This document shows, piece by piece, positions 1 to 64,000 of a DNA stretch of 64,000 nt. The DNA lies in IMG/VR virus record IMGVR_UViG_3300036900_000315, positions 2,595 through 66,594 of that record, one strand, 5' to 3'. The position numbers and the translations under genes are program-made. Source of the DNA: a virus. Position 1 is the stretch's first letter, and every line of letters starts with the position of its first letter. The notes beneath the pieces were generated by a model, which saw nothing but the letters and a program-made list of their open reading frames with translations, did not search any database and had not been told where the DNA came from.

Positions 1-1336
1 TCACCTCGACATAGATTGGCTCTCCCATGCTGTCCACGTAGTTGTTATCGACAAGCACAGGGCCGCCGTACCCGGAGGTATTGGTGAAACCACCATCTGA
101 GAACTGAATGGGTATTGGGTAGGCGCCGGTTACGTTGTTGGCGTAGGAATTGTCCGCGTAGTTTCCGACGATCGCCCACTGCATGTTGGTCTGCATCGTC
201 CCGTAAATCAACCCCTGGACATTCGGGTATACGACTGCCGGAGACAAGGCGGATCGAGCGGGCGAGTGAAAGTAGATATCACGCACCGAGATGTATCGAG
301 GGAACGGCGCAGGCTGCCCATTACTCCCTAAGCCGAATGAGAGATAAACCCCATAGCTCACGAGATTCGTAGGGTGCAAAGAGAACTCTAGGTTCTCTAT
401 CCAGAAGTGGTGGAACTGCCCGGTCGCAGCAGCTTTGAATATGGTGCCGTTCTGAACAAAGGTTCCAATCGTCGCCGCCAGCTGCTGAAAGCCGCCCAAT
501 TTCAAAGAGGTGGCGTAGCTGGGATTGATGCGCGATCCGAATGGAGGAAAGTCCGATGCTGCCACTTTGTGAGTCCGGAAGATGATCCATCGATGATTGG
601 CTGCTGTGATAAGTCCCCCCGTGGCGTTGGGATCGATGGCCATCACTGGCAGGTTGTATCCGGTGCCGTTTCCAGTGTCAGGCACGATGCAGGTTACCCC
701 TTGTGGAACCTCGAACACGGTGCCGAACCATAATTTGGTTCCTGGCGCGGCCAGGATCGCAGTGAGCGTGTCGCCTATGGAGATCGATCCCGAGTAACCA
801 GACGGCGCGCTTACGCTAGCAGTTGAGATGCATTCTCCGCCGGACCCGGTCGCCGCAAGTGGAACGATTACGTAGGGAATAGAGTACGACGAGCACGTTG
901 AATCGTCCGGCTCGCACAGCAGGTTTGCCTGCACGCTTGCAGGAGGCGCGGGTAGATGGGAGGCCGAGGCCGATGGCGTAGTAGCCGACACCTCAGCGGT
1001 CCCACAGCCTTGCGCTACGGTCATGCACCCGTTGACTTCGTCGTCGTCATTTGGCCGAGATGTTGGCAGGAAATAGTAAGTGGTTCCGTCCGCCAGCCCG
1101 GTAATGGGCATGGAGCAAACGCCGCTGGTGAACAGGCCGCCGCTCCGAGAACTGCTGGAACTCCAGAGGTAGACTCCAGACGAGACGCCGTACTGTACCC
1201 AACACTGAGAATCAGGCGACACCGTCCACTTCACCAACGCTGAATTGGTGCTGGTGGTGACTGAAATCGCACTGATGGTCGGCACCTGCGCCACTGCGGT
1301 TATCGCTAAAATGCCCATTAATATAAGCGTTTTCAT
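1..1336 (-). CDS. Secreted protein with N-terminal FN3-like domain (3' end outside window)
   Basis: Hand-translated; absent from the ORF track because there is no stop in the window. MKTLILMGILAITAVA|QVPTISAISVTTSTNSALVKWTVSPDSQCWVQYG...ITGLADGTTYYF; frame open to base 2; AAGGA upstream. Confidence 0.8.
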   Translation of the reverse strand, partial: MKTLILMGILAITAVAQVPTISAISVTTSTNSALVKWTVSPDSQCWVQYGVSSGVYLWSSSSSRSGGLFTSGVCSMPITGLADGTTYYFLPTSRPNDDDEVNGCMTVAQGCGTAEVSATTPSASASHLPAPPASVQANLLCEPDDSTCSSYSIPYVIVPLAATGSGGECISTASVSAPSGYSGSISIGDTLTAILAAPGTKLWFGTVFEVPQGVTCIVPDTGNGTGYNLPVMAIDPNATGGLITAANHRWIIFRTHKVAASDFPPFGSRINPSYATSLKLGGFQQLAATIGTFVQNGTIFKAAATGQFHHFWIENLEFSLHPTNLVSYGVYLSFGLGSNGQPAPFPRYISVRDIYFHSPARSALSPAVVYPNVQGLIYGTMQTNMQWAIVGNYADNSYANNVTGAYPIPIQFSDGGFTNTSGYGGPVLVDNNYVDSMGEPIYVEV

Positions 1337-1346
1337 TAGATTCCTT

Positions 1347-2078
1347 TTAGTGATATGCAGCTGCCGTGCAAGACCAAACTCCAGAACCAGATAGCGTCAG
1401 TGTCGGAGAATAGGTACCTGGACCGACCAATCTATGAGCAATCGCAACAGCAACTCCACCGGGGCTTGCCTGCGAATCCACTGTTAGACCAGATCCAGAT
1501 CCCGGCGTAACGGTGGCAGGATAGGATTCCAGTGAAACCATGATAATAGAACTAGCGGCCGTTGTGGTCAGTGATCCACACGTCACGGCAGTGCCACTGC
1601 CGTCTGCACTGGAAACTACATCGTGAGCGGGACTTGAAAGGCCGCTGACCTCTATCGCCGCAATGCCGGGGTATGAAAATAAGCCAGAATTCGGCGTTGA
1701 CGTTACCGTAAACGGAGAGCCCGTTGACGTAACCGGAGCGTGCCCGATGCTAGACCACACGTTAGCGTCTGTGGTGGCCGCATGGTTTGTGTCCTGGGTA
1801 TACGTGTTGGAGTGATTATCACTCCCGCCGAAAGATGCGGTGCCGGCCCCAAAATAACCATTCGCCGCGTAGATAATTACGTTCGATGTCGTCGCAGGGG
1901 ACGGGAACGACGCAGATTGCGGCGCAGAGTCACCAGCGCTGTTCTGCCCTGACAGCACCTGACCAGACACCAGCGCAATAGTTGAGCCGCCCGCCGCTGG
2001 CGCGACGTTCGTGCCAATCAGGGGGATTTGCGCGTTGAGCGTCGCGACAAACGCAATCAGGAATAGGAAGTTCTTCAT
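1347..2078 (-). CDS. Secreted Ser/Thr/Gly-rich beta-sandwich protein
   Basis: Start reassigned to MKNFLFLIAFVATLNA|QIP (ATGA overlap with upstream stop); signal peptide; S/T/G/A-rich. Confidence 0.8.
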   Translation of the reverse strand: MKNFLFLIAFVATLNAQIPLIGTNVAPAAGGSTIALVSGQVLSGQNSAGDSAPQSASFPSPATTSNVIIYAANGYFGAGTASFGGSDNHSNTYTQDTNHAATTDANVWSSIGHAPVTSTGSPFTVTSTPNSGLFSYPGIAAIEVSGLSSPAHDVVSSADGSGTAVTCGSLTTTAASSIIMVSLESYPATVTPGSGSGLTVDSQASPGGVAVAIAHRLVGPGTYSPTLTLSGSGVWSCTAAAYH

Positions 2079-3217
2079 CGGTCTACCCGCCAGTTGAGGG
2101 TCACGGCCCCGAGGGTGGGAGACGTGCTCGTCAGTGCGTTGCACTGATCGAAGTTCACGTTATCCGCGGTTGCATAAGCGTTGATCGTAATGCCACCCCC
2201 TGGAGTGTAGCCCGCGAGCGCCTTGATGGAGGCGTTGGCCGATGCGGTAACCGTGTCGGTTGCCTTCACGCCTGGCGCGCTCACCGTTACCACTGTGGCG
2301 CACAATCCGGCGCCGAGCGCGGTAGTGCCCATGGTTGCCGTTCCGGAGAACCCGTTCCCACCGCTGATGATCCTATAACCGCCAGCGCCCGAGTTGAGAG
2401 CGGTAGCGTAGACGGCCCAGAACGGCTGTCCCGACGCGCACTGCGAAGGGTTGGGGTTACTCACTCCGTCAAGCTGGTAAACGTTCCTGGCACCTTGTCC
2501 GTTGCCGATGTCGAGCGAAAGGCCAGCCGCGCAGTTGGCGTTCGACTCAACCAGGACCCGCATACCCTCCCCTAGAGCCGGGGCCGCATTGCCTATTGGC
2601 GCTCCGACGAATGCGGTAGTGGAGGCAGAGGTCAGCGCGATTGTCGTGTCAGCCGCTTGAACGGCGGTCGCTCTGGAGAGCATCACCGCCGTGTTAGCCG
2701 AAAAGGTTGTACCTGTGAGATTGAGCGTGGTGCCATCTGCTGAGTAGGTCGTTCCCGCACCTCCACCGCAGCCACTAGAAGCGCTTCCGTCAGGGTGGAC
2801 GCAATCAGTAGTGGGTGCCCCCGAGGATACAGCAGAGGGAACGCCGCTCGCGTATTTAATGATGCCAGTGAGTGCCGAAGTGGGAAGATTTGCTGACGGA
2901 ATGACGCTGTTTGGCGTGTCGAGAACGCCACCTGTGACGTGGACGTAGCCAGTGCCACTCGGTGCGACTCCGCTACTGCCCACAATCTGCGACCAGTCGT
3001 GGAAGTACCCGCAGACCCAATCGGTCGGCACGGCGGGCGAAGAGGTTGTCAGTTGCCACTTTTGCCCTAGCCCGCAACCGCCGGGAAGATTAGGCCCCTG
3101 CGATGTCGGCCAGGTTGCGAGGTTCATCCGGAAATCGTGCGTCTCCTGTGCCAATAGGCCAGAGGCGCCCACGATCGCGCAGAGCGCGAGTGCCGCGCCC
3201 GTTCGAATACTCTTCAT
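2075..3217 (-). CDS. Secreted tail-fibre-like protein
   Basis: MKSIRTGAALALCAIVGASGLLA|QET signal; fibre-type motifs TTYSADGTTLNLTGTTFS and GMRVLVESNANCAAGLSLDIGNGQGARNV; paired Cys. Confidence 0.75.
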   Translation of the reverse strand: MKSIRTGAALALCAIVGASGLLAQETHDFRMNLATWPTSQGPNLPGGCGLGQKWQLTTSSPAVPTDWVCGYFHDWSQIVGSSGVAPSGTGYVHVTGGVLDTPNSVIPSANLPTSALTGIIKYASGVPSAVSSGAPTTDCVHPDGSASSGCGGGAGTTYSADGTTLNLTGTTFSANTAVMLSRATAVQAADTTIALTSASTTAFVGAPIGNAAPALGEGMRVLVESNANCAAGLSLDIGNGQGARNVYQLDGVSNPNPSQCASGQPFWAVYATALNSGAGGYRIISGGNGFSGTATMGTTALGAGLCATVVTVSAPGVKATDTVTASANASIKALAGYTPGGGITINAYATADNVNFDQCNALTSTSPTLGAVTLNWRVDR

Positions 3218-3243
3218 AAATCTATTTCCTTTTCGGTGTTGCT

Positions 3244-3783
3244 TCAAGCGGCCTTCGCGGCAAGCGAGGAACGCAGTATTTGGATTGCAGACCCGTGCCT
3301 GCGGATGACGGTGCGGCGGGAGGCTTTGACGCCTAACGCGATTTCGGGGAAGGTGGCGCCGCTGAGCTTCATGGCGATTACTTTGCGCTCGGGGGCCGGC
3401 AGGGAGAGAATGGCGACGGCGACGCGGGTTTCACGGCGGTTCGCGTCAATCTCTTCGACGAGAGAGGGGTGCGGGGTCGAGAATTGGTGGAGCTCGTCCA
3501 CCGGGAGACCGTCGATCGGGATGGCCTGGTGAGCCCGAGGCTGGGCCCGTACCGAGTCGAGCATGCCGCCTCGCAAGCGGGTGATCAGGTAATTTTCCAA
3601 GCGGTCGGCGACGCAGAGCAAAACCTCTTCGCCGGTTTGCTTGAGGTCCTGCTCGTCGATCGACCGGGGCAAGGTGGCCTTCAGCCGGCGGACGGTTGCG
3701 GAGATCAGCGGACGGTAAATAGCTGCTACCTGGTCGCGGCGGAACATAGAGACGGTACTCGGGCTACGCAGGGGAGATGGCAT
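3244..3783 (-). CDS. Sigma-70 family (FliA/WhiG-like) RNA polymerase sigma factor
   Basis: Region 2 (YRPLISATVRRLKATLPRSIDEQDLKQTG, RLRGGMLDSVR) and region 4 (LPAPERKVIAMKLSGATFPEIALGVKASRRTVIRRH); GGAGG before MPSPLR. Confidence 0.8.
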   Translation of the reverse strand: MPSPLRSPSTVSMFRRDQVAAIYRPLISATVRRLKATLPRSIDEQDLKQTGEEVLLCVADRLENYLITRLRGGMLDSVRAQPRAHQAIPIDGLPVDELHQFSTPHPSLVEEIDANRRETRVAVAILSLPAPERKVIAMKLSGATFPEIALGVKASRRTVIRRHGSAIQILRSSLAAKAA

Positions 3784-3824
3784 GGGTGCCTCCAGTGTGC
3801 GCCCCCGCACGCCACAATAGGGGT

Positions 3825-4343
3825 ATGAGTACTGATAAACCGGACGACGTGTCGATGGAGCGGACGGCGCCGCCAGGGGCTCAGCTCAGAACGACGCTGC
3901 CTCAAACGCTCGCGAAGGTGCGGGGCCTCCGGGGGATGAGCATGAGAAGGCTCGCCCTTGAGTCTGGGGTGGCGAAGTCGACCATCTGCGATCTCGAGTC
4001 CGGCCAGGCAACCGACGTGATGATGACCACGCTCTGCAAGCTCTGTGGGGTTTTGCGGGTCACGCCGGACTACCTGCTCAACATCTATCCCGACGAAACG
4101 TTAGCGAGCGCCTCCCCGGTGGTGGAGCCACCTACAGTCCGGGAATCCCGCACCTGCGCGTATTGCTCAAAACGATTGAGAGCAGGGGAGCCTCACATGC
4201 CGGGTGAGTGTATGATGCACGCAGCCGACCACAATCCCTCAGCCGAATACCTCGCTGCGAAGTACGGTTTCTGTGTTGCTGCGATCGCCGCCATCCTCGC
4301 AGCGGAATACGATCGCCGCAATCACAAAACTGCTGAAGGTTAG
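3825..4343 (+). CDS. XRE-family HTH regulator with C-terminal Cys/His motif
   Basis: LAKVRGLRGMSMRRLALESGVAKSTICDLESGQATDVMMTTLCKLCGVLRVTPDYLL; CAYC...H...C; divergent from the sigma gene. Confidence 0.85.
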   Translation: MSTDKPDDVSMERTAPPGAQLRTTLPQTLAKVRGLRGMSMRRLALESGVAKSTICDLESGQATDVMMTTLCKLCGVLRVTPDYLLNIYPDETLASASPVVEPPTVRESRTCAYCSKRLRAGEPHMPGECMMHAADHNPSAEYLAAKYGFCVAAIAAILAAEYDRRNHKTAEG

Positions 4344-4699
4344 GCGCCAGCTCCAGCAGTTCGAGCTTTCCCCTTCGTTACGGCCTTCGCTACCGGGGCC
4401 TTCTTCTCAGCCTTCAGTTTCGCCCAACGTGCCTTTTGCGCTTCGGCCATCTTCCTGCGGACTGCCGCTGAGCGCTTCTTCCTGGGGGCTGGCGTATCAC
4501 TCACGGTGACCTGTGGCGCTTTGCCGATCATTCCGGCGCCCGTCTTTTGGGGTCCGTCGAGGCGACGCCGCACGATCTCCGAGATGGCATTCGGGGCAAT
4601 GCCTAAAGCCTCACTCAATTCGCGGATACGGATGTTCAATGCATCCCGTTCTGCGATCATCCCTCGTAGTGCGAACTCCTGAAGCTCTCGTGTATTCAT
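4340..4699 (-). CDS. Small basic putative DNA-binding protein (coiled coil plus RKMAEAQKARWAK helix)
   Basis: Start MNTREL with GGGAG upstream; N-terminal heptads; Lys/Arg-rich C-terminus. Confidence 0.65.
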   Translation of the reverse strand: MNTRELQEFALRGMIAERDALNIRIRELSEALGIAPNAISEIVRRRLDGPQKTGAGMIGKAPQVTVSDTPAPRKKRSAAVRRKMAEAQKARWAKLKAEKKAPVAKAVTKGKARTAGAGA

Positions 4700-4782
4700 T
4701 CGGTTCTCCCATTGTTCCTTTCGTATTTTGGACAGCGACAGCATTTCCTCGATCGGTACTCGTCTCCAACTCACTCTCCAGC

Positions 4783-5118
4783 TCAATTGAACCCCTCAAT
4801 CCAGTGCCTCATTGCCTCCGGTCCACGGTGAATCTCCAGCATCCCCAACTCAATCGCCGTCCTGGCGCCGGGATGATTGCGATCATACACGGCCCGGTTC
4901 TTCCCAAGGTCTGAGGCCATCGAGGCGTAAGCGCCTAGGAGATCGCCGCTATCCACGTATTCGAGGGCTCGTTTCTTCGCCCAGTCGAGGAACTGTTCTC
5001 GGGTTTCAGCTTTCAAAATAGCCTCGCCTCCTCCATCACCACATCCACATCCTCGCCCTCCTCGAGGCATTTCCGGATGTTGGCGATGGTTTGCTCCTGC
5101 TGTTTCGTCATCGATCAT
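4783..5118 (-). CDS. Phage hypothetical protein
   Basis: Coupled ORF in the leftward small-gene run. Confidence 0.6.
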   Translation of the reverse strand: MIDDETAGANHRQHPEMPRGGRGCGCGDGGGEAILKAETREQFLDWAKKRALEYVDSGDLLGAYASMASDLGKNRAVYDRNHPGARTAIELGMLEIHRGPEAMRHWIEGFN

Positions 5119-5377
5119 GCTCCATCATCGCTACAGCCCCACAGACGTGCCTTTCCGGCTCCGTTACTGTCTCCCCACAGTGCGCGCATCTCGAGGGTGT
5201 GTGAGGCGTCGTATCTTCGGTCGGGTGCTGCGTCTGTTCGTAGGCCCAGTTGTAAAGGTCCGAGAGGCGCGTCGTTGTCATCAAATCGCCGGGGTGGTGA
5301 TGGAGGTAGTCCTGTGCCAAGTCGTCGAATTGCGCAAATAGGCGTTGGTGGCGGGCTTTGTGTTCTTCCGGGGTCAA
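5108..5377 (-). CDS. Phage hypothetical protein
   Basis: Overlap-coupled ORF; CAHC motif. Confidence 0.6.
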   Translation of the reverse strand: MTPEEHKARHQRLFAQFDDLAQDYLHHHPGDLMTTTRLSDLYNWAYEQTQHPTEDTTPHTPSRCAHCGETVTEPERHVCGAVAMMEHDR

Positions 5378-5613
5378 AACGAGCCTTGCCTTTCGTTGAG
5401 TCGCTGAGTCGCTTCGATGTTCTTTCGGGTCTTGTCGCGGTTCGTGCCTTTGATTACCGGGCCGGGTCCAAACCGCGCATCACGAACAAAGCCCTGCATA
5501 CATGCCTTGCCCCATTCGCTGATCGGCTTGATACCAGTTTCTGGGTCAATCGTCGGCTGATCGGCCTCGGTTGCCAGGATGGATCGGATTACGTCTTTCT
5601 GCTCGTTGGTCAT
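5374..5613 (-). CDS. Phage hypothetical protein
   Basis: Start MTNEQK in ATGA overlap. Confidence 0.55.
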   Translation of the reverse strand: MTNEQKDVIRSILATEADQPTIDPETGIKPISEWGKACMQGFVRDARFGPGPVIKGTNRDKTRKNIEATQRLNERQGSF

Positions 5614-5918
5614 AACGGATCGATTCCTATTCCAAGCGCTTCCCACAACCAGTCGTGGATAGCCTTCTGAGTCGTCAAACCGTCTACGCCGCTCCTCAGT
5701 TTCTCCAACTCCGGAGACGGCTCCCCACGATCCCAAGCGGGGGCCATGATCCACTGACGTAAGTAGGCCCGCATGGCTGCGATTTGATGGACGTCGAGGG
5801 CCTTCCCGTTGATGTAGGCTTCGATTGCTGGCTTCAAGACTCCTGATGTTTCGTTGCGCCAGAATCCAGGGGCAGAAGCGAGGAGCATGAAGGGGACGTT
5901 CTGCGTTTTGCTATTCAT
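5610..5918 (-). CDS. Phage hypothetical protein
   Basis: ATGA overlaps at both ends. Confidence 0.7.
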   Translation of the reverse strand: MNSKTQNVPFMLLASAPGFWRNETSGVLKPAIEAYINGKALDVHQIAAMRAYLRQWIMAPAWDRGEPSPELEKLRSGVDGLTTQKAIHDWLWEALGIGIDPL

Positions 5919-6145
5919 ACGCCCTCAATCCTCCAGTTGTAATTACCCTCGCCGGTTTCAAACATAGTCACTACCGACCTGTCGGGCAGGTTGAATTTGG
6001 CGGTGAGCGGATCGACGCCGCTCTCCTTCAGGAACTCGACGAACATCAGGAGCCAGGAGCGTTGCAACTTGGGCACCTGCTGGCCGTCTACGCACACGGC
6101 GGTGTTTCCATTCGGAAAGAAGAATACTTCGACAGGGACTGGCAT
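5915..6145 (-). CDS. Phage hypothetical protein
   Basis: TAATG/ATGA coupling; GGAG upstream. Confidence 0.7.
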   Translation of the reverse strand: MPVPVEVFFFPNGNTAVCVDGQQVPKLQRSWLLMFVEFLKESGVDPLTAKFNLPDRSVVTMFETGEGNYNWRIEGV

Positions 6146-6441
6146 TAGTTTTGGTTCGCTCCTCCCAGAATTGCCCGCGCGATCGCATTCTGCCGCTCTA
6201 TTTCTCTCAGGTGCGGTTCGGCCTCCGCCATCGTTCGAAAGCGGGTCCCGCCTACCTCATAGTGGAAGTCGCGCGATTTGCAAATGCCGCACCACGGGTT
6301 GAACATTCCGAGGGCGATCCCGTTCGTAACCATCGTCCGCAAGGCATCGACCGCTTCTTCCGCTGGCATCGATTCCGGATTGAACCCGATTGCCAGCATG
6401 CAGTGACGAGATGGGCAGAGGCATTGAACGATGCAGATCAC
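6145..6441 (-). CDS. Cys-motif hypothetical protein
   Basis: CLCPSRHC and CGIC motifs; coupled. Confidence 0.7.
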   Translation of the reverse strand: MICIVQCLCPSRHCMLAIGFNPESMPAEEAVDALRTMVTNGIALGMFNPWCGICKSRDFHYEVGGTRFRTMAEAEPHLREIERQNAIARAILGGANQN

Positions 6442-6680
6442 GGCTTACCTCCCGCCACCTGGGGCTTCGATGCAACCGTCGTGTGCATCTGCGCCGAGAA
6501 ACGGCAGTCTCTGTTCTGGCATCGGATGTTCGTGGTGATGACGCCCACCACGGTCTGCCGCTGAGCGAAGCCTTCCTTGAACTTCGTGCCGCCACAGTCT
6601 GGACAGCGGCCAGAAAATAGCCACTCTCTGTCACGCTTCGAGAGTTCCTGTCCGATCTTTGTTGGTGAGGTTGCGCTCAT
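6438..6680 (-). CDS. Zinc-ribbon protein
   Basis: CPDCGG...CQNRDC; GGAGG upstream. Confidence 0.65.
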   Translation of the reverse strand: MSATSPTKIGQELSKRDREWLFSGRCPDCGGTKFKEGFAQRQTVVGVITTNIRCQNRDCRFSAQMHTTVASKPQVAGGKP

Positions 6681-6802
6681 CGTGCGCCTCCTGCAGCCTG
6701 GCGCGCCTTTTGACGCCGTGTTTCGCGTGGCATATTCGGACCTCGAAGCCGCTGTAACCGATCAAACTATCTTTCGGTCCCGACGCTTGAGTTCGTGGCC
6801 GA

Positions 6803-7003
6803 TCATGGCGCGGCTCCCTTTGTGTGGCGATCCCTGTGCCATTGGTTATTGGCGCGCCGATGAAACTCCTTCTGTGTTTCGTTGCTGGCCGGGGGCAGTG
6901 CCGCTGACAGTGGTTTGGGATTGCGTGCATCGAGCGCCGCGCGTAGCTTGCGTCCGTATTCATGCCAAATCTCGGCAAGCCGTTGCTTTTCTTCGGGGGT
7001 CAC
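6803..7003 (-). CDS. Phage hypothetical protein
   Basis: GTGA overlap; AAGGAG upstream. Confidence 0.55.
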   Translation of the reverse strand: MTPEEKQRLAEIWHEYGRKLRAALDARNPKPLSAALPPASNETQKEFHRRANNQWHRDRHTKGAAP

Positions 7004-7218
7004 GCTGCTCCTTTCGCTTGCCGCCGCTCCATCAAGCGCTCACTCTCACGCCATCCCAGATCGAATGCCCACGCCTTCAGTCTTTCTTCGCTATCTCGGA
7101 AATACCTGTATGAATATGGGTTCGATCCCTGTGCGAAGCCCGCACGATTTGACGCAATACCGGCGCGCCAAGCTGAGGCGATTTCGAGGAGGTCGGGGGT
7201 GAGGGGTTGTGGAATCAT
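7000..7218 (-). CDS. Phage hypothetical protein
   Basis: Start MIPQPLT in TGATG overlap. Confidence 0.55.
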   Translation of the reverse strand: MIPQPLTPDLLEIASAWRAGIASNRAGFAQGSNPYSYRYFRDSEERLKAWAFDLGWRESERLMERRQAKGAA

Positions 7219-7484
7219 CAGTCGCTCTCCACGCGGTAGAACTTGTCGTACTCCGGATCTATGCAAACCGTGCCTTCGAAATAGTGCCCCTGATCGATAA
7301 AGTCTTGTTGCGTTGTCTCAGCTACGACTCGCAGCGGTTGACTAACGGTGCTCCCGTTCTTGATGTACACGTTCGTCAGGATCTCGCCTATTTCGCAGGG
7401 GCCATTGAACTTGTATCGGGCGATGACAAGGTAGCCGCGCGCCGCATATATCTGGGAGATCCTCTCGCTTTCTGTTGTCGTCAT
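7218..7484 (-). CDS. Phage hypothetical protein
   Basis: Start MTTTESE; coupled. Confidence 0.6.
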   Translation of the reverse strand: MTTTESERISQIYAARGYLVIARYKFNGPCEIGEILTNVYIKNGSTVSQPLRVVAETTQQDFIDQGHYFEGTVCIDPEYDKFYRVESD

Positions 7485-7488
7485 GGCG

Positions 7489-7908
7489 CTAATTCCGGAA
7501 GTCCAACGCGCCTTCAACGCTTCTAATTTCGATCAGGTCCTGATCAGCAAGCCACTTCACGGTGTTCGACCCGTCGCCGTGATCATCAGGTGGATTGAAT
7601 ACCTTCACCGCTCCCTTCGGCAAGGGTGTTCCTTTAATTGCGGCGCCCGATTCCAGCATGTACACGACGCCATCACGCAGTTTTGCCACCACATCTTGGC
7701 CCTGATCTGTTGGTGTGAGTTGAGACCAGGAGCGCTTACCGTCGCGATATGTAAAGCGGAACTTGAGGGTTATCTTGTGGGTTGTGCGGTCCTCGACGAT
7801 GAAGGCACGGAAGAAGGCATCGCCGGCTCCGGGGCTGAGTATCCGCGCGTAGCGATCGTCGAGCACGATGTGCGCCAGCAGTTTTTCCTGATCTACTACC
7901 CAGCTCAT
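7489..7908 (-). CDS. Phage hypothetical protein
   Basis: 139-aa ORF; ATGA overlap. Confidence 0.7.
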   Translation of the reverse strand: MSWVVDQEKLLAHIVLDDRYARILSPGAGDAFFRAFIVEDRTTHKITLKFRFTYRDGKRSWSQLTPTDQGQDVVAKLRDGVVYMLESGAAIKGTPLPKGAVKVFNPPDDHGDGSNTVKWLADQDLIEIRSVEGALDFRN

Positions 7909-8177
7909 TCGGCTTTCTTCGCCTTCCGGACTGTGAACTGCTTGGTTGAAGCCGTTTCTTTGGTGAGGTCGCCGGTGTATCCGCGTTTTCCGAGGTCTTC
8001 AATTGCGCGGGTCATCATTCCGGCATTCGCGCCTTTTGCCATTCCGAGAACCACATCCTTGAGATCGACGCCCTCTGTATCGTTCTCGGCACTGAACCGC
8101 ACCGAGAGACTCTTCTTGTTTTTCGTCAGACGTATTTTCATCAGTTCCTCGATCCGTAGATTCGCGGGGTCGGCCAC
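7905..8177 (-). CDS. Phage hypothetical protein
   Basis: Coupled ORF; start may be the internal MKIRL. Confidence 0.6.
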   Translation of the reverse strand: MADPANLRIEELMKIRLTKNKKSLSVRFSAENDTEGVDLKDVVLGMAKGANAGMMTRAIEDLGKRGYTGDLTKETASTKQFTVRKAKKAE

Positions 8178-8416
8178 GGCGTTCTACTCGCGTTCCTCGC
8201 GTCCAGGGCGCGCGCTGCACGTCTTGCTGACTCCCTCGGTGTCAAACCCTCCGGCTCATGAACGGCTTCCCCCTTGGGCCGGAAACAACTGCACTCGCCG
8301 TTTATGTGCTCAGCACTGCCGACTAGTCGAATCCCACACTCACGGTGGAACGGGCCATTAATAGGCGAGAGCGGTTCGTCAGGCAAGATTTCCTCGTTGC
8401 AGTACGCACACGTCAT
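8141..8416 (-). CDS. Cys/His-motif hypothetical protein
   Basis: MTCAYC...FHREC...ECSC; ATGA overlap. Confidence 0.6.
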   Translation of the reverse strand: MTCAYCNEEILPDEPLSPINGPFHRECGIRLVGSAEHINGECSCFRPKGEAVHEPEGLTPRESARRAARALDARNASRTPWPTPRIYGSRN

Positions 8417-8613
8417 TTCGTCGCCACTTTCGCGGCTTCCATCGCCGCAACCTTCGCCTTCTCGCGCTCCTTCACAATCTCGACGTCCCACTGAACTGAC
8501 CACACACACTGGCACTTGATACAGCAGGCAGGCCCAATTGGACCGCGCAATTCTATGGGCTCCTTCCACTTGCCGCAGATGCATTCGAACTTGTAGGTGG
8601 ATGTCGTGTTCAT
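8413..8613 (-). CDS. Small zinc-ribbon protein
   Basis: CICG...CCIKCQC; ATGA overlaps. Confidence 0.6.
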   Translation of the reverse strand: MNTTSTYKFECICGKWKEPIELRGPIGPACCIKCQCVWSVQWDVEIVKEREKAKVAAMEAAKVATK

Positions 8614-8825
8614 TTACTTTCCTGCGGTCCCTCTAATTTCTTGCCGTAGTACGCTTCCCAAAACGCTCGCCATCCAGCAGTGACGGCAGCTTGCAACTTT
8701 GGATTCGGAGGAGCGTCTTTGTTCTGCTGGAACCAACTGATGCACTTTCCGTCGTTGACATAGATCCCCAAACGCTTCCTGCTCAGACTGAACGGGGTCA
8801 TCATGACTTTTTCTCCCGCGCCCAC
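8610..8825 (-). CDS. Phage hypothetical protein
   Basis: Coupled ORF; probable start MMTPFS. Confidence 0.55.
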   Translation of the reverse strand: MGAGEKVMMTPFSLSRKRLGIYVNDGKCISWFQQNKDAPPNPKLQAAVTAGWRAFWEAYYGKKLEGPQESK

Positions 8826-9034
8826 GCCTCGAAGATAATGCCGGCTGCCTGGATCGAGGTTGCCTTGGACGCGTTGTAGAGCAAGCGACGGTCGGGCTTC
8901 AGGTTCGCGTTCTCAGCGAGCACCGTTACCAGTCCCATGGCGTAGGCTCCCAATTCCGTGCAGCCTTTCAGGAGTTCGTTTAGGTTTGTGAAGTAATCTT
9001 CGGGCAGGAACTCGCAGAGGGTATCGTGGTTCAC
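8801..9034 (-). CDS. Phage hypothetical protein
   Basis: GTGA overlap; GGAGG upstream. Confidence 0.6.
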   Translation of the reverse strand: MNHDTLCEFLPEDYFTNLNELLKGCTELGAYAMGLVTVLAENANLKPDRRLLYNASKATSIQAAGIIFEAWAREKKS

Positions 9035-9345
9035 GGCGTGCCTCCGTCGACATCATTACCCCAAGAGATGGGGATGCAGTTCTTCGGCCAGGGGTATAGC
9101 TCGTAGGTCAGTCGGTCTTTCAAGTATTCCAGGGCGTGGATCAGCGTACAAGATGCGCCCTTTTCCTCGTGGTTGTACAGCCACTCTGCTAGATCGATAA
9201 GGAGCATGCGGGCCTGAAGATCGCAAGCGGACCAGATTATACGGCGGCCCTGCAAATCCAACCTTGCCATATCAACACTGGCATACGGAGCGGGTTTTGG
9301 CATCGCGACCCTGAGCACGCCGTCGGAAGTAATTCGCGCCTTCAT
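9031..9345 (-). CDS. Phage hypothetical protein
   Basis: ATGA overlap; GAGGTG upstream. Confidence 0.6.
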   Translation of the reverse strand: MKARITSDGVLRVAMPKPAPYASVDMARLDLQGRRIIWSACDLQARMLLIDLAEWLYNHEEKGASCTLIHALEYLKDRLTYELYPWPKNCIPISWGNDVDGGTP

Positions 9346-9611
9346 GACGCAATCACCTCACCCCGAATCCTCGCCAACTTATCCGGCACCAGATACGGAC
9401 ACTTCACCCGCGTCAAACATCCCCCACACCTCGCTCGCTTATGCGGCAGCGTTGGGTAGTGGTCCTTCACACCTTCCATGCGAATAAATAGTGAGCAGTA
9501 CGTCCAGAAGCCTCCGCCAGCCTCAACGTAGACGGCGTGATATCGACCCTGTTTCTCCCAGCGGATCCAGGTGGTGGTGGGCAGGTTCTGTAAGTCGCCG
9601 CGAATCGTCAT
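9342..9611 (-). CDS. Cys/His-motif hypothetical protein
   Basis: YHAV...TYC...CGGC; coupled. Confidence 0.6.
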   Translation of the reverse strand: MTIRGDLQNLPTTTWIRWEKQGRYHAVYVEAGGGFWTYCSLFIRMEGVKDHYPTLPHKRARCGGCLTRVKCPYLVPDKLARIRGEVIAS

Positions 9612-9871
9612 CTGAACCCGTTCCTCTCGATGGCTTCGATCAGATCCACCGCCGACCTGAGGATTTTGAGCGACGTTTCAAACAGAATCGTTTCGCCTGA
9701 CGGGGCGTCGACGCGGAAGGTAACGAAGGTATTCCCGCTCTCCATCCCACCCTGCAACGGAACGACTGAGATCTTTGTGAGCGGCCCCATGGCGTTGATA
9801 TAGGGCTTCTCTCGAAGATCCTTCCACGCGTCCGAGTCTTCTCTGCAAATGTTGATTACAGGCATGGCCAC
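9608..9871 (-). CDS. Phage hypothetical protein
   Basis: GGAGG upstream; first gene after a structured intergenic region. Confidence 0.7.
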   Translation of the reverse strand: MAMPVINICREDSDAWKDLREKPYINAMGPLTKISVVPLQGGMESGNTFVTFRVDAPSGETILFETSLKILRSAVDLIEAIERNGFR

Positions 9872-9884
9872 CTCCAGGAGTTAA

Positions 9885-10265
9885 CGCCCGGCGAGTACGA
9901 GAAAAACTCACCGGGCGCCAGATTTACAAAGATGCACCAGTTGTTCTATCCCCAATGCCGGGGGCTCGGCACTACGACCGCAAACGAGGAACCCACGTTG
10001 GACCCGGGTGTGTGGGAACCGCGAACTTGTGGAGAGAAGAGAGTAGGAAACGACGCGGGCGCGGTCTCCAAGGAGGGCAAAAGGCCGCGCCCACAGGGGG
10101 AGGCGCCGTCCCGCTCAGCCATGAAGTTGAGGCAACAGGCCAAGGCGAAACCGTGAAACAATGAACCCATTGACCGTTGTACATGTTGTAGCCCTCCGGG
10201 GGCTGCAGCAGCGCTAAAGAGTATCCCAACTTGTTCGGGGCTCATCGTTGATGCGACTGAGCCCC
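9885..10265. ncRNA. Hairpin-rich intergenic region, candidate structured RNA
   Basis: Six inverted repeats in about 380 bp between two coding genes; no convincing CDS. Confidence 0.4.
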
Positions 10266-10278
10266 ATCGTTCCTTCCT

Positions 10279-10521
10279 CTACCCGCCGGTCTTACCACCC
10301 GCACCTGAAGCCTGCGCGTTGCCGCCCTGCGCGATTGTCGTGCACAGCTCCGGAATCAGGTTTTTGGTAGCCGTTATCCACTCACCGAACGCCACCGGTC
10401 CGGCCTTCTGCGCTACCTCCGCCTGCTTCAGCAGTCCGCGAAGCTGCGTTTCGTTGCGTGTCTCGACGGTCTGACCCCTGCGGATCGACGTCATCAAATC
10501 GTTTGAGATTGCTCCTGGCAT
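10279..10521 (-). CDS. Phage hypothetical protein
   Basis: Start MPGAIS after GGGAGAG. Confidence 0.6.
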   Translation of the reverse strand: MPGAISNDLMTSIRRGQTVETRNETQLRGLLKQAEVAQKAGPVAFGEWITATKNLIPELCTTIAQGGNAQASGAGGKTGG

Positions 10522-10625
10522 GTTCTTCTCTCCCTTGTCACAAAAGAACGGGTATCGTACCCGATGTTTCCTTTTCTGCCGGCACACTCTCCGGTTCGAG
10601 TTGCCTTTTCGATTGGCAAAAATCG

Positions 10626-11006
10626 TTATGCTGCCGGTGCTGGCGTGTTGGCTGTGACCGCGGCCTGGAGCCCCGTCGTGTTGGCTTCGAGGGCGGTGTT
10701 GAGGCTGTCCATCCCATCGGCTACGGCCTGGATCGCTACCGGGTCGTTTCCGTTCGCGATCGCGGCTTGCAGCTGGGTGCTGAGGTCGGTCAATTGAGCC
10801 TTAAAGCCCTGTATCAGTGTGAGGATGGACGTATCCACCGTCGTGTTTGCCGCGACACTCGCCTGGAGCGCCGCCATCTTGGTCTGAATATCTTTCAACG
10901 TTGCCGCCATATCGCTTTGTCCTTTTACCAACTGGTTGAGCAGGTTAATGGTCGTGGCCTGTCCCGCGAGGAGCGCCTTGATGTGTTGCTCGAATACGAA
11001 TTCCAT
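10626..11006 (-). CDS. Ala/Thr-rich coiled-coil protein
   Basis: Heptad pattern; AAGGA upstream of MEFVFE. Confidence 0.7.
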   Translation of the reverse strand: MEFVFEQHIKALLAGQATTINLLNQLVKGQSDMAATLKDIQTKMAALQASVAANTTVDTSILTLIQGFKAQLTDLSTQLQAAIANGNDPVAIQAVADGMDSLNTALEANTTGLQAAVTANTPAPAA

Positions 11007-11244
11007 AAACGTCCTTCGCACCTGGCGCCCGGCCGGCGTCTCGGCTGCCCCACGCTTCTCAATTCAGATACCATGGGGGTGTCTAAGCCATACCTGATGA
11101 TCCTTAAGGCCTCTGCGACGGTGGTGTTCTGCAGGGGCCTTTTGCCGTTTTTGAATAAGGGGGCGGCGAGTCGTAGAGGCTCCCATACCCCCCTCGAACG
11201 GCGAAGCGGTGCCCCGTCCGGATCGGCTTGCAGCCGGAAGTTGT

Positions 11245-11433
11245 TCATGACAAGTTGTCCTTTGGCTTCCCAACACGATCCCAGTTCTCAGCCCGCGTGA
11301 AGATTGAGCAGACCAGGTTGCGCAGGTCGGCGCGTGTTGCCCAGGAGAGATTGTCGCGAGACTCGGGTGGAGTGTTTAGCCATTGAGTTACTCGGTCGTC
11401 TGGTGATGGTTTTTTTCCCTTGGTACGTTCCAT
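11245..11433 (-). CDS. Phage hypothetical protein
   Basis: Abuts the upstream stop. Confidence 0.5.
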   Translation of the reverse strand: MERTKGKKPSPDDRVTQWLNTPPESRDNLSWATRADLRNLVCSIFTRAENWDRVGKPKDNLS

Positions 11434-11982
11434 TTAGGCTTTCCCTACCTTCTTCAGGCCCTTGCGCGAGAACATCCAAGCGGGTGTTTCCTTGCCAACG
11501 TTGACGGCGTGAATCGTGCCAGCTTCTGCCTGTCCCTGGAGCCACTCTTCGGGTAGTCCAGAGTATTCCGCGGCCTGGGAAAGAGTTAACCATGGCCGTT
11601 TCGGGGCTGCGGTGAGGACCTTAACCGAGTCGGGATGGCCGTCTGGCATGTTGCCACCATTACCGCTGGTGCCGCGCCCACTGTCGCCGGCTTGCCCATC
11701 GTTACCACCGTTTCCCGATGTCGATCTTTGGGACGTCGCGACCGGGTACCTGTTCGGCTTCCCCTCCAAAATTGCGAGTATGTCGGCTCTTGAAAAGTAC
11801 CTCCTCGCCTTTCGTTGCCATGGCTGCTCTTCGCGTCTCGTCTCGATAAAGCCCTGCTTGGCCCTCCGGTCAATCTGGCGCTTATCCCTCCCGAGCAACT
11901 TCGCGGCTTCCTCTTTCTCTAGCCAGTTGCTGTTATCAATCTGCCGGTGATCTCTCTGGATTTCGTTGGGGTCTTCGGTCAC
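11434..11982 (-). CDS. Double MerR/excisionase-like HTH protein
   Basis: WLEKEEAAKLLGRDKRQIDRRAKQGFI and WLTLSQAAEYSGLPEEWLQ joined by a GNGGN-repeat linker. Confidence 0.75.
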   Translation of the reverse strand: MTEDPNEIQRDHRQIDNSNWLEKEEAAKLLGRDKRQIDRRAKQGFIETRREEQPWQRKARRYFSRADILAILEGKPNRYPVATSQRSTSGNGGNDGQAGDSGRGTSGNGGNMPDGHPDSVKVLTAAPKRPWLTLSQAAEYSGLPEEWLQGQAEAGTIHAVNVGKETPAWMFSRKGLKKVGKA

Positions 11983-12554
11983 CTCTTAAAATCTCCTCTC
12001 GTGTTCTTGCCTGCTGTAACGAGTCCGTCTTCCTCGCCTTCAGGTTCATCGCCCGGCTCTCGCTCGGGGTCCTGCTCCGTCTTGTTCGGCGCCATCGGTA
12101 TCACGTTGCCGATTGTTGCCGTGGCGCGCCTGAATCCGCCTTTGACTGCCTGATGGCGTTTCGCCTGCGCTTCGAAGTCTGCAAGTTTGCCTGCCCACCA
12201 CTCATCGTGCCGGCGGCGTTCCTCGGGCGACCACGAGCGCTCGTCCTTCATTGACCGGTCGGGCTTCCAGGGGATCGCCGCGCGCGCCTCGGCCCGTCTT
12301 AATTCAGCCATTGCCGCAAAATCGGCAGCCGATGGGCAAACGCTGCCCCTGATTTCCCCTCGCGGAGTGATGGACGTATCGCGCAAACGCTGAAAGACCA
12401 TCTCGGCGGCACCTTCCTGTGAATCGTTCGAGTCACACAGTGAGGTGGCGAGGTCAGCGAGACATAGTGAGCTTAGGCCCGCATAGTACGCCGTGTTTTC
12501 AAACCGCCTTATCTGCGCTCGACAGAAACGCATATTTTCGTCATTCCGGTCCAT
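11979..12554 (-). CDS. Putative helicase loader-like replication protein
   Basis: Follows the initiator; CPSAADF recalls the PTIADI-type motif of phage loader proteins. Confidence 0.45.
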   Translation of the reverse strand: MDRNDENMRFCRAQIRRFENTAYYAGLSSLCLADLATSLCDSNDSQEGAAEMVFQRLRDTSITPRGEIRGSVCPSAADFAAMAELRRAEARAAIPWKPDRSMKDERSWSPEERRRHDEWWAGKLADFEAQAKRHQAVKGGFRRATATIGNVIPMAPNKTEQDPEREPGDEPEGEEDGLVTAGKNTRGDFKR

Positions 12555-13737
12555 GAGAAGTCATTCCTTTCCGATGGATTTTTTCGACTTCAGCCCACTT
12601 GCGCTCCTCTCTTAAATCAGCCGCGGTCTTGTGAACTGCTGCCGGTGAGGGGGTGTTACCTGCGCGTTCGTCCGCCAGTTCTTCGAGATAGGCTTCGCTC
12701 GCTTTTTTGGCCAGCAGTACGAGGAACGGCCACTTCCTTACACGGTGCGCATTCTCCGTCAACTGCGGCTCGAAGAACTCCCGCCACGCGCGCCCGGTCG
12801 GGATCAGGTTGTGAATCTGGGCGCCGAATTCCTTGGGTAGGACCTCCCCGATCTTCTTCCGGAATAACCGGTTCAGTCGCTCCTTCAGTTGCTCGTAGCT
12901 TAGTGCGTCTTCATTCTGGGATGGGGCCTTCGGGGGGGCCGCGGCGGCCGGCGCCGGGGTGGGGGTGACGTCCAGGATTCGACCGGTTATACTGAGTGTC
13001 GTTACCAGATCGAAGCTGTTGGGATTGCGTAGGCGAATTGTGTCGATTGCAGCCCAGAGGGGCAGGGGAGGGGATTGCTCCCCTGGTTTAACGACGATGG
13101 TTTGAGGTGAAAACGTGCGCTCTGGCTGATCAGCTAAAGATTGCGTAAAACTGCCGAGTTCGGCAGTCTGTGATAATTCGCACTGCGGTAAATTGTTGAT
13201 TTCGCTAGGTAATTCAATTTCTGACGTTGACGGCGCGTCCGTCGGAATATTGGTTTCCTCAGCCTTCGGTGAGACTCTCCGCACCGTCGCCCGCGCGGCC
13301 GCCCGAAGCTTTTCGGGTGCCAGGCGATACCATGTCTGGCCATCCATTCGCTGCGTCTCCAGTCCAATCTCGCGCAACTCCGCGACTGCCTTGTTCACGC
13401 CCGATTCGGTGGCGATCCCGATCCGCATCAAGTCGGCCATCGAGAACGGCACCCATCCCGGGTGTGGATACGCACTCTTTTCCGCCAGGTAGGCCGCGGC
13501 TTCCGCTCCATAAACTCTCGGATCGACCCGGCCGCCATAGGTCCCCCGAACGACCGCGTACACGAGACGGAAGCCGATGGCTGATGTGACCGCGGCGTCG
13601 AGCTTCTCCCAATCATCGTTCGAGAACAGCGTGCCGTTCTTTTTGACTTCGGGTGCCAGTTGGAAACGGAGGTCGAGAGTTTGCTGCCGACCGTCTGCCG
13701 GCTTCTTTTTCGCTCGGGCTGCTGAACCAGTACTCAT
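12541..13737 (-). CDS. Putative replication initiator (N-terminal winged HTH)
   Basis: Start MSTGSA (ATGA overlap); FSMADLMRIGIATESGVNKAVAELREIG wHTH; linker; helical C-terminal domain. Confidence 0.65.
   Translation of the reverse strand: MSTGSAARAKKKPADGRQQTLDLRFQLAPEVKKNGTLFSNDDWEKLDAAVTSAIGFRLVYAVVRGTYGGRVDPRVYGAEAAAYLAEKSAYPHPGWVPFSMADLMRIGIATESGVNKAVAELREIGLETQRMDGQTWYRLAPEKLRAAARATVRRVSPKAEETNIPTDAPSTSEIELPSEINNLPQCELSQTAELGSFTQSLADQPERTFSPQTIVVKPGEQSPPLPLWAAIDTIRLRNPNSFDLVTTLSITGRILDVTPTPAPAAAAPPKAPSQNEDALSYEQLKERLNRLFRKKIGEVLPKEFGAQIHNLIPTGRAWREFFEPQLTENAHRVRKWPFLVLLAKKASEAYLEELADERAGNTPSPAAVHKTAADLREERKWAEVEKIHRKGMTSHGPE
13151..13201. promoter_or_regulatory. Intragenic iteron-type palindrome plus IHF-consensus site
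   Basis: CTGCCGAGTTCGGCAG at 13151-13166; AATCAAcaatTTA on - strand at 13189-13201 matches WATCAANNNNTTR. Confidence 0.5.
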
Positions 13738-14168
13738 ACGGCACCTGCGTTCTGTGCCTTCTCGGCCGCTGCCAAAACCTTTTCCGGGACAATGCGGTAC
13801 CAGAGCTGACCATTCAGGCGCTCCGTCTCCACTACTCCTATTTCCCGTAGTTTTGCGATTGCCTTCTTTACTCCGGATTCCGTGGCGATCCCGATCCGCG
13901 TCATGTCGGCCATCGAGAACGGAGTCCATTCCGGGTGCGGATATCCGCCCTTTGCCGCCACGAATTCCGCGGCATCGTTGCCGTAGATCTTCGGATCGAT
14001 CCTCCCGTCATAGGTGCGCAGGACAATCTCGTCGGCCAGACGTAAACCAGTCAGCGATGTGCACACGGCATTCAGCCCGCGTTTGAGATCCGTTGAAAAG
14101 AGAACGCCGTGGTTCTTGACTTCCGGAGCGAGCCTAAAGCGGAGATCGGGTTTTTCGGGGGTGGGCAT
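13734..14168 (-). CDS. Stand-alone wHTH paralog of the initiator N-domain
   Basis: LRFRLAPEVK...YPHPEWTPFSMADMTRIGIATESGVKKA...WYRIVPEK aligns with the next gene. Confidence 0.75.
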   Translation of the reverse strand: MPTPEKPDLRFRLAPEVKNHGVLFSTDLKRGLNAVCTSLTGLRLADEIVLRTYDGRIDPKIYGNDAAEFVAAKGGYPHPEWTPFSMADMTRIGIATESGVKKAIAKLREIGVVETERLNGQLWYRIVPEKVLAAAEKAQNAGAV

Positions 14169-14825
14169 TTACTCGACCCCCTTTCCGGTCTCGAGTAATT
14201 CTGCTTGGCATTTACTCTCCCAGTCCTTGCGGGCCTGGCGCAACTCTTCTTTGATTCGGATGCGCCTGACTTGCAGGGTGGCCAACTCCGCCGCTTTCTC
14301 GGGAGCGAGGTTCCTGATCTGTTCTTTGATCTCCAATTTCAACTTGATCAGGTAGAGACCTGCCTGCGTCGGCTCGCCGTTCCAATCCCTTAACAGCGGG
14401 AAAGGCGAGCGCTCGCCGGATTCAACCGAATTCTTCAATTGCTCCTGTTGCGCTTTACTGAAGCGAAACGGCTCCTGTTTCACTTCCCATTTCTTGAGCG
14501 CTCGCTGTCCCGATGGCGTCAGAGTGCCGTCGTCACGAACGAAACAGCGGGCGAATTGATCCGCTCGTTTCCCGCCTGTCATGTAAGATCCATCGCTAGT
14601 CAGGCGGCCATTGCGGATCAGTGCGGATTTCTGAGAGCCGGAAGACCTCAACTGTTGGGCTACTGCCTTCGCCTCTAAGATATTTCGCATCTCGGCGTCC
14701 AGGGCGCGAGCCACTTCCAGGTCAAGAAAAGTTTCAGTGGGGGATTGTGACGTGTCTGTTTCAGGCACCACGACAGTCTTATCAGTCACGATGGCTGTCG
14801 TTTTTACTGTGATGGAGGACGACAT
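14169..14825 (-). CDS. Hypothetical protein, first gene of the replication operon
   Basis: AGAAGGA upstream; 218 aa; C-terminal coiled coil. Confidence 0.7.
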   Translation of the reverse strand: MSSSITVKTTAIVTDKTVVVPETDTSQSPTETFLDLEVARALDAEMRNILEAKAVAQQLRSSGSQKSALIRNGRLTSDGSYMTGGKRADQFARCFVRDDGTLTPSGQRALKKWEVKQEPFRFSKAQQEQLKNSVESGERSPFPLLRDWNGEPTQAGLYLIKLKLEIKEQIRNLAPEKAAELATLQVRRIRIKEELRQARKDWESKCQAELLETGKGVE

Positions 14826-15298
14826 ATAAATCCTTCTCTTGTTACAGCTTGGGAGTTGAATTTATAAGCGTAGGAGGCTAAAATCTTGATATGCCCGCGA
14901 TGCCAGCACTCTCTGGTTTTGTGGGCTAGGGGCGTAACTAAGTTACAAACCCCGACCTCAGACGCTTATGCTGATTTGCCCTCACTTACTACTTCCACCT
15001 CCTAAGATGATTGGTAGTAGTGTGGGATTTTTCGACGCGAGCGTCGGAGGCGGACGTATGACAATTTTAGCCTGCAACAAAACACCAAAGGGCGCGGTGG
15101 TTATGGAGCGATTGCGGCTAGACGTGGAATCGAATTCCCGTAATGGAGTGCTTTCGAATGCCAAGTAATAACTTAGCTTCCGATAACATACATTATTGTC
15201 AAACGTCCCGAATTGAAGGCGATACGCGCCCTTATCCAGCAAGTCGCCAGTTAGTACTAGCAGTACCAGCCAACTTACATCTATAGACAAGGCGTGAA

Positions 15299-15517
15299 TC
15301 ATGCCGATGCCTCTTGGCTCTTCGCCAGCGCACGATTTCGCAGACTGTTTTGACGGCATGCCTCGCGACACGACGCACAACGGCATCCGTAGTTGTTGTA
15401 CTCGCCCCACGTGCCGTGCTTCGCTTTGCGCGGTTCGGTCCAGCGTGCACGCGCGGCGCGACGCATTCTCTCTTTGAGTTGCGCAGCGGTCTCAGCGGGA
15501 AAAACACCTTGGGGCAT
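15299..15517 (-). CDS. Small HGT-Y-GCRC zinc-binding protein
   Basis: HGTWGEYNNYGCRCASCR, a motif common in phage small proteins. Confidence 0.65.
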   Translation of the reverse strand: MPQGVFPAETAAQLKERMRRAARARWTEPRKAKHGTWGEYNNYGCRCASCREACRQNSLRNRALAKSQEASA

Positions 15518-15605
15518 CTTCTATGGATACTAGTTCAATTTTCTACAGAATGCCACCCTTATTTTTTCCTGCGGCCCATCGTCCCGCACCAAACCCAAAC
15601 GAAAA

Positions 15606-15696
15606 CTGCCGAGTAGGGCAGAATTGATGCCAACCTCTGCCGAGCAGGGCAGAAAAACCTGCCGAACAGGGCAGAGATTTATGCCGAGTAGGGCAG
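15606..15696. repeat. Four iteron-like 16-bp repeats (putative origin)
   Basis: (C/A)TGCCGA(G/A)(T/C)AGGGCAG starting at 15606, 15637, 15659, 15681; spacing 31/22/22 bp. Confidence 0.8.
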
Positions 15697-15713
15697 ATTT
15701 TCGCGGGCCATTA

Positions 15714-15753
15714 TATTCTTTAAAGAGGTAAGGTATTCTTTAAAGAGGTAAGG
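15714..15753. repeat. Perfect AT-rich 20-bp tandem repeat (putative unwinding element)
   Basis: TATTCTTTAAAGAGGTAAGG x2 beside the iterons. Confidence 0.85.
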
Positions 15754-15870
15754 GCGCGCAGAAAGAATTTATGCAGATCGTGGGGGTAGCTAGGTAGGTT
15801 CTTTCTTCGACAGCGGCGACCTGCCTACTTACCTAACTCGGCCCGCAACACAACAAACAACGAAGGCAAA

Positions 15871-16569
15871 TCAAAACACCCGCGGCGAAGGTCCGAAACC
15901 CGCGCGCTCGAATTCCGAACCGCTCCATTCCGCGATCCGGCCGGCGAGCTCGTCATGCACCAGCGTGAGCAACCGCGCACGGTCCCCATTTCCCACCATG
16001 TCGAGCTCCGCTGCAATTACCCGCGTAATGCGCGAACGGATCAGATCAAAATCGAGTGCCACAAATCCCGCCTCGCGCGCCATGGCATCGCGCACCAAAG
16101 GCTCCAGCAGCATACGCCACATCCCCGCTGGCGCGACGACGCGACCCACCTCGACGAACTTCCCGTCCTTCCCCTCCGAACGTTCGTAGCGCCACAGGAT
16201 CACGGTATTGTCCGACAGGTGACGGGCGTGTCCGCGTGCTGGAGTTTCGGCACCGGCGAATTCAACAATAAGTGGAGTCCGGGGGAAAGTTCCGTTCGGC
16301 CACAAGTTCGCTTCGGGGATCGTGGTGCCCGGCGAAAGGAAGTTTCCCTTCCACTCGAAAGCCGTGCGCGATCGCGGGTCGACGAGCTTCAGGAGTTTCG
16401 CGTAGGTTGCCTGGCTACGCTTGGTTCGCGAGAGCGGAAGACGTACGTGGCGAGCGGGTTCCAACGCCCCAAGTATGGCGTGTCGAGATGCGTTTTCGCC
16501 TTTATACAAACGGCTTAAAGCAAATGCATTATGGAAAACTGCCAGTACTCCAAGAGGTTCAGAATACAA
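15871..16569 (-). CDS. Hypothetical protein
   Basis: 232-aa ORF; start uncertain. Confidence 0.65.
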   Translation of the reverse strand: MYSEPLGVLAVFHNAFALSRLYKGENASRHAILGALEPARHVRLPLSRTKRSQATYAKLLKLVDPRSRTAFEWKGNFLSPGTTIPEANLWPNGTFPRTPLIVEFAGAETPARGHARHLSDNTVILWRYERSEGKDGKFVEVGRVVAPAGMWRMLLEPLVRDAMAREAGFVALDFDLIRSRITRVIAAELDMVGNGDRARLLTLVHDELAGRIAEWSGSEFERAGFGPSPRVF

Positions 16570-16752
16570 TCAATCGACCAACCAACCTACCTCGCCAAAT
16601 GTAACTCAACATGCAACTACCCGTGCGAGAGCGCATGAGAAAATTCGGCGTTAAGCTTGAAGATGCCGGCTGATCACCGGTGTCTTTGCGGGGAGACTGG
16701 GCGGATTGGCCTTCTACTTTCCGCTCTCCCGCGGCCTTAGAAGGAGGCAACA

Positions 16753-17223
16753 ATGGAAGAAAAAAAGGGAAGTGAGATGAGCTGGACTTCTAGTAGAATA
16801 GCCGAACGTCTCAAGATCGAAGACGAGCGCAAACGCGTCAGTGAAGCATTCAAGGGCGTGTGGGACAGTCTTTGGAACGAGATCGTGAGTCACGTTCGGG
16901 AATACCGGCAACAATACGGCGAATTATCCGTAATCACATCCGGCGACTACGAAGAGCGGCGGATCTCGATTCCCAATCAGATTATCGGCGGCGTTGTTCA
17001 GAACTTCAAACGGCATGTGGTGCTGAAGCAGGGGCAGAACAAGACTTCGATAAAAGCAGAGTCTTCGACCCACGCCGATTCCCTGAAGTTCGACCTCAAG
17101 GTCTGCTCGTCCGGTCTGGTGTGTCTCGTGTTGGACGAGAAAGAGCTATCGCTTGAACAGGCTGCGATCCTGATCCTGGACCCTATCGAGTTTCCGGACC
17201 TGCCACGAACCGAGGTTTCATAA
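16753..17223 (+). CDS. Hypothetical protein
   Basis: AGGAGG upstream; globular composition. Confidence 0.75.
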   Translation: MEEKKGSEMSWTSSRIAERLKIEDERKRVSEAFKGVWDSLWNEIVSHVREYRQQYGELSVITSGDYEERRISIPNQIIGGVVQNFKRHVVLKQGQNKTSIKAESSTHADSLKFDLKVCSSGLVCLVLDEKELSLEQAAILILDPIEFPDLPRTEVS

Positions 17224-17403
17224 GCGAGTATGCCTGATCCGAAATTGATCTTCTGGCCCTGCGTCCGCATCGCATTCATAATCGGCGTGGGTATCGGGTA
17301 CTGGCGGACGCACAGAGCGCGAGTCAAAGCTCAGAAGGCACTGCGGGCAGCTAGCGCACTTGTACTATGGCCGTATTCCCAGGACCCGTGTTAGTGTGCA
17401 GCT

Positions 17404-17970
17404 ATGCCAACAGCCCAGATGCAACCCAGCACACCTGCACAAACCGGTGTTCGAGAGTGGATTACGAAGGAGGAAACCGCCAAGCAACTCGACCGGAGCG
17501 TCAGAACCGTACTTGCGATGGCCGCGGCGGGAACGATCAAAAGCAAGACGGAGCGAGATCCGAAAAGGCGCGGTCAGAAGGTGACGCTATTCCACGCAGG
17601 CGCGGTGGCTGCGCTTGCCGAAAAGCGGGAAAACGGAACTGCAGCGGAAAAACCCGCGCAAGATCGCAAGCCTGCAATCATCCCACCTGCAGCCCTGCAA
17701 TCTACCGATATCAGCCTCACCCAGGCGTTAGTCGAGCGTCTGCTGAATCCCCCACCTGCAGTCGCTGTTCCGCCGGCGCCGCGGCCGTGGCTGACCTTGG
17801 ACGAGGCGGCAGAATTCAGTGGGCTGACCAAGCGCTGGCTGGAAGCGGAGGCGATAAGAATTCTGCGGGACGAAGGTACAACTCCTATTGCCATCAAAGT
17901 TCGCGATATGGGCAGGGGTACCCACGGTGGACGCTGGCGGTTCCTGCGCAGTGATCTGGAGAAGGGCTAA
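17404..17970 (+). CDS. Double MerR/excisionase-like HTH protein (paralog of 11434-11982)
   Basis: WITKEETAKQLDRSVRTVLAMAAAGTI and RPWLTLDEAAEFSGLTKRWL. Confidence 0.75.
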   Translation: MPTAQMQPSTPAQTGVREWITKEETAKQLDRSVRTVLAMAAAGTIKSKTERDPKRRGQKVTLFHAGAVAALAEKRENGTAAEKPAQDRKPAIIPPAALQSTDISLTQALVERLLNPPPAVAVPPAPRPWLTLDEAAEFSGLTKRWLEAEAIRILRDEGTTPIAIKVRDMGRGTHGGRWRFLRSDLEKG

Positions 17971-18194
17971 TGCCAACCGACCTGGCCGCCCAGCAATACG
18001 AGATCGACGCCGCTGTAGACCGCGCCGTTATGGCAGTGCACCGCGAAGCCTCGATCCTAGATTCGTGTGCAGAGCAAAGCCTCATCCTTGCGCTCGTCGC
18101 GCAGAAACTGGTGCACTCGATGGTCTGTGAGCGCCAATCAGCCGTGTTGAAGCTGCAATTTCTAAAAAAGGGTGACGATCTCGAAAAGGGCTGA
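17970..18194 (+). CDS. Hypothetical protein
   Basis: TAATG coupling; ends in DLEKG like the upstream gene. Confidence 0.5.
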   Translation: MPTDLAAQQYEIDAAVDRAVMAVHREASILDSCAEQSLILALVAQKLVHSMVCERQSAVLKLQFLKKGDDLEKG

Positions 18195-18427
18195 TTGGCG
18201 GGGGATTTAGGGGCGCGCAAAAAGGTAGGGTACAAGCCGGTGGTATTGCGCACTCGCGCAAAATGGGTGTTTCGCGCAGCACGCTATGTTCACTTATCGT
18301 GCGTTCGAAGGGCGAGCGACCTGGCTTGGGCACCTCCCCCGAGATTTACCCCAACCAAGCCGCCGTAAGGGACATTCGACAAGGGAAAGTGTACCGCGCC
18401 CGGGGAGCAGTCAATTAGAATTGACCG

Positions 18428-18622
18428 ATGGGAACCCCGGATCCGCTCAACGACGAACGCCTCGACCGCGCGGAGATCGACTTCATCAAACGAGTGATTG
18501 TGGCAGTAGGTAAGGACGTCGAAGATCCGAAAACGTTCGACTACTACTTGCGGGGCTACATCCGGATGCGGGCTCTCATGCGCTTTGCTGCGCCGGTTAC
18601 ACCGGTGGGGGAGCCGAACTGA
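18428..18622 (+). CDS. Hypothetical protein
   Basis: 64-aa ORF directly after the palindrome GTCAATTAGAATTGAC. Confidence 0.5.
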   Translation: MGTPDPLNDERLDRAEIDFIKRVIVAVGKDVEDPKTFDYYLRGYIRMRALMRFAAPVTPVGEPN

Positions 18623-18670
18623 TAGCGCGTTTTCCGTTGCTGCTTCATTGCCGGGTTGTGGCCATTGTGG

Positions 18671-19360
18671 CTACTTCATCCTCACCAGCCGGAAGCCGTC
18701 AGAGTCGGCTTCGAGGTGCCAGCCTGGACCAATCTTCTGCTTTGGCAGCGACTGGGCTGCCGAGGCGTTGTTGTCGGCGCTGTCGGGGATGTAGCCGTTA
18801 TCGGGGCTGTAGCCGTCCTTAAAGTACGGACCGGGTGCGCTGTGGATAACAGAGGGGGCCGGTGGCGCCCATTTGATACCGGAGACCTTGGGCATTGCCG
18901 GGTACATGCCGTGGGCCTCGCAATCGGCCTTGCTGAGGTTGTCGCGGGTGAACGCAGCGGAGAAACTCTTCGCATCCATTGCCTGAACGTGGATATTGAC
19001 GGACGCGCCGGCGTATTTCGCGACGATTGCCCGTGCTTCGTTGAGTTCCACGCGCAGTCCTTCCTCACTCTTGGCGCGTATGTGGCACTCGTCATTGGCT
19101 TGTCCGAGGCGTTTCTCGAGATAGTCCCGTTGCTCAATCACAGCCTTGAGCTGGGTTCTGAAGTTGCCGGCATCGAGCAGGGAGGCCCGCAGCTCTGCGT
19201 CGAGCTTATTGCGTTCCGGTACAACCCGGGCTACAATCTCACGGTTTGCCTCGAGGCATGCAGAAAGCTCGATCGCTCGGTCTTTGTAGACTTTGCTTTG
19301 TTGTTCGGCGTTCTGCCACAGCTCGTAGTAGATTCCGTTAAGTTCCATTTCGTTTACCAT
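18671..19360 (-). CDS. Coiled-coil hypothetical protein
   Basis: Coupled to the recombinase; N-terminal heptads. Confidence 0.65.
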   Translation of the reverse strand: MVNEMELNGIYYELWQNAEQQSKVYKDRAIELSACLEANREIVARVVPERNKLDAELRASLLDAGNFRTQLKAVIEQRDYLEKRLGQANDECHIRAKSEEGLRVELNEARAIVAKYAGASVNIHVQAMDAKSFSAAFTRDNLSKADCEAHGMYPAMPKVSGIKWAPPAPSVIHSAPGPYFKDGYSPDNGYIPDSADNNASAAQSLPKQKIGPGWHLEADSDGFRLVRMK

Positions 19361-20049
19361 TCCCCTTTTAGCTTTTCGTCTTTCCGTCTGCGCTTGCTGT
19401 TTGTGACCTTGGCGTAGATGGATGTACTTCTGATGTCCTGGTGGCCCACGTGGTCCTGGATCTCTTCAATGGGCACGTCGCGCTCCATCAGCGAGGTTGC
19501 GCACGAATGCCGCAGACAGTGGAAGTGCTGTTTCTCAACCGGCAGATCAGCCTTGCGCCCGTACTTCTTCATCAATTTGTCCAGCATGAAGCGGCCGATT
19601 CCCGCCGTCCCTTGCCGGGAGATAAATAGTGGACCTGGCCGGGCCACCCGTTTGCGAAGGTAGGCCCGCAGTGCCTTTGCCTCGCGATCGGTGACCAGGT
19701 ATTCGCCGCTGATGCCGTTCTTCAACCGGGTGACGTAGAGCCGCTGCTGGTTCGCGCGCCAGTGTCCGAATTGGACCAGCGCAACTTCAGAGGCACGGAG
19801 ACCACGGTGATAGGAGACCTCGAAGATTGCAATATCGCGCACGCTGCCGGCGCCGCGCACGGCTGCGAATAGCCGGGTGAGCTCTTCCTCGGTCAGATAC
19901 TTGATCGATTGATTTTTTTTTCGCGGCCGCCGAGATGTTGGAGGGGGGGTGGCGCCGCCCGGGTCCGGCCAGCCGTCGCGGGCGTTGCGTCTGGCAATCA
20001 ACTGCTCGAAGAGGGCCTTATCGGCCTCGTCGAGGGTCTCATAACTCAT
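19354..20049 (-). CDS. FimB/FimE-like (catalytic-domain-only) tyrosine recombinase
   Basis: GLRASE, RLKNG, HCLRHS, GHQDIRSTSIY: complete R-K-HxxR-H-Y set; no N-terminal arm-binding domain. Confidence 0.92.
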   Translation of the reverse strand: MSYETLDEADKALFEQLIARRNARDGWPDPGGATPPPTSRRPRKKNQSIKYLTEEELTRLFAAVRGAGSVRDIAIFEVSYHRGLRASEVALVQFGHWRANQQRLYVTRLKNGISGEYLVTDREAKALRAYLRKRVARPGPLFISRQGTAGIGRFMLDKLMKKYGRKADLPVEKQHFHCLRHSCATSLMERDVPIEEIQDHVGHQDIRSTSIYAKVTNSKRRRKDEKLKGEW

Positions 20050-20070
20050 TTAGAATCAGCCTTCCGGGAC

Positions 20071-20132
20071 TTCCACAGAATACTGATTTTGTTGATCTCA
20101 GCAGCCTGCTTTTACGTGGAATCAACGACTTA
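20071..20132. promoter_or_regulatory. Candidate recombinase core site with adjacent IHF-consensus site
   Basis: TTCCACAGAA-tactga-TTTTGTTGAT imperfect inverted repeat; AATCAAcgacTTA at 20120-20132. Confidence 0.5.
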
Positions 20133-20266
20133 CGGGTAGGTTCTGGAGGGAGAAAAGCGTAGTTCTGTTGATCTGGTCCCAAACTACATAATCGGGATCT
20201 GGCGGGAAAAGGTGCCAAACCATCAGGCGCCGGGCTACAGTTCGCCTGCGGGTTGGGTGGTGGTGA

Positions 20267-20503
20267 CTAGTACGGATCGACGCGATCGCTGTTGGTCGTG
20301 CCATTTGCCCAGGCGTAAACCCGATACGTCCGGTGCTCTCTTTCGTCCATCGGATCGGCTGGACTCATGGTGCCGTTGAAGTCGACGGTGAATCCCATAC
20401 ACTCCGCTGGGCAGCCGGCACTGGGACGGTGGATTATTCCATTCGTCGACTCAACCCGCTCGCATCCCGCGAGCCCGATCGCGAGCAGTAGTATCCGGAT
20501 CAT
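20267..20503 (-). CDS. Small lipoprotein
   Basis: MIRILLLAIGLAG|C lipobox. Confidence 0.65.
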   Translation of the reverse strand: MIRILLLAIGLAGCERVESTNGIIHRPSAGCPAECMGFTVDFNGTMSPADPMDEREHRTYRVYAWANGTTNSDRVDPY

Positions 20504-20512
20504 CCCCCAAGC

Positions 20513-20719
20513 TTAACGCTCAGACGGTATCGGGCGAAGCTGCGCTATCGGGCGCCCTGCCTTGGGTCGAGACTTGGCGCGATCGACGTCGGCCGGACTG
20601 ACGAGGTGATCCCGTCCGATGCGCGTGGTCCGCAGTTTGCCGCGTTCGATCATCTTTTGCACGCCGCGGAGGGAGATGCCGAGCTCGTCGGCGGCTTGGG
20701 TGGTGGTGAGCAGGGTCAT
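20513..20719 (-). CDS. Excisionase-like HTH regulator
   Basis: MTLLTTTQAADELGISLRGVQKMIERGKLRTTRIGRDHLV...KAGRP. Confidence 0.85.
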   Translation of the reverse strand: MTLLTTTQAADELGISLRGVQKMIERGKLRTTRIGRDHLVSPADVDRAKSRPKAGRPIAQLRPIPSER

Positions 20720-20949
20720 GTCCACAGCTCCCGGTATCCCTTGCGGGGTCGCACTGCGCAGCCATAGACACCCGCTCCAGCACCAGCCAAATCCACTATC
20801 TCGGTATTTCCGGGCCGTCGCAGTTCTTCCGCTCGACGTACGCACATTTCGCGAGTCCCCGTGTAGATTTGGGTATTATGCTCCGGGTTGTCGCACAGCG
20901 CCACGACCGCGTAATCGTGGATGGTTTCGGAATACTGCTTCGCGGCCAT
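20716..20949 (-). CDS. Hypothetical protein
   Basis: TAATG/ATGA coupling. Confidence 0.6.
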   Translation of the reverse strand: MAAKQYSETIHDYAVVALCDNPEHNTQIYTGTREMCVRRAEELRRPGNTEIVDLAGAGAGVYGCAVRPRKGYRELWT

Positions 20950-21269
20950 TAATCGAACCATCCTTTGCGTTCTTTCATCGCCGCCTTGAGCGCTTCCATA
21001 GCGGCTTCGCGGGTCGGATAAACCGTGTCGCCCAGATCGTCCGAGGGGCCGTCCGCGTCGTCGCTGGTATACAACACATAGCCGATGGCGTCATTGCCGC
21101 GAATGGCCACGTCGATCACGCATGTTTTCTCTACTATGACTTGCTCGCCATCTTCTCCGGGATCGCCGAAGACATCGTATGGCTCGCTTGTGTAATGGGC
21201 GATCTTTTCGGCGAAATCAGACTCGCTGACAACCTCGGAATGGCTGAGGGTTGCTGTGTTGTTTTCCAT
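20949..21269 (-). CDS. Small acidic protein
   Basis: About 24 D/E vs 8 K/R in 106 aa; start 6 nt after the -10 box. Confidence 0.7.
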   Translation of the reverse strand: MENNTATLSHSEVVSESDFAEKIAHYTSEPYDVFGDPGEDGEQVIVEKTCVIDVAIRGNDAIGYVLYTSDDADGPSDDLGDTVYPTREAAMEALKAAMKERKGWFD

Positions 21270-21275
21270 GTCTTA

Positions 21276-21305
21276 ATTGTACGCTACGACGTACGCGGTT
21301 TGCAA
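21276..21305 (-). promoter_or_regulatory. Sigma-70 promoter with palindromic operator
   Basis: TTGCAA-N18-TACAAT; GTACG-N6-CGTAC at 21279-21294. Confidence 0.7.
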
Positions 21306-21308
21306 GCG

Positions 21309-21349
21309 AAAAAGCGCGAACCCGCGAAAATAAATCACGAGCCCGCGCC
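21309..21349 (-). terminator. Intrinsic terminator
   Basis: GCGCGGGCTCGTGA...TCGCGGGTTCGCGC stem (G-U pairs work on - strand) followed by TTTTT. Confidence 0.6.
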
Positions 21350-21581
21350 GCATTACATCAGCCTCCAAAGAATCCACGCGAGCGCGCAGCATAACGCGAT
21401 GAGCCCGGGTCCGGCGGGCTTCGGATCACCGCCGCCCCAGAGCATCATTTGCCACCGCCCTTCAGCAGCCGGGCTTCCCTCGCCTTGCGAGCCTTCCGTG
21501 AGTACCACGCCCTCCGAATTGCGATGATGGCTGCGCGCACGACAGGTATCCGCTGCCGGCGAAGATAGTGATAGTCAGCCA

Positions 21582-21833
21582 TCACGAAGTGCCTCCAAAG
21601 CCGTGGTGAAGCGCCCACAGTACCAACTCCGCGCGGTGCTTTACTTCGAGCTTTTTGTAGATAGAGTACATCTGGACTCTGACCGTGTGGATCGAGACTG
21701 TGCGTGCGTCGGCTGCCTGGCGTGTAGTCTTGCCGGCCACTATCAGCCGGAGAACGTCGAGTTCTGCGTCGCTCAGTGCTGAGATACCGATGCGGGGTGC
21801 TACCGCGGCGGGGTCCATCACGAAGGCAGTCAT
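21582..21833 (-). CDS. LuxR/GerE-type HTH protein
   Basis: LSDAELDVLRLIVAGKTTRQAADARTVSIHTVRVQMYSIYKKLEVKHRAELV. Confidence 0.85.
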   Translation of the reverse strand: MTAFVMDPAAVAPRIGISALSDAELDVLRLIVAGKTTRQAADARTVSIHTVRVQMYSIYKKLEVKHRAELVLWALHHGFGGTS

Positions 21834-22030
21834 CGGCGCACCGCCTTTTTCTGGGTGACTACGATGGTGGCGCCGAGGACCTGGGGTATCTCGCCCATGC
21901 GGGATAGCTGGTGGTTTGAGATGGTAGATCGGAGGTAGCCGAGGCCTCCACACTTGCGGCAGTGGTTCGGCTGGGAGTCTGATTGTTTGATGCAGGCCGG
22001 GCAGGGGAGTTGGATGTTGAGCATGATCAT
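21830..22030 (-). CDS. CxxC...CxxCGGxG zinc-finger protein, copy B
   Basis: CPAC...CRKCGGLG; GGAG upstream. Confidence 0.65.
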   Translation of the reverse strand: MIMLNIQLPCPACIKQSDSQPNHCRKCGGLGYLRSTISNHQLSRMGEIPQVLGATIVVTQKKAVRR

Positions 22031-22699
22031 CGCTTCTCCTTCTTTCGGGGCCATGGGCGCACTACGTAGCCCGGTTCGACCATGCCGCCATGAATGAGTT
22101 CCGTGTCATATTGTTCGCGATTCGCCAGCGCGTTCCGGCCGGCTTCCGTTATCTGGATAGAGCGAGCACAGCGCTCCTCAGACCAATCGCCACGTACCCA
22201 CCAATCCTTGTGCGAGTCCAGCCAGTGGAAAAACTCATTGCTTCCAATCAATCCGAAAACGTAAACACCATCCCCATCCTTATGGCGTTTGTACTTATCC
22301 CAGGGGCATATCCAGACGATCCCTTCCCGAGCAACCCGCTCCATGAACTCCCATTGGCTGTCACGCTCCTTACGCGCGAACATCCTGGACTGTCGATCCG
22401 TGAGTCTTTTCGGTTTCACGGCTTCTCCTTCACAGGCACACACGCATCGAGCGCCACGCATCCCGATCCCGATTCATCCTCGAGAAACACGACTGCCGTA
22501 TGGTTGGCGTAAGCGCCGCGCGACTTTACCGTGACGGTGGCGCCCAATACTTGGGGTATCTCGCCCATGCGGGATAGCTGGTATTTCGAGATGGTGGAGC
22601 GGAGATACCCGAGGCCTCCGCATTTGCGGCAGTGGTTCGGCTGGGAGTCTGATTGTTTGATGCAGGCAGGGCAGGGGATCTGGATGTTGAGCATGATCA
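21866..22699. repeat. 164-bp direct repeat (21866-22029 and 22536-22699)
   Basis: 148/164 identical by hand count; differences mostly synonymous. Confidence 0.9.
22027..22419 (-). CDS. Hypothetical protein between the repeats
   Basis: GTG start in GTGA overlap; AAGGAG upstream. Confidence 0.65.
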   Translation of the reverse strand: MKPKRLTDRQSRMFARKERDSQWEFMERVAREGIVWICPWDKYKRHKDGDGVYVFGLIGSNEFFHWLDSHKDWWVRGDWSEERCARSIQITEAGRNALANREQYDTELIHGGMVEPGYVVRPWPRKKEKR

Positions 22700-22700
22700 C
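22416..22700 (-). CDS. Zinc-finger protein, copy A with a different C-terminus
   Basis: Near-identical first 55 aa to copy B, then unrelated tail. Confidence 0.6.
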   Translation of the reverse strand: MIMLNIQIPCPACIKQSDSQPNHCRKCGGLGYLRSTISKYQLSRMGEIPQVLGATVTVKSRGAYANHTAVVFLEDESGSGCVALDACVPVKEKP

Positions 22701-22703
22701 GGG

Positions 22704-23330
22704 CTATTTCCTCCCCAGTGAAGTTTTGTCCGTGATCAGTTTTGCGCCGGCAACCGTTCCCGCCTCGAGGGCGCCCTTCAGCGCCCGTTTGTCGACGTCG
22801 ACCGAAAACCCACCCGGGCCCGCGGCCGCGATCGCGGTGTCGAGCAGCTCGGGGTCGAGTGCGCGGAACAGGGTATCCATGAGCGGCGCCGGCAGGGTGA
22901 CTGTGGTGCGTTTGAAGTTGAGCGGTACCGCTGCCTCGTCGGTAATCTCGACCGATGCCGGGCAGGCGCGGAGGAACATCGTGGTGGTGTTTCCTTCGAG
23001 CTTCTTGAATTTGCCTTTGGCGTCCCTGCCCATGGCGTCGATGCAATACGTGACGTAGTTCTCAAGCCGGGCCTGGTCTGCCTCCTTGGCCTTCTTGAAT
23101 TCCTGCAGGCGCTTGATTTCCGCGGCCGCGAAGGCTTGCTGGTTTTCGAGTTTGGCGATCATGCCGGCGACGCGATCGCGTTTGTCGACGGCGCCGGATA
23201 GAGCGGCCTTGAACTCGACCAGGAACTGTTGCTCCTGGTCGGGGGTTACCGTCTCGACCGAATTAGTCAGAGCTTCGAGACGCTCCTCAAGGTCGAAGAG
23301 CGTCTGCGGTACGAGGGCTATTGCCGCCAT
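22704..23330 (-). CDS. Siphovirus Gp157-family protein
   Basis: TLFDL...DKRDRVAGMI...AEIKRLQEFKKAKE...SVEITDEAAVP...VDKRALKGALEAGTVAGAKL. Confidence 0.85.
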   Translation of the reverse strand: MAAIALVPQTLFDLEERLEALTNSVETVTPDQEQQFLVEFKAALSGAVDKRDRVAGMIAKLENQQAFAAAEIKRLQEFKKAKEADQARLENYVTYCIDAMGRDAKGKFKKLEGNTTTMFLRACPASVEITDEAAVPLNFKRTTVTLPAPLMDTLFRALDPELLDTAIAAAGPGGFSVDVDKRALKGALEAGTVAGAKLITDKTSLGRK

Positions 23331-24085
23331 GGTTGAGCACCCCCGTTAGTTTTCTGGGCGCTCACGAAGGCGGGATCTTTCGAGAGCTGAATGAAAATCG
23401 TGTTGCTAATGGCCCTGATATCTTCTGAGTCGAACTCGAGTTCCATGCCTTTGCTGTGGGCGTAGCGTTCAGCTTCCTGGGTGGCGTCGATCGATGCGCA
23501 GAGAGCCGATGCCATGATGCGGCTGATGACGGTATGAGCGATCGGCGCGCTAACATTGGAGGTGTTTGGAGTGCTCTGTGGTGTTGAAGACTGCTGAGTG
23601 CTTTGCGGCCGGGCGGGCGTCTCTAGCGCACGCTCGGCTTTACGCTGGTTGACCTGATTGATCGAGGTTGTAAGCTTCCGCTCGATCGGTGTCGAGTCGA
23701 TCGAAGTGGGAAGCGCATCGAAGGGCGTAACCTGGCCGTTTTCGTCCGGGTAGCGGCGGGGGTCGAGCGCGGGCTCCGAAGCATCCGATAACTTCCGGAC
23801 GTCGTAATACTCAGCTCCTGCCGCCGTCTTGCGGAATTGGATCCGGAAGAGTTCGTTCAGGCCGATACCCTGGTCGGTGAAAATCTGCCCGCACTCTGCA
23901 GGAAGATAAACCTTTGCCTCAGTCGAGCCGTCCTCCGTAAATTGGGCAACGTTGCCTCCGCCCAACGTGCAGAGGATCTGGTCATCATCACCGGGCCAGC
24001 GGTGCTTCGCGGGTTCAAAGCGCACGGCGCGCATCAGTTGGCCATCGACCGGTTTTTTTAGCTTCTTCAGATTCAATATCGCCAT
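23318..24085 (-). CDS. Hypothetical protein, possible ssDNA-binding/recombination protein
   Basis: Adjacent to Gp157; beta-rich N-domain, disordered linker, helical C-domain; AGGAG upstream. Confidence 0.6.
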   Translation of the reverse strand: MAILNLKKLKKPVDGQLMRAVRFEPAKHRWPGDDDQILCTLGGGNVAQFTEDGSTEAKVYLPAECGQIFTDQGIGLNELFRIQFRKTAAGAEYYDVRKLSDASEPALDPRRYPDENGQVTPFDALPTSIDSTPIERKLTTSINQVNQRKAERALETPARPQSTQQSSTPQSTPNTSNVSAPIAHTVISRIMASALCASIDATQEAERYAHSKGMELEFDSEDIRAISNTIFIQLSKDPAFVSAQKTNGGAQPWRQ

Positions 24086-24097
24086 CGTCTTTTTCTC

Positions 24098-24271
24098 CTA
24101 TGCGGTCTTCTTCTGGGTTTGAACTACGTTCATAATCGGCATCGGCGTTACCGCGAAGTAAGTGCCGCGCCTGGTCACCCGCTCGATGTCGGGCTCTTCA
24201 TCCGGCTCCGGTTCGTCTCTTTGATCGAAGTCGTCGTAACCGGTTTCGGGGTCTATTCTTGAAAGCTTCAT
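24098..24271 (-). CDS. Small acidic protein (57 aa)
   Basis: Hand-translated MKLSRIDPETGYDDFDQRDEPEPDEEPDIE...; GAGG upstream; first gene after a promoter. Confidence 0.55.
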   Translation of the reverse strand: MKLSRIDPETGYDDFDQRDEPEPDEEPDIERVTRRGTYFAVTPMPIMNVVQTQKKTA

Positions 24272-24294
24272 TGCTGCCTCTCTAGTACCCCTTC

Positions 24295-24368
24295 ATTATC
24301 ACCTGAAGGGGGGTTAAGGTGCAAGATAAATCTGCACCTGGTGAACATATTTCTCAACGGGGGTTAAG
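24295..24368 (-). promoter_or_regulatory. Leftward sigma-70 promoter with repeated operator
   Basis: TTGCAC-N18-GATAAT (24324-24295); GGGGGTTAAG at 24309 and 24359. Confidence 0.6.
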
Positions 24369-24379
24369 ATGGGTTGAGA

Positions 24380-24592
24380 ATGGGCAAAGGACGATTTAAG
24401 GGACAGCTTCCCGACGAGCTAGTTGCGTTCTTCCGGAATGCCGGCAAGAAAGGCGGAAAGCTGAGTGCTGCCGCGCGAATGGAGAAACTGACTCCCGAAC
24501 AGCGCAGTGCGATCGCGAAGAAGGCGTCGGCGGCCGCGGCTGAGAAACGGAGCCAGGCGGCGGCGGAGCGGAAGGCGAAGGAGCGAAAATGA
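24380..24592 (+). CDS. Small basic helical protein (GKKGG...LTPEQRSAIAKKA type)
   Basis: Divergent from the promoter; Lys/Arg/Ala-rich. Confidence 0.7.
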   Translation: MGKGRFKGQLPDELVAFFRNAGKKGGKLSAAARMEKLTPEQRSAIAKKASAAAAEKRSQAAAERKAKERK

Positions 24593-24932
24593 GCGAACAA
24601 GATCAGGATGCGGTAATCGGTCGACTGGTGAAAGAGCGGGCAGATGTTCGCCGCCAGCTTGCGCTGCTGAGAGAGGATATCCGGGACAGGGGAAGAGTCC
24701 TGCAGGAAACGGGTAACCGTCTCTCGCAGAGTACTCCCGATGAATCGAGCCTCCAAACCGGCATTGGGATGTTGGGGCAACTCGAAGCGAGCAATGCGAT
24801 TTCGCGCCTGAAAGCAGCGGTCGAAGATTGCCACCGGCTCACTGTGCGCGATCGCGAGATCAACACGGCACTCAAAAACGCCGGCATTGAATAGCCAGGC
24901 GGCGGCGGAGCGGAAGGCCAAGGAGCGAAAAT
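24551..24932. repeat. 40-bp direct repeat (24551-24590 and 24893-24932)
   Basis: AGCCAGGCGGCGGCGGAGCGGAAGGC(G/C)AAGGAGCGAAAAT, 39/40 identical. Confidence 0.92.
24589..24894 (+). CDS. Helical hypothetical protein between the repeats
   Basis: ATGA overlap; AAGGAG supplied by the repeat. Confidence 0.7.
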   Translation: MSEQDQDAVIGRLVKERADVRRQLALLREDIRDRGRVLQETGNRLSQSTPDESSLQTGIGMLGQLEASNAISRLKAAVEDCHRLTVRDREINTALKNAGIE

Positions 24933-24936
24933 AATC

Positions 24937-25209
24937 GTGGCCGAGAATCGAAACGAAGAGTTCGACGAGCGACTTGCAGGGCTCGAAAGGAACGTGTCCA
25001 AGCTGGCTAAGATGTTCCTGGAAATGAACGCGTCGCTGAATTCCCTGAAGATCTATCTCGCTGAGAACAAAATTATGGACGGGCCAAACTTCACCGCCTG
25101 GAACGAAAAAGCGGTCGCGGAAACTATGGAGACGATGAAGCGGGAGAATCCGGAACTGTTTGCAGAATTCGAATGGTTTGACGATTCTGAGAACGAGCCG
25201 CGTCAGTGA
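24937..25209 (+). CDS. Acidic hypothetical protein
   Basis: GTG start after the second repeat copy. Confidence 0.6.
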   Translation: MAENRNEEFDERLAGLERNVSKLAKMFLEMNASLNSLKIYLAENKIMDGPNFTAWNEKAVAETMETMKRENPELFAEFEWFDDSENEPRQ

Positions 25210-25402
25210 CGGCATCGAGCAGTTCCTTCGAACCACGTAGCTTCGCCCGAATTTGCTTCCTTGATTCGTAAAGCGCTGAGACTGCGGTAGCGGCGAGATT
25301 GCCGGCGCGATTCCACTTGGCCTGCTCCGCTTCGATCGCGTCCAGCCGTCGTTCGATCGCGTCCAGGCGTGGATCGCGCTTAGCGGGCTGTTGAGCGTCC
25401 AT
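25124..25402 (-). CDS. Hypothetical protein
   Basis: GAGGT upstream; overlaps the convergent gene. Confidence 0.5.
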   Translation of the reverse strand: MDAQQPAKRDPRLDAIERRLDAIEAEQAKWNRAGNLAATAVSALYESRKQIRAKLRGSKELLDAVTDAARSQNRQTIRILQTVPDSPASSSP

Positions 25403-25409
25403 ACCTCAA

Positions 25410-25766
25410 TCATAGCTGCGTTTCCGCATCAAACCGCCGGTTGAAATCGGCGATCAGTTCAAAGCGATCGAGCCCGAAGTGCGACCAGAACCTTTTCCCC
25501 AACACGTGATGCGAGTGCGGCCCCGCCGTGTGATGTTCGATGCAGAGCGGTAAACACTGCCTGTCCGGACACCGTTGTCCGAGGCCTCGCTCCCCAACAT
25601 GAGCAGCCTCGATCGTGAGAAATGTAAACCGGTAGCTTAGGATCCTCATCGCCTCGCACACGACACAAGGCTGCTTCCGGATCCACATCTTGTAGGGCTC
25701 GTCGACCTCGGTACCGCGGCGTGGTGGACCGCGCCTGACGCGCCGAATTGGGGTCCTGGTGGTCAT
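25410..25766 (-). CDS. DUF968-like HNH-type nuclease
   Basis: WIRKQPCVVC...EAAHVG...D...LPLCIEHH...HVLGKRFW. Confidence 0.8.
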   Translation of the reverse strand: MTTRTPIRRVRRGPPRRGTEVDEPYKMWIRKQPCVVCEAMRILSYRFTFLTIEAAHVGERGLGQRCPDRQCLPLCIEHHTAGPHSHHVLGKRFWSHFGLDRFELIADFNRRFDAETQL

Positions 25767-26149
25767 GAGGCGTCGTCCTCAAACATCTCGAACAGCGCCG
25801 CCACAGCCTCTTCACGGCTACGTCCATATCCATAGAAGCCGCGCTCCTCCATGCCGTCCTCATACGCGCACCAGTCGAAATTGCAAGTGGGAATCGGCGG
25901 TGGGTCGTAGTGCACCTGGATGCAGGCGGGACGCTGATAGATTTTCGACTGCCGGCCGCACAGGCGGAAGTTGAGAGCCTCGACGGGAGAGATCACACCC
26001 ATGCTCCCCCGTCCATCCGAAACGATTGATACGCCGGACTTCCAGAAGGATTCCGGGTAGCGCCGGCTGTGGAGATTGGTGTGGCAGCGCAGGCACGCTT
26101 GCTCATCTCCCATTGGAGCGGATGCGATGTGAACTTTTCGGTTTGCCAT
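25763..26149 (-). CDS. Hypothetical protein
   Basis: Coupled; CLRC motif; DPPPIP...GYGRSREEA segment. Confidence 0.65.
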   Translation of the reverse strand: MANRKVHIASAPMGDEQACLRCHTNLHSRRYPESFWKSGVSIVSDGRGSMGVISPVEALNFRLCGRQSKIYQRPACIQVHYDPPPIPTCNFDWCAYEDGMEERGFYGYGRSREEAVAALFEMFEDDAS

Positions 26150-26151
26150 GA

Positions 26152-26478
26152 TTAGGCCACCTTCTTTCGCGGAATCTCGATCGGGCTGACGTCGCAGAAC
26201 TCGACCACTGGGCCTGGCGTATGCTCGTCGATGGGTTCCCAGGTCCGGGGGTAGGAGATCATCGGCGTGTTCTCTACCGTGCTCCCGATTGGCCCCGCGT
26301 CGTCCTGCATCCAGGCCGGGAATTGGGCGCGGATGAGTTCGCCCTTGGTCTCGCGGGGCGTCGATTCTATTGTGACGTCCTCCATATTCATGGCTTCCCA
26401 GGAGACTTCGGCCACTTCGCGCGCCGCTTCGTCCATCTGGTAATCGCTCTCGTCGTAGTCGGATGTGTAAGTCATCAT
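26152..26478 (-). CDS. Acidic hypothetical protein
   Basis: First gene after a near-consensus promoter; D/E-rich. Confidence 0.65.
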   Translation of the reverse strand: MMTYTSDYDESDYQMDEAAREVAEVSWEAMNMEDVTIESTPRETKGELIRAQFPAWMQDDAGPIGSTVENTPMISYPRTWEPIDEHTPGPVVEFCDVSPIEIPRKKVA

Positions 26479-26558
26479 TGGGTGGCCTTTTATTGAGGTT
26501 TCGGCTGCTTCTTAGTAAGGGCGTTTAGTACGTTTGCCTAATTGCGCCCCATGAATCA

Positions 26559-26630
26559 ATAGTATATGATGATGAGCATGGAGTCAATAGGAAAAGCAGG
26601 CGATGAACGAGAAAAAGTATATGATGTTGA
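26559..26630 (-). promoter_or_regulatory. Leftward sigma-70 promoter with repeated operator
   Basis: TTGACT-N17-TACTAT (26587-26559); AGTATATGATG(A/T)TGA twice (about 26561 and 26617). Confidence 0.7.
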
Positions 26631-27465
26631 TGATGGAGAGATTTTGCAAGTGCCTGAGATGCGGGAATACTTGGACGCCGAGGGTGTCGGGGCGGCCCAA
26701 GCAGTGCCCGAGTTGTCACCAAGCGAAGTGGGACACCCCATCGCAGTGGGTCGGCGCGAGATCCGCAGGCAAGAAGCGGGCTGCGTCTACTTCATCGAGA
26801 CGCACGACCGGGCCTTCGTAAAAATCGGCTTCAGTACGTACATGTATGCGCGATTGAATACCATCAAGTGTAATTGCCCTGGCGCGCGGCTGATCGGATA
26901 TATGCCCGGCACTAGAGCCACAGAGGAATCGCTTCACTTGAAGTTCGCCGCAGTACGTGGTGACGGCGAGTGGTTCACGAACACGGAAGAATTGCGAGCG
27001 TTCATCCAAACGCTTGAACTAACGACTACACTAAACCCACCTAAGTCTAGAGGTCCAAGAACATCCGAAGAGCGCACCGCCATAGCGATAAAAATTAATG
27101 CAAACAGAACGCCGGAAGAGAGAAGAGCCTGTACCGAAAATGCACGTGAAGCCATGGCGGGAAAAAGACGAAATATCGTGAGGCCGAGTGAAGAGGAAAA
27201 GGAAGCAGCCAAAAAGATCCGTGACGCTATCACGCTGGAGAAGCGTAGGGCGAATCAGGCAAAATTTGCTGCGTCTTTGACACCCGAGCAGCGCAGTGCG
27301 ATTTCAAAGAAGGGACATAAAAATAGGGTATGGTCGATCGAGGATAGAGGTAGAGTACGTGACCGGTTCGCCGCGGCGCGCGCAAAAGCTGCCAAATGCA
27401 GGCAAGAAGAAAGAGAAAACTTCAGCCCGCGGCAGATAGATTCCCAATTTAGTACATCCGGCTAA
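26566..27465 (+). CDS. T5orf172/GIY-YIG-like domain protein with basic helical repeats (true start probably downstream)
   Basis: GCVYFIE...VKIGFS...RL...EESLHLKF...GEWF; repeats TSEERTAIA, TPEERRAC, TPEQRSAIS. Confidence 0.75.
   Translation: MMMSMESIGKAGDEREKVYDVDDGEILQVPEMREYLDAEGVGAAQAVPELSPSEVGHPIAVGRREIRRQEAGCVYFIETHDRAFVKIGFSTYMYARLNTIKCNCPGARLIGYMPGTRATEESLHLKFAAVRGDGEWFTNTEELRAFIQTLELTTTLNPPKSRGPRTSEERTAIAIKINANRTPEERRACTENAREAMAGKRRNIVRPSEEEKEAAKKIRDAITLEKRRANQAKFAASLTPEQRSAISKKGHKNRVWSIEDRGRVRDRFAAARAKAAKCRQEERENFSPRQIDSQFSTSG
26621..26821 (+). CDS. Small zinc-ribbon protein
   Basis: CKCLRCGNTWTPR...PKQCPSCHQAKWD. Confidence 0.65.
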   Translation: MMLMMERFCKCLRCGNTWTPRVSGRPKQCPSCHQAKWDTPSQWVGARSAGKKRAASTSSRRTTGPS

Positions 27466-27501
27466 TTGTAAACCCTCTCGACTTCCCGCACAATTGACCG
27501 C

Positions 27502-27744
27502 ATGAAGGAAACATGTTTCGTTTACGTAAAAGAAAATCTGGCGATCAACGTCGACTTGATAGCCGGGTTCACAGTGCAGGAAGGGGGCTCAGTGAAAGTC
27601 CACCTCCTCACCGATAAGTTAGGCGGGGAAGAAATCGATCTCACGGGCGAGGATGCCGTGAGGTTTCTCAAAGTCGCGAAAGATATCAGTATCGGCGCGC
27701 CGCCATCGAAGCCCAGTGGCACGCGCTCACAGATCCTCACGTAG
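27502..27744 (+). CDS. Hypothetical protein
   Basis: 80 aa; globular composition. Confidence 0.6.
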   Translation: MKETCFVYVKENLAINVDLIAGFTVQEGGSVKVHLLTDKLGGEEIDLTGEDAVRFLKVAKDISIGAPPSKPSGTRSQILT

Positions 27745-27909
27745 CGTCGCGAACTTACAGACCACGTCCAAATGAGCAAGTGCGGCGTTCATCGCGGAAT
27801 GGATGACCGCATTGCTTGCTCCGGACGCCGCCAGCAAACGCAGTATTTCGTGGCAGAGCGTCAGGCTCATATCCACTGACTTGCTGAATTCGTCGTCGAC
27901 GTGTTCCAT
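27727..27909 (-). CDS. Hypothetical protein
   Basis: Short helical ORF. Confidence 0.4.
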   Translation of the reverse strand: MEHVDDEFSKSVDMSLTLCHEILRLLAASGASNAVIHSAMNAALAHLDVVCKFATLREDL

Positions 27910-27935
27910 GTGCCAATTATCCCGAAAGGAAAACT

Positions 27936-28145
27936 ATGTCTGCCAAGTTGCTGAAATTCCCAGAGCCCAAAAAGAAGGCCGAGCCGGTCGGTGAGCCGAT
28001 CGAGCTTCCAGGAATCTCCATCAGTTTCGGAGATGAAGTTTACAGTCTCGCCCTTACAGGCGTGATCACTCGCGAGCGCGGGGGACAATCGGCGCGACCT
28101 GCCAAAGAGCCAGGCGCGCCGGTTGATAAATTACCTACGTCGTGA
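27936..28145 (+). CDS. Hypothetical protein
   Basis: AAGGA upstream. Confidence 0.5.
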   Translation: MSAKLLKFPEPKKKAEPVGEPIELPGISISFGDEVYSLALTGVITRERGGQSARPAKEPGAPVDKLPTS

Positions 28146-28482
28146 CTGCAGGAAACAGAATGTGATGGCGCGCTTCGTCACGCTGTCCGAGAACCACCCA
28201 CACCGCGTGTTTCAGCGCCTTGACCTGGTCGCTATCTCCAGGCTCAGGCCGGATGTCCACTCCAGCAGGAGGCCACGTATCGGCCTTCGGTCCCAGGTTC
28301 AACCGCTCGCAGAGCGAATAAGCCTCAGCGCGGGCGCCAGGCATGCGTTCGAAGAACGAAGCAATCTTGAAGTTGGGCGAGATCTCCGAACCAGGCTCGT
28401 ACACGTTGTACCACTCATCGCCCTCCGGACCGTGAACCGGTTCGTTCACTCGGTAGCGGGCTGTGATCTTCGGATCGTTCAC
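28135..28482 (-). CDS. Hypothetical protein
   Basis: GTGA overlap; GGAGG upstream. Confidence 0.6.
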   Translation of the reverse strand: MNDPKITARYRVNEPVHGPEGDEWYNVYEPGSEISPNFKIASFFERMPGARAEAYSLCERLNLGPKADTWPPAGVDIRPEPGDSDQVKALKHAVWVVLGQRDEARHHILFPAVTT

Positions 28483-28862
28483 GCTATTACCTCCAAAGAT
28501 CGATCGGAACTCGCGGCGATCGCGCTGCGCGTCGGGTTATCCGCGACGATACAGCCCTCTGAGGCCTTGCCTGGGTGAGCGATCGAGTCCGGATGAATAA
28601 AGAAGCCGTCGCGCCCGTGCATCACGTTCTTGGGGTCCGGTGTGAGCCGCATGGCGACCGGTCCGAGGCGAGGTTCCGTGTGCGCCGGGCCGATCGTATA
28701 GAAGCCTCGAGGGAGCGGTCCGACGCAGGACTCAAACTGGCGATCCGGGTTGTTCTTGGCCGAGGCGTCGAAGTGCGGCGGAATGTTGCCGCCCGCGTAG
28801 CCGGTGCCGACGAGCTGCCCGTCGTGGGACATGCGTCCGGTGGATTGCTGATATTGCCACAT
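28479..28862 (-). CDS. Tlde1/DUF2778-like L,D-transpeptidase-fold protein, putative endolysin
   Basis: WQYQQSTG...GYAG...NNP...GPLPRGFYTI...GRDGFFIHPDS...ASEGCI. Confidence 0.85.
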   Translation of the reverse strand: MWQYQQSTGRMSHDGQLVGTGYAGGNIPPHFDASAKNNPDRQFESCVGPLPRGFYTIGPAHTEPRLGPVAMRLTPDPKNVMHGRDGFFIHPDSIAHPGKASEGCIVADNPTRSAIAASSDRSLEVIA

Positions 28863-28886
28863 GGATTGTTTTCCTTTTCCGTTGCC

Positions 28887-29633
28887 CTAAAACAGCCGCG
28901 CCGCGCCCATGATGCCGACCTTGGCGAAGTCCTCCACGTGGTTCCACCAGCGCTTCGGTTTCGTTAACTCGGTCACCTCGCGGTCTACGCTCTTTGATAT
29001 GCTGGCCGCGCTTCCCTCGATTTTCACTGCACTGTCTGCCATCTGTGGAGCTGCCTTCGCAATCTCCTTCGTCATCAGGTCGATCGACCGCGAGATCCCC
29101 TGGATATGGTTGAACAGGCAATTTCCTGAATCGCAGTCGAGATACAGCGGCGCAGCATCGTTGAGCTGAGCAGCCAAAGAAGCTGCCGGCGTCGTGACCT
29201 GGTGAACGTCCGCTGCGATCCCACCAAGCGCCTGAGATACTGATCCTGTTAAAACTGGCAGCGCGGAGGATGCGGCACGGGAAATTGTGGCGATCGACTC
29301 GATCGACTGGTTTGCATCCCCGAGCTGCTGGGCTGCTACCGCCTGAATTCCTGCCAGTCGCTTGTCTGCGACCCGTACGGCGCCGTTGACCGTGGCTTCG
29401 ATCCGCGTCATGTGTTGGTCCACGAGGCCCAAAGTTTGCGTCTGAATTGCAGCCAGTCGGCTGTCCACGATTCCCGGTACCGCCGCGGCCATCTGTGCGA
29501 TCGCGTTTTCGTTTGCCACCGTTGCCGCGGTGATGGCCCGTGCGTGAAAGATCGTCTCGACCACGAGCCATGCGCCCACCGCGAGGAATACAGAGGCAGA
29601 CGCGTACAGGATGCCGCGAAGGATCTGAATCAT
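28887..29633 (-). CDS. Membrane-anchored long helical protein, putative spanin-like
   Basis: N-terminal TM, extended heptads, CDSGNC pair, amphipathic C-terminus; in lysis cluster. Confidence 0.55.
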   Translation of the reverse strand: MIQILRGILYASASVFLAVGAWLVVETIFHARAITAATVANENAIAQMAAAVPGIVDSRLAAIQTQTLGLVDQHMTRIEATVNGAVRVADKRLAGIQAVAAQQLGDANQSIESIATISRAASSALPVLTGSVSQALGGIAADVHQVTTPAASLAAQLNDAAPLYLDCDSGNCLFNHIQGISRSIDLMTKEIAKAAPQMADSAVKIEGSAASISKSVDREVTELTKPKRWWNHVEDFAKVGIMGAARLF

Positions 29634-30070
29634 GCGGCTTTCTTTATGGCGCTTACTGAGGGCCGGAAAATAACCAGTGCGCTTGGGAATGGAGCGGAGT
29701 TCTTATGGCCGCCGAACTTCAGACGACCACGCAGGAATCGAACCTCGCCCTTGATTGCATAGTCGTGCCACCAAGCCGTATCTGTCCGAGCGGGAACGAG
29801 GCAGACGACAGTGGCACCTTGCAATGCCGACTCGTGCGCCTTTCGCATCCATAGGCCGATGGTTCGTCCGTAGGGAGGGTTCATCCAACAGACGCCGCGC
29901 CACGGCTGCGATAGGCCATCCTGCGCCTCGGTAAAGTATCGAAGGCATTTGGCGTTTTCGCCAGTGGCGCAAACATCCAACCTGAAGACAAACTCCTGCC
30001 GCAACCCGTCGAAAAACTCCTGGGGAGTCGCCCACATATCGGTCGCGGAACTGAAATGCACGTTCATCAA
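29630..30070 (-). CDS. Phage DNA N6-adenine methyltransferase (phage Dam type)
   Basis: WATPQEFF, LDVCA, WMNPPYG, LVPARTDTAWW, RGRLKFGG, SAPFPS. Confidence 0.93.
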   Translation of the reverse strand: MMNVHFSSATDMWATPQEFFDGLRQEFVFRLDVCATGENAKCLRYFTEAQDGLSQPWRGVCWMNPPYGRTIGLWMRKAHESALQGATVVCLVPARTDTAWWHDYAIKGEVRFLRGRLKFGGHKNSAPFPSALVIFRPSVSAIKKAA

Positions 30071-30315
30071 GCCCCTGTTTCCGTCTTCGTGATCTGCACA
30101 CCCGGCGTCTGCACTGAGGAGTCGGCAGTTTTGTGCATGCTGTACCCGCCGATTCCGCCAGCGAGTCCCGTAACTGCTGAGCAGAGAGCAGTGGTGATGA
30201 CGCCACTTTCCGACGCCTTGCCAGACCAGACGAGCACACCCACGGTTGCGGTGACGAAGATCAAGGCCAGGAGCATGGAGAGCGTGGCGAAATTCTTATC
30301 CAAGAGGGTGAGCAT
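30067..30315 (-). CDS. Putative holin (2 TM)
   Basis: Two hydrophobic helices; 82 aa; lysis context. Confidence 0.6.
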   Translation of the reverse strand: MLTLLDKNFATLSMLLALIFVTATVGVLVWSGKASESGVITTALCSAVTGLAGGIGGYSMHKTADSSVQTPGVQITKTETGA

Positions 30316-30954
30316 TTATTCCTTTTGGGCCAATACCCCAGCCCGGTAGCTCGTCACGTGGTGCGAGAGCAGAGCGTCCCACCTCGAGCCAGGCCCGTAA
30401 ACCTGGACTTCTGTCCCGCCGTGCCGAAAGAGCGGGGGGAGCGGAACGTCTGGCACGATGTCGAATTGGTTGCAGACGCGGATTGTTCCCTTGAGCGTCT
30501 TCGCAAAAAGCGAATCCCCCACCCGCGGCCCGCCGAACGTCATGAGCTGCCCGCCGCCGTCCGCATAGCAGAGGCTTGCGATCGCGGCGCCCAAAGAATG
30601 CCCGGTGATGATGGCATCCGGGGAGACTGTCACGCTGCCCCGTATTGCCTCATAGATCGAGTGGAAGCCGTAGTGGGCGTGCGGTCGAAGCGGTAGCGGG
30701 AGGAAATCTGCGACCCATTCCGGAAAGTCACGGGTGCCACGAAACACGATGTACTGCTGGGTATCCTTCCAGGTGCTGAATCCCCATATCGGCATGGCGT
30801 CGTGCTCCAGCAGCTCCGGGATAACGCCTGCAATTCGGATTGGGACGGCAGGAGAGAAGCCGTCAGGGAGTGTGAAGGGTAGCCCCAGCGCGAGTTCGTA
30901 GGCCGCGGCGATGAGGTCGAGCAGGAGTAGCGCGGAGGACTTCGAGTAGATCAT
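30316..30954 (-). CDS. Class 3 lipase (alpha/beta hydrolase)
   Basis: VFRGT, HYGF, ITGHSLGAA, TFGGPRVGD, DIVPDVP, SHH. Confidence 0.92.
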   Translation of the reverse strand: MIYSKSSALLLLDLIAAAYELALGLPFTLPDGFSPAVPIRIAGVIPELLEHDAMPIWGFSTWKDTQQYIVFRGTRDFPEWVADFLPLPLRPHAHYGFHSIYEAIRGSVTVSPDAIITGHSLGAAIASLCYADGGGQLMTFGGPRVGDSLFAKTLKGTIRVCNQFDIVPDVPLPPLFRHGGTEVQVYGPGSRWDALLSHHVTSYRAGVLAQKE

Positions 30955-30987
30955 GTGCGACGTGGTTTTAGTGTTCGTCAGGAATCG

Positions 30988-31281
30988 TCAGAGTTGGATG
31001 CCCAAAGACTCTCCGGCCGCCCAAAGGAGTTCGGTAACGCCTCCGTTAATCAAATCCAGAGATTGAGGGGAGGCGCTCCTTCTCAGTTCAGCGAGATGCT
31101 GTAGTCTTTCCTCGATCTGTTGCCTGGTTTTGACCTGCAGGGGGCCATCTGACGGCGTCGCCTTTTCAAGAGCGTTGGCAACCCGTTGATTGATGGCCAC
31201 GAGGACAGGTTCGGCTTCACGGACCTGTGATGGGTCAATGTAACCGGTTTTTATTAAATCTACAGTTTGTTTGATTGTCAT
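30988..31281 (-). CDS. Hypothetical protein
   Basis: 97-aa ORF in the insert. Confidence 0.65.
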   Translation of the reverse strand: MTIKQTVDLIKTGYIDPSQVREAEPVLVAINQRVANALEKATPSDGPLQVKTRQQIEERLQHLAELRRSASPQSLDLINGGVTELLWAAGESLGIQL

Positions 31282-31313
31282 GATTGTTTACTCTCTGACG
31301 GTTAAAATTCGGA

Positions 31314-31691
31314 CTACACGCTGCGGTTCGCTACGATCTGCTTATAGACTTCAAGAGTTCGATCCATTAGTGATCCAGCGGCCTGCATAAATTCGCGTTC
31401 CGCCTCGCGACGCTCCACCGTGGCGAAGCCGCCCTGCCAAGTGACGCGGAACAAGGGAGACAAGTCCTCCCGCGACCCATCCATGTCGGCATAAGGGTAA
31501 GACCCGTGATCGGGATCGGGAAAGCGCTCCCAGTCCGGCTGACCCATTAGAATCGCCTGCATGATGGCCCACTTGATGGCATCAGTGCCCGCTTGGAACA
31601 CACACGACCCGGAGGCTCCATTGGCATCGCTCCATTCGGCCACGTAGATGATGGGCCGATTCCATTTCGAGAACTCCAAGTGGGTAGTCAT
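31314..31691 (-). CDS. Hypothetical protein
   Basis: Start reassigned to MTTHLEF; the upstream extension consists of duplicated fragments. Confidence 0.65.
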   Translation of the reverse strand: MTTHLEFSKWNRPIIYVAEWSDANGASGSCVFQAGTDAIKWAIMQAILMGQPDWERFPDPDHGSYPYADMDGSREDLSPLFRVTWQGGFATVERREAEREFMQAAGSLMDRTLEVYKQIVANRSV

Positions 31692-31789
31692 TGTCAGAAG
31701 CTTTTGCCGAAACCGAACGGCGATGAGATCGAGCAGGAGTAGCGCGGAGGCCTTGGAGTAGGTCATTATAAAAGTTGCAATCGTAATCC

Positions 31790-32020
31790 CAACCCCACAG
31801 ACGGGGGTGTCGGTGCGCAGGCGCAGTAAAGGAATCGGGGAATCCGACGGGCATAGTCAGTACCTATCCGGTTGTGAGTGCCTGGATAGGGAATCGAAGC
31901 CGCGATAACGTCAAGGCGGGAGGCTCTAAGGAACTCAACGGGTCCCGTGAACGAAGCCAGGCGGTCGGCATCCCACCATAGAGCGAAGGGCCATCTGCAA
32001 GTATTGGGGTGGCCCTTTTT
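31790..32020 (+). ncRNA. Candidate structured ncRNA, antisense to the late operon
   Basis: Hairpin 31863-31890, rod-like stem 31889-31974, then a terminator; G-U pairs fit + strand. Confidence 0.45.
31988..32020 (+). terminator. Intrinsic terminator
   Basis: GGGCCATCT...GGGTGGCCC followed by TTTTT. Confidence 0.7.
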
Positions 32021-32041
32021 GATCAGAATCGTCAGGTATCG

Positions 32042-32542
32042 TCAGAAACTCTTGCCGAAACCGAAAAATAATCCCGGCGTTATCTGATTCGGCACAGCGG
32101 GGGTTGCCTGCGTCGCCGCAGTGATGCGAAGTTCACCCACCAGATAGATGCCGGCCAACTTTGGTTTCAAGCCCTTGAGGTCGTAAAGCATAATGGCGCC
32201 GCCCGAGAAGGAGCCGATAGTAGGGGTGGCAGCCGCTACTCCAGCATCGACCCGGCCGCCAAGGGAGAAATTCCCGGATCTCGAGAATAGCTTCATGAAC
32301 CCGGTCCGGATCGTGGACACGTTGGACAGCATGTCGATGGTGGTGATCGAGTAGTTTCCGCCGCCCAGGCCAACCGCCGCGGACACCCAGCCCTCCGCCA
32401 CGTTAGGAGTGCCATTGTTGCGCGTGTATCCCCCGCCTGTTGCGACGAAGTAGCTGGGATAGGGTTCAGGGCTCGGTGCAGGCGTGACTGTCTGGGCCGA
32501 GGCGACGAAAGCGAACAGCAAGAGGGCGAGGGCGTGTTTCAT
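32042..32542 (-). CDS. Small outer-membrane beta-barrel protein
   Basis: Signal MKHALALLLFAFVASA|Q; alternating beta strands; C-terminal FGFGKSF. Confidence 0.75.
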   Translation of the reverse strand: MKHALALLLFAFVASAQTVTPAPSPEPYPSYFVATGGGYTRNNGTPNVAEGWVSAAVGLGGGNYSITTIDMLSNVSTIRTGFMKLFSRSGNFSLGGRVDAGVAAATPTIGSFSGGAIMLYDLKGLKPKLAGIYLVGELRITAATQATPAVPNQITPGLFFGFGKSF

Positions 32543-32551
32543 TGGAGGGAG

Positions 32552-32863
32552 TTACCTTTTGGCGGGTGCCGCCGGCTTCGCTTCTTCCGGCTTTGGTTCC
32601 GGATCGACCACCCAGCGCAGAGTCTGGGGGTCCAGGTGGATCTTCAGGGTGGGGTGGGCCGCCTTGACTGCCTTCTCATACTCGATAATCTGGGTGCCCA
32701 GAAGGTTCGCCTGTGTGGTGAGGAGATCGCGCCTTGCTTGCAGGGTTTCGACCTTCGAGGCTTCTAGTTCCGTCATGCCGTCCTGTTGAGGTGGCGCTGG
32801 TTTGGGAGCTTCGGCTGCGAGGCAGAGGCCCACTGAAACAATTGCAAAAATTATAGCTTTCAT
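32552..32863 (-). CDS. Secreted coiled-coil protein in the fibre-chaperone position
   Basis: MKAIIFAIVSVGLCLA|AE signal; short coiled coil. Confidence 0.7.
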   Translation of the reverse strand: MKAIIFAIVSVGLCLAAEAPKPAPPQQDGMTELEASKVETLQARRDLLTTQANLLGTQIIEYEKAVKAAHPTLKIHLDPQTLRWVVDPEPKPEEAKPAAPAKR

Positions 32864-32897
32864 AAATGTTTTCTTTGGTTGCGTTTTTTTTAACGAC

Positions 32898-35800
32898 CTA
32901 GCAGCCGGACGATCCGTAGAAGATTCCAGCCGCGAAGTCCATCGTGCAGGTGCCAGTATTGGCGAAGTTTCGCACGCCAAGGGTGCCGGTGAATCCAGCG
33001 TGGCCACCAGCAGAGATACCCGAAGACCCCATGATGATTCCAGAATTGAAAGTCACGGCCTGCTGGAACGTCGAGAACGACGCCGAGGTGAAGTTGATGT
33101 TGCCGGATGCGTCGATCTGGATGCGGTCAGTATTACTGGTGCGGATGCCGAGCGATATGGCGTTAAACGATCCAAAGAAAGCACCGCCGCCGCTGCCGCC
33201 TGTCATCCCCATGTAGGCTTTGTTGCCAAAGTCATTCTTGACGACGAAATAGACGTTTCCGCCAATGACACCGGTTTGCCCTAGCAATTCAAGTTTGTTT
33301 CCTGCGTCGATGTCAGTGTTTTGGTTACCGGCAAATACGACCCCACCGAAGGCGCCGCCGCCGTTTGGCACGTTGAGCGAATTCTGAAGGGTACCGCTTA
33401 CAGTGCTATACAGTGAAGCAATACCTCCGCCTGTCACGTCCAGCGCATTAAAGGAATTGGTTGATGTGATTGCTCCGGTTAAAGTCGTAAAGCCGCCGCT
33501 AGGCAGGTTTAGAGCGGTTCCTGATGAACTGGCCGAATGAAATCCGTCACCCGATTGAACCCATCCTGCGGTCGCTGTGATGCTGGCCTGTGACGCGGTG
33601 CCGTCGATCAGAATATTTCCAATCGGCGTGAACCTTATGAACTTGGCGTTGCCAGAGCTGCACGATGGTGGGTTGGGGCACTGATTCGTGATGATGTTGA
33701 ACTGCCCGTTCACATCGTTCCACATGCGGGTGATCATCGGCGTAGAAGGGAGTCCGCTGACGATCGGCCCAGAAACAATATCAATGAACTGTGAGTTTGT
33801 GGCATAGGCCGCGCCCGTGCAAGACCCCAGTACCGTGGTGCAGGCCGAGCCCGAGTAGCCCACGTTTCCATGGCCGATATGCAAACCGACGATAGCAGCA
33901 CCATCATTGGTGATGTACCCGTAATCCCAATAGTTCGCCGCACTACCAGTGAGGTTGATGTTCACGGCCTGGGTGGTGAGATTGGTATGGGTGATACCCA
34001 GGTACGCGACGCCCATATTGAGGCTAGACACACTAGATCCGGTGTTGCCCACCTGCTGATCGAATTCCGCGCCGACAACCGAGCCTGCATGGTTGTGCGA
34101 ATAGTCAAACACGCTCGTAGCCAAGGACCGATCAACGTCCGAGACAAAAATATTAACGCCCCAGGCCTGCGCGTTGGTTGCATTCACGAGGCCGTAGAAC
34201 GCGCCCCCGTTGCATCCCACGTGGTGGCCGCCGCCGAAGCCGAAGGTAAAGGCTGCGTTACTGACGCACATGCCAGTGACACCGTTGCTCTCCCAGTTAG
34301 CATCCGAGGAAGATGAAACCGCGCCGCCGACGATACCCGACTCGCGCCGCAATGTTTCGTAGGCGTAGGGGTGGAAGTATTCTAAGACCGCCGTCTGGCT
34401 GGTGGCGCCTGCGCCCAATAGGCCAATGACGGGAGAGTAGTCGTGAACGTCATCGAACGCGCCCGCGCTGTTGGCCTCCAGGGGGATGCTGCCGGTAAAG
34501 GATGTCGACCCGAGTAGTAGGGGAGCCGTCGCTGCGGGGCACAGCGAAGACCGAATGAAGCCGCTACCGTCCAAGCACAGAAGAGAACCCGATCCGCTGA
34601 GTGCGCCGAGCCCTGTGGCATTGACTGTGCCGCCGATCCCCATTGGTGCGGCGAAGCTAACCGTGCTCGCTGCGTTGCTTTGTACGAAGTTGCTGACGTT
34701 GCCCATGTTGATGCAGGGCAGCAGCGTTGTGCAGCCAGTCCCGCTCGTGGTGGTCGCTACGAACTGATTTGCGCCGGTGACGCTGGAACCTCCCCAGAAG
34801 CCGATGCCGGTGTGGTTATTGGATGCATCGATGGCCTTAAGCGGGCTGGAGCCGTTGACGCCGATGAAAACCGTATTGAAGAACGTGTTTCGCAGGTTGT
34901 CCACTGCTAGCCCGGCTGTTGAGTTTGCTACGGCCCCGGTGCCGATGGATAAGGAATTCACCCGGCTATTGCGGGCCGAATCCAAGGTCAACGTGCTGGT
35001 ACCCGTGTCGGTGATGCTGTTCAGATAGGAGTTACGTACGTTGTCAATCGCAAGATTACCGGTGATGTTCAGCGAATGGAACCAAGAGTCCTGCGTTTCA
35101 TCGATCAGCGGCGTTGCGCCCCAGTAGAGGCCGCCAGTCGTCGTGCCGTTGCCCAAATACGTGCGCCCATTCGAGGAGAGGCTCAGGATCAGGTTGCTCG
35201 TCGTGGTGGGGGTTGCGCCAGAGTAAAAACGCGACAAAACGATGCCGGTTCCCAACTCGATCTGATTGCGAAATGTCGCCACCGCCGTGCTGCCGTGCTG
35301 CGAAATTCCCAGGTTGTAGCCGGCGGAGGTCACGCCCGAGGTCGTGGTGGAGTTTCCGCCGTACTCGACCGAACTGCTATTGATGTCCTTTGAGAACTGC
35401 GCCAGGGGCCCGGTCAGGTCGTTGTCGAAAACCCGGTTGACGTCCGCGGTGACGAATGCGCCGTATTGCGCGTCCTCGATCGCTGCGTTTATTCCGCCGC
35501 TGCCTGAATACGTGATCTTGTTTTTGGTGACTGTGACGGCGTTGGCCTGCTGGTTGCTTCCGGTGCCTATCGTCCCTAGCGTGATCGGCGCGCAGAAATT
35601 ATGATCGGAAGTTCCGTTGCTATTGCCGGGGATCGTGAGGGTGTTTCCCGAGACCAGAGAATTGCGGGCGCCATACATTTTGATGCTACAGCCGAGGCCA
35701 TAGAACGAGTTATCTGTGATGCTGAGATTGTTTTCGGCCTGCGTGTTTCCGTTGCTGTTGCCCGCGTTGTAGCCGTAGTTCCAATTCTGCCCGGCACTCG

Positions 35801-37178
35801 TGATTCCGCTTGGACTATAAACCGCGGGTCCCATCTGGCCAGCCACCGTTCCGTCATAATCGACGTCGCCGATCAGCGGATTTGTGCAGTCATTGCCTGC
35901 AATCTTTGCGCCGCCCAGTCCGTCGCCGTCGATGCAGCCGCCATTCACAAACTTGACGGTATTGTTGGCGATGGTCCCTCGCACTACCAAACTGGCGTGA
36001 TCGAACGCAACAGCCGGAACGTTGCCCGAGGCATTGTTGTACCACTTCGCAGTTCCGACCAAGTCGCTATCCGAGGTCGAAACGAACCCGACGTGATCAC
36101 CGGTATTGTTGGCAACTTGGAATCCGGTAACGCCGGAGAGTTCGATGAAGTCCAGGCCAATCGTCTTGAAAATATTGCCGCTGATTTTGATGTTGGAATT
36201 GAGCAGGCTATTGCCGTTCCTCGCGTCCATAAAGAAGGCGTGCCCGGTGTTTTGCTTGAACGTGCTATCGATCAGCTTGAGACTATGGACGCCAAACGTG
36301 CTCGCCGAAACGATAAAGACGCCGCCCTGCCACGATCCATAAGTTTCGTCGCCCGGGCTGCCGAATAGGAAGGAGCGGTTGTATTGAAAGGTGAGGTTCG
36401 ACAGAAAAACGTTATCGATGCTGACTGTGCGCGCATCGAGGATCAGCGGATAACCCGCGCTGTGCTGGACAGTCGAGTTCTTGAAAGTGAGCGATCCGCC
36501 ATGAACCCAGATGCTGGAATTGTCCGTGAAGATCGAGGACGTCGACGTGTATGTGGGGATGCCGCCGATGAGGTTCGCTCGATCCATACCAGCAGGTGTC
36601 GTGGTCTGGCCGTCGAAAGAGCAGCCGTCGATTGCGACGCCTGTCCCATCCGGGATATCGAACCAACCGAAGCCTGAAGTAATGGAGCCCGTGCGCTTGA
36701 ATAGCGTCGTCCCTGCATCGCAGAGGACGTATACGTTTGCCGGAATCGTTACCGTGCCCGAGACGCTATAGAACCCCGTTGCGCCCGTGGATGGCACGCG
36801 AATCGCAGCGCCGGCCGCCGCGGCGAACGCCGTATTGAGGCACGAGGTCGAGTCAGTGGCGCCGGTGGGGTCGCATCCTGCAGTGAGCAGGACGGTAGGC
36901 ATGGCGATGCCGGTGACAGGCGTTACGTTGAGGTTATAGGCGCCGTCCGTTACGACGAAGCCGCCGCCGCTTGTATCCGCTGCGGGTAAGCGAAAGGTAT
37001 GGTCTGCCGTCGTGACGTCCGGAGAGGCGAGGCCCACGTGGTGAGTGTTGGCCTTGTTCTGGAATTGGACTTCGCCCACGGCCGACCCGTTGGCCGCGGG
37101 AATCACCTTGAGTTTATTGGTGTCTTGCTGTGCGAGGCAAGCTGAAGCCACGCAAAGGAAAAGCAGAAGTTTGTGCAT
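32898..37178 (-). CDS. Tail fibre/tailspike with right-handed beta-helix and an N-terminal signal peptide
   Basis: Start MHKLLLFLCVASACLA|QQ (TAATG overlap, GGAGGAG); FRLPAADTSGGGFVVTDG; GCDPTGATDSTSCLNTAF pectate-lyase-type start; Asn-rich beta-helix repeats. Confidence 0.85.
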   Translation of the reverse strand: MHKLLLFLCVASACLAQQDTNKLKVIPAANGSAVGEVQFQNKANTHHVGLASPDVTTADHTFRLPAADTSGGGFVVTDGAYNLNVTPVTGIAMPTVLLTAGCDPTGATDSTSCLNTAFAAAAGAAIRVPSTGATGFYSVSGTVTIPANVYVLCDAGTTLFKRTGSITSGFGWFDIPDGTGVAIDGCSFDGQTTTPAGMDRANLIGGIPTYTSTSSIFTDNSSIWVHGGSLTFKNSTVQHSAGYPLILDARTVSIDNVFLSNLTFQYNRSFLFGSPGDETYGSWQGGVFIVSASTFGVHSLKLIDSTFKQNTGHAFFMDARNGNSLLNSNIKISGNIFKTIGLDFIELSGVTGFQVANNTGDHVGFVSTSDSDLVGTAKWYNNASGNVPAVAFDHASLVVRGTIANNTVKFVNGGCIDGDGLGGAKIAGNDCTNPLIGDVDYDGTVAGQMGPAVYSPSGITSAGQNWNYGYNAGNSNGNTQAENNLSITDNSFYGLGCSIKMYGARNSLVSGNTLTIPGNSNGTSDHNFCAPITLGTIGTGSNQQANAVTVTKNKITYSGSGGINAAIEDAQYGAFVTADVNRVFDNDLTGPLAQFSKDINSSSVEYGGNSTTTSGVTSAGYNLGISQHGSTAVATFRNQIELGTGIVLSRFYSGATPTTTSNLILSLSSNGRTYLGNGTTTGGLYWGATPLIDETQDSWFHSLNITGNLAIDNVRNSYLNSITDTGTSTLTLDSARNSRVNSLSIGTGAVANSTAGLAVDNLRNTFFNTVFIGVNGSSPLKAIDASNNHTGIGFWGGSSVTGANQFVATTTSGTGCTTLLPCINMGNVSNFVQSNAASTVSFAAPMGIGGTVNATGLGALSGSGSLLCLDGSGFIRSSLCPAATAPLLLGSTSFTGSIPLEANSAGAFDDVHDYSPVIGLLGAGATSQTAVLEYFHPYAYETLRRESGIVGGAVSSSSDANWESNGVTGMCVSNAAFTFGFGGGHHVGCNGGAFYGLVNATNAQAWGVNIFVSDVDRSLATSVFDYSHNHAGSVVGAEFDQQVGNTGSSVSSLNMGVAYLGITHTNLTTQAVNINLTGSAANYWDYGYITNDGAAIVGLHIGHGNVGYSGSACTTVLGSCTGAAYATNSQFIDIVSGPIVSGLPSTPMITRMWNDVNGQFNIITNQCPNPPSCSSGNAKFIRFTPIGNILIDGTASQASITATAGWVQSGDGFHSASSSGTALNLPSGGFTTLTGAITSTNSFNALDVTGGGIASLYSTVSGTLQNSLNVPNGGGAFGGVVFAGNQNTDIDAGNKLELLGQTGVIGGNVYFVVKNDFGNKAYMGMTGGSGGGAFFGSFNAISLGIRTSNTDRIQIDASGNINFTSASFSTFQQAVTFNSGIIMGSSGISAGGHAGFTGTLGVRNFANTGTCTMDFAAGIFYGSSGC

Positions 37179-40100
37179 TAGGAAAGTGCTCCTCCGGTAC
37201 GGAATGAATCGAGGCCCCACACGGTGCCGTGCCAGGTGAGGATATAAGTGGTCCGGGTACTGAGATCTCCCGCAATACCCTGCAGCGGAACGTCAGAGGC
37301 GAAGCCGCCCGCGCCGGCCGCGAAGTTGGGGACAGGCCAGCCGCCCGTTGCATCCTGGTCGATGTAGAGAGTGAAGCTCATGCCGGCAGAGATCGTGCCT
37401 CCGGTGAATATTGGGGCTACGATTGTCGCGATGGTGGCTGCAGGGACTCCGGTCGCCGTCGTGGTGTCGAGGACGATCCGGAAGTTTAGCCCGTTGGCTA
37501 AATCGATATTGAAGTTGTTCGAGCCGTCCAGCGGGACCGTTGAGTAGCCGCCGCCGGCAGTGTTTGGCCCCGCCTGCCCGAAAACATACAGCTCACGGAA
37601 TGGCGCGTAAAGATCAGGGAACGACGCATTATTCACGTCTTCCGTCTGCACTTCGATCAAGAACGACTGCCCGCCCTGGTTGTCTAAAGGCAAACTGCCG
37701 ATTGAGTTACCGGGGATAATTCCGCTGGTTGCGGTGTTGAGCTTCTTACCCGTCACGTCGTACGGATAGTGCGAGTCGATGATGATGAAGACGCTGGTGG
37801 CATCGGGGATTGTGCCCCATACCCCGTTGATCGTTAGGGTGGTGTTGGTGTTCGAGAGAATCGTCCGCTCTTGCCCTGCGCCTGCGCCCGCGATAATCAG
37901 CACGTTGTCGCCACCGAATGCATCCACAGCGAGCCCTGATGGGTTCAGCGAGTTCACATACAACGCATCGCCGATTGTGTTCGCGCTGAAGATATTGGCC
38001 TGAGCCCGGATCGTCACGAAGTCGCCGACAGAGAAGGCGATCCCGTTTGTTGAGATGCTTAGCGCCGACTGATTCATGTGGAGGTTCGGCGTTGCTGAGG
38101 ACGTGATACCGAAGCTCGAAGCGTCGAATGGGCCGGTGGCGACTCCACCCGGAATGGCTCCCAGTTTCGAAACGACCCTACCTGCAAAGTTGTCGGTGAA
38201 CGCCGGGATTCCGAGCCGCACATAGGGACCGCCGGGAACGATGACGGTTGCGGTAACCAGCGCGCCTTCCCAGATGCCAGCCTTGAAGATCTTCCTACCG
38301 TAGAAATGGAAGTGGTCGAAGTTGATATCCGGAGGGCCGCCGATTGTGGGCGAGAACAATGCCGTCAGATTGATAGCGCCGCCGACGAGTGCCCCGACCA
38401 GCGCGTTAGCCTGCCATGTTTGCGTGGGGTCCTGCAGGCCGCCGTAGACGTTAAATGAAACTGTGGCTGCGTCATACGAGGGAATCGGAATGGAGACCAC
38501 GGCGGTTGTGGTGCCAGGCGCAATATAAGCCTTGCAGTCTGAAGAGACGCCTGATTCGTCGCCGTTCGAATCGACTGCCGTGACCGTGAAGTGATAGGTC
38601 CCCGAGGGGATGTTGCCCCCACTCGACGCCACGACTGCCTGCCGGCCAACCTGGGGAGGATGAACGAGATTCGACGTCACATTGACGACTGCCGCGCCGC
38701 CGATATCCGCTACAACTTGCGCGGACCCGTCCGTGTTGGTCGTATATTCGGTGACGATGCTGAACGTCGGAGTGCCCGGAAATAGCGCGTCGGTGAAGGG
38801 CCGGGCGAGGTCGACGTTATGCCAGGGGAGTGAAGGCCGGTTGGGCGGGTTTTTGCGCGGGTCCGAGTACTGAGGTGGGACAGATTGCCCGAAGGCGTCC
38901 GCATACCATGAAGATTCCGTCCACTCGACCGTGGTGGTCATCTGCTCGAAATTGGTGGTGCCTTCGATCTTGATGACGCGGCCGAGGAATCCTAAGCCGG
39001 CGAGATGCGTATCGACCGAGGTGTAGCTATTCGGTGGCTGCGAGAAGCGGCAAAGCACGATCTGGCCGACTCGTAAATGCGAGATCCGGAATGTCGTCTT
39101 GATCTCGAAGCGCCGTGTGCCTCGGGTGTCCTGCTGCTCGTTGCCGCGGAGCTGCTCGGCAAGATAGGTGCGCGAAACGCGAAACGCCTGATCGAACGAG
39201 GTGATGCCAGTCGCCACAAAGTTCGAATTGACGATGGAGCCCGAGTTGGCCCACTGCCCGCGCGCCGCGTCGTCGACGTCGGTGACGGAACTCCAGTCCT
39301 GCACGAAGCCGTTATCAGCATCTAAAATCGGGATGATGATCTTGTTCCCAGAGGCCGCGTTGGGCGACATAACCGTGCGGATTGAGACCGTGTTCGATTC
39401 GTCGAAGGCGTACGCTGGATACCCCGTTCCCGTGCCACCCGCGGCGATGATGGCCGTAATCCCGGTGTTGTAATTGCTGCCGTCGATGGGCGCCGGCTGC
39501 TGGTCCGCAATACTCTGGCGGATCATAATGCCGACCAGGCCGGTCACCTTGTCTCGATAGACCTGCGCATTGAAGCCGCGCAGCATCGAGTTCAGAAGCT
39601 CGCTGCCTAATTTCGCGTCGCCAATATAGGTGCCGATGATGTAGCGCGCGTGACTGTTCGTGTTGCCGTTGTTGTCGATATAGGAAACGGCCGTGGCGCA
39701 GATCGCCGCCGCGGTAATGAAGCTTTGGATGTTCAAATCTGCCCACCTGAGTCCAGCGCGCAGCAGGAGATCCGCCACGCAAAATGCCGGGTTATCCGAA
39801 TAGCTGTACGGCCACGAATTGACGTCCGCCGGGTTCGTCGTATTTGGCTGCTTCACCCACAAACGCTGGGCGAGGACGTTCACGCTGGGGACTGCGTTCG
39901 AAGCCGCCAGCTCCACAAACAGGACAGCGTAAGCCATGGCAATGCCGCCGTAGGGGTCGCCCTGCGAGTTGTAGCCTGCGTCCGCTGTCGGCGCGCCGCT
40001 CCGGAGGCCCTGCGTCACCAGGTCCCAGCGGAGGCCGTTGTTTGTTGGGTCGCTTGATCCCGTGTTGTGCGGGACGGTCACGCCGTTCATGACCACCTGC

Positions 40101-41077
40101 AGGATCGGTCCGTTGCCGTTGTAGGGGCCGATATTGCCGCCGCAGACGATCAGTTCGAACCGGGTGAGGTTGCCGTCGCCGATGGTGTTCGCGATGAGCG
40201 GTGCGCCCCACGCAGTGCCGTAGCCCAGTGGGATCGGCTTGCCCATGATCGAACCGTTCGCAAGACGAAATGAAGGGACCTTGTTGCCGGTGCCGTAGTT
40301 GATGTAATTCTTGATCTGGCTATCCGGTACCCACTGGATACCGCCATATCGCCCGGTGATGCGGTTCGTGGAGTCCTTGGTGTACATGCCCCGAGCCACG
40401 CAATCGCCCTTGGTGAGATTGCACGTCGTGAACAGCCCGTTGCCGCGCAGCGCGCTGCCGCCGGTATCCGGATCCGTGCCAGCCTGGTCGGGATTGTAGC
40501 CGCACGAGAAGAAGAGCGAGTAGCGATCCGTGCCGGCCGCGAGACGCTGTGCCGCGGTTGCGGGAAACGTGTAGGGGCAACGCGCCTGCGCCTGCAGGAC
40601 GGGGAGGTATTTCTTTTGCAGGTTGTTCGAACTGGCTGCGGAAATCGTTATTGTGCCATCGGGATCAATTGATACCGGTGCGTCACAGATGCCGATGAAG
40701 ACGCTGTAGGAATCACTCGAGAAGGTGTAGCCGTTCGTTTCGCCGAAGATCAGTTGGACCGTGCAGGTCGCGTCTCTGAAGCCGAGCGTCGATTCGTAGT
40801 TCGACCAGACGAAGAAATCATCGTCCAGAATTTTGACGCTGATAGAGGGAAGCTTTTCGATGCCCTGCTCGCTGCGCTCCTGCACTGCGCCAAGGGTTTG
40901 CATGGCGATGCGCGCGAAGTAATCGTGGCCACCATATTGCGCGCCGCCCTCTGCCACGTTCAGCGGGTGAGTCGATAGACGCAAAAAGGTCCCATCGTAG
41001 AACTGGAACGTGAACAGCAGCATCGGCTGAAAGCTCTGCTCTGCCTCTTTTGCGAGGGCGATGGTAGTAAGTGACAC
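37178..41077 (-). CDS. Tail tip/baseplate hub (host-specificity) protein
   Basis: 1299 aa after Dit; CPY...CGY...CNLTKGDC cluster; PIPLGYGTAW; YSDNPAFCVADLL; LRVGQIV. Confidence 0.85.
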   Translation of the reverse strand: MSLTTIALAKEAEQSFQPMLLFTFQFYDGTFLRLSTHPLNVAEGGAQYGGHDYFARIAMQTLGAVQERSEQGIEKLPSISVKILDDDFFVWSNYESTLGFRDATCTVQLIFGETNGYTFSSDSYSVFIGICDAPVSIDPDGTITISAASSNNLQKKYLPVLQAQARCPYTFPATAAQRLAAGTDRYSLFFSCGYNPDQAGTDPDTGGSALRGNGLFTTCNLTKGDCVARGMYTKDSTNRITGRYGGIQWVPDSQIKNYINYGTGNKVPSFRLANGSIMGKPIPLGYGTAWGAPLIANTIGDGNLTRFELIVCGGNIGPYNGNGPILQVVMNGVTVPHNTGSSDPTNNGLRWDLVTQGLRSGAPTADAGYNSQGDPYGGIAMAYAVLFVELAASNAVPSVNVLAQRLWVKQPNTTNPADVNSWPYSYSDNPAFCVADLLLRAGLRWADLNIQSFITAAAICATAVSYIDNNGNTNSHARYIIGTYIGDAKLGSELLNSMLRGFNAQVYRDKVTGLVGIMIRQSIADQQPAPIDGSNYNTGITAIIAAGGTGTGYPAYAFDESNTVSIRTVMSPNAASGNKIIIPILDADNGFVQDWSSVTDVDDAARGQWANSGSIVNSNFVATGITSFDQAFRVSRTYLAEQLRGNEQQDTRGTRRFEIKTTFRISHLRVGQIVLCRFSQPPNSYTSVDTHLAGLGFLGRVIKIEGTTNFEQMTTTVEWTESSWYADAFGQSVPPQYSDPRKNPPNRPSLPWHNVDLARPFTDALFPGTPTFSIVTEYTTNTDGSAQVVADIGGAAVVNVTSNLVHPPQVGRQAVVASSGGNIPSGTYHFTVTAVDSNGDESGVSSDCKAYIAPGTTTAVVSIPIPSYDAATVSFNVYGGLQDPTQTWQANALVGALVGGAINLTALFSPTIGGPPDINFDHFHFYGRKIFKAGIWEGALVTATVIVPGGPYVRLGIPAFTDNFAGRVVSKLGAIPGGVATGPFDASSFGITSSATPNLHMNQSALSISTNGIAFSVGDFVTIRAQANIFSANTIGDALYVNSLNPSGLAVDAFGGDNVLIIAGAGAGQERTILSNTNTTLTINGVWGTIPDATSVFIIIDSHYPYDVTGKKLNTATSGIIPGNSIGSLPLDNQGGQSFLIEVQTEDVNNASFPDLYAPFRELYVFGQAGPNTAGGGYSTVPLDGSNNFNIDLANGLNFRIVLDTTTATGVPAATIATIVAPIFTGGTISAGMSFTLYIDQDATGGWPVPNFAAGAGGFASDVPLQGIAGDLSTRTTYILTWHGTVWGLDSFRTGGALS

Positions 41078-41093
41078 GGGGTAAGGTGGAGGT

Positions 41094-41258
41094 GGAGCGC
41101 CGCTCGAGTGGCGGAAACTGGAATACGCTGTATGGGCGAAGCGGACGCGTTTCGCGGACTACTGCCGGGAGGAGTACTTCCTGGGGCGCGCCGGCGTCGG
41201 GCTTGTCCCCTTGTGGGCGGCAGAACCCACCTCATAGAACCGGCGAACGTGGCGCTCC
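41094..41258 (+). other. Structured, tRNA-Leu-like degenerate element
   Basis: GGAGCGCC/GGCGCTCC closing stem; D-arm-like GCTCGAGTGGCGGAAACTGGAATACGC; GTGGG/CCCAC arm without TTC. Confidence 0.35.
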
Positions 41259-41271
41259 CTATGATTGAGTT

Positions 41272-41448
41272 ATGAAGAGCAAGCGCGATCCGGCAAACCC
41301 TGGTGACGTGGTCATGCTGTCCAAACGCCAAGTGGAGGAAATATGCAACGCTACCCTGAAAGCCGCGCTTTCCATCAAAGACAGCAATCCCACTGTGGCC
41401 TGGGAGCTAGTTAAAAAGGTAGTAATCCTGCAGGAGCTTAAATGCTGA
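41272..41448 (+). CDS. Small hypothetical protein (58 aa)
   Basis: Hand-translated MKSKRDPANPGDVVMLSKRQVEEICN...; overlaps the next start. Confidence 0.45.
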   Translation: MKSKRDPANPGDVVMLSKRQVEEICNATLKAALSIKDSNPTVAWELVKKVVILQELKC

Positions 41449-41774
41449 ACCGCCGCGCCTTCATTACCGCGATCGGCGCGGCACTTGGGCTGCACGGGAA
41501 GGTTAAACCGAATACCGCGGTGCTCTGCGAAACCATTAGCTTTGCGGGAATTCCGTACGCCCAAAGAGGAAGAGTTCAACCCCGGATAACATTCGAATTC
41601 TCAAGCTCCCGTCGCCTCTTTTGCGGGGACCTGATCCATCTGGAGATGAAGACTTGCAGGATCGATCAAGTGGTGTGGACTTCAATGTCAGGCGAAATTC
41701 TTGGGCCTTATCGTTATTTCGCCACCCAAATACAGAGCGAGGAGCTTACGGAACCTGCGCCAGCTTCACAGTGA
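41442..41774 (+). CDS. Hypothetical protein with twin-arginine-like N-terminus
   Basis: MLNRRAFITAIGAALG; AGGAG upstream. Confidence 0.5.
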   Translation: MLNRRAFITAIGAALGLHGKVKPNTAVLCETISFAGIPYAQRGRVQPRITFEFSSSRRLFCGDLIHLEMKTCRIDQVVWTSMSGEILGPYRYFATQIQSEELTEPAPASQ

Positions 41775-42513
41775 AGCTTGAAGCGTTCTTCTGTTCGTAC
41801 GTGATATCGAGCGACGCCTGATCGAATCTGCACTTCGAAATAACGTCCGGTCCGGCGGGATCCGCAAATGCGAACGTTGACCAGGCGCCGCCTGCTGCGA
41901 GGAACCAGTTGATGTACGTCGCGAGATCAGCATCCGAAACGCTGACGTAGCTCAGCGTCAGGCCGTTCAGAGGTCCACCAGGATACGGGTTGCCAGCTCC
42001 ATCGGTTAGCCCGAAGCCGTAGTACCCCGACGCGTAGCGCGGTCCATTGGGATTCTTGCCGCACAGCGTCTTTTCCTGGGGGCTATTTTCGTGCGGGTAG
42101 CAGCACACCGCCCCGCTTGTCATCAGTGGATAACTGCCGGTGAGCGCCGGAATCGTCGGTGCGTTCTGCGTCTGCGAGCACTTCAGATCGAGCGAATATC
42201 GGCGGTCGTTTCTGATGGTCCACGTGTCCGAGTCGAGCCCGAGGTTCGAGTACGTCACGCCGTCCAGAGTCATCGACCACGTGCTGTTGAACATACCCTG
42301 TGCCGTGGTCGAGAGGAACGTATTTAGCGCGCTTGCATCAGTCGAGTTGAGCCGGGCATAGTGGAGGTTGAAGGAGTTCAACGGAGCATGTCGCTTCCAC
42401 CGCTGTTCGGCGCCGGACATGAATTTGACTATGGCGACGTCCAGGTTGAGGGAGCGATTTAGTGGGTAGAGCGCCGGAGCGCCGCCGCGGACTGTGGGTA
42501 GAGTGCCTGGCAT
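41746..42513 (-). CDS. Distal tail (Dit)-like protein
   Basis: Follows the tape measure gene; two similar halves (SGAEQRW...LNTFL; LATYINWF...FAFADP...CRFDQ). Confidence 0.75.
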   Translation of the reverse strand: MPGTLPTVRGGAPALYPLNRSLNLDVAIVKFMSGAEQRWKRHAPLNSFNLHYARLNSTDASALNTFLSTTAQGMFNSTWSMTLDGVTYSNLGLDSDTWTIRNDRRYSLDLKCSQTQNAPTIPALTGSYPLMTSGAVCCYPHENSPQEKTLCGKNPNGPRYASGYYGFGLTDGAGNPYPGGPLNGLTLSYVSVSDADLATYINWFLAAGGAWSTFAFADPAGPDVISKCRFDQASLDITYEQKNASSFTVKLAQVP

Positions 42514-42515
42514 GA

Positions 42516-45500
42516 TTAACCTGCGTACCCAGGATTGAGTTGCGCGCGCAGCTCGTCGGTAACCGGGTGTCCTGCGGTGATGGCCTTGTGCATTGCATCC
42601 GTGAGGATGGAGGCATTGTCCATGATCGATTTACTGTCGAGCGCGTTGATGTTGATCTGGTACGACGGTCCCTGGCTACCGCCAGCCTGCGAAGGAGATC
42701 CCGCTGCGCCTGCTGTCTGGCTATTGGCTGGGTTGGTGTTCGGTCCACCAAAGGGCGAGATAACCGAGCCAGGAACTTCGGCGTGTTTCTCCCAGTCGTA
42801 GTAGCTCTCCGCGATTTGCGGCATGGCTGACAGGTTCGAGCTTCGGGCGTTGCCTTGGGCGTCGGTGTCGGAGTAGTTGCCGTTCAGGCCCATCGATTTT
42901 GAGATCGAGGTCGGGGCCTGGTATTGGTTCTGCTGCGCTTCCTTTTCCATGGTGTGGAGGTACTGTTGCTTGGGGTCTCCGAGCAAGCTCCCGATAACGC
43001 CGACGACTCCGCCAACTGCTGCGAGTACTCCGCCGACGAGTTGGCCGCCGGGAATCAGTGATGCAATTCCAGCCGCGGTGCCGATAACGCCTGCAGCACC
43101 TTCGACGCCACCCTTCGCTCCGCCCTTTTTAAAGCCGTCGTAGGCTGCGAATGCACCAGCAGCGATTTCAGCGATGCCAGCGACGTTCTTGCCGAGAGTG
43201 CCGGTCAAGCCTTTACTGGTCGATGCGATTTTGGAGGTGGCTCCTTCCGCCGCAGACTCGCCGCTGCTGTTATCCGCACTTCCGGGAATCGCGGAACCTT
43301 CCACGCCAGCTTCGCCCGATCCGGTAGGCGATGTACTGCTGCCGCTGAGAAGAGGCGCGATCTTCGAGAAGGCACTCATCACGCCAGGGGGAAGGATGGA
43401 GCTGAGGCCCGATGCTACGCTTCCTGCTCCCGCTCCGGCTGGTGGCGTCCCACCGTGCGCTGCAGTGTTCGCATTGACAGACGTAGTGAGCGAGGTTATG
43501 GCGGTCGTATTCGCATCGAGTTCAGGATGCTTCTTGGGCGAGAGGATTGTTCCGCCCAGCGCCGTGCTGAGGATCTTGCCAAAGGGGCCATCGGTTGGGA
43601 TGTTGCTCGTTACCGCGCTGATTCCCTTGTCGATCACCGGGCCAGCAACGTTACCCGCAACCTGAGATGCGAGCTTGCGTCCTTCACCGGCGAAGAACCC
43701 GCGCACTCCTTTGCTTCCGCCGAATGCTGATTCGGTCAGTCCGGAGGCGAGCGAGTGCGCATCCTCTGCACTCTTCCGGTTGGCTTCGGCCTGTTTGAGC
43801 GCGTCTTCCTCGTGGATATCCTTGACGGTTTGCGCGTTCTTTACGCGTGCCTCTTCCGCCGCAATGCCCTGTTGTTCCTGGTTCCCCTTGGTGGTGGCGA
43901 TGTTGAGTTCGTACTGGAGGACCTTTGCGGCAGTCTGCAGGCGTAGGTCGGAGATGGCTTTCTGTGTTGCGAGTTCCTGACCGGGCCTGGAGTTTACCTC
44001 GAGGAGCCGTTCCTGGCGCCGTTCATCGTCTGTCGTTTGCTTGAGCAGATCCTGCGACGTTGCCTGACGTGGAGCGTTCGTAAGCGCGTCCTGGCCGGAG
44101 CCTGCGCGCAACACGCGACCAAGCGCCGTGGTGATACCGCCCTTGTCCCCGAACTTGTCCTCATCTTTGCTGGCCGCCGCCGATTCCTTGGCGGATTCCC
44201 GCGCCAGACGTCCCGACACGCTAAATGCTTCGTCACCGAGTACATCCAGGTTTTGAAGACGCTTTGCCGCGTCGTCCGTTTTCTTCTTCTCTGCCTTCTC
44301 GTCTTTTTTGCGCTGTTCCTCGTCGAGATTGGCCTTGGCGAGTAACGAGCCCCCGATCACATTGCCACGTGCGCGCGCGAGGTCGTCGCCATGCAGATTG
44401 GTCAGCTTCGCGAGTTCGGTATCGGTGTCGAGCTGCAGTTTCTCCTGTGGCGTGTCGCCCCTACCGCTCAATCTACGTCCGGCGGACGCCGCGCCCTTTA
44501 ACGTGGAGACGCGCTCCCGTTCGAGCTTCGCCGCATCGCGCACCGCGCCGGTGAGGTCTTTCAGTTGGCCGTTGAGCGTCTCGATTTGGGCTTCGCGCGA
44601 GTGAATTTCGTCCTTGGTGTCCTGCGCCGCTGTTTTGCCGAGGGCGCCGGAGAGTAGGTCTCTACGCAAATCCGCGAGACTGCGCGATGCGGTGCCTTCC
44701 TTGCCGGTGCCGGATTCCAGACCCTTAATCTGGCCGTGGATACCGTCCTTCGTTTTCAGGTACTCGGTGCGGTATTGGTCTGAAATTGCCTTGCCGCCGG
44801 CTTGCGTGGCAGCCGCTTGCGCTTCGAAGGGAGTAGGCCCGAATAAACCCGGTGGCCGGAACAGCCCACTTGGGTCTGAGGCTAGACGCAGATTGTGGCT
44901 GGCCTGATTATTTGCATCCTGAAGGAAGCCGTTCAAGTCTCCAGGTCGCCGATTTCCCGGACCATGCTCAGGAAGGTGGAGGCCGGGATTCCCGCCTCCA
45001 GGATCAGAGATGGCATTGACGAACTGCCCGATTACGGACACGACAATAGGCGCGAGCTTTTCGCCTAGCTTGTCCCTGAGAATCTTAAACGCCACGGCCA
45101 TCGTGGCAAACTTCTTCTCCGCTTCGTCTCCCTTTTCGATGATGTCGCGTGTGACGTTAAAGCCGAGTGCGGTAAGTTCCGAATTCAGTTCGGAATATTG
45201 ATTGATAAGCGGAATTAGCTCTTTCGCGCCGCGCCCCAGAATTGCAGTAGCCTCGCGAGCCCGCTCCGTTTTGTCCGTCATCATCGAGAGCTTCTCGATG
45301 GTTTCCAGGATAACGGAGCCCATTTCACGAGCGCCGCCGCCCGATTCGGTAAAGTCGATGCCGAGGCGATGCAGCGCGTCTGCGGTTTTCTTGCCGGAGC
45401 CGGCCTGGTCCTCTAACGCCGTGCTGACAAGGCGAATTCCGCCCTCGAGGGACCGGGCACTGACGCCGGTAATTTCTGCGATCTGTTCGAAGCGCCGCGC

Positions 45501-46094
45501 CTCGGTAGTCGAGATGTCCAGCCGGTCTGCGAAATTCTTAGTTTCGCGGGCGGCTGCCGCATAGCTCGAGGTGATCGATACGATGGCGTTTTTGAGTTCG
45601 TCAACTGCCTGACGGCCCACCTGCAGGCCGATTCCACCAACCGCCCCTAAGCCAAAAGCGCCGAGAACCGCGCCTTTGCCGATGCCATCGATATTTACGC
45701 CGCCCTTGTTGGCAGCCTCCTCGCGCCGCTTGTTTTCCGCATGCGCCGCCTCTTGCGCCTTGCCGAGCTGCTGGAGCGCAGCCTGCTGACGGCGGGAAGA
45801 CTTCTCCGCTTCGTCTGCTGCCCGTTGGTTGGCCTTGTCCAGTTCGAGCAGGTCCTTTGCGATTCCAGCCACACCCGCGCCAACAGACTTTGCCGACTTC
45901 GCGAGGTCCTCGAGGCCTTTGCGCGTCGTATCTCCGGAGCGTGTGACCGTGTTCAGTAGCGTGCTGAACTGTTGGAGTTCGGCGCTGCTGTACTTGGTCT
46001 CGAGCGTGATCGCCTTCGTCGAACCCGCGACCTTATCTAGGGCGTCGATGCCTTGCGTTTGAATCTTGAAGAGTAGGTCGAGGGTTTCGGACAT
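42516..46094 (-). CDS. Tape measure protein
   Basis: 1192 aa helical; Gly-rich hydrophobic stretches; QININALDSKS near the C-terminus; position after the chaperone. Confidence 0.9.
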   Translation of the reverse strand: MSETLDLLFKIQTQGIDALDKVAGSTKAITLETKYSSAELQQFSTLLNTVTRSGDTTRKGLEDLAKSAKSVGAGVAGIAKDLLELDKANQRAADEAEKSSRRQQAALQQLGKAQEAAHAENKRREEAANKGGVNIDGIGKGAVLGAFGLGAVGGIGLQVGRQAVDELKNAIVSITSSYAAAARETKNFADRLDISTTEARRFEQIAEITGVSARSLEGGIRLVSTALEDQAGSGKKTADALHRLGIDFTESGGGAREMGSVILETIEKLSMMTDKTERAREATAILGRGAKELIPLINQYSELNSELTALGFNVTRDIIEKGDEAEKKFATMAVAFKILRDKLGEKLAPIVVSVIGQFVNAISDPGGGNPGLHLPEHGPGNRRPGDLNGFLQDANNQASHNLRLASDPSGLFRPPGLFGPTPFEAQAAATQAGGKAISDQYRTEYLKTKDGIHGQIKGLESGTGKEGTASRSLADLRRDLLSGALGKTAAQDTKDEIHSREAQIETLNGQLKDLTGAVRDAAKLERERVSTLKGAASAGRRLSGRGDTPQEKLQLDTDTELAKLTNLHGDDLARARGNVIGGSLLAKANLDEEQRKKDEKAEKKKTDDAAKRLQNLDVLGDEAFSVSGRLARESAKESAAASKDEDKFGDKGGITTALGRVLRAGSGQDALTNAPRQATSQDLLKQTTDDERRQERLLEVNSRPGQELATQKAISDLRLQTAAKVLQYELNIATTKGNQEQQGIAAEEARVKNAQTVKDIHEEDALKQAEANRKSAEDAHSLASGLTESAFGGSKGVRGFFAGEGRKLASQVAGNVAGPVIDKGISAVTSNIPTDGPFGKILSTALGGTILSPKKHPELDANTTAITSLTTSVNANTAAHGGTPPAGAGAGSVASGLSSILPPGVMSAFSKIAPLLSGSSTSPTGSGEAGVEGSAIPGSADNSSGESAAEGATSKIASTSKGLTGTLGKNVAGIAEIAAGAFAAYDGFKKGGAKGGVEGAAGVIGTAAGIASLIPGGQLVGGVLAAVGGVVGVIGSLLGDPKQQYLHTMEKEAQQNQYQAPTSISKSMGLNGNYSDTDAQGNARSSNLSAMPQIAESYYDWEKHAEVPGSVISPFGGPNTNPANSQTAGAAGSPSQAGGSQGPSYQININALDSKSIMDNASILTDAMHKAITAGHPVTDELRAQLNPGYAG

Positions 46095-46097
46095 TGG

Positions 46098-47026
46098 CTA
46101 TCGTTTGTTGGTTTCGCGGATTGCGGTCGTGAGTGCGTTCTTGTAACGCGATTCTTCGCACTCGATGATGGCCGCGGCATCTGCAGCTTTGGCTGGCCAC
46201 TTATCGAGGGACGGGCCGAATAATGCGACGCCGGTGGCCCGGGCCTGGCCAAAGATCTGGACCAGTTCGTGAGATTCAGGCGTGACAAAACACGCGGGGC
46301 AGTCCTCGATCTCGGTATCTTCTACGGAAAAGGAATCTATGCCCGGGATGGCATAGTACGCATGCCAGCGTGCAGGTTTTTCGGGGTTGGAGGGCGGGTA
46401 GCCCGGCTTATAGCAGCGGCGATCTACGAAATAACCGGCTCGCTGACAGGTGCGGCAATCGTATCGTTCGTCGCTTCTTCCCCCGGTGCGGGCGAAGTGG
46501 AAGGCGACGGTGAGTTTTTTCTTTCGTCGGCGCTCAAGCCTGAAATGCCGGACTGAATCGCGTCGTAGATTTCCTGGACAAGCTCCGGGGGGCCGTGCTC
46601 GATCAGGTCCGGTATGGTGGTGCACGGGACGAAATTGCCGTCGCCTTCGATATCCACGTCGAGGCCTGCGATTGATTTGACCGCTTCGTCGAGGTAGCCG
46701 CGCTGGACTTCGGAGTAGACGAGGAAATTGATAGAGGCCAGACGGTCTCGGAGGATGCGCTTGTCATCACGGGAGATTAATTTGTCGATGGCTTCGTTGA
46801 TCGCGTTATCGCGATCTGCCGTGTCTGCCGGGACGGATGCCTCTGCAGCTTCGCGCGCCGGGTCGATAATTTCGGCCCGCTCGTCGCTCAACTCGCGGAT
46901 TTTCTCACGGGTTTTGGCGAGCGACATATCGATGCGGGTGCGCATGCCATGGGAGAGTTTGCGGACCTTGGCCGTGACGCCGGGGAAGAGGAGGGATTTG
47001 AAGGTAGGCTGGGATTCGAATTTCAT
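46098..47026 (-). CDS. Tail assembly chaperone, -1 frameshift (G-T type) product
   Basis: A AAA AAC heptamer at 46514-46520 joins ...ADERK to KLTVAFHFAR... Confidence 0.75.
46424..47026 (-). CDS. Tail assembly chaperone
   Basis: Between tube and tape measure; start MKFESQ. Confidence 0.8.
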   Translation of the reverse strand: MKFESQPTFKSLLFPGVTAKVRKLSHGMRTRIDMSLAKTREKIRELSDERAEIIDPAREAAEASVPADTADRDNAINEAIDKLISRDDKRILRDRLASINFLVYSEVQRGYLDEAVKSIAGLDVDIEGDGNFVPCTTIPDLIEHGPPELVQEIYDAIQSGISGLSADERKNSPSPSTSPAPGEEATNDTIAAPVSEPVIS

Positions 47027-47116
47027 GGGGTGGTAATCTGTGGTTTGGGCTGACCGCCCACTACGAACACTTAAAAGAGAACCGGGAGAACCCGTATGGG
47101 GAAGCACCCGGAAAGC

Positions 47117-47150
47117 GAAGGGCCGCTTCGAAAGGAGCGGCCCTTTTCTT
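47117..47150. terminator. Strong hairpin terminator, possibly bidirectional
   Basis: AAGGGCCGCTTC-GAAA-GGAGCGGCCCTT followed by TTCTT. Confidence 0.7.
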
Positions 47151-47152
47151 GT

Positions 47153-48151
47153 CTAAGTGAGGACCAGACCGACTTCGTCCTTCGCCGAGAGCGAGGAACC
47201 AGTGGCGCGCGATCGCGCAATGTTGGCCTGCCATTTGCGCGTTCCTTCCGTGATGTCCGGGGTCTCGAGCTGCAGGCCCTTGACGGTGAATGCCGCGATG
47301 CTGCCAGCCACAGTCCCGATTGTGGCGACTGCGGTGATACCGGCCTTCGTCAGGGCCTTGGTGTACAGGTCCTGCGTTCCGGTGGTGTCATCGTCGTAAG
47401 TCGAGATGGTCAGTCCGATATCGCGGGCGTCCGCTTCGGGCGTTCCACCGTAGTAGGAGCCGAACACGTCCAGCGGAATATCGCTGTTAAGGTTGATGTC
47501 GACGTCCATGGTCCGAATATTGAGGAATGTGTTGGAGTCGAGAACTGCCGAACCGGTGAAACCTGCGACGATGGGACCGTTCGAGGTGGGTGAGCCAGGC
47601 TCTGCGGCGATCGAGGACAGGCCGCCCTTGCCGCCGGCGTCGAGCGTCGAAAAGATGAAGGTGTCGGGAACGAAAAGGGCCACGCCGGAGAACGTGCAGG
47701 TGGCGATATTCTCACCCAATTTAAAGGTGGCGCGTTGCACGATGCACCCGACAGCGACCTGCTGCGAAACAGTGGACGGGGTGCGGTAGTTGTAGGCGGT
47801 GAAGCTGAGAATCGCGTCATTGAGCGAATAGGTCACGCTGACGCCGGCAGCCACAACGCCGGCCTGCCCGAAGAGCGCTTGCAGGAGCGGATCCATATCG
47901 GGCTTGACGCCAGGGGCTCCGTTCGGCCGCAGTTCCATCTCGATCGAGAACGTGCCGCTGTGACGGCCGGGGACGCCGGGGAAGACGGTGCGCGTTCCGG
48001 TCTTCGATTGTGAGACGAGCACGTCGACGTGAGGCTTGAAGACGGCCTTGGTGATCAAACAGTTATTGCTGCCTGTCACGGTAGCGGCGACGCCGAAAGA
48101 GCTTTCAATGGCGAGATAGACTCGCTGATTGCGATTTAAAGAGTAAGCCAC
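47153..48151 (-). CDS. Major tail tube protein
   Basis: VYLAIESSFGVA, GTFSIEMEL, LLQALFG; size and position. Confidence 0.85.
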   Translation of the reverse strand: MAYSLNRNQRVYLAIESSFGVAATVTGSNNCLITKAVFKPHVDVLVSQSKTGTRTVFPGVPGRHSGTFSIEMELRPNGAPGVKPDMDPLLQALFGQAGVVAAGVSVTYSLNDAILSFTAYNYRTPSTVSQQVAVGCIVQRATFKLGENIATCTFSGVALFVPDTFIFSTLDAGGKGGLSSIAAEPGSPTSNGPIVAGFTGSAVLDSNTFLNIRTMDVDINLNSDIPLDVFGSYYGGTPEADARDIGLTISTYDDDTTGTQDLYTKALTKAGITAVATIGTVAGSIAAFTVKGLQLETPDITEGTRKWQANIARSRATGSSLSAKDEVGLVLT

Positions 48152-48661
48152 TTAGACCACTTCCTTTGCTGCGTTCTGTTCATCGGTGATCACCGCTTCG
48201 TTCGCGTTGATCACGCTTGCCGCGCTCGCCCGCTCGAGGTCGGCCTGTTCTGCGCCGGCTACGAGGGCCTCAGCAGCAGCCTTGCGATCTGCCAGGATCT
48301 CGTCAACGCGAGCTTTCTCTTTGTCGTCCCAGGCCTTGACTGCCGCGTAGTGCAGATTTGTGGCGGCATCGACAGCGGCTTTCTTCTTCGCCTTCAGATC
48401 GTCCGGAGCGCTAAACCAGTGCCCGGGAAACTTGGGGAAGGTCTTCTCCTTCATCTGCGCCTCGGTGAAGAACGTGAGGAACTGGGCTTCGGGAAGGATC
48501 ATGCCTCCGCCGCGCAGAACGGTTTCCGCCTGCTCATCGGTCAACAGCGTGCGCTGGCCGAATTGCTTCAATTCGTCGTGCTCGTGGATCAGCGTGTAGA
48601 CGCCGACAAAGCGATAGGGATTGCTGGCAGCGACGGGCTGCACAGGCGTAGTGGTGCTCAT
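48152..48661 (-). CDS. Hypothetical protein
   Basis: AGGAG upstream; abuts the tube gene. Confidence 0.7.
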   Translation of the reverse strand: MSTTTPVQPVAASNPYRFVGVYTLIHEHDELKQFGQRTLLTDEQAETVLRGGGMILPEAQFLTFFTEAQMKEKTFPKFPGHWFSAPDDLKAKKKAAVDAATNLHYAAVKAWDDKEKARVDEILADRKAAAEALVAGAEQADLERASAASVINANEAVITDEQNAAKEVV

Positions 48662-48701
48662 GGATTTTTGGGAACTCCTGGGGGGAAATTAGGGAAAAGG
48701 A

Positions 48702-49241
48702 TTAGTTGGTATCGAGGCCGAACGGCAAGTAAAACTTGATCGGTACGCGCCAGTTCTGCGCGCCCATTTGCAAACGCGATCGCTTCACTGCGAGCTTGCG
48801 ATTGAACGTAACTGGGCCGGTGAAGTTTGCAGTTGCGGCGGCTGACGAATCACAGAAGGTGCGGATCACTGCGGCGGTGACGGCGTTCAGCGTCTTCTCG
48901 ACGTTGCGCGGCACTCCCGATTGGATGAACGAAATATAGAGGCACAACTCCATCACGATCTGACCGGAGAATGTGATGTAGGTCTGGTCGAGCTGGTTGT
49001 CTTCCTGCAGGACAGAGAGCGTGCACAGCGGGTACTTCAGCGGCGTGGTCGATTCGATGTCGCCGGGGTCGAGTTGCACCTCGAAGAAGTTGATACTCGT
49101 GGCGCTCCAGTCGAACGCGAAGACCGGCAGACCTGCGGCTCCCAGCGTTATCGCGAGCTGGACGTTGAGACCACGTGTCACGTCTTCGAGTTGAGCTACG
49201 GCGACGTCGCGGACCTGGCCGGCATATTCGGGGGAGAGCAT
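48702..49241 (-). CDS. Putative tail terminator
   Basis: Position before the tube; KYPLCTL motif; alpha/beta pattern. Confidence 0.65.
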   Translation of the reverse strand: MLSPEYAGQVRDVAVAQLEDVTRGLNVQLAITLGAAGLPVFAFDWSATSINFFEVQLDPGDIESTTPLKYPLCTLSVLQEDNQLDQTYITFSGQIVMELCLYISFIQSGVPRNVEKTLNAVTAAVIRTFCDSSAAATANFTGPVTFNRKLAVKRSRLQMGAQNWRVPIKFYLPFGLDTN

Positions 49242-49538
49242 TTAGTTTTCGATGGCTTCGGCTGTTGGCGTGGCGGTTTGGGCCTGTTTGGCTGCTGCCT
49301 TTGCCTGCTTAACGGCTGCTTTCGCTTGAGCGATGAGCCGTCGATCCTCGTGCTGAACCAATTCTGTTTCGCTGGGAAACGCGATGCCGGCACGTGTGAG
49401 CATAGTGCGCACTTCTGCACGTTCCGCCTCTGGAGTATTTTTCCAGCGGAGTGTGTCGCTTTTAATCAGCGCCATTGCCAGGTTGCGCATGTGCCTGACG
49501 CGAGCGGCGGCGCATTCTTCGAGCGTAATGATGACCAT
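49242..49538 (-). CDS. Hypothetical protein
   Basis: Abutting ORF. Confidence 0.55.
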   Translation of the reverse strand: MVIITLEECAAARVRHMRNLAMALIKSDTLRWKNTPEAERAEVRTMLTRAGIAFPSETELVQHEDRRLIAQAKAAVKQAKAAAKQAQTATPTAEAIEN

Positions 49539-49559
49539 GGGAGTACCTTGGCGAGAGGT

Positions 49560-50261
49560 TTAGCGCTTGTTTCTGGCGACGATAGAACTGTAGATATCCG
49601 CCAGCATCTGCTTAACGTCGTGGCTCGATGCCCCGAAGAAACGGCGTTGCTTGCCGCCCTTGGTTTCCCCGGTGTTGTGGCCCGTTGCAATCGCGGCTTT
49701 CTGCGGATCCTCGATCGACAACCGGATTTCGTTACCTGTGGCGCTCACCTGGATGGCCTGCATCATGTGCGGGGCATGGGGTCCGGTGAGGTCGACGCCA
49801 GATCTTCCGAGAGCCGCTTTGAACGCAGCATACGAGGCGAACTTGATCGTGTCCGATTCGTGAGAATGGATCTCACCAACGCCGACGCCCTTATGCCGGA
49901 GTGTTCCTTTGCCGCCGGAGGTCGTGCCGCCCAGCTTGCGAAGGAATCGGGAGGCCGATGCGTTGCGTGAGAGTTCCGGGACCTTCTTGCGGCGATCGGC
50001 GAGGCTTACACCTTTGCGGCCGCGCCCGATGCTGGGGGTATCCCAGGGGCGGAAATAGTAGGGCCGCGTGGTGTCGTAGGGCTCGAATTCGTTCCCGTCG
50101 ACGTCGCGGTGGTCTGCAGTCTTTTCGTGGATGCGCTCGTTCTGGCGCTGCCCGGCATAGAGGAGGTCCTCACGTAGGGGGATGAGGTTGCGGCGGACCT
50201 CCAGTATCACCTCTTCGGGATCTCTCCCGTTCGATGACTTGAACTCCGCCGCACTTGCCAA
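49560..50261 (-). CDS. Virion morphogenesis/tail completion protein
   Basis: DVDGNEFEPY, VDLTG...MMQAI, IATGHNTG...QRRFFG. Confidence 0.75.
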   Translation of the reverse strand: MASAAEFKSSNGRDPEEVILEVRRNLIPLREDLLYAGQRQNERIHEKTADHRDVDGNEFEPYDTTRPYYFRPWDTPSIGRGRKGVSLADRRKKVPELSRNASASRFLRKLGGTTSGGKGTLRHKGVGVGEIHSHESDTIKFASYAAFKAALGRSGVDLTGPHAPHMMQAIQVSATGNEIRLSIEDPQKAAIATGHNTGETKGGKQRRFFGASSHDVKQMLADIYSSIVARNKR

Positions 50262-50266
50262 TTTAT

Positions 50267-50860
50267 TTACTGAAGAGAAAGGGTAAGAGCTACGCTGTTA
50301 CCGCCGTCGATTTGCGCGACAAACACCTGAATGGTTGCGCTTGCCACACCGAAGCGGGCTTGCGGCATTTCGTAACCCCGCATGCTCATCGTCTTACCGC
50401 CAACTGGAAACGCACCCTTTATGTCCATCACCATGATGGTGCGCGCAGTCACGAAGCCGTCCACGCTATCGCGAATATGGATCAGACACCCTTTTGCGGC
50501 GGTTTGGTTTTCGGCCTTGAGGGAAACTGTCACATCACCCGTCAAGCCGGAGATGTCATACGCAATATTTACGGTGCCGGCGGAGGTTGCTCCGTTGCCT
50601 GCGACCGGGATGGTGAGCGCTGCATCGGAGTAGAGGCCGATGGTGGTTGCTGAGAAGCCGGTTACCTTGGCAAATACCAGGGCGTTGGCTGCGGTATTGG
50701 TGGCAAAGCCCGAGCCTTGCACCTGGTCGCCGTCGACGAGGCCGTGAGCCGCCGCAAAGGTGACAACGATTGGCGTGGCGTTAGTAGCTGCTGTTGCGGC
50801 GCCGCCGAAGGCGCCAACTGCTGTGTGAGTGCGGCCGGATTCTACGTATACGGTATTCAT
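50267..50860 (-). CDS. Virion structural/decoration protein
   Basis: ATNATPIVVTFAAAHGLVDGDQV beta motif; AAGGGAG upstream. Confidence 0.65.
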   Translation of the reverse strand: MNTVYVESGRTHTAVGAFGGAATAATNATPIVVTFAAAHGLVDGDQVQGSGFATNTAANALVFAKVTGFSATTIGLYSDAALTIPVAGNGATSAGTVNIAYDISGLTGDVTVSLKAENQTAAKGCLIHIRDSVDGFVTARTIMVMDIKGAFPVGGKTMSMRGYEMPQARFGVASATIQVFVAQIDGGNSVALTLSLQ

Positions 50861-50915
50861 ATTCTCCCTTTAATCAACTAAATTTAGTGTCCGGCCTAAA
50901 CCGGGGTTAACTTCA

Positions 50916-51767
50916 TCATGAGCCCTGGGAGAGGGGCGCGGGGGTTGCAAGGCCCGAAATGAGCCACATGTGCCGGCAGCGAAATCCGCCGCACGTCAGG
51001 AAAACGTTAGGGAGCTGATGATTATTCATCAAATCGATCTCCGCCCGGCTGTACGTCTTGCCGCTCTCTTCGAGGTGGGCACAGAACGGCCTGGTCAAGC
51101 GGTCCAAAGGGCCGTAGTACTTGTACCGGATCGAATCTGCCGGTAGCCCACGCTCGATATCGGCGAACCCGCGCTCGGAGATCGATCTGTAGAAAACGGT
51201 CATGGCCGTGTCTGCAAGCCGCGCCGCCATGGGCAAGGTCTGTTGGAACCGCTCGGCGAGTACTTCCGCCAGGTCGGCGATCGGCATGCCGCCAACCCCG
51301 AACAACACCCGCTGTTGAGCCAGCGCGCCGGCGATATCGACCACTGCTTTCAGGCTGTCGGCCGACGCAAGCTGCTGGGACTTGAACCAAGCCTTGTCGT
51401 CCGTCGTGAAGTCGACGCTGCGCCCAGGAGCCACGATGGCCAGCAGCTCGTTGAAGAACCGGAACTGCGTGCTAAACCTTCCGACGTACGCATCCACCAG
51501 CGCGTCGTAGCCCGCCTCCGTCATCTGCTCCTTGAAGAGCTTGTCGATGCCTCGGAGTACCTTGCTGTTCGCCGGGTTGCTGTCGATCAGGTGGACCGAG
51601 GTCTTACCAATTTCAAGCCGCGATTGCAGGATGGCCAGCGTGCGCGTGGAGGCGGTCTCGATGGTGGCCTTGACGTGGGTCTCGAAGGCTTGCACAAGCG
51701 AATCCACAGCGGCGTTATGCTCTGTGGCGAGACCTCGGAGGGCTACTGGGATGCTATCTTCAGGCAC
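50916..51767 (-). CDS. Minor head (SPP1 gp7/MuF-like) protein
   Basis: YKYYGPLDRLTRPFC...CGGFRCRHMW. Confidence 0.8.
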   Translation of the reverse strand: MPEDSIPVALRGLATEHNAAVDSLVQAFETHVKATIETASTRTLAILQSRLEIGKTSVHLIDSNPANSKVLRGIDKLFKEQMTEAGYDALVDAYVGRFSTQFRFFNELLAIVAPGRSVDFTTDDKAWFKSQQLASADSLKAVVDIAGALAQQRVLFGVGGMPIADLAEVLAERFQQTLPMAARLADTAMTVFYRSISERGFADIERGLPADSIRYKYYGPLDRLTRPFCAHLEESGKTYSRAEIDLMNNHQLPNVFLTCGGFRCRHMWLISGLATPAPLSQGS

Positions 51768-51771
51768 GTGG

Positions 51772-52101
51772 CTACTGCCAGATACTGACGAGCGCGCCTT
51801 CGTTATTTACATCCGCATCGACGCAATATTCCGAGGGTTCGATTTGTTCGCCTGACTCGCACGTGATCGCGAAGTGGTCAAGCAAACCGGTTGCGGTGGG
51901 GATCGCGAATACCCTGATGACGCCGGCGAGGGTTCCCTTCACCATGCCGAGGCGGCCGATGTAGACGGCGCCGGTCTGGCCGGGAAGTTGGGCGAAAAAT
52001 ATACGATGAGCCCTTCCGGCAAGCGAAGGGGCTGCTACGGAAATTGGCTTTGGCGTGCCGGCGGCGGCCGGGGCGATCTTGCCGAGAGGTGTGATTGTCA
52101 T
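51772..52101 (-). CDS. Hypothetical structural protein
   Basis: Beta-rich 109 aa in the head module. Confidence 0.65.
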   Translation of the reverse strand: MTITPLGKIAPAAAGTPKPISVAAPSLAGRAHRIFFAQLPGQTGAVYIGRLGMVKGTLAGVIRVFAIPTATGLLDHFAITCESGEQIEPSEYCVDADVNNEGALVSIWQ

Positions 52102-52118
52102 AATTTTCGATTGTGGCC

Positions 52119-53084
52119 TTAAGCCCGTTGCAGCGTATTCAGGAATGCGAAGTTAGCGTCCGCTTGCTGGCCTGGTGCGAGCGGTGCGCCGGAACCGAGC
52201 GGATCCCCGGGAAGCGTATAGGTCAGGGTGGCCACCGGAATAGGTACTGCGTTCTGCAGTACAAGAGTGCCGCCGGTAGGCGCCGCGTACACGTTCCAGC
52301 CGGTTGCCGTCAGCATCGAGAGAACACCGTCGGCGAAGGTGCCTGATTGATAAGGCTTGCCGGGAGGTGTGAGCCCCGCGATACTGAATCTAACGGCATG
52401 ATCCGCGGCCGTCGTGACCGGGAGAGTCACGCTCGGCCCGGACTCCGCGTTCATCTTTACTGCAGGGCTCTGATAACGCGACTGGTCGACCCAGGTAATC
52501 GCCACGTCCCAAAGACCGCCTGCAGCACCAATTGCAGCAACACTCGAGACGTTGGTAAGACCCCATGTGCCGGAGTTGCGCTCGTGGAGAGCGCCGGGGC
52601 AGGGTAGCGGCTGTAAAACGATCGGCAGTCCCTTGCTGGAGAACCTGCGCCAGGCGAAGTTGCCGTCCTTCTCGAAGCGGGCGCGTTTCGTCTCGTAGCG
52701 ATCCACAGTCATGCGCTCGGACGCGTCGCGGTAGAACATCTCGAGCGCCTTATAAGAGAGATACCGGCGTAGAGGTGAGCTGCGATTCGCGTAGCCGTCG
52801 TCTGCCACTATCTGCGAAAGGAAGATGCGCGATCGCGAAAGCCCCATGCCGAAATTATTGATGAGCCAGGCGGTCTGGACGCTCGCGCCAACCAGTAGAT
52901 TCACCGCGCCACCGAAGCTGTCCATCTTCGAGAAGATGCGGTCGGCAGTTTCGTCCCACGCGATCCGGACGGCTGTCGACACATCGATCACGGGATCAGC
53001 GGCCGCGGCGACTGCAGCCACCTCGTTATCGAGGTCGAGCATATCTGCGAGCGTGATGATGTCGCTATCGGTGTATTGGGACAT
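52119..53084 (-). CDS. Putative head-tail adaptor with C-terminal beta domain
   Basis: Helical N-half (YKALEMFYRD...DRYETK) after the capsid; beta-rich C-half. Confidence 0.6.
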   Translation of the reverse strand: MSQYTDSDIITLADMLDLDNEVAAVAAAADPVIDVSTAVRIAWDETADRIFSKMDSFGGAVNLLVGASVQTAWLINNFGMGLSRSRIFLSQIVADDGYANRSSPLRRYLSYKALEMFYRDASERMTVDRYETKRARFEKDGNFAWRRFSSKGLPIVLQPLPCPGALHERNSGTWGLTNVSSVAAIGAAGGLWDVAITWVDQSRYQSPAVKMNAESGPSVTLPVTTAADHAVRFSIAGLTPPGKPYQSGTFADGVLSMLTATGWNVYAAPTGGTLVLQNAVPIPVATLTYTLPGDPLGSGAPLAPGQQADANFAFLNTLQRA

Positions 53085-53096
53085 TGAAGCGGGGAG

Positions 53097-53441
53097 TTAG
53101 CGAGAGGATTTAGGTGCAGGCGCCGGGGTGCGCTCTGCGATGGCTTCTTTGCCCTGCGTATACACGTTGAGATTGAGCGGGAAGCGAGACTCTAGGTCGG
53201 CCTGGCGGATCGCATCGCCCTTGGCCTTCTGGTCGACCAGGTGCACTTCGATCTCTTCGGGGGTGGCGAGACGATGGGTCCGTTCGACTAGTCCTCGCGC
53301 GGCTGTGGCACGCGACATTTGCACGATGCAACCCGCGGTTGTGCCTTTGTCCCAGTTGTCGACCGAGACCACGTAAACGTCGCGGTCAGGCATCGCTTCC
53401 ATCGTTTCGCGGATGGCCTTGGCTGTTTGTCGGATGTCCAT
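53097..53441 (-). CDS. Hypothetical protein
   Basis: ORF after the capsid; RLATPEE motif. Confidence 0.7.
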   Translation of the reverse strand: MDIRQTAKAIRETMEAMPDRDVYVVSVDNWDKGTTAGCIVQMSRATAARGLVERTHRLATPEEIEVHLVDQKAKGDAIRQADLESRFPLNLNVYTQGKEAIAERTPAPAPKSSR

Positions 53442-53467
53442 AAAATGTGTTGGGTTTTCGTTCGATA

Positions 53468-53513
53468 GAAAAAGAGCCGCACGGTCCAGACCCGGTAGAG
53501 TCGGGCCGTGCGG
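53468..53513 (-). terminator. Terminator after the capsid gene
   Basis: CCGCACGG...CCGTGCGG stem with CTTTTT on - strand. Confidence 0.6.
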
Positions 53514-53532
53514 TGATTCAAGGGAGGAAGGT

Positions 53533-54435
53533 TTAGCTGTTTACCTGGACGGCAAACTGGTTGCGGAGCACGCCGACGCCGTAGAGCACGTCAACCGTGA
53601 AGCGCTGCGACAGGGTGGCCGCGTCGTAGCTGAGCGTTACGCGCACGCCGAAGTTGCCGATTTCGGCATACTCGACGATGGCGCCGGTGCCAGCCAGGGG
53701 CGCATCGAGCTTGCGCATCACGAGGCCGATCGCATCCTTGGCGAACGCCAGGTTATGCGTGTTGTTGCCGGTCTTGGCGACGAGCTGCGAGCGGAGAACG
53801 AAGAAATCCTTGATCTTGCCGATTTCGCCGGCGATGATCGCGTCGATACCCTGCTGGCCGGTGTTGGTCCAGCTCTGGAATTTCGGAATCTGACGCATCG
53901 AGGCGTAGGTTAGCGGGTCGACGATCAACATCTTCGGCAGGCGAGTGGGGATCTTCGCCACAAAGAGAGCGGTTTCCGCACTGTCGATCACGGCTTCGGT
54001 GATGGTGGTGTTCGCCGCGCCAACCGGGGTGTTGGCCGTAAAGTTGCCGTACAGTGCCAGGATGTCAGACTCAATCTGCTCGCCGAGTGCGTTGATCGCG
54101 GGCTGCATGTAGGTCTTGACCAAGTCGGGGGTTGCGAGGGCCTTGGTGACATCCGGAATGCGGAACGTGCACTCTTTGTGCTTGTTGAGCACGAGCTGCG
54201 CGTTGCCGAGATTCGGATTCTGCTCGGCTACCGTTCCACCTTCACCGAGGTCGTTTGCAACCAGGGTCGGGGGGATTGCGACGTTGACGGTGTCGCCTGC
54301 GTTGGCGAGGAGGGGCTCGTACTGGCGATTGACCAGGTTGCCCATCACGAGGTTGGCGACGAGAGCTTCAAGTGCCTCGACGGCGACCAATTTGACGATC
54401 GCCTGAGCGACGTTTACTGAGGTAATAGCGGCCAT
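53533..54435 (-). CDS. Major capsid protein (P22 coat-like)
   Basis: LVMGNLVNRQYE...GDTVNV...YMQPAINAL...NLAFAKDAIGLVMR...VDVLYGVGVLR. Confidence 0.92.
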   Translation of the reverse strand: MAAITSVNVAQAIVKLVAVEALEALVANLVMGNLVNRQYEPLLANAGDTVNVAIPPTLVANDLGEGGTVAEQNPNLGNAQLVLNKHKECTFRIPDVTKALATPDLVKTYMQPAINALGEQIESDILALYGNFTANTPVGAANTTITEAVIDSAETALFVAKIPTRLPKMLIVDPLTYASMRQIPKFQSWTNTGQQGIDAIIAGEIGKIKDFFVLRSQLVAKTGNNTHNLAFAKDAIGLVMRKLDAPLAGTGAIVEYAEIGNFGVRVTLSYDAATLSQRFTVDVLYGVGVLRNQFAVQVNS

Positions 54436-54492
54436 TTGTTCTGTTTGTTTCCTTTGGGGGTTGGGTTAGATTGTTGAGAGTTAGAGCCGCTA

Positions 54493-55188
54493 TTAACGGC
54501 CGGGGGAAAGTTCAGCGATTCTCGCGTATGCACGCGCCCTGTCTTCGGGCTTCATGCCGGGCTTGATGCTGTCGAGATCGATCACGGTCTCTTTGCGGGT
54601 TCCGCCATTGCGCGCGCCGGATCCGCCTACATCCTTGACCTTCAGGAAGTAGTCGAATTCGGTGTCCATCATGTGGGCGATGTACACGTCTGCCGGTGAG
54701 CCATCGGGACCGACATAGCTTTCGCCGTCTTCGCCCAGCTTCACGGCATCGAACAGCAGCTTGTTGGCGCTGGTCTTTGCGGATTCACTGGCGAAGGTGT
54801 AATCGGAGAGGGCGGATTTAACCGTGCCGCTCCGCTCTTTCATCTCGGCTTTCTTCTCGCGCTCTTCGTCCTTTGCCGTCTTGGCAGCGAGGTCGGCCTG
54901 CAGCTTCAGAAACTCGGGAGCTTCCTTGACGTTCCAGGGCTTCTGTTTACCGGCGAGAAGGGCGGCTGCTTCGTCGGCCTTACGCTTCTCTTCGGCTGCT
55001 GTGGCAGTTGCGGAGGTCGCGAGGTCGGCATCCTTCTTCCGTTGCGCTTCGGCTGCGATCGTGGCCTGTGCGGCTGCGAGCTTGCCGTAGTCGAGCTTCG
55101 AATAGTCGACCACGAGTTTGGTGTAGTCGATGGGGGGCGGCTGGGCAGCGGCTGCCGCGGCCGCTGCTGCGGTCTCTTCAGGTGTCAT
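54493..55188 (-). CDS. Capsid scaffolding protein
   Basis: Between portal and capsid; charged coiled coil; GGSGA. Confidence 0.8.
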   Translation of the reverse strand: MTPEETAAAAAAAAAQPPPIDYTKLVVDYSKLDYGKLAAAQATIAAEAQRKKDADLATSATATAAEEKRKADEAAALLAGKQKPWNVKEAPEFLKLQADLAAKTAKDEEREKKAEMKERSGTVKSALSDYTFASESAKTSANKLLFDAVKLGEDGESYVGPDGSPADVYIAHMMDTEFDYFLKVKDVGGSGARNGGTRKETVIDLDSIKPGMKPEDRARAYARIAELSPGR

Positions 55189-55209
55189 GTTGTGTTGAGG
55201 TGGGGGTTA

Positions 55210-56817
55210 CTACTGCTGCTGTGTTTGCTTCGATGCGCCCTTGAAGATCGCGGTATCGAGCGATTTCGAGAAGGCGGTGCCGAGGTCGTTCTGTTGCTGT
55301 TTCGCCTGTTGGGCTGCAAGATCGGCGCGCGAGGGGGCGTCCGCGATTTCCTTCTGGACTTCGGTCTGCTGTTCTTTCGGTGCCTGCCGCATCACGCGGG
55401 CTGCGGTCTTCGAGTACACGTAGGTGTCGAAGGCGGGGCTCGGGATGTTCATATCGAGGGCGGCCTGCCCTTCAGCGATATCGACGATCGCGCCGTTGTC
55501 TTCAGCCTGGAGTCCCGTAACTTCGGCTTCGAGTACTTGCCCGGCTATCAGCGCGGCGTCTTCGGTAATGCCCTTCAGTGCCTCGCGCAGAATGTTTCCA
55601 AAAGCATTGGCGACGTCTTTCGACGGGGCCATGTCCATTTCTTTGGAGTAGCCGGAGTTGGCGGACGCTGATGCGCTCGAGCTGCGCCCTTGCGCCTGCA
55701 GGTGCATCTGACGGTAAATCTCTTCGCGCAGGGCCGCGATACGTGCCGCGGCAACGGTAAAGCTCATGCCGGACTGCTCGGCGAAGGTGAGGGTGGTGTC
55801 CTTTTCCTGAAAGTGGATGTAGGCGGTTTCCGACATCACCGGCTTGTCTTCGTAGGGGCCGGCAATCACAGGGACAGCCAGATTCGCCTGTTTCAGCGCC
55901 CATGAAAACGAGTTGTCTTGGTTGAGGTGGTCGAGGACCTGCAGGTAGACACGGTATGCCAGCCAGAGATGATCGGGTAATTCGATCTTGCGGACAGGAA
56001 CTCGGGTCCACGGCTTGAGCGCATGCGGGCCGAAGTCGACCACTTCCGCGAGGCGGTCATCACCCGTTGGGACGTCTTTCCCGGACGTAACCGGGGCCTC
56101 GTATAGCGTGAAATTCTGGCGATCGAACAGGTACCACTGATCGATAACCAGCGGCTTCTTGCCAAAGACGCGCTCCGATCGCTGAGTCTTGATCACTACC
56201 CACTCGTAGTTGCCCGCCTGGTCGCAGGACCAGTTGATGACCTGAGAGGCGTCGAACGTGGTGATGTAGGCGTTGAGATCTCCGCGCGCTTTCTGCTCGC
56301 GGAAGTTACTCGCGATTGTGCTGCCCGGCAGGTCAATGAGAACGAAGGCCACGCCGTTCAGCGCGGCATCGGTGAGCCATTTCTTACTGCAGTCGACGAG
56401 AGACTTTCCGCAGCGATCTGCATTCTCGAGGAACTCATCGAGCAACCCGTCTGTTGTGCGTTTGCCGTCTTTGCCTGCGGTGAATACTGCGGGGGAATCG
56501 GCATAAAGGCCGGTCTGATACCAGCCGATTCCCGATTGCAGAATGTTCTGATAGGTGAACTCGAGTGTGCGGGCGAGGTAGACGGCGGGTGGTTCCACCG
56601 GCCGCTTGCGAAGGTAAAGCGAGGCATGCTGCTGGAGTTCGAAGCCGCCGCGGTACAGCGGGCCAATCATCGAATAGAACACCTTCAGCGCGTCGTACTC
56701 TTCGTGGTGGGCGTCGACGGCGGATACCGGGAGTGAGCTGGGGGCTTCGACAGGAGGGGCACTCGCTTGAGTGGTGGCGATCGCCAGCGCTTTCGTTTTG
56801 AGTTTGCGAACGGCCAC
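55210..56817 (-). CDS. Portal protein
   Basis: YLRKRPVEPPAVYLAR, GVAFVLIDLP, VINW, SGYSKEMD; 535 aa. Confidence 0.88.
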   Translation of the reverse strand: MAVRKLKTKALAIATTQASAPPVEAPSSLPVSAVDAHHEEYDALKVFYSMIGPLYRGGFELQQHASLYLRKRPVEPPAVYLARTLEFTYQNILQSGIGWYQTGLYADSPAVFTAGKDGKRTTDGLLDEFLENADRCGKSLVDCSKKWLTDAALNGVAFVLIDLPGSTIASNFREQKARGDLNAYITTFDASQVINWSCDQAGNYEWVVIKTQRSERVFGKKPLVIDQWYLFDRQNFTLYEAPVTSGKDVPTGDDRLAEVVDFGPHALKPWTRVPVRKIELPDHLWLAYRVYLQVLDHLNQDNSFSWALKQANLAVPVIAGPYEDKPVMSETAYIHFQEKDTTLTFAEQSGMSFTVAAARIAALREEIYRQMHLQAQGRSSSASASANSGYSKEMDMAPSKDVANAFGNILREALKGITEDAALIAGQVLEAEVTGLQAEDNGAIVDIAEGQAALDMNIPSPAFDTYVYSKTAARVMRQAPKEQQTEVQKEIADAPSRADLAAQQAKQQQNDLGTAFSKSLDTAIFKGASKQTQQQ

Positions 56818-57116
56818 TATTTGGACACCTTGGAATCGATATCTTTGAGGCGGGAAAGCACGTCAGCCAGGCGGCTGTTTTGCTCTTCCCTGAAAATCTG
56901 GAACTCGTTGCGTGACGTCATGCCCTGCAAAATGATCTGTTCGGCGATCAGCGATTTCTCCATCTGGTCAACTCGCGACGTGAGGATCCCCTCGGACGTG
57001 TGGGTACCGACCAGATACGTGCCTGCGGACATGAGGATGCCCAGAATCACGGTTGCGGGTAGCGGAAGTTTGAAATCGGTGGCTATCACGGAAGCATCTT
57101 CGTTATTGGGAGGCAC
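56817..57116 (-). CDS. Single-TM coiled-coil membrane protein
   Basis: LPATVILGILMSAGTYLVG followed by heptads. Confidence 0.65.
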   Translation of the reverse strand: MPPNNEDASVIATDFKLPLPATVILGILMSAGTYLVGTHTSEGILTSRVDQMEKSLIAEQIILQGMTSRNEFQIFREEQNSRLADVLSRLKDIDSKVSK

Positions 57117-57119
57117 ATG

Positions 57120-58496
57120 TCACAAAATCACGGTGGTGCGCGGGCCGCTCTTGCCGCGTGTTTCAGCGACTACGAGGTAGCCAAGAGCGTCTGAGGAGTG
57201 TCCTCGTTTCGGATCGGCGCGCGGAATTTCGTCGTCGAGGGTGTTGCCGGCGTTGTCGCGAGGCCAGGCAAGCTGCTCAAAGTCGGTAATCAACTCTTTG
57301 CACTTCGGGTCGACGAACAGAATGCTCGTGCCCGCCGCGGAAAGGAGTGCGCCGTTCACCATATTGGTGCGCGCTTTAACCGGTCCGTTCGATTCCGGAA
57401 CGCGAGAGCTTACACTCAACCGCTGTTCTTTTACTCGAAGCGTTTCCTTGATCACCGCCCAGTCGCTGCGGTTACTCTGACGCTGTCGGGAGTTCCCGGT
57501 GGCGTCGCCGTACAGATAGACTTGCCGCAGGCCGAGCGCGATATAGGGCTCCATGCGTTTCAGGAACGCGTCGGCATGCTGGGACGTGGTGCAGTCCTTG
57601 ATCACGATCTCGTCTAAGATCCGGATCTCGATCTGCTTCTTTCCGCGCAGCATGTCTTCTCGCGTCGTCACATCGACGACTTGCGAAATAACGCTGCTAG
57701 CGGGGTCGATGTTGAAGTCGAGACTCCAATAGATCGGCCAGGCCGGATCGAATTTAAGAGAGCGGCAACACGTACGCTTGCGGTCGAAGGCGAAGTAAAT
57801 CTGCCCAGTGAACTGCGCGAGGTATTTGCCGAGGACCTCCTGCTCGTAGAAGCGGACGTCGTACGAGTCCTTGAGCCCTTCGTAGTATTCGGCGGTGACA
57901 GCCGGGTTTTCACCCGGCTTCGCGAACACCGCTTCATGGCCCGACTTCTTGTCTGGGCCAACGAACCGAGACCAAACCCAATCAAATCCTTTCGGCGTCC
58001 AAACACCGAAGCCGCAAAGCCTCTTAGCGTTCGGGTGGCGGAGACGGGCTATCATACGTAGCCACGCGTCCTCCTTGCTATAGGTCAGTTCATCGATTCC
58101 AAACCACGCGAGGTTTGTACCCATGAGCCGGAGCGGATTGTCCAAACTCCGGAAGCGCACTGTAGATTCAGGCTCGAGAAGTTCGACCTGGTTATCCGCA
58201 GCGCGAAAGGCAAACGGCACGCCGTTCGACTCCAAGATTTCGAGAAACTCTTTCCGGGTGTTGTCGTGCAACATGCGGAAAGTGGGCGCCGCCAGGACAC
58301 CCGGTAGGCCGGGATTCTGGTACGCCAATTTCAAAACTTCCTGACAGAGCGCTGCGCTCTTGCCAGTTCCCACCGGGCCGCTGAAGCCTTTGAACTTCGC
58401 GGTGAGCGCGTGAAACTCTAATTGCGTTTCAGTCGGGTACTTGCGTCCGAACTGCGAATACTGGACCTCACGCAGGCACTCCAGGGGCGGGAACAT
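57120..58496 (-). CDS. terL: Terminase large subunit
   Basis: Walker A GPVGTGKS, Walker B WFGIDE, TPKG, LDFN, YGDATG, HSSDALGY. Confidence 0.95.
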   Translation of the reverse strand: MFPPLECLREVQYSQFGRKYPTETQLEFHALTAKFKGFSGPVGTGKSAALCQEVLKLAYQNPGLPGVLAAPTFRMLHDNTRKEFLEILESNGVPFAFRAADNQVELLEPESTVRFRSLDNPLRLMGTNLAWFGIDELTYSKEDAWLRMIARLRHPNAKRLCGFGVWTPKGFDWVWSRFVGPDKKSGHEAVFAKPGENPAVTAEYYEGLKDSYDVRFYEQEVLGKYLAQFTGQIYFAFDRKRTCCRSLKFDPAWPIYWSLDFNIDPASSVISQVVDVTTREDMLRGKKQIEIRILDEIVIKDCTTSQHADAFLKRMEPYIALGLRQVYLYGDATGNSRQRQSNRSDWAVIKETLRVKEQRLSVSSRVPESNGPVKARTNMVNGALLSAAGTSILFVDPKCKELITDFEQLAWPRDNAGNTLDDEIPRADPKRGHSSDALGYLVVAETRGKSGPRTTVIL

Positions 58497-59097
58497 CTTC
58501 AATAGCGGGTCTGTAAACGATTCCGGTCGGCTTCTGAGCGGTCGACGAGGCGGCTTCTTTGCGTTTCTTCTCGGTCCGCACACCGTTGATTGCTTCAGCC
58601 GCAGTCTCGTTGCGGACCTGGATGGTGCGGGAGTAACCCGCCATCTTCAGCGCTTTGACGCTTGTTTTTGTGCGCGTCTTGGTGATGCTGCCGGTGTTGA
58701 TGTCCTCCACCGTTTCGTCCTTGACGACGATCACGTCGGCGACTGGCGACATTTCCGCCTTATCGATCAGCTCGTCCATCCGCTTTGCGCGGCGCTCGAG
58801 CGACTCCTGGTTCGACAGCTCAAACTCCCAGCGGCGTTCCTCGAGCTCGAGAACCTTGCGCGCGCGGAGCTTCAGCTTTTCAGCGTCGAGAAACGCGTCA
58901 TAGGCAAGGGCACGCTGCTCCCAGCGAAACTTGCCAGACCAAAGGCCCCACTGACCAGGGCAAATACCCTTCGTCGTGCCGCGGTATTCCGCGTACGCCT
59001 TGGCTAGTGAACGCGAAGCGCCGAGATCTCGGTAGAGGGCGAAGGCGCGGAATGCAGGGGCTGACTCGTATGCGAGTTGTTCGTAGTCAAGGGGCAC
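58468..59097 (-). CDS. terS: Terminase small subunit
   Basis: ESAPAFRAFALYRDLGASRSL...WSGKFRWEQRALAYD; directly upstream of terL. Confidence 0.8.
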   Translation of the reverse strand: MPLDYEQLAYESAPAFRAFALYRDLGASRSLAKAYAEYRGTTKGICPGQWGLWSGKFRWEQRALAYDAFLDAEKLKLRARKVLELEERRWEFELSNQESLERRAKRMDELIDKAEMSPVADVIVVKDETVEDINTGSITKTRTKTSVKALKMAGYSRTIQVRNETAAEAINGVRTEKKRKEAASSTAQKPTGIVYRPAIEDVPAPGVPA

Positions 59098-59100
59098 ACG

Positions 59101-60501
59101 TTAGGAGGCCACTCTTCGGGCGTCCGCTACTTGCTGAAACGTCCGTCCGTCGCCTTCAAGGGTAGCTTCCTGGTTGGTGAACGTCTGCCAGCGCTTCACT
59201 ATGACGTCGCAATAGTCGGGGCTGAGTTCCATTCCAAAGCAGAAACGGTTTGTTTTCTCGCAGGCGATCAGCGTTGTTCCGGAGCCGAGGAAGCCGTCGA
59301 AGCAGGAGTTGAACTCGAAGTCCGCGAATATCTTAACGAATAAACCTACGGGTTTCTGTGTGGGATGCACGCGTGTCTTCAGTTCGGTTTTACGGTCGCC
59401 TGCTCTGCAAAGACCGTTCCACATGAACTGATAGAGCTTGGCACCACGATCAAATGAGGTCCATGCCATTTCCACATCGGCAAAGTTGCCACTGTTTTGC
59501 TTGTCCCAGATCACCCAGCAAGGCGACGGGGCAAGAAAGTGGGTAAAGTAATTGCCGCCGAAGATAATGAAGTTCTGGATGCCGGATTCCAGCGCGTTGC
59601 GAAAAAACGCCTCTGCCGCGTCCGGGTTATCGTCGTTCGCAATGGGCGCGTACAGCTTTGGTTTGACGATGTTTTTTCCGCCGCCGACGCCTTTTTTTGC
59701 ACCGCCATACGGATACATATGGCCCGCTGATCCGCCGCCGCCGACGACGCCTTCAGCGCCTTCGGCGCTTTGTAAACCAAATGGTTTTGGGCCGCCGCCG
59801 CCGCCTTTTTTGGATTCGCCTTTGACCTTCACGATGGCGATTCCGTAAGGCGGATCGGTGATCACGATATCCACTTTCGCACCGCCGGTAAGCCGTGCCA
59901 ACTCTTCCGGCAGCGTGCTGTCACCGCAGAGCAAGCGATGCTTACCGAGAATCCAGAGGTCCCCTTTTACAGTGGCGACAGTTTCCTCAATATCAGGGCA
60001 TTCGTTCTCGCCTTCCGTCTCTTCAACCGGAGCGCCGCCCGAAGCTTCGAGCACTGCATCACCAGCCGCTGCCACAACTGCGTCGAAGGCTTCCTGGGAG
60101 TAGCCGGTGCCCTCAAGCGATCCGTTGGACTCCGCCGCGATTTGCGTGAGCAGTTCCGCTAGCGCGGTGGGATCGTCTATTCCGAGGGACGCTGTGCGAT
60201 TGTCGGCGGAAAGAATTCTGCGGGCCTGGACGTCAGAGCATTCCAGCCAGAAACAGGGAATCTGAGCTCCGCCGTCGCGTTTGACGGCAGCCAGGCGGTG
60301 GTTCCCCGCCAGGACGTATCCGGTAGAACGTTGCGCCACGACGGCGCCGTAGAAGCCGTTTGCCGTGATGCTGGCGCTGATAGCGTCTAAATCACCGCGC
60401 CGCGGGTTGTCCGGGTGCGGAATAAGCTTGTCGACGTCGACGAGTTCGAGCGTTTGTTCGTTAATTTGCACTTGTGGTGGAGCGGAGATCCTTCGTCCCA
60501 C
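59101..60501 (-). CDS. ParB/Srx N-domain plus N4/N6 DNA methyltransferase
   Basis: LIPHPDNPR, LAGNHRL, GKHRLLCGDS, TDPPYG, HPTQKP, DGFLGSGTTL. Confidence 0.93.
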   Translation of the reverse strand: MGRRISAPPQVQINEQTLELVDVDKLIPHPDNPRRGDLDAISASITANGFYGAVVAQRSTGYVLAGNHRLAAVKRDGGAQIPCFWLECSDVQARRILSADNRTASLGIDDPTALAELLTQIAAESNGSLEGTGYSQEAFDAVVAAAGDAVLEASGGAPVEETEGENECPDIEETVATVKGDLWILGKHRLLCGDSTLPEELARLTGGAKVDIVITDPPYGIAIVKVKGESKKGGGGGPKPFGLQSAEGAEGVVGGGGSAGHMYPYGGAKKGVGGGKNIVKPKLYAPIANDDNPDAAEAFFRNALESGIQNFIIFGGNYFTHFLAPSPCWVIWDKQNSGNFADVEMAWTSFDRGAKLYQFMWNGLCRAGDRKTELKTRVHPTQKPVGLFVKIFADFEFNSCFDGFLGSGTTLIACEKTNRFCFGMELSPDYCDVIVKRWQTFTNQEATLEGDGRTFQQVADARRVAS

Positions 60502-60645
60502 TCCGCTGGAAAATCTTCGTCAACAAACCAACCGGTTGGCATCTCATAGTGGCCTTGTGTCTTGATTGCGCCGGGACGTTGTGTGCGTCCCAGCGTGCTC
60601 GGCCAGCGACCCGTCACATATGGACGGCATCGCAACCGGAAAGTG

Positions 60646-60831
60646 TTATTCGCTCGTCTCTGCTGGTTCCTCGGCTACATAGAAGCCCATCGCAGTGGTT
60701 TGCACCGCGGCGACAGGTGGCTTTTGCAGCCGGACCCAGAGTGAACAGAAACAGAAGTCGGGGTCGGCCCGGTCAATCCACAGGATGTGCCCGCGAATAT
60801 CGAGGCCGAAAATTCGTAGCGTGAAGCTCAC
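60646..60831 (-). CDS. Hypothetical protein
   Basis: GTGA overlap. Confidence 0.4.
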   Translation of the reverse strand: MSFTLRIFGLDIRGHILWIDRADPDFCFCSLWVRLQKPPVAAVQTTAMGFYVAEEPAETSE

Positions 60832-61157
60832 GCGATGTCCGTATACTTCCGAATCGAGCGCATCTCAAACTCCCGCCGTAATGCGGCGATCGCCCGCCGG
60901 TGCATGGCAAACGCGGCTTCAGGCGAAACGCCCAGCTCAGCCGCTATCGATTCGAACGTCGACTCGCAGTCGTAGTGAAGAAACATGAGCCTCTGTTGAG
61001 GAACGGTGAGCGTCTCGACTAGCTCTTCAAGTAACTCCGCGTTGGCCGCGCGAATTGCGATCGCGTCCGGACCGGGTTCCGAAGGTAGGAAGAAATCGAC
61101 TTCGTTGCCGGAGATTACGCGGCAGGCTTCAAGGAGTCGGTTTCGGCTATCAGGCAA
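60828..61157 (-). CDS. Sigma-70 region-4 domain protein
   Basis: LTVPQQRLMFLHYDCESTFESIAAELGVSPEAAFAMHRRAIAALR. Confidence 0.8.
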   Translation of the reverse strand: MPDSRNRLLEACRVISGNEVDFFLPSEPGPDAIAIRAANAELLEELVETLTVPQQRLMFLHYDCESTFESIAAELGVSPEAAFAMHRRAIAALRREFEMRSIRKYTDIA

Positions 61158-61510
61158 TCAGTAACCACCTGCAGGAAATGCTTTCGCTTGTTCCTGGCGA
61201 TGCGGTCGATTGTCCAAACATGTTCTGGGTTGTCATCGCGCTCGTGGTCGTGGGAATCGCCCATCGTGCCGCGCTGGCGGATGGAGGTGGGTTTGACCGG
61301 CTTAAGAGAATCGCCAAGGATCGCGTTGGCCTGCATCTTCACGCCGCGGATCTTCTTTTTGTTGGTGCGCAGCCAGATGGCCTTGCCCTCGAAGACCAGC
61401 CTCGAGGCTTCGGACTCAGTAACAAAAAGCAGGATGCCATGATTCGCCGCGTCGATAACCGGCAGCTTGTCAGATTCGTAGGTGATGGGATTCGGAGACA
61501 CCGATGGCAT
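61115..61510 (-). CDS. Hypothetical protein
   Basis: 131-aa ORF after a hairpin-rich intergenic region. Confidence 0.65.
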   Translation of the reverse strand: MPSVSPNPITYESDKLPVIDAANHGILLFVTESEASRLVFEGKAIWLRTNKKKIRGVKMQANAILGDSLKPVKPTSIRQRGTMGDSHDHERDDNPEHVWTIDRIARNKRKHFLQVVTDCLIAETDSLKPAA

Positions 61511-61643
61511 CGAGTTGGTAACCGGGACTTGGAATCTTGTTTACCCTCCACCTTGTCGTGGAGCACGCCCTTTCCGCGGATGGGGCTGACTCACTCACGT
61601 GAATCACGATGCTGTATGAGTCTACAGGCGATTCCAGGAAATA

Positions 61644-61952
61644 CTAACCGTCTCCTTTGGTGCTGAGTAGAACCACTAAGATTTGGCGCGCCTCATCTGC
61701 CGTCATTTCGATGTTTTTCGCGGTGAGGAGAAATTCGTCGAATGGGGTGCAAGCCTTTGGATTGCGGAGCGTCGATGTCCGGTAAGCTGCCACGAGCTTC
61801 ATTCGGCTCTTGGTGCCCGTCTTCAACAGCATGTTCGCGATGTGAGTCTCGACCGTCCTGGATTTGATGTCCAATCCAGAGGCGATTTCTTTGCTCGAAT
61901 CCCCGAGCAGTAACCGATCGAGGATCTCGAGTTCCCGTTTGGATAGCATCAT
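61644..61952 (-). CDS. LuxR/GerE-type HTH protein
   Basis: LSKRELEILDRLLLGDSSKEIASGLDIKSRTVETHIANMLLK. Confidence 0.88.
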   Translation of the reverse strand: MMLSKRELEILDRLLLGDSSKEIASGLDIKSRTVETHIANMLLKTGTKSRMKLVAAYRTSTLRNPKACTPFDEFLLTAKNIEMTADEARQILVVLLSTKGDG

Positions 61953-62716
61953 GGCATCACCAGCGAACGCAATCCTTGAAGCGGAACAGTCTTTTCTTCG
62001 TCGAGCTGAAACAGGCCGCGTCCGTTCGGGAAGTGCTCGCCGGGCAGCTCTGCGCAACGGATGTCACGAGGAGGTGGAATCGAAAACGTCGACTGGTCCA
62101 TGCGGCTTTCCCCAGTGGCGACATTTCGCAAACCCAAGAGAGCTAGCTCGAAGCGGTCGGCCACGCCTACCTTCGTGAAAAGCCGCGACAGGTAAACTTT
62201 GACCGTGTTCTCCGTGACGCCGAGGATAACTGCAAGCGCCTTATTTTTCAGACCTCGCGTCAGCAGTGTCACCAATTGCCCTTCGCGCCGGGTAAGAGAG
62301 ACTTTCCTGGCCGAGAGCATACTGTCGGTTAACTCTTTCTCGAACCACATCTCACCCTGGCTAACTTTTATCAGGCACTCGATGAGCGTCTCGACAGGAA
62401 GTGCTTTCTTGAGGATTCCCCGGACCCCTAAGCCCATTACCTGAAACGCGATCTCAACTGAAATCGTGTTGACCCACAGCACAATCTTGCAAGTATCGAG
62501 GCTCGACTTCAGTTTCCGTAAAAGATCGAAGCTTACATCCGAGGTGAGATCCAGGAGAAGGATGTCCGGCTTCTCTCTCTCCGCCAAGGTGGCTAAGTTG
62601 GCGATGTCGTCGCTCACTCCCAGCAGCAAAAGATCGCTGTTTTCAGCCAGCAAATGCGAGAATCCCAGCGCTGAAACCGGTTCGGAACTGTGCAAGAGAA
62701 TGCGCGCGATGCTCAT
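61949..62716 (-). CDS. NarL/LuxR-family response regulator with atypical receiver
   Basis: KPDILLLDL, GVRGILKK, LTRREGQLV...GLKNK...TVKVYLSRLFTKVGVADRFELAL. Confidence 0.92.
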   Translation of the reverse strand: MSIARILLHSSEPVSALGFSHLLAENSDLLLLGVSDDIANLATLAEREKPDILLLDLTSDVSFDLLRKLKSSLDTCKIVLWVNTISVEIAFQVMGLGVRGILKKALPVETLIECLIKVSQGEMWFEKELTDSMLSARKVSLTRREGQLVTLLTRGLKNKALAVILGVTENTVKVYLSRLFTKVGVADRFELALLGLRNVATGESRMDQSTFSIPPPRDIRCAELPGEHFPNGRGLFQLDEEKTVPLQGLRSLVMP

Positions 62717-62994
62717 CCACGCAGCCCCATTTTCTTAAGTTCCCAATCGCAGCGCTCACAGTGCCCGCACGCTGAATTCAGCGCAAACGATCCGCGGCAG
62801 GTTGCGCGTAGGAAAACAGGTGGCTGGCGAGGGTCAGGCGCTGGAGTTCCTTCGCCGGTGAGCATAAAGGTTGTGCATTCGTTGACCGCGACAATGATCA
62901 ATTCGCCGACTTCTTTGATGAATTCTTTGGCCTTCAGCGGCGGAGCCCATTTGTCCACGAGTGCTTGAACGAGCTTTGCTGTTTTGTCCGTCAA
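62713..62994 (-). CDS. Hypothetical protein with Cys cluster
   Basis: CRGS...ACGHCERC; coupled. Confidence 0.6.
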   Translation of the reverse strand: MTDKTAKLVQALVDKWAPPLKAKEFIKEVGELIIVAVNECTTFMLTGEGTPAPDPRQPPVFLRATCRGSFALNSACGHCERCDWELKKMGLRG

Positions 62995-63251
62995 TTTACT
63001 AACCCACTCGTCTGTTCCGCCATCCGCTTCTGACGCTCAAGCGCCTGTGCCAGGTGAAAGGTGCACAAGTTACCAAGGAGTCCGATACTCCAGCCCTGCT
63101 CTTTCGCCGCGGCCAGGAAGGCTAATATGTTCTGCTCTGCCGTGAGCGCCACATCGTACGAGAGCGCGAAGAATTTGGCGCAGGCGGGCTCGCAGCGTGC
63201 GTGCAGGATGGGCTTGTCGATGCACTCGGTGATGATTTCGACGGAGGGCAT
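62991..63251 (-). CDS. Hypothetical protein
   Basis: CEPAC...GWSI...LCTFH. Confidence 0.6.
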   Translation of the reverse strand: MPSVEIITECIDKPILHARCEPACAKFFALSYDVALTAEQNILAFLAAAKEQGWSIGLLGNLCTFHLAQALERQKRMAEQTSGLVN

Positions 63252-63563
63252 TTATTCGAACTCCACCGGCCATGGTCTGGATGGGAAGTCGAGTTCTTCA
63301 TCTTCCTCGGGCAGCGATACCGGGCAGCGGACGTCCAGCTTAACGGGCTGGAGCGGCTGATAGAAGGTCAACATCGTTAGCCAGATATCGCCGAATATCA
63401 GAATGCGAATTCGCTCCCGTAAAGAGACGTGCCACCGGGTGACGACCGTGCCTCTGGAGTCGCCGACGCGATACGCAGGCAGCGGAATATACTCCGGCTG
63501 ATCCTTCGCAAAGATGGTGTCTTCGCGGTAGTCGCCGGGGATGACCGGGGAGATGGGTGTCAT
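63252..63563 (-). CDS. Phage hypothetical protein
   Basis: FAKDQPEYIPLPA...VTRW...ERIRILIFGDIWL...QPLQPV; coupled. Confidence 0.75.
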   Translation of the reverse strand: MTPISPVIPGDYREDTIFAKDQPEYIPLPAYRVGDSRGTVVTRWHVSLRERIRILIFGDIWLTMLTFYQPLQPVKLDVRCPVSLPEEDEELDFPSRPWPVEFE

Positions 63564-63793
63564 GCTTTCCCCTTCGCCAGCGTCTGCATCTTGTGTTCCT
63601 GGTCCAATCGCGTGGCCTTGTCGCCTTCCGCTATCTTTTGCGTCAGCCCTTCGTGAATCCCGCAGAGGAGCGAACGACGTGCGGCTGGGCCGAGCTTCGC
63701 CAGTTCGTTATTGAGCGCCTGGGTGATTCGCCGGGCAGAGTTGATGATCTGCAATTGCTCTGCTGCTATCTGGACTTCGCGGGTTGTGGGCAT
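63560..63793 (-). CDS. Hypothetical protein
   Basis: ATGA coupling. Confidence 0.6.
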   Translation of the reverse strand: MPTTREVQIAAEQLQIINSARRITQALNNELAKLGPAARRSLLCGIHEGLTQKIAEGDKATRLDQEHKMQTLAKGKA

Positions 63794-64000
63794 CTACACC
63801 GCCTGCTTTCGGTCGTATGGACCGAGCCACTTCGAGCCGTCCCAAGCCCACCATTTGCCGTCACTGCGAAAATGCCATTCCATTTACGCGGCCGCCTTAA
63901 ACCGCTTCGTGCACACGATCCTGCGTCCGCCGGTGCGAGCTTCGGTCACAAACTGCCCGCGATCCGCCTCAGTCACCGCCGCTTCGAACGCCTCAATCGT

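Follow-up and report, generated by a model that had tools for sequence, protein, structure and literature searches.

Head-to-tail remnants of a lipase gene and an outer-membrane protein gene in an uncultured soil phage: a recombination scar of a known kind

How does a phage genome come to carry the start of a lipase gene fused directly to the end of an outer-membrane protein (OMP) gene, with a complete OMP gene on one side of the fusion and a complete lipase gene on the other? The question is raised by a metagenome-assembled viral contig (IMG/VR record IMGVR_UViG_3300036900_000315), of which a stretch of 64,000 nucleotides, hereafter the window, was analysed, and the answer reached below is that the fusion is a real scar of an ordinary, known kind, neither a new mechanism nor a new element. 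With a probability of roughly one half, it was left behind passively when two related temperate phages, or a phage and a prophage, were joined illegitimately in one event. The features concerned all lie on the minus strand and are listed here in the direction of reading, the two versions of the slot between the OMP and lipase genes being termed A and B.

32042..32542, minus strand: full OMP gene, 166 aa, ending FGFGKSF* (ORF list and structure model)
32038..32065, minus strand: functional copy (a) of the OMP gene end, extending 4 nt past the stop codon (repeat comparison)
32029..32046, minus strand: motif copy a, TCTGACGATACCTGACGA, the TGA of which is the OMP stop codon (repeat comparison)
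31767..32028, minus strand: slot version A, 262 nt, non-coding, as far as the start codon (ATG) of the partial head of the lipase (ORF, RNA and fold tests)
31718..31766, minus strand: remnant of the lipase start: the ATG and the next 46 nt, identical to the full gene at 45 of 49 positions
31690..31717, minus strand: partial copy of the OMP end, including its TGA (25/28)
31314..31691, minus strand: ORF125, first cargo gene of slot version B (alignment of a relative, internal ATG)
30988..31281, minus strand: ORF97, second cargo gene of slot version B (orphan, low G+C)
30975..30992, minus strand: motif copy b, TCTGACGATTCCTGACGA, the TGA of which is the ORF97 stop codon (repeat comparison)
30955..30974, minus strand: spacer of 20 nt between motif copy b and the lipase start (sequence read)
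30316..30954, minus strand: full class-3 lipase gene, 212 aa (PF01764, E 5.5e-16)

Both flanking genes bear out the names given to them in the initial annotation, which had been made from the sequence without database searches. The OMP is predicted to possess a signal peptide (helix at residues 2-14) and an eight-stranded beta-barrel (pLDDT 80.7), its C-terminal residue is Phe, and Foldseek matched the model to OmpA-TM, Ail, and OmpX at E values of 1e-4 to 5e-3, as well as to NspA. Pfam returned no match for the 166-aa protein, the Ail/Lom family included, and the model places the OMP, at the level of predicted fold only, among the small eight-stranded outer-membrane beta-barrels (OmpA-TM / OmpX / Ail-Lom fold). 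The class-3 lipase scores 59.2 bits against PF01764 (cut-off 22), carries GHSLG (the GxSxG nucleophile motif) in its translation, and matches phrog_21992 (esterase/lipase). Protein searches found 40 relatives of the OMP, the closest being 89-90% identical, and 81 of the lipase, the closest of which (P0002) is 85% identical.

Comparison of the repeats on the minus strand delimits the duplicated blocks. The first 49 nt of the full lipase gene (30906-30954), which constitute the functional copy of the head, recur at 31718-31766 with 45 of 49 positions identical (E 5e-15), and the 28-nt OMP end (32038-32065) recurs at 31690-31717 with 25 of 28 identical, its 25-nt core (23/25) attaining an E of 2e-5; the arrangement is not a product of chance. 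Within the coding part of the OMP-end copies, both differences are silent, as had been read initially from the 25-bp core, and the lipase-head copies differ by two silent and two replacement changes. At the joint, 31718/31717, the partial lipase head adjoins the partial OMP tail with zero intervening bases, so that lipase base +49 passes directly to OMP base -25, just as first described; microhomology is absent, no bases being common to both sides, and since none are shared the join is an illegitimate rather than a homologous one. Three collinear blocks of homology, and no others, connect the two units, the next-best matches being exact 10-mers (E 0.28). The lipase-head copies lie 812 nt apart and the OMP-tail copies 348 nt apart as direct repeats; on either side of the insert stands a direct copy of sequence that the target also has, as in Campbell-type insertion. 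The join is out of register, with two versions of the slot between OMP and lipase following one another in tandem; the anatomy thus upholds the earlier reading that two alleles of one intergenic slot were concatenated downstream to upstream, and the silent bias of the differences lends it weak support. The partial lipase start is a dead stub, supplying the first 16 codons of a fused ORF150, and because its residue 6 is Ala, the same as in the 85%-identical relative, it looks like a natural variant of the lipase.

One further element is common to the two units. The 18-nt motif TCTGACGAT(A/T)CCTGACGA occurs at 32029-32046 and 30975-30992 with 17 of 18 positions identical, and its TGA is a stop codon in each case, in keeping with the initial observation that it follows both the OMP stop and the stop of the last ORF. 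These are the only two matches in 64 kb at up to three mismatches, against 0.12 expected, and none of 100 shuffles reached two. The motif contains two CTGACGA units spaced 10 nt; the heptamer itself is not enriched (13 matches against 10.2 expected).

Slot version A had been put forward as an ncRNA candidate, a suggestion for which no support was obtained: a structured ncRNA was rejected given zero Rfam matches at E up to 1, a tRNA search that found none, and a fold z-score of -0.60, with 54 of 200 shuffles folding equally well. A gene remnant was considered as well. Slot A contains 91 open codons in the same frame as the OMP stop; this reading was rejected given the lack of a start codon, of any codon-position bias in G+C (0.56/0.55/0.58), and of a Pfam or PHROG match for the open frame. 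For comparison, GC3 is 0.63-0.77 in nine of the ten neighbouring genes listed and 0.52 in ORF97. No copy of slot A was found elsewhere in the window or in the other loci that were compared.

Slot version B comprises the two cargo genes. The mechanically delimited ORF150 (31314-31766) is ORF125 with 25 codons added from the two stubs, and the native start of ORF125 is likely the ATG at 31691. The only relative of ORF125, a 119-aa protein (P0123), lacks a lipase-like N-terminus, its alignment to ORF150 (68% identity) beginning at residue 39 of the latter, and since it starts near the internal ATG, the fusion that created ORF150 is local and recent. In annotation, ORF150 is better treated as ORF125 with an extension that derives from the scar, and no RNA gene should be assigned to slot A. 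Family searches (Pfam, PHROGs, PADLOC, and NCBIfam) yielded no match for ORF125 and, for ORF97, only a PHROG of unknown function at E 0.068; the Atlas scores (0.79, that of ORF125, and 0.85) both fall below the level that counts, and ORF97 matched two of 1.84 billion representatives, namely itself and one other at E 8.6e-4. The G+C content of ORF97 is 0.52, against 0.57-0.64 in its neighbours, and the local minimum (0.445) covers its 5' half and the spacer before it, a compositional dip that would fit imported cargo. The two-ORF cassette is bracketed by TCTGAC(A/G)AT (8/9 identical), none of the seven inverted-repeat pairs in 29500-33500 brackets the cargo, and promoter and terminator signals do not rise above background, the region holding one promoter-like site against 0.9 expected and three terminator-like sites against 3.0 expected.

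Close relatives of these genes are known as proteins alone (89-90% identity for the OMP, 85% for the lipase, and 68% for ORF125), and no syntenic relative was found in the viral, metagenome, genome, or GenBank phage collections searched. In the viral contig collection, single-protein searches with the lipase and with the OMP found zero relatives each, two DNA patterns taken from the duplicated blocks had zero matches each, and the ORF125 profile had none; the OMP profile found one locus there (L006), without a lipase, and the lipase profile reached a best identity of 38% among the best 80 of 507 loci. Among JGI metagenome contigs, the OMP profile found four loci, two of them in a bacterial chromosomal setting and none with a lipase. 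Genome contigs gave, among the best 80 of 457 lipase-profile loci, metagenome-assembled genomes (MAGs) of Acidobacteriota (48%), Bryobacteraceae (45%), and Solibacteraceae (45%), none with the OMP. The OMP profile had zero matches in 3 genomes, and next in 401 belonging to the phylum of G002, an empty result that says nothing in the absence of a positive control, and blastn of 30300-32900 against GenBank phages returned no match. Judged by length, the contigs of the closest OMP relatives (99,543, 6,838, and 17,558 bp) and of P0123 (46,808 bp) do not recur among those of the lipase hits, and a single length (2,077 bp) is common to a lipase hit at 44% and an OMP hit at 58%, which is no more than a hint.

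Before the joint is assigned an origin, its reality has to be weighed, given that the record is metagenome-assembled and that the sole run holding the stretch is its probable source. A chimera of two co-occurring strains, which the initial annotation had named as the outcome that would overturn its reading, or some other assembly or read artefact, is exceedingly improbable. Nowhere do the copies agree for more than 22 nt in a row, which falls short of the word lengths usual in assembly, and an assembly graph cannot jump at a joint without shared sequence unless reads carry it across. A Logan contig assembled separately (6,651 bp, mean word depth 10.5) matches 29800-32844 throughout, with neither a difference nor a gap, so that the anatomy occurs in a second assembly, which is not independent data, as it derives from the same probable source run (the only run found with the stretch). 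No alternative joints are listed in the Logan contigs of this single run, which was examined as contigs, a form that cannot show rare or minority variants; low-depth records less than 90% alike (short pieces of other organisms) were excluded from the comparison.

The joint is best explained, at about even odds, by a single illegitimate join of which it is the passive remnant, the partners being two related temperate phages or else a phage and a prophage. The two parents would have been about 90% identical here, with different DNA between their OMP and lipase genes: one would have given everything up to lipase base +49, that is, the OMP gene, the motif, and the 262-nt slot A, and the other everything from 25 nt before the OMP end onward, that is, ORF125, ORF97, the motif, the 20-nt spacer, and the full lipase gene. 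Such a cross would leave one intact OMP gene, one intact lipase gene, both slot contents, and two dead stubs arranged head to tail. The window encodes an integrase (PF00589) and an HTH_17 excisionase-like gene, features of a temperate-like phage, for which resident prophages would be available as recombination partners. In published work, phage recombinases swap sequences that are short and diverged between phages and defective prophages (PMC3945230), and homology-anchored illegitimate joins leave displaced gene remnants in arrays (PMC5361080). The coding differences between the copies are silent in four of six cases (pN/pS 0.16), where neutrality predicts 24-30% silent (P 0.03-0.07), and pooling with the similar ORF72-tail scar gives five silent to two replacement changes (P 0.011). 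Such a pattern would fit copies that diverged while both stood in working genes and mildly favours two diverged relatives over duplication in place; the 6 to 7 substitutions concerned suggest that the two units came from different lineages. That they were brought together in a single intermolecular event is a parsimony argument, the product being topologically identical to that of the integration of a circle by Campbell-type crossover. The scar itself probably does nothing, and its three direct-repeat pairs could later resolve the locus by deletion, with the loss of 812 bp leaving slot A only, that of 348 bp the two-ORF version only, and that of 1,054 bp an empty slot.

A rather unlikely alternative is that a segment of about 110-130 nt (OMP end, motif, spacer, and lipase start) was tandemly duplicated in place within one genome, after which the copies drifted about 8% apart and received separate inserts, namely the 262 nt and the two-ORF cassette. 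This course accounts for the motif in both units and for the TCTGAC(A/G)AT brackets, which look as if the cassette had entered a short ancestral slot, it needs as many insertion events as the two-lineage model, and it is not rejected by the pattern of substitutions (P 0.12-0.15 at this locus and 0.05-0.07 pooled); nevertheless, the differences lean silent (4/6, and 5/7 pooled), two dead stubs would have to persist in a phage genome until 8% diverged, and two independent insertions would have to strike adjacent copies of the same short segment. Rather unlikely, too, is the route proposed in the initial annotation, whereby a fragment of a related phage was circularised and integrated by single crossover. 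An 812-bp piece running from OMP tail to lipase head (OMP tail, ORF125, ORF97, motif, spacer, and lipase head) would have been ringed illegitimately and would then have entered a slot-A phage, Campbell-fashion, by crossing over once at a homologous block, either the lipase head (49 nt) or the OMP tail (28 nt). The head-to-tail joint exactly resembles a ring-closure joint, a single crossover would produce direct repeats such as those on the flanks, and the silent-biased differences fit a donor of another lineage; a precedent exists in T4-type phages, where small circles between the repeats flanking ORFan cassettes have been detected by inverse PCR and proposed as transfer vehicles (PMC2839356). 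Two events are required, however, an illegitimate closure and a crossover within at most 49 nt at 92% identity, whereas one unequal crossover between relatives yields the identical product; moreover, no circle joints are listed in the contigs of the single run, and the repeats are gene ends rather than a dispersed regulatory cassette. Circularisation is thus not supported over the simpler routes. Very improbable, finally, is a dedicated cassette-exchange system, PeSL-like or integron-like, with the CTGACGA-containing motif as recombination site. The motif does stand at the downstream edge of the OMP gene and of the cargo, always overlapping a stop codon, with its paired heptamers, and the window does encode a tyrosine recombinase; yet two copies in 64 kb, a heptamer near its expected frequency, and promoter and terminator signals at background do not resemble PeSLs, at the other scars of the window the sequences involved are gene ends unrelated to the motif, and the recombinase, the only one of its type, lies 11 kb away beside the HTH_17 excisionase-like gene, as in a normal integration module. 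Integron gene cassettes, with their adjacent IntI-type integrase and attI and their attC hairpin sites, are not matched either, the cargo being without bracketing inverted repeats.

Morons are extra genes between conserved neighbours in temperate phages, often of deviant G+C and equipped with a promoter and terminator; one example is lom, which encodes an OMP and lies close to the lambda tail-fibre genes. The present locus resembles them in having an accessory OMP gene and small cargo genes downstream of a tail-fibre gene, with lower G+C over part of the region, and differs in that the cargo is without a promoter or terminator of its own and the OMP is without a Pfam Ail/Lom match. Most joints in mosaic phage genomes are clean, and from clean joints the originating event cannot be reconstructed; this locus preserves both breakpoints to the base and so directly records an out-of-register illegitimate exchange by which genes were added rather than replaced. 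Modular shuffling mediated by PeSLs in T4-type phages was reportedly described by Comeau et al. in 2014. The likeness to PeSLs lies in small ORFan cassettes bracketed by short direct repeats, recombination between which can lead to deletion, insertion, or circularisation of the cassette (Arbiol et al. 2010; PMC2839356); PeSLs, by contrast, form a dispersed family of a promoter plus a stem-loop, whereas the repeats here are unique gene ends in a temperate-like phage that is not T4-like. Further parallels are homology-facilitated illegitimate recombination (HFIR) and the unequal or illegitimate joints of mosaic phage genomes, in which a variable stretch gains a second version beside the old one instead of having it replaced; there, as here, a fragment of a conserved flanking gene is left between the versions, one side of the exchange being homologous and the other illegitimate. 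Displaced effector remnants and orphan immunity genes in the T6SS arrays of Vibrio cholerae are an example (PMC5361080). HFIR has been shown experimentally in transformable bacteria, whereas the present event is read from sequence and concerns a phage accessory region downstream of a tail-fibre gene, in which stubs of both flanking genes are glued together. Campbell-type insertion-duplication likewise duplicates a short homologous segment directly around the insert, and the joint could be a ring closure, but no circle, replication-deficient vector, or site-specific recombinase is implied or seen here.

The window contains six close-range diverged direct repeats (at least 24 nt, at least 85% identity, and at most 3 kb apart), compared with a mean of 0.03 in 30 order-2 Markov simulations. 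It is conceivable, if improbable, that the lineage recurrently gains or swaps small accessory genes through gene-end homologies of 28-170 nt (about 90% identical), possibly by way of excised mini-circles; were this so, the scars at 20.2-20.7, 21.8-22.7, 24.5-24.9, and 30.9-32.1 kb would represent ongoing cassette traffic rather than unrelated accidents, and breakage or joining would occur preferentially at the border of the slot, where the two CTGACGA units stand 10 nt apart. The loci form a small internal sample of accessory-gene accretion, downstream of the tail-fibre gene and in the early region, in an uncultured soil phage: at two of the others, a gene is bracketed by a diverged copy of the end or start of a neighbouring gene, and at the third, a short orphan fragment follows an inserted ORF.

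The joint at 31718/31717 on the minus strand, where a partial lipase head (from a class-3 lipase gene) abuts a partial tail of an outer-membrane beta-barrel protein (OMP) gene, belongs to a known kind, the recombination scar or mosaic joint; its breakpoints are unusually legible, and companion scars are found in the same genome. The source is a linear IMG/VR virus record of 66,594 bp (CheckV completeness 84), of which the window covers bases 2595-66594, and both an integrase (PF00589) and an HTH_17 excisionase-like protein are encoded in the window. Between 28.4 and 37.2 kb every gene lies on the minus strand, in this reading order:

37220-32898, minus strand: fibre-like gene, 1,440 aa, first in reading order
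32863-32552, minus strand: signal-peptide protein, 103 aa
32542-32042, minus strand: OMP, 166 aa
between OMP and ORF150, minus strand: slot A, 262 nt without a gene
31766-31314, minus strand: ORF150, a mechanical ORF of 150 aa comprising the two stubs and ORF125
31281-30988, minus strand: ORF97
30954-30316, minus strand: lipase, 212 aa (PF01764, E 5.5e-16; phrog_21992)
within 28479-30954, minus strand, downstream of the lipase and in order: an 82-aa two-helix membrane protein, a Dam methylase (PF05869), a 248-aa protein and a Tlde1/YkuD-like protein

The 248-aa protein has a membrane helix at its N-terminus and, at a guess, the lipase and its downstream genes (28479-30954) could make up a lysis cassette, with the outer membrane as the target of the lipase. 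A repeat search over 29500-33500 returned three direct repeats:

30906-30954 and 31718-31766, minus strand: lipase head, 49 nt, 92%
31690-31717 and 32038-32065, minus strand: OMP tail, 28 nt, 89%
30975-30992 and 32029-32046, minus strand: border motif, 18 nt, 94%

The same three blocks were recovered by word-7 BLAST of unit 1 (32140-31718) against unit 2 (31717-30820), with E values of 5e-15, 2e-5 and 1e-3, and beyond them the best matches were exact 10-mers at E 0.28. The lipase-head stub ends at 31718 and the OMP-tail stub starts at 31717, in direct contact. At the breakpoint the sequence is ...ATCGCCG then CGGCC in the full lipase, ...TTATTT then TTCGG in the full OMP, and ...ATCGCCG then TTCGG across the joint; the two genes share no sequence there, and an illegitimate step is thus required in every model. 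The initial annotation's description of joint, repeats and motif proved correct in every particular by repeat search, BLAST and motif count.

On the minus strand, unit 1 runs from the OMP end through the motif and the 262-nt slot A to the lipase start, and unit 2 from the OMP end through ORF125, ORF97, the motif and 20 nt to the lipase; both start at the same OMP point and end at the same lipase point, in tandem. Such a two-unit tandem is by definition an out-of-register join between two aligned copies of the region or, equivalently, a tandem duplication of OMP -25 to lipase +49 whose copies are unlike in content, and this anatomy supports the earlier claim that two alleles of the intergenic slot have been concatenated. 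In unit 2, TCTGACAAT and TCTGACGAT bracket the two-ORF block, suggesting its past insertion into a short ancestral slot composed of the OMP stop, the motif, some 20 nt and the lipase start; in unit 1, the motif and the lipase ATG are separated by the 262 nt. One slot records three events, namely two insertions and one illegitimate join.

The 18-nt motif has two matches in the whole window at up to three mismatches (0.12 expected), a count reached in 0 of 100 shuffles; its core heptamer, CTGACGA, is not enriched (13 matches vs 10.2 expected). The TGA within the motif serves, in each unit, as stop codon of the preceding gene. The border motif (32026-32046 and 30975-30992, minus strand) comprises two CTGACGA units 10 nt apart, followed in unit 1 by a third, degenerate unit, TCTGATC, and could be a protein-binding site.

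The 262 nt of slot A had been put forward as a non-coding RNA candidate, a proposal left unsupported by Rfam (no match at E up to 1), by ARAGORN (none found) and by an ordinary minimum free energy (z -0.60; 54 of 200 shuffles fold equally well). The frame continuing from the OMP stop (31769-32041, minus strand) stays open for 91 codons with no family match and an atlas score of only 0.85; its G+C is flat across codon positions (0.56/0.55/0.58), GC3 being 0.63-0.77 in nine of the ten neighbouring genes listed and 0.52 in ORF97. Lacking a start codon and codon-position G+C bias, it was rejected as a coding frame and is probably open by chance, and slot A is read as non-coding DNA. A sigma-70-like site (31792-31765; TTGGGA, 16 nt, TATAAT) ends on the stub's ATG, with no excess of such sites in the region (1 vs 0.9 expected from shuffles).

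ORF150 opens with the lipase stub (16 codons) and the OMP stub out of frame (9 codons) before an ATG at 31691. Among 5.8 billion proteins ORF150 has a single relative, P0123 (119 aa, 68% identity); it aligns from ORF150 residue 39 and has its own start three residues earlier, which indicates that the native gene is ORF125 and that the N-terminal extension is scar-derived. ORF125 has an atlas score of 0.79, under the useful range. ORF97 is an orphan with two matches among 1.84 billion representatives, itself and one at E 8.6e-4; its G+C is 0.52 vs 0.57-0.64 in its neighbours, and local G+C falls to 0.445. No library searched assigned a function to either ORF.

Diverged direct repeats at close range (at least 24 nt, at least 85% identity, at most 3 kb apart) number six in the window, whereas thirty order-2 Markov simulations averaged 0.03 and never exceeded 1. 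A small CxxC...CxxCGG, zinc-ribbon-like ORF (MIMLNIQ.PCPACIK...CRKCGGLGYL; 74 and 94 aa) occurs twice at 22700-21830 (minus strand); the two copies have 167 nt in common at 90% before they diverge, differ over the 171 nt compared by 13 silent and 8 replacement changes (P 2e-4), and enclose a 144-aa ORF (22461-22027). This arrangement, a cargo gene flanked by duplicated gene starts, appears to be the signature also borne by the lipase-OMP joint. The 3'-terminal 45 nt of ORF72 (...AAAERKAKERK*; 24551-24595, plus strand) recur at 93% at 24893-24937, directly after the stop of ORF101, itself created at the joint, and before ORF90; the 13 codons compared hold a single, silent difference, past which TGA becomes TAA and one more base differs. 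This repeat is a putative second scar of that type. At 20239-20266 (minus strand), directly after the stop of a lipoprotein-like ORF of 78 aa, lies a 28-nt fragment that matches 20682-20709 (24/28), in the 5' part of the HTH_17 excisionase-like gene. Some 190 nt upstream of the integrase gene, this fragment is a weaker case than the other two; it may represent a third scar or belong to the attachment region. The lineage seems prone to out-of-register exchange between relatives that differ by about 10%, the present joint being one instance.

An assembly artefact is very improbable as the source of the joint. The stretch was found in one public run only, marked as the probable source, and a 6,651-bp Logan contig (mean word depth 10.5) spans 29800-32844 with no other letters and no gaps; Logan and IMG assembled the same data separately, which makes the contig a second assembly rather than independent data. 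No joints are listed among that run's Logan contigs over the region, and the 15 Logan records compared comprise two at least 99% alike, one 90-95% alike and 12 below 90%, these last being short fragments from other organisms. The longest identical run common to the copies is 22 nt, and since no sequence is shared at the joint, a word graph needs joint-containing reads to cross it; the strain-chimeric assembly contemplated in the initial annotation was not borne out. Duplication in place, with the copies arising within one genome, is unlikely. Four of the six differences in the coding parts are silent, third-position changes, including both in the OMP tail, and the Ser6-to-Ala change, one of two replacements, gives the residue found in P0002, a close (85%-identical) protein relative of the lipase. 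Neutrality predicts 24-30% silent (P 0.03-0.07, varying with transition bias; pN/pS 0.16), whereas duplication in place, by leaving one member of each pair non-functional from the outset, predicts about 35-38% silent, with which the count is compatible (P 0.12-0.15 here; 0.05-0.07 pooled with the ORF72-tail scar); nevertheless, the differences better fit two working genes in separate lineages, and two dead stubs would be unlikely to last through 8% drift in a phage genome. If the divergence is older than the join, the scar could be young. Among the matches listed, DNA of close relatives is absent from IMG/VR, the JGI contigs scanned, GTDB genomes and GenBank phages.

The reading to which we give a probability of roughly one half is that one unequal crossover between two relatives would have yielded the product in a single step, the partners being either two phages in a co-infection or a phage and a prophage already resident. 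With a homologous anchor upstream or downstream, this would be the phage equivalent of homology-facilitated illegitimate recombination, a process proposed as the origin of displaced gene remnants within T6SS and Rhs arrays (PMC5361080). The circularised fragment of a related phage, integrated by single crossover, that was originally proposed would give the same product in two steps and is not without precedent, PeSL mini-circles being known from T4-type phages (PMC2839356); the handles described in that account are a dispersed promoter and stem-loop family, none such being present at this locus, and a mini-circle is unneeded where one unequal crossover suffices, making it a doubtful alternative even though no sequence feature separates the two routes. 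De Paepe et al. find that lambda exchanges with defective prophages depend on homologous recombination enzymes and suggest that illegitimate events are probably much rarer (PMC3945230), a caution against regarding illegitimate joins as common.

The OMP has no Pfam match; its model, from an alignment of 24 relatives, consists of a signal helix and eight beta-strands (pLDDT 80.7, pTM 0.70), and in fold it best matches a designed 8-stranded barrel, the OmpA transmembrane domain, Ail, PagP, OmpX and NspA. Protein relatives include P0082 at 89%, and the 90% cluster holds the window's own protein with P0083 and P0127. Relatives 61-62% identical lie in a bacterial chromosome setting (L003 1474-1965, L004 1338-1829), adjoining a MurJ-like flippase and a thiol-peroxidase-like gene (both named by eye), and also in a second IMG/VR phage (L006 5944-6483), flanked on one side by a relative of the 248-aa protein of the window and on the other by further genes. 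Its presence in both settings marks the OMP as a mobile accessory gene, of a family that appears to move between phage and host genomes.

Elsewhere in the window, a 144-aa ORF (14168-13734, minus strand) is paralogous to the N-terminal part of the next, 462-aa ORF (13363-13603 and 13836-14076; 71% nucleotide identity over 241 nt); neither has a Pfam match, and the pair is apparently an older partial tandem duplication. The peptide LTPEQRSAI(A/S)KKG is encoded both in ORF72 and in a 299-aa MUG113/T5orf172-domain protein (26566-27465, plus strand) by 36-nt repeats that are 86% identical (24489-24524 and 27278-27313), and presumably resembles the NUMOD-type DNA-binding repeats of homing endonucleases.

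Follow-up and report, generated by a model that had tools for sequence, protein, structure and literature searches.

The window, a 64,000-nucleotide stretch of DNA from an uncultured soil phage of Acidobacteria, encodes a tail fibre with a predicted signal peptide and closely paired cysteines, and several relatives of the phage show the same combination. By the textbook, tailed phages are assembled wholly in the cytoplasm, and to our knowledge export of a virion part is known for no tailed phage. The explanation that we favour, tentatively, has the fibre exported to the periplasm, where it folds with disulfides, and attached to the tail tip once the inner membrane is broken open at lysis. Export of a fibre that does not join the virion is ranked nearly as likely. 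Export and oxidative folding, both proposed by the initial annotation of this DNA, are likely on sequence comparison, since the signal is conserved and co-varies with a disulfide-like pairing of cysteines. The joining of virions at lysis we infer from the gene position, the stop–start overlap with the tip gene and the co-switching with an extra tip domain, which together favour it.

Tail module and the fibre signal peptide

The features of the region are listed in Table 1. The ATG of the fibre gene and the TAA stop of the tail-tip gene have one base in common (TAATG). This coupling, a strong ribosome-binding site and a signal-like start had been described in the initial annotation, and all are read in the sequence.

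Table 1. Features of the tail-tip, fibre and neighbouring genes (positions in the window)
Feature	Position	Strand	Description
Tail-tip gene	37178-41077	-	1299 aa; fibre gene directly behind
Extra tip C-terminal domain	37181..37576	-	Tip residues ~1168-1299, ~130 aa; candidate fibre docking site
Shine-Dalgarno-like GGAGGAG	37189..37195	-	Within the 3' end of the tip gene, 10 nt upstream of the fibre ATG; read from sequence
Fibre gene	32898-37178	-	1426 aa, ATG at 37178
Predicted Sec / signal peptidase I signal peptide	37131..37178	-	Fibre residues 1-16, MHKLLLFLCVASACLA, Gln at +1
N-terminal domain (type A)	36894..37130	-	Residues 17-95; common to fibres with differing distal parts
Right-handed parallel beta-helix	35259..36893	-	Residues ~96-640; resembles tailspikes and polysaccharide enzymes
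Distal fibre part	32898..35258	-	Residues 641-1426 and stop; six of ten Cys pairs
Small partner	32552..32863	-	103 aa, MKAIIFAIVSVGLCLA followed by AE; next gene after the fibre
Outer-membrane beta-barrel	32042..32542	-	166 aa, MKHALALLLFAFVASA followed by QT; signal, C-terminal Phe (GFGKSF end)

Signal peptides were called throughout by our own rule-based heuristic, applied to the 98 non-overlapping ORFs of the window, together with inspection. The fibre N-terminus, MHKLLLFLCVASACLA followed by QQ, can be divided into MHK, LLLFLCVASACLA and C-L-A before the Gln, and thus has the build of a Sec and signal peptidase I substrate, with a basic n-region, an uncharged hydrophobic core of 13 residues (7-15 being usual) and small residues at -3 and -1. 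Its heuristic score is 5.56 versus 5.82 for the barrel. In the same scan of 98 ORFs no signal was found at the start of the tip, Dit-like, tape measure, coat, portal-size and terminase genes, which agrees with the earlier statement that the partner and the barrel also carry signals while tip and Dit lack them. At least three further signal-bearing proteins are encoded outside the tail module by the heuristic scan. A second block of the phage has three signal-bearing proteins behind a sigma-like gene. A lipoprotein (signal peptidase II) reading of the fibre signal was considered, but the ASAC stretch has Ala at -3 and does not fit the lipobox [LVI][ASTVI][GAS]C. The Cys is missing in homologues such as P0003, L065 and L078, and because it is not conserved we rejected this reading for the fibre and the partner alike.

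The n/h/c pattern is kept across fibre homologues while the sequence drifts, and five of the six closest have a divergent but signal-shaped N-terminus. Among 194 fibre matches, the heuristic calls a signal in 8 of the 10 best and in 23-24 of the 150 best representatives. Equivalent N-termini are carried by P0003, P0005-7, P0049-51, P0053-55, P0057 and P0195, and by the fibres of L065, L069-73, L077, L078, L082 and L087. The 18 proteins with N-domain A, namely the window fibre with six database homologues and those of 11 loci, are all signal-bearing. Conservation among homologues had been named beforehand as a check on the signal, and the 18 of 18 and 8 of 10 counts bear it out. Gln follows the predicted cleavage site in the fibre, in all 22 rows of the barrel family and in five of seven partners.

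An annotation artefact, with the true start elsewhere and a fibre that lacks the signal, is very improbable. An in-frame GTG is present 14 codons upstream at 37220 and a GTG codon at residue 25. However, the ATG is preceded by its GGAGGAG and overlaps the tip stop, an overlap (ATGA or one base) that the signal-opening Met keeps in L065, L069, L078 and L087, and the signal is conserved in every type-A protein. The start at 37220 was rejected on the context of the ATG and the homologues, and would merely extend the n-region.

Fold and cysteines of the fibre

By its AlphaFold2 model the fibre contains a right-handed beta-helix of tailspike type with putative enzyme activity. The model has a mean pLDDT of 83.5, with residues 96-640 mostly above 90. 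A Foldseek search of the PDB with the fibre model gave 101 matches at E<=0.001, with tailspikes and polysaccharide enzymes foremost, including the Det7, CBA120 TSP3 and HK620 tailspikes, AlgE4, RbmB lyase and PfbA. A sequence search of the PDB gave no match to the fibre at E up to 1, and no Pfam or PHROG family was matched (Pect-lyase_RHGA_epim and Beta_helix included). The homologue in L002 matches PF12708 at 4.8e-10. The model of N-domain A as a monomer is poor (pLDDT ~45, AlphaFold2), and its nearest ESM Atlas clusters are viral at 0.83-0.86, one with Mtd_N, which are leads that Pfam does not confirm. The domain is combined with different distal parts: P0195 aligns to fibre residues 5-92 only (57% identity), P0195 and L065 have only the N-domain in common with the fibre, and other distal folds are found in L069 and L087. 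The distal part of the window fibre, which ends in a conserved C-terminal GG(I/V)..G..GC, has a full-length counterpart only in P0003 and P0051.

The 20 cysteines of the mature fibre fall into ten nearest-neighbour pairs, 6-33 residues apart. Every one of them has another within 35 residues, versus an expected fraction of 0.62 (p ~0.001, 2000 placements). All six Cys motifs quoted in the initial annotation, which had pointed to many close pairs, are found in the fibre. The clustering is significant in 19 of 24 signal-bearing and 3 of 24 leaderless homologues, both sets being hand-picked: the former are 21 of the 23 flagged proteins plus P0005-7, omitting P0125 (short) and P0152 (N-terminus resembling a membrane helix), and the latter are P0008 and 23 high-scoring long proteins out of 127. 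The median Cys density differs modestly, 16.7 per 1000 in signal-bearing versus 10.7 in leaderless proteins. Since leaderless homologues also have ~11 Cys per 1000, density is a weak discriminator and pairing was used instead.

These data bear on whether cytoplasmic assembly might produce this fibre as it does any other virion fibre, with a hydrophobic N-terminus that does not export the virion pool and disulfides that form after release. The N-terminus could then serve for capture by the tip during coupled translation or tether tail assembly to the membrane, or a different protease could cut it off. We consider this unlikely. The position and coupling of the gene are indeed those of a structural gene, and the same slot is held by leaderless relatives. 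Virion disulfides that form without export are described for a siphovirus tail tube (PMC13576161), and signal-like N-termini of capsid proteins were read as prohead-protease propeptides by Matrishin et al. (PMC10367356), each according to the part of the source available. However, the N-termini, although varied, have the n/h/c layout and +1 Gln seen in true exported proteins, the barrel family among them. Cysteine pairing and signal vary together, the companion protein is predicted to be exported as well, and an uncleaved hydrophobic end would burden a soluble trimer.

Co-switching of the tail tip and the fibre

The tip matches no Pfam or PHROG family itself; PF13550 is present in homologues of its family. 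Loci were taken from the best 80 of 574 viral contigs with tip relatives, and all locus counts refer to that subset. By tblastn the extra C-terminal domain of the tip is found only in L065, L069-73, L077, L078, L082 and L086/87. Tips that precede leaderless fibres stop ~15 residues past a shared RE(I/L)Y.(F/W/Y)G motif. Within the best 80 contigs, the HMM of N-domain A matches only loci with the extra tip domain, plus a weak match in L096. The extra tip domain and a signal-bearing fibre with N-domain A thus occur together in 11 of 11 loci, and elsewhere there is one weak match only.

In a tree built from tip residues 1-1100 (101 rows; tip relatives limited to the best 80 of the 574 contigs) the module appears at five separate places, and tip domain and fibre switch together in five of five independent pairs (sign test, p 0.0625). 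Ten rows belong to contigs that end in or at the tip (L093, L100, L102, L111, L117, L118, L120, L121, L133 and L135), and five changes are obtained whether these are set aside or scored as lacking the module. Since the DNA encodes the tip domain right next to the fibre N-domain, their joint switching could be due to linkage alone. Complex prediction with three copies of tip 1150-1299 and three of fibre 17-100 scored 0.26 versus a mark of 0.32, which speaks neither for nor against binding. The fibre gene does have the features of a virion-attached fibre: it lies directly behind a distal tail gene with an overlap, and it joins a conserved N-terminal anchor to exchangeable distal parts, which is the usual build of virion-anchored fibres.

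The same data can be read with the fibre exported but never part of the virion, which we regard as possible, if somewhat doubtful. The protein would then be a late periplasmic or released polysaccharide depolymerase or adhesin, and the extra C-domain of the tip would be the real receptor-binding domain. It might cut or mask host capsule, EPS or O-antigen and in this way keep progeny free of debris or block superinfection, or the fibre might be displayed on the cell surface. Signal and cysteine pairing indicate the periplasm, the beta-helix is similar both to tailspikes and to the secreted enzymes AlgE4 and RbmB lyase, the second block adds three signal-bearing proteins, and the signal-bearing proteins outside the tail module fit a general secreted repertoire. 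That phages with short tips use leaderless fibres fits a scheme in which either a tip domain or a fibre binds the receptor. Among soil-prophage CAZymes ~5% are signal-bearing, as given in the accessible part of PMC13507307. On the other hand, the stop–start overlap with the tip is conserved across the five places of the tree, a conserved N-domain is combined with exchanged distal parts, which is the pattern of anchored fibres, and ~800 residues of fibre-like shaft extend beyond the enzyme-like domain. In addition, late co-expression is ill-timed for superinfection exclusion, and an enzyme held in the periplasm reaches no surface polymer before lysis.

The small exported partner

The gene behind the fibre encodes what sequence comparison supports as a conserved exported coiled-coil companion of signal-bearing fibres. 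It has a signal, a Pro/Ala-rich stretch, a predicted helix and a Pro/Lys-rich tail. Among 144 sources (including the best 80 of 574 tip contigs) its HMM has matches in 8, only in ORFs adjacent to signal-bearing fibres: the phage itself, L002, L005, L065, L077, L078, L082 and L096. Export of the gene in the chaperone position had been suggested before, and the signal found here is in line with it. Five of seven members have a Cys pair, in a protein with a signal of its own. No Pfam or PHROG family is matched, and the nearest ESM Atlas clusters are viral hypotheticals at 0.90. An assembly chaperone of the Tfa, gp38 or gp57 type is not supported, as there is no family match and a signal is present; the tail-fibre assembly chaperones that we know of have no signal, unlike the partner. 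Compared with spanins, it has a hydrophobic N-terminus and a helical middle, and by eye no lipobox partner and no C-terminal TMD. In L065 the partner directly precedes a TM protein and a lysozyme-like gene.

Comparison with known systems

The closest comparison is with the leaderless fibres of L051, L079 and L091 and with P0008, whose beta-helix is homologous to that of the window fibre (33-37% identity). In the three loci, too, the gene of the leaderless fibre comes immediately after that of a homologous tip. In contrast to the window fibre, these leaderless fibres start ~20 residues before the helix with neither signal nor N-domain A, and their cysteines are unpaired; their loci have short tips that lack the ~130-residue C-domain, and no partner gene alongside. 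P0008 ends in a Peptidase_S74 chaperone domain (PF13884), which the window fibre lacks.

Two bacterial systems are precedents for an exported fibre outside the virion, both as described in the portions of the papers available. The mosaic adhesive trimer (MAT) fibres of Bdellovibrio bacteriovorus (Caulton et al. 2024, PMC10769870) are phage-fibre-like proteins in which a signal is directly followed by a conserved beta-rich N-domain and then by variable distal modules, and in having a signal and a conserved N-domain they resemble the window fibre. However, they are encoded by chromosomal genes of the predator for display on its own surface, whereas the window fibre is coupled to a phage tip gene; their N-domain has ~130 residues compared with ~80, and S74 is found in many MATs and not in the window fibre. 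WceF of Pantoea stewartii (PMC7949094) is an exported tailspike-like glycanase, a trimeric right-handed beta-helix that acts on exopolysaccharide. It is like the window fibre in being an exported tailspike-type beta-helix, but it belongs to a bacterial biosynthesis cluster, has a signal of the Tat and not the Sec type, and lacks a fibre shaft and a tail-gene neighbour.

Phage proteins that use host secretion are also described, again by the accessible text of the sources. Sec-exported and signal-anchor-release endolysins (fOg44 Lys44, P1 Lyz type; review PMC6116005) are late proteins that use host Sec before lysis, as proposed for the window fibre, but they are lysis enzymes and neither virion components nor fibre-like. 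In phages of Porphyromonas gingivalis, signal-bearing genes follow the Bacteroidetes "Q rule", which was read as adaptation to host secretion (Matrishin et al. 2023, PMC10367356). There too the predicted cleavage exposes an N-terminal Gln, but the cases are capsid, spanin and unknown genes and not a tail fibre. We found no published description of a signal peptide on a tail fibre of a tailed phage, and Supplementary Data 4 of that paper, which lies outside the part available, may bear on the point. A signal-bearing fibre of this kind is thus apparently undescribed in the literature searched. By tblastn, fibre and tip have no match in 50,697 phage records and hence no cultured relative there. 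Single-protein scans of IMG/VR with fibre, barrel and tip gave no relatives, but alignment queries did find them.

Proposed maturation of the fibre

In the reading that we prefer, with export followed by joining of the virion, the 1426-residue protein would be the distal fibre or tailspike of the tail, translated from the late transcript that also encodes the tip. If its Sec signal is functional, with a Gln behind the cleavage site as is the habit in the host-type barrel family, the fibre would be exported and cleaved after Ala16. Folding would take place under the oxidising conditions of the periplasm, with about ten disulfides formed locally, and the small exported coiled-coil protein would be a conserved companion that might help to fold or hold the fibre. 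The tail would meanwhile be built in the cytoplasm without the fibre. At lysis, once the holin has opened the inner membrane, the fibre trimer would dock via its conserved N-terminal domain (residues 17-95) on the extra C-terminal domain found only on these tips. On the free virion the beta-helix would be a receptor module that binds or cuts polysaccharide. The wider statement, that a clade of Acidobacteria siphophages matures its fibres outside the cytoplasm by Sec export, exposure of a Gln N-terminus, periplasmic disulfides, help from the partner and docking on the tip after holin action, is one that we advance with reserve.

Such a route would amount to a two-compartment assembly line for tailed virions, and would account for the disulfide-hardened receptor binders of soil phages, with a testable reason for the paired cysteines loaded on them. 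A fibre that passes Sec and folds in the periplasm would add a further step to assembly and further host dependencies, namely Sec, signal peptidase, Dsb enzymes and holin timing. For host-range or depolymerase work, fibres from metagenomes would then need removal of the signal, or an oxidising compartment. If the protein is not in the particle, it would be a conserved tailspike-like protein, made late and exported, that has an exported companion of its own, and would point to a phage secretome hidden in structural modules and automatically annotated as "tail fibre".

The outer-membrane barrel

The barrel is a host-type accessory gene (moron), a cargo unrelated to the fibre module. Its model has eight strands with a pLDDT of 84.6, and Foldseek matches it to OmpA-TM, Ail, OmpX, NspA and PagL. 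With eight antiparallel strands, a signal peptide and a C-terminal aromatic residue it has the features of an Ail/Lom/OmpX-type barrel. The family comprises 40 close homologues with 53-90% identity, and homologues are present in 4 of 301 Acidobacteria-class genomes in a non-phage context. The barrel occurs in no other phage locus among the 143 examined, including the best 80 of the 574 tip contigs. The initial annotation had assigned it to the fibre system, and this does not hold for a host-type family in non-phage context that is absent from the other loci. Display or release of the fibre via the barrel is likewise discarded, since a barrel of only eight strands is too small to carry a fibre. 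A role as export channel or assembly factor was rejected on the strand number, the host family and the lack of co-occurrence. It resembles Lom of phage lambda, of the Ail/OmpX family, in being a small eight-stranded outer-membrane cargo barrel near tail-fibre genes; Lom lies after gene J. Unlike Lom, Ail and OmpX, the barrel of the window matches no Pfam family at E up to 10 (Ail_Lom and OMP_b-brl included) and no PHROG family, and it belongs to an Acidobacteria family of its own.

Late operon and fibre gene

The source IMG/VR virus record has 66,594 bases, of which the window covers bases 2595-66594, and is classed as linear and 84% complete. A siphovirus-type late operon lies on the minus strand of the window (Table). 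The homologues of the tail-tip protein (tip) come from Bryobacteraceae and other Acidobacteriota, where they are named as phage tail proteins, and the host is therefore very probably an acidobacterium. A tblastn search of 50,697 phage records found no relative of fibre or tip among cultured phages.

The start codon of the fibre ORF, an ATG at 37178, shares one base with the TAA stop of the tip gene, and GGAGGAG is found 10 nt upstream. The fibre opens with MHKLLLFLCVASACLA (residues 1-16) and continues with QQ. Our own von Heijne-style rule, which is heuristic, was run on 98 non-overlapping ORFs of the window and gives signal scores of 5.56 for the fibre, 5.82 for the barrel protein and 5.4-6.0 for two further minus-strand genes at the left end of the window. 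The scan flags no N-terminal signal in any head or tail gene. The mature fibre contains 20 cysteines, which form ten neighbour pairs (102/113, 153/186, 415/431, 497/529, 816/822, 868/880, 971/989, 1113/1120, 1167/1173 and 1411/1426). All of them lie within 35 residues of another cysteine, against 0.62 expected from random placement (p about 0.001). The observation that the fibre combines a Sec-type signal with paired cysteines, and that its downstream partner and the barrel also bear signals, is confirmed.

Table. Features of the window, its source record (L145) and related loci. Positions without an L-number refer to the window unless stated; L-numbers denote loci or contigs of relatives.
Feature	Position	Strand	Remark
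Terminase-like gene	57120-58583	-	
P22-type coat gene	53533-54435	-	
Tape measure, 1192 aa	42516-46094	-	PHROG tape-measure families
Dit-like gene	41746-42513	-	weak sub-threshold DUF2460 match
Tip gene, 1299 aa	37178-41077	-	many homologues with PF13550
Fibre, 1426 aa	32898-37178	-	
Partner, 103 aa	32552-32863	-	next after fibre
Barrel, 166 aa	32042-32542	-	
127-aa protein	28479-28862	-	end-to-end match to phrog_24118 (unknown function), 2.9e-33; closes presumed lysis region
78-aa ORF	20267-20503	-	lipoprotein-type start MIRILLLAIGLAGC, lipobox LAGC
Second exported block	2-3810, to record base 838 (L145:838-6404)	-	
Duplicated ~40-residue stretch	record bases 2-775 (L145:2-739)	-	outside window
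C-terminus of L065 tip, with insertion	L065:13463-14452		
Two signal-bearing proteins of L065	L065:20612-24172		past lysis genes
G(T)TRV.DT family	L045:11541-12407, L080:17581-18125, L088:18262-18891, L089:15073-16680, L092:17476-18273, L094:6224-7027		
Uniform element, example	L099:9998-16622		

Signal and cysteine pairing among homologues

The six closest fibre homologues have 35-41% identity. Five of them open with a different yet signal-shaped sequence ending in A/G-Q, and the remaining one begins at an internal Met. That the fibre signal is an artefact of the start site is most improbable. A full HMMER search with fibre residues 1-700 against 1.84 billion representatives yields 194 matches. 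Signal-shaped N-termini are present in 23-24 of the best 150 of these and in eight of the top ten, while most of the best 150 that lack a signal have their start some 20 residues ahead of the beta-helix, at a leaderless motif that is conserved among them. Significant close Cys pairing is seen in 19 of 24 signal-bearing versus 3 of 24 leaderless homologues, both sets being hand-picked; the gap in Cys density is smaller, with medians of 16.7 and 10.7 per 1000, respectively. The residue exposed by the predicted cleavage is Gln in the fibre and in five of seven partners. It is also Gln in the barrel family of true outer-membrane proteins, without exception among the 22 members aligned. PMC10367356 describes this habit for Bacteroidetes hosts and Porphyromonas phages. 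The homologue signals, the Cys pairing by class and the Gln after predicted cleavage jointly make export of the fibre quite likely.

Fold of the fibre

In the AlphaFold2 model of fibre residues 17-640 (mean pLDDT 83.5), a right-handed beta-helix is predicted with confidence from residue 96 or so onwards, and the 80-residue N-domain is poorly defined, at a pLDDT of about 45. A Foldseek search of the PDB matches the model, at low TM-scores of 0.2-0.4, to the tailspikes Det7 gp208, CBA120 TSP3, HK620, phi29 gp12 and cyanophage Pam1, and in the same run to the secreted polysaccharide enzymes AlgE4 and RbmB and the adhesin PfbA. The predicted beta-helix is a general tailspike or depolymerase fold, from which no enzyme activity can be claimed.

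Tip C-domain and fibre N-domain

With the tip-protein alignment as query, the tip is found on 574 IMG/VR contigs, the best 80 of which were compared. It is also present in 72 of 401 Acidobacteria-class genomes, 20 of which were taken with their flanks. In eleven viral loci with eight distinct tip sequences among the best 80 contigs (L065, L069-73, L077, L078, L082 and L086/87), a large ORF opens with a Met that overlaps the tip stop or directly adjoins it. This ORF encodes a signal and then the same N-domain as the window's fibre, here called type A, with the consensus ..N.LK.IP...GSA.GE..F..K.. followed by ..LP..D..GG.C..TDG... Searched in 144 sources, an HMM of N-domain A matches exactly these 11 loci and, weakly, L096. 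The bodies beyond it vary, being a beta-helix in the window's fibre and in the database homologues P0003 and P0049-51, and others in L065/P0195, L069 and L087. The last ~130 tip residues are kept in the 11 type-A loci only, among the loci compared, and the tips before leaderless beta-helix fibres (L051, L079, L091) end ~15 residues past a common RE(I/L)Y.(F/W/Y)G motif.

When tip residues 1-1100 (101 rows) are placed on a tree with FastTree, the module of extra tip C-domain, signal and N-domain A occurs at five separate places, and well-supported branches force five changes; none of 500 label shuffles gives as few as five. Tip domain and fibre type switch together in five of five independent pairs, a number for which the sign test has a floor of p 0.0625. 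The comparison supports a module of tip domain and fibre N-domain that would move as a unit. Because the two adjoin on the DNA, they could also have been transferred together through linkage, which is a real alternative explanation of their co-switching.

The tip of L065 carries a ~140-aa insertion within the extra C-domain, which by eye looks like a candidate carbohydrate-binding module.

Partner and barrel

The partner begins with MKAIIFAIVSVGLCLA, followed by AE, and consists of a signal, a Pro/Ala-rich stretch, a helix and a Pro/Lys tail; five of seven family members contain a Cys pair. It follows the signal-bearing fibre in the window's phage, L065, L077, L078 and L082; in L002, L005 and L096 it stands behind fibres that combine a signal with a different N-domain. 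Its HMM has no match beyond those eight loci in 144 sources, so that the family is found only beside signal-bearing fibres, which bears out its proposed membership of the module. No partner is found behind the signal-bearing proteins of L046, L066 and L108, and the contigs of L069-73 and L086/87 stop too early for its presence to be judged.

The barrel begins with MKHALALLLFAFVASA, followed by QT, and ends with GFGKSF. It has 40 homologues (53-90% identity), and the contigs that carry them reach 220 kb. A homologue is present in 4 of 301 Acidobacteria-class genomes, with both inspected copies amid ordinary host genes, and the barrel is absent from every other phage locus examined. The model has eight strands and resembles OmpA-TM, Ail, OmpX, NspA and PagL; a barrel of this predicted size would be too small as a passage for the fibre. 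On size, host-gene context and phage distribution, its assignment to the fibre system does not hold. The barrel is a cargo gene, presumably working in the manner of lambda Lom.

Possible mechanism and known systems

Comparison supports a scheme in which the fibre-slot gene would be co-translated with the tip, the fibre would carry a conserved, host-style Sec signal accompanied by Cys pairs, and an exported companion would be encoded beside it. A fibre trimer might then wait in the periplasm until holin lesions join both compartments, and bind the extra domain of the tip. We prefer this docking of an exported fibre, but only tentatively. Counting against it, PMC13576161 describes virion disulfides that form without export, the co-switching could stem from linkage, the signals were called by a heuristic rule, and a further signal-bearing block lies behind a sigma-like gene at the left end of the phage. 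Only slightly less likely is export without incorporation. The fibre would then act late in infection as a depolymerase or adhesin, either periplasmic or released, and the real receptor binder would be the extra domain of the tip. Cytoplasmic assembly of the fibre despite its signal is improbable. The assembly system first suggested thus holds in part: export is likely and the partner is a member of the module, the barrel is not, and joining of the fibre to virions is a possibility.

By descent, the closest known proteins are the leaderless fibres that share the helix family of the window's fibre. In architecture the Bdellovibrio MAT fibres come closest, in which a signal and a conserved N-domain precede variable fibre parts (PMC10769870); in logic the closest are endolysins exported through Sec (PMC6116005) and WceF, a tailspike-like protein exported through Tat (PMC7949094). 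None of these three is a fibre encoded in the tail module of a tailed phage. Our literature search found no precedent for a signal-bearing tail fibre joining a tailed-phage virion, which also counts against docking. The window adds three points: within a single protein family Cys pairing goes with the signal, an extra tip domain co-switches with a signal-bearing N-domain, and there is a dedicated exported partner.

Other signal-bearing proteins and tail elements

The second exported block, outside the tail module, comprises a sigma-like 188-aa gene and then three signal-bearing proteins of about 380 aa (MKSIRTGAALALCAIVGASGLLA, then QE), about 243 aa (MKNFLFLIAFVATLNA, then QI) and 1030 aa (MKTLILMGILAITAVA, then QV). 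The last has an FN3-like start and matches Pur_ac_phosph_N at 8e-06, below the cut-off. One of the two further signal-bearing proteins of L065 has collagen repeats and CBM_5_12. Another signal-bearing family, with the mature start ..G(T)TRV.DT....G.R..G.., recurs in phages with other tip types, directly behind leaderless ~1000-aa 'KL.P.RT..LRGFDRRGAA' proteins.

A uniform element is found in many of L097-L144 and in L047-L064. It consists of a ~1300-aa tip homologue ending in DLTVTIRL and a leaderless 900-960-aa protein starting ..ETLEKLRPDRDLQCYF.., directly followed by host genes, often aminopeptidase-like (..LDGWLFFDHH..). Each of the 72 tip-bearing Acidobacteria-class genomes has one tip copy, and many IMG/VR contigs with the element are ~16.5 kb long and end right behind the 900-960-aa gene. 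This suggests a tail or particle cluster, GTA-like or domesticated, that has been kept by vertical descent.

The extreme end of the source record holds two copies of a stretch of ~40 residues (..GALKQFWHLFPRTPDYVVVKQFANSPLVHPPAAAAPPQKG) in a single reading frame; they may represent a direct repeat or an overlap created by assembly at the contig end.
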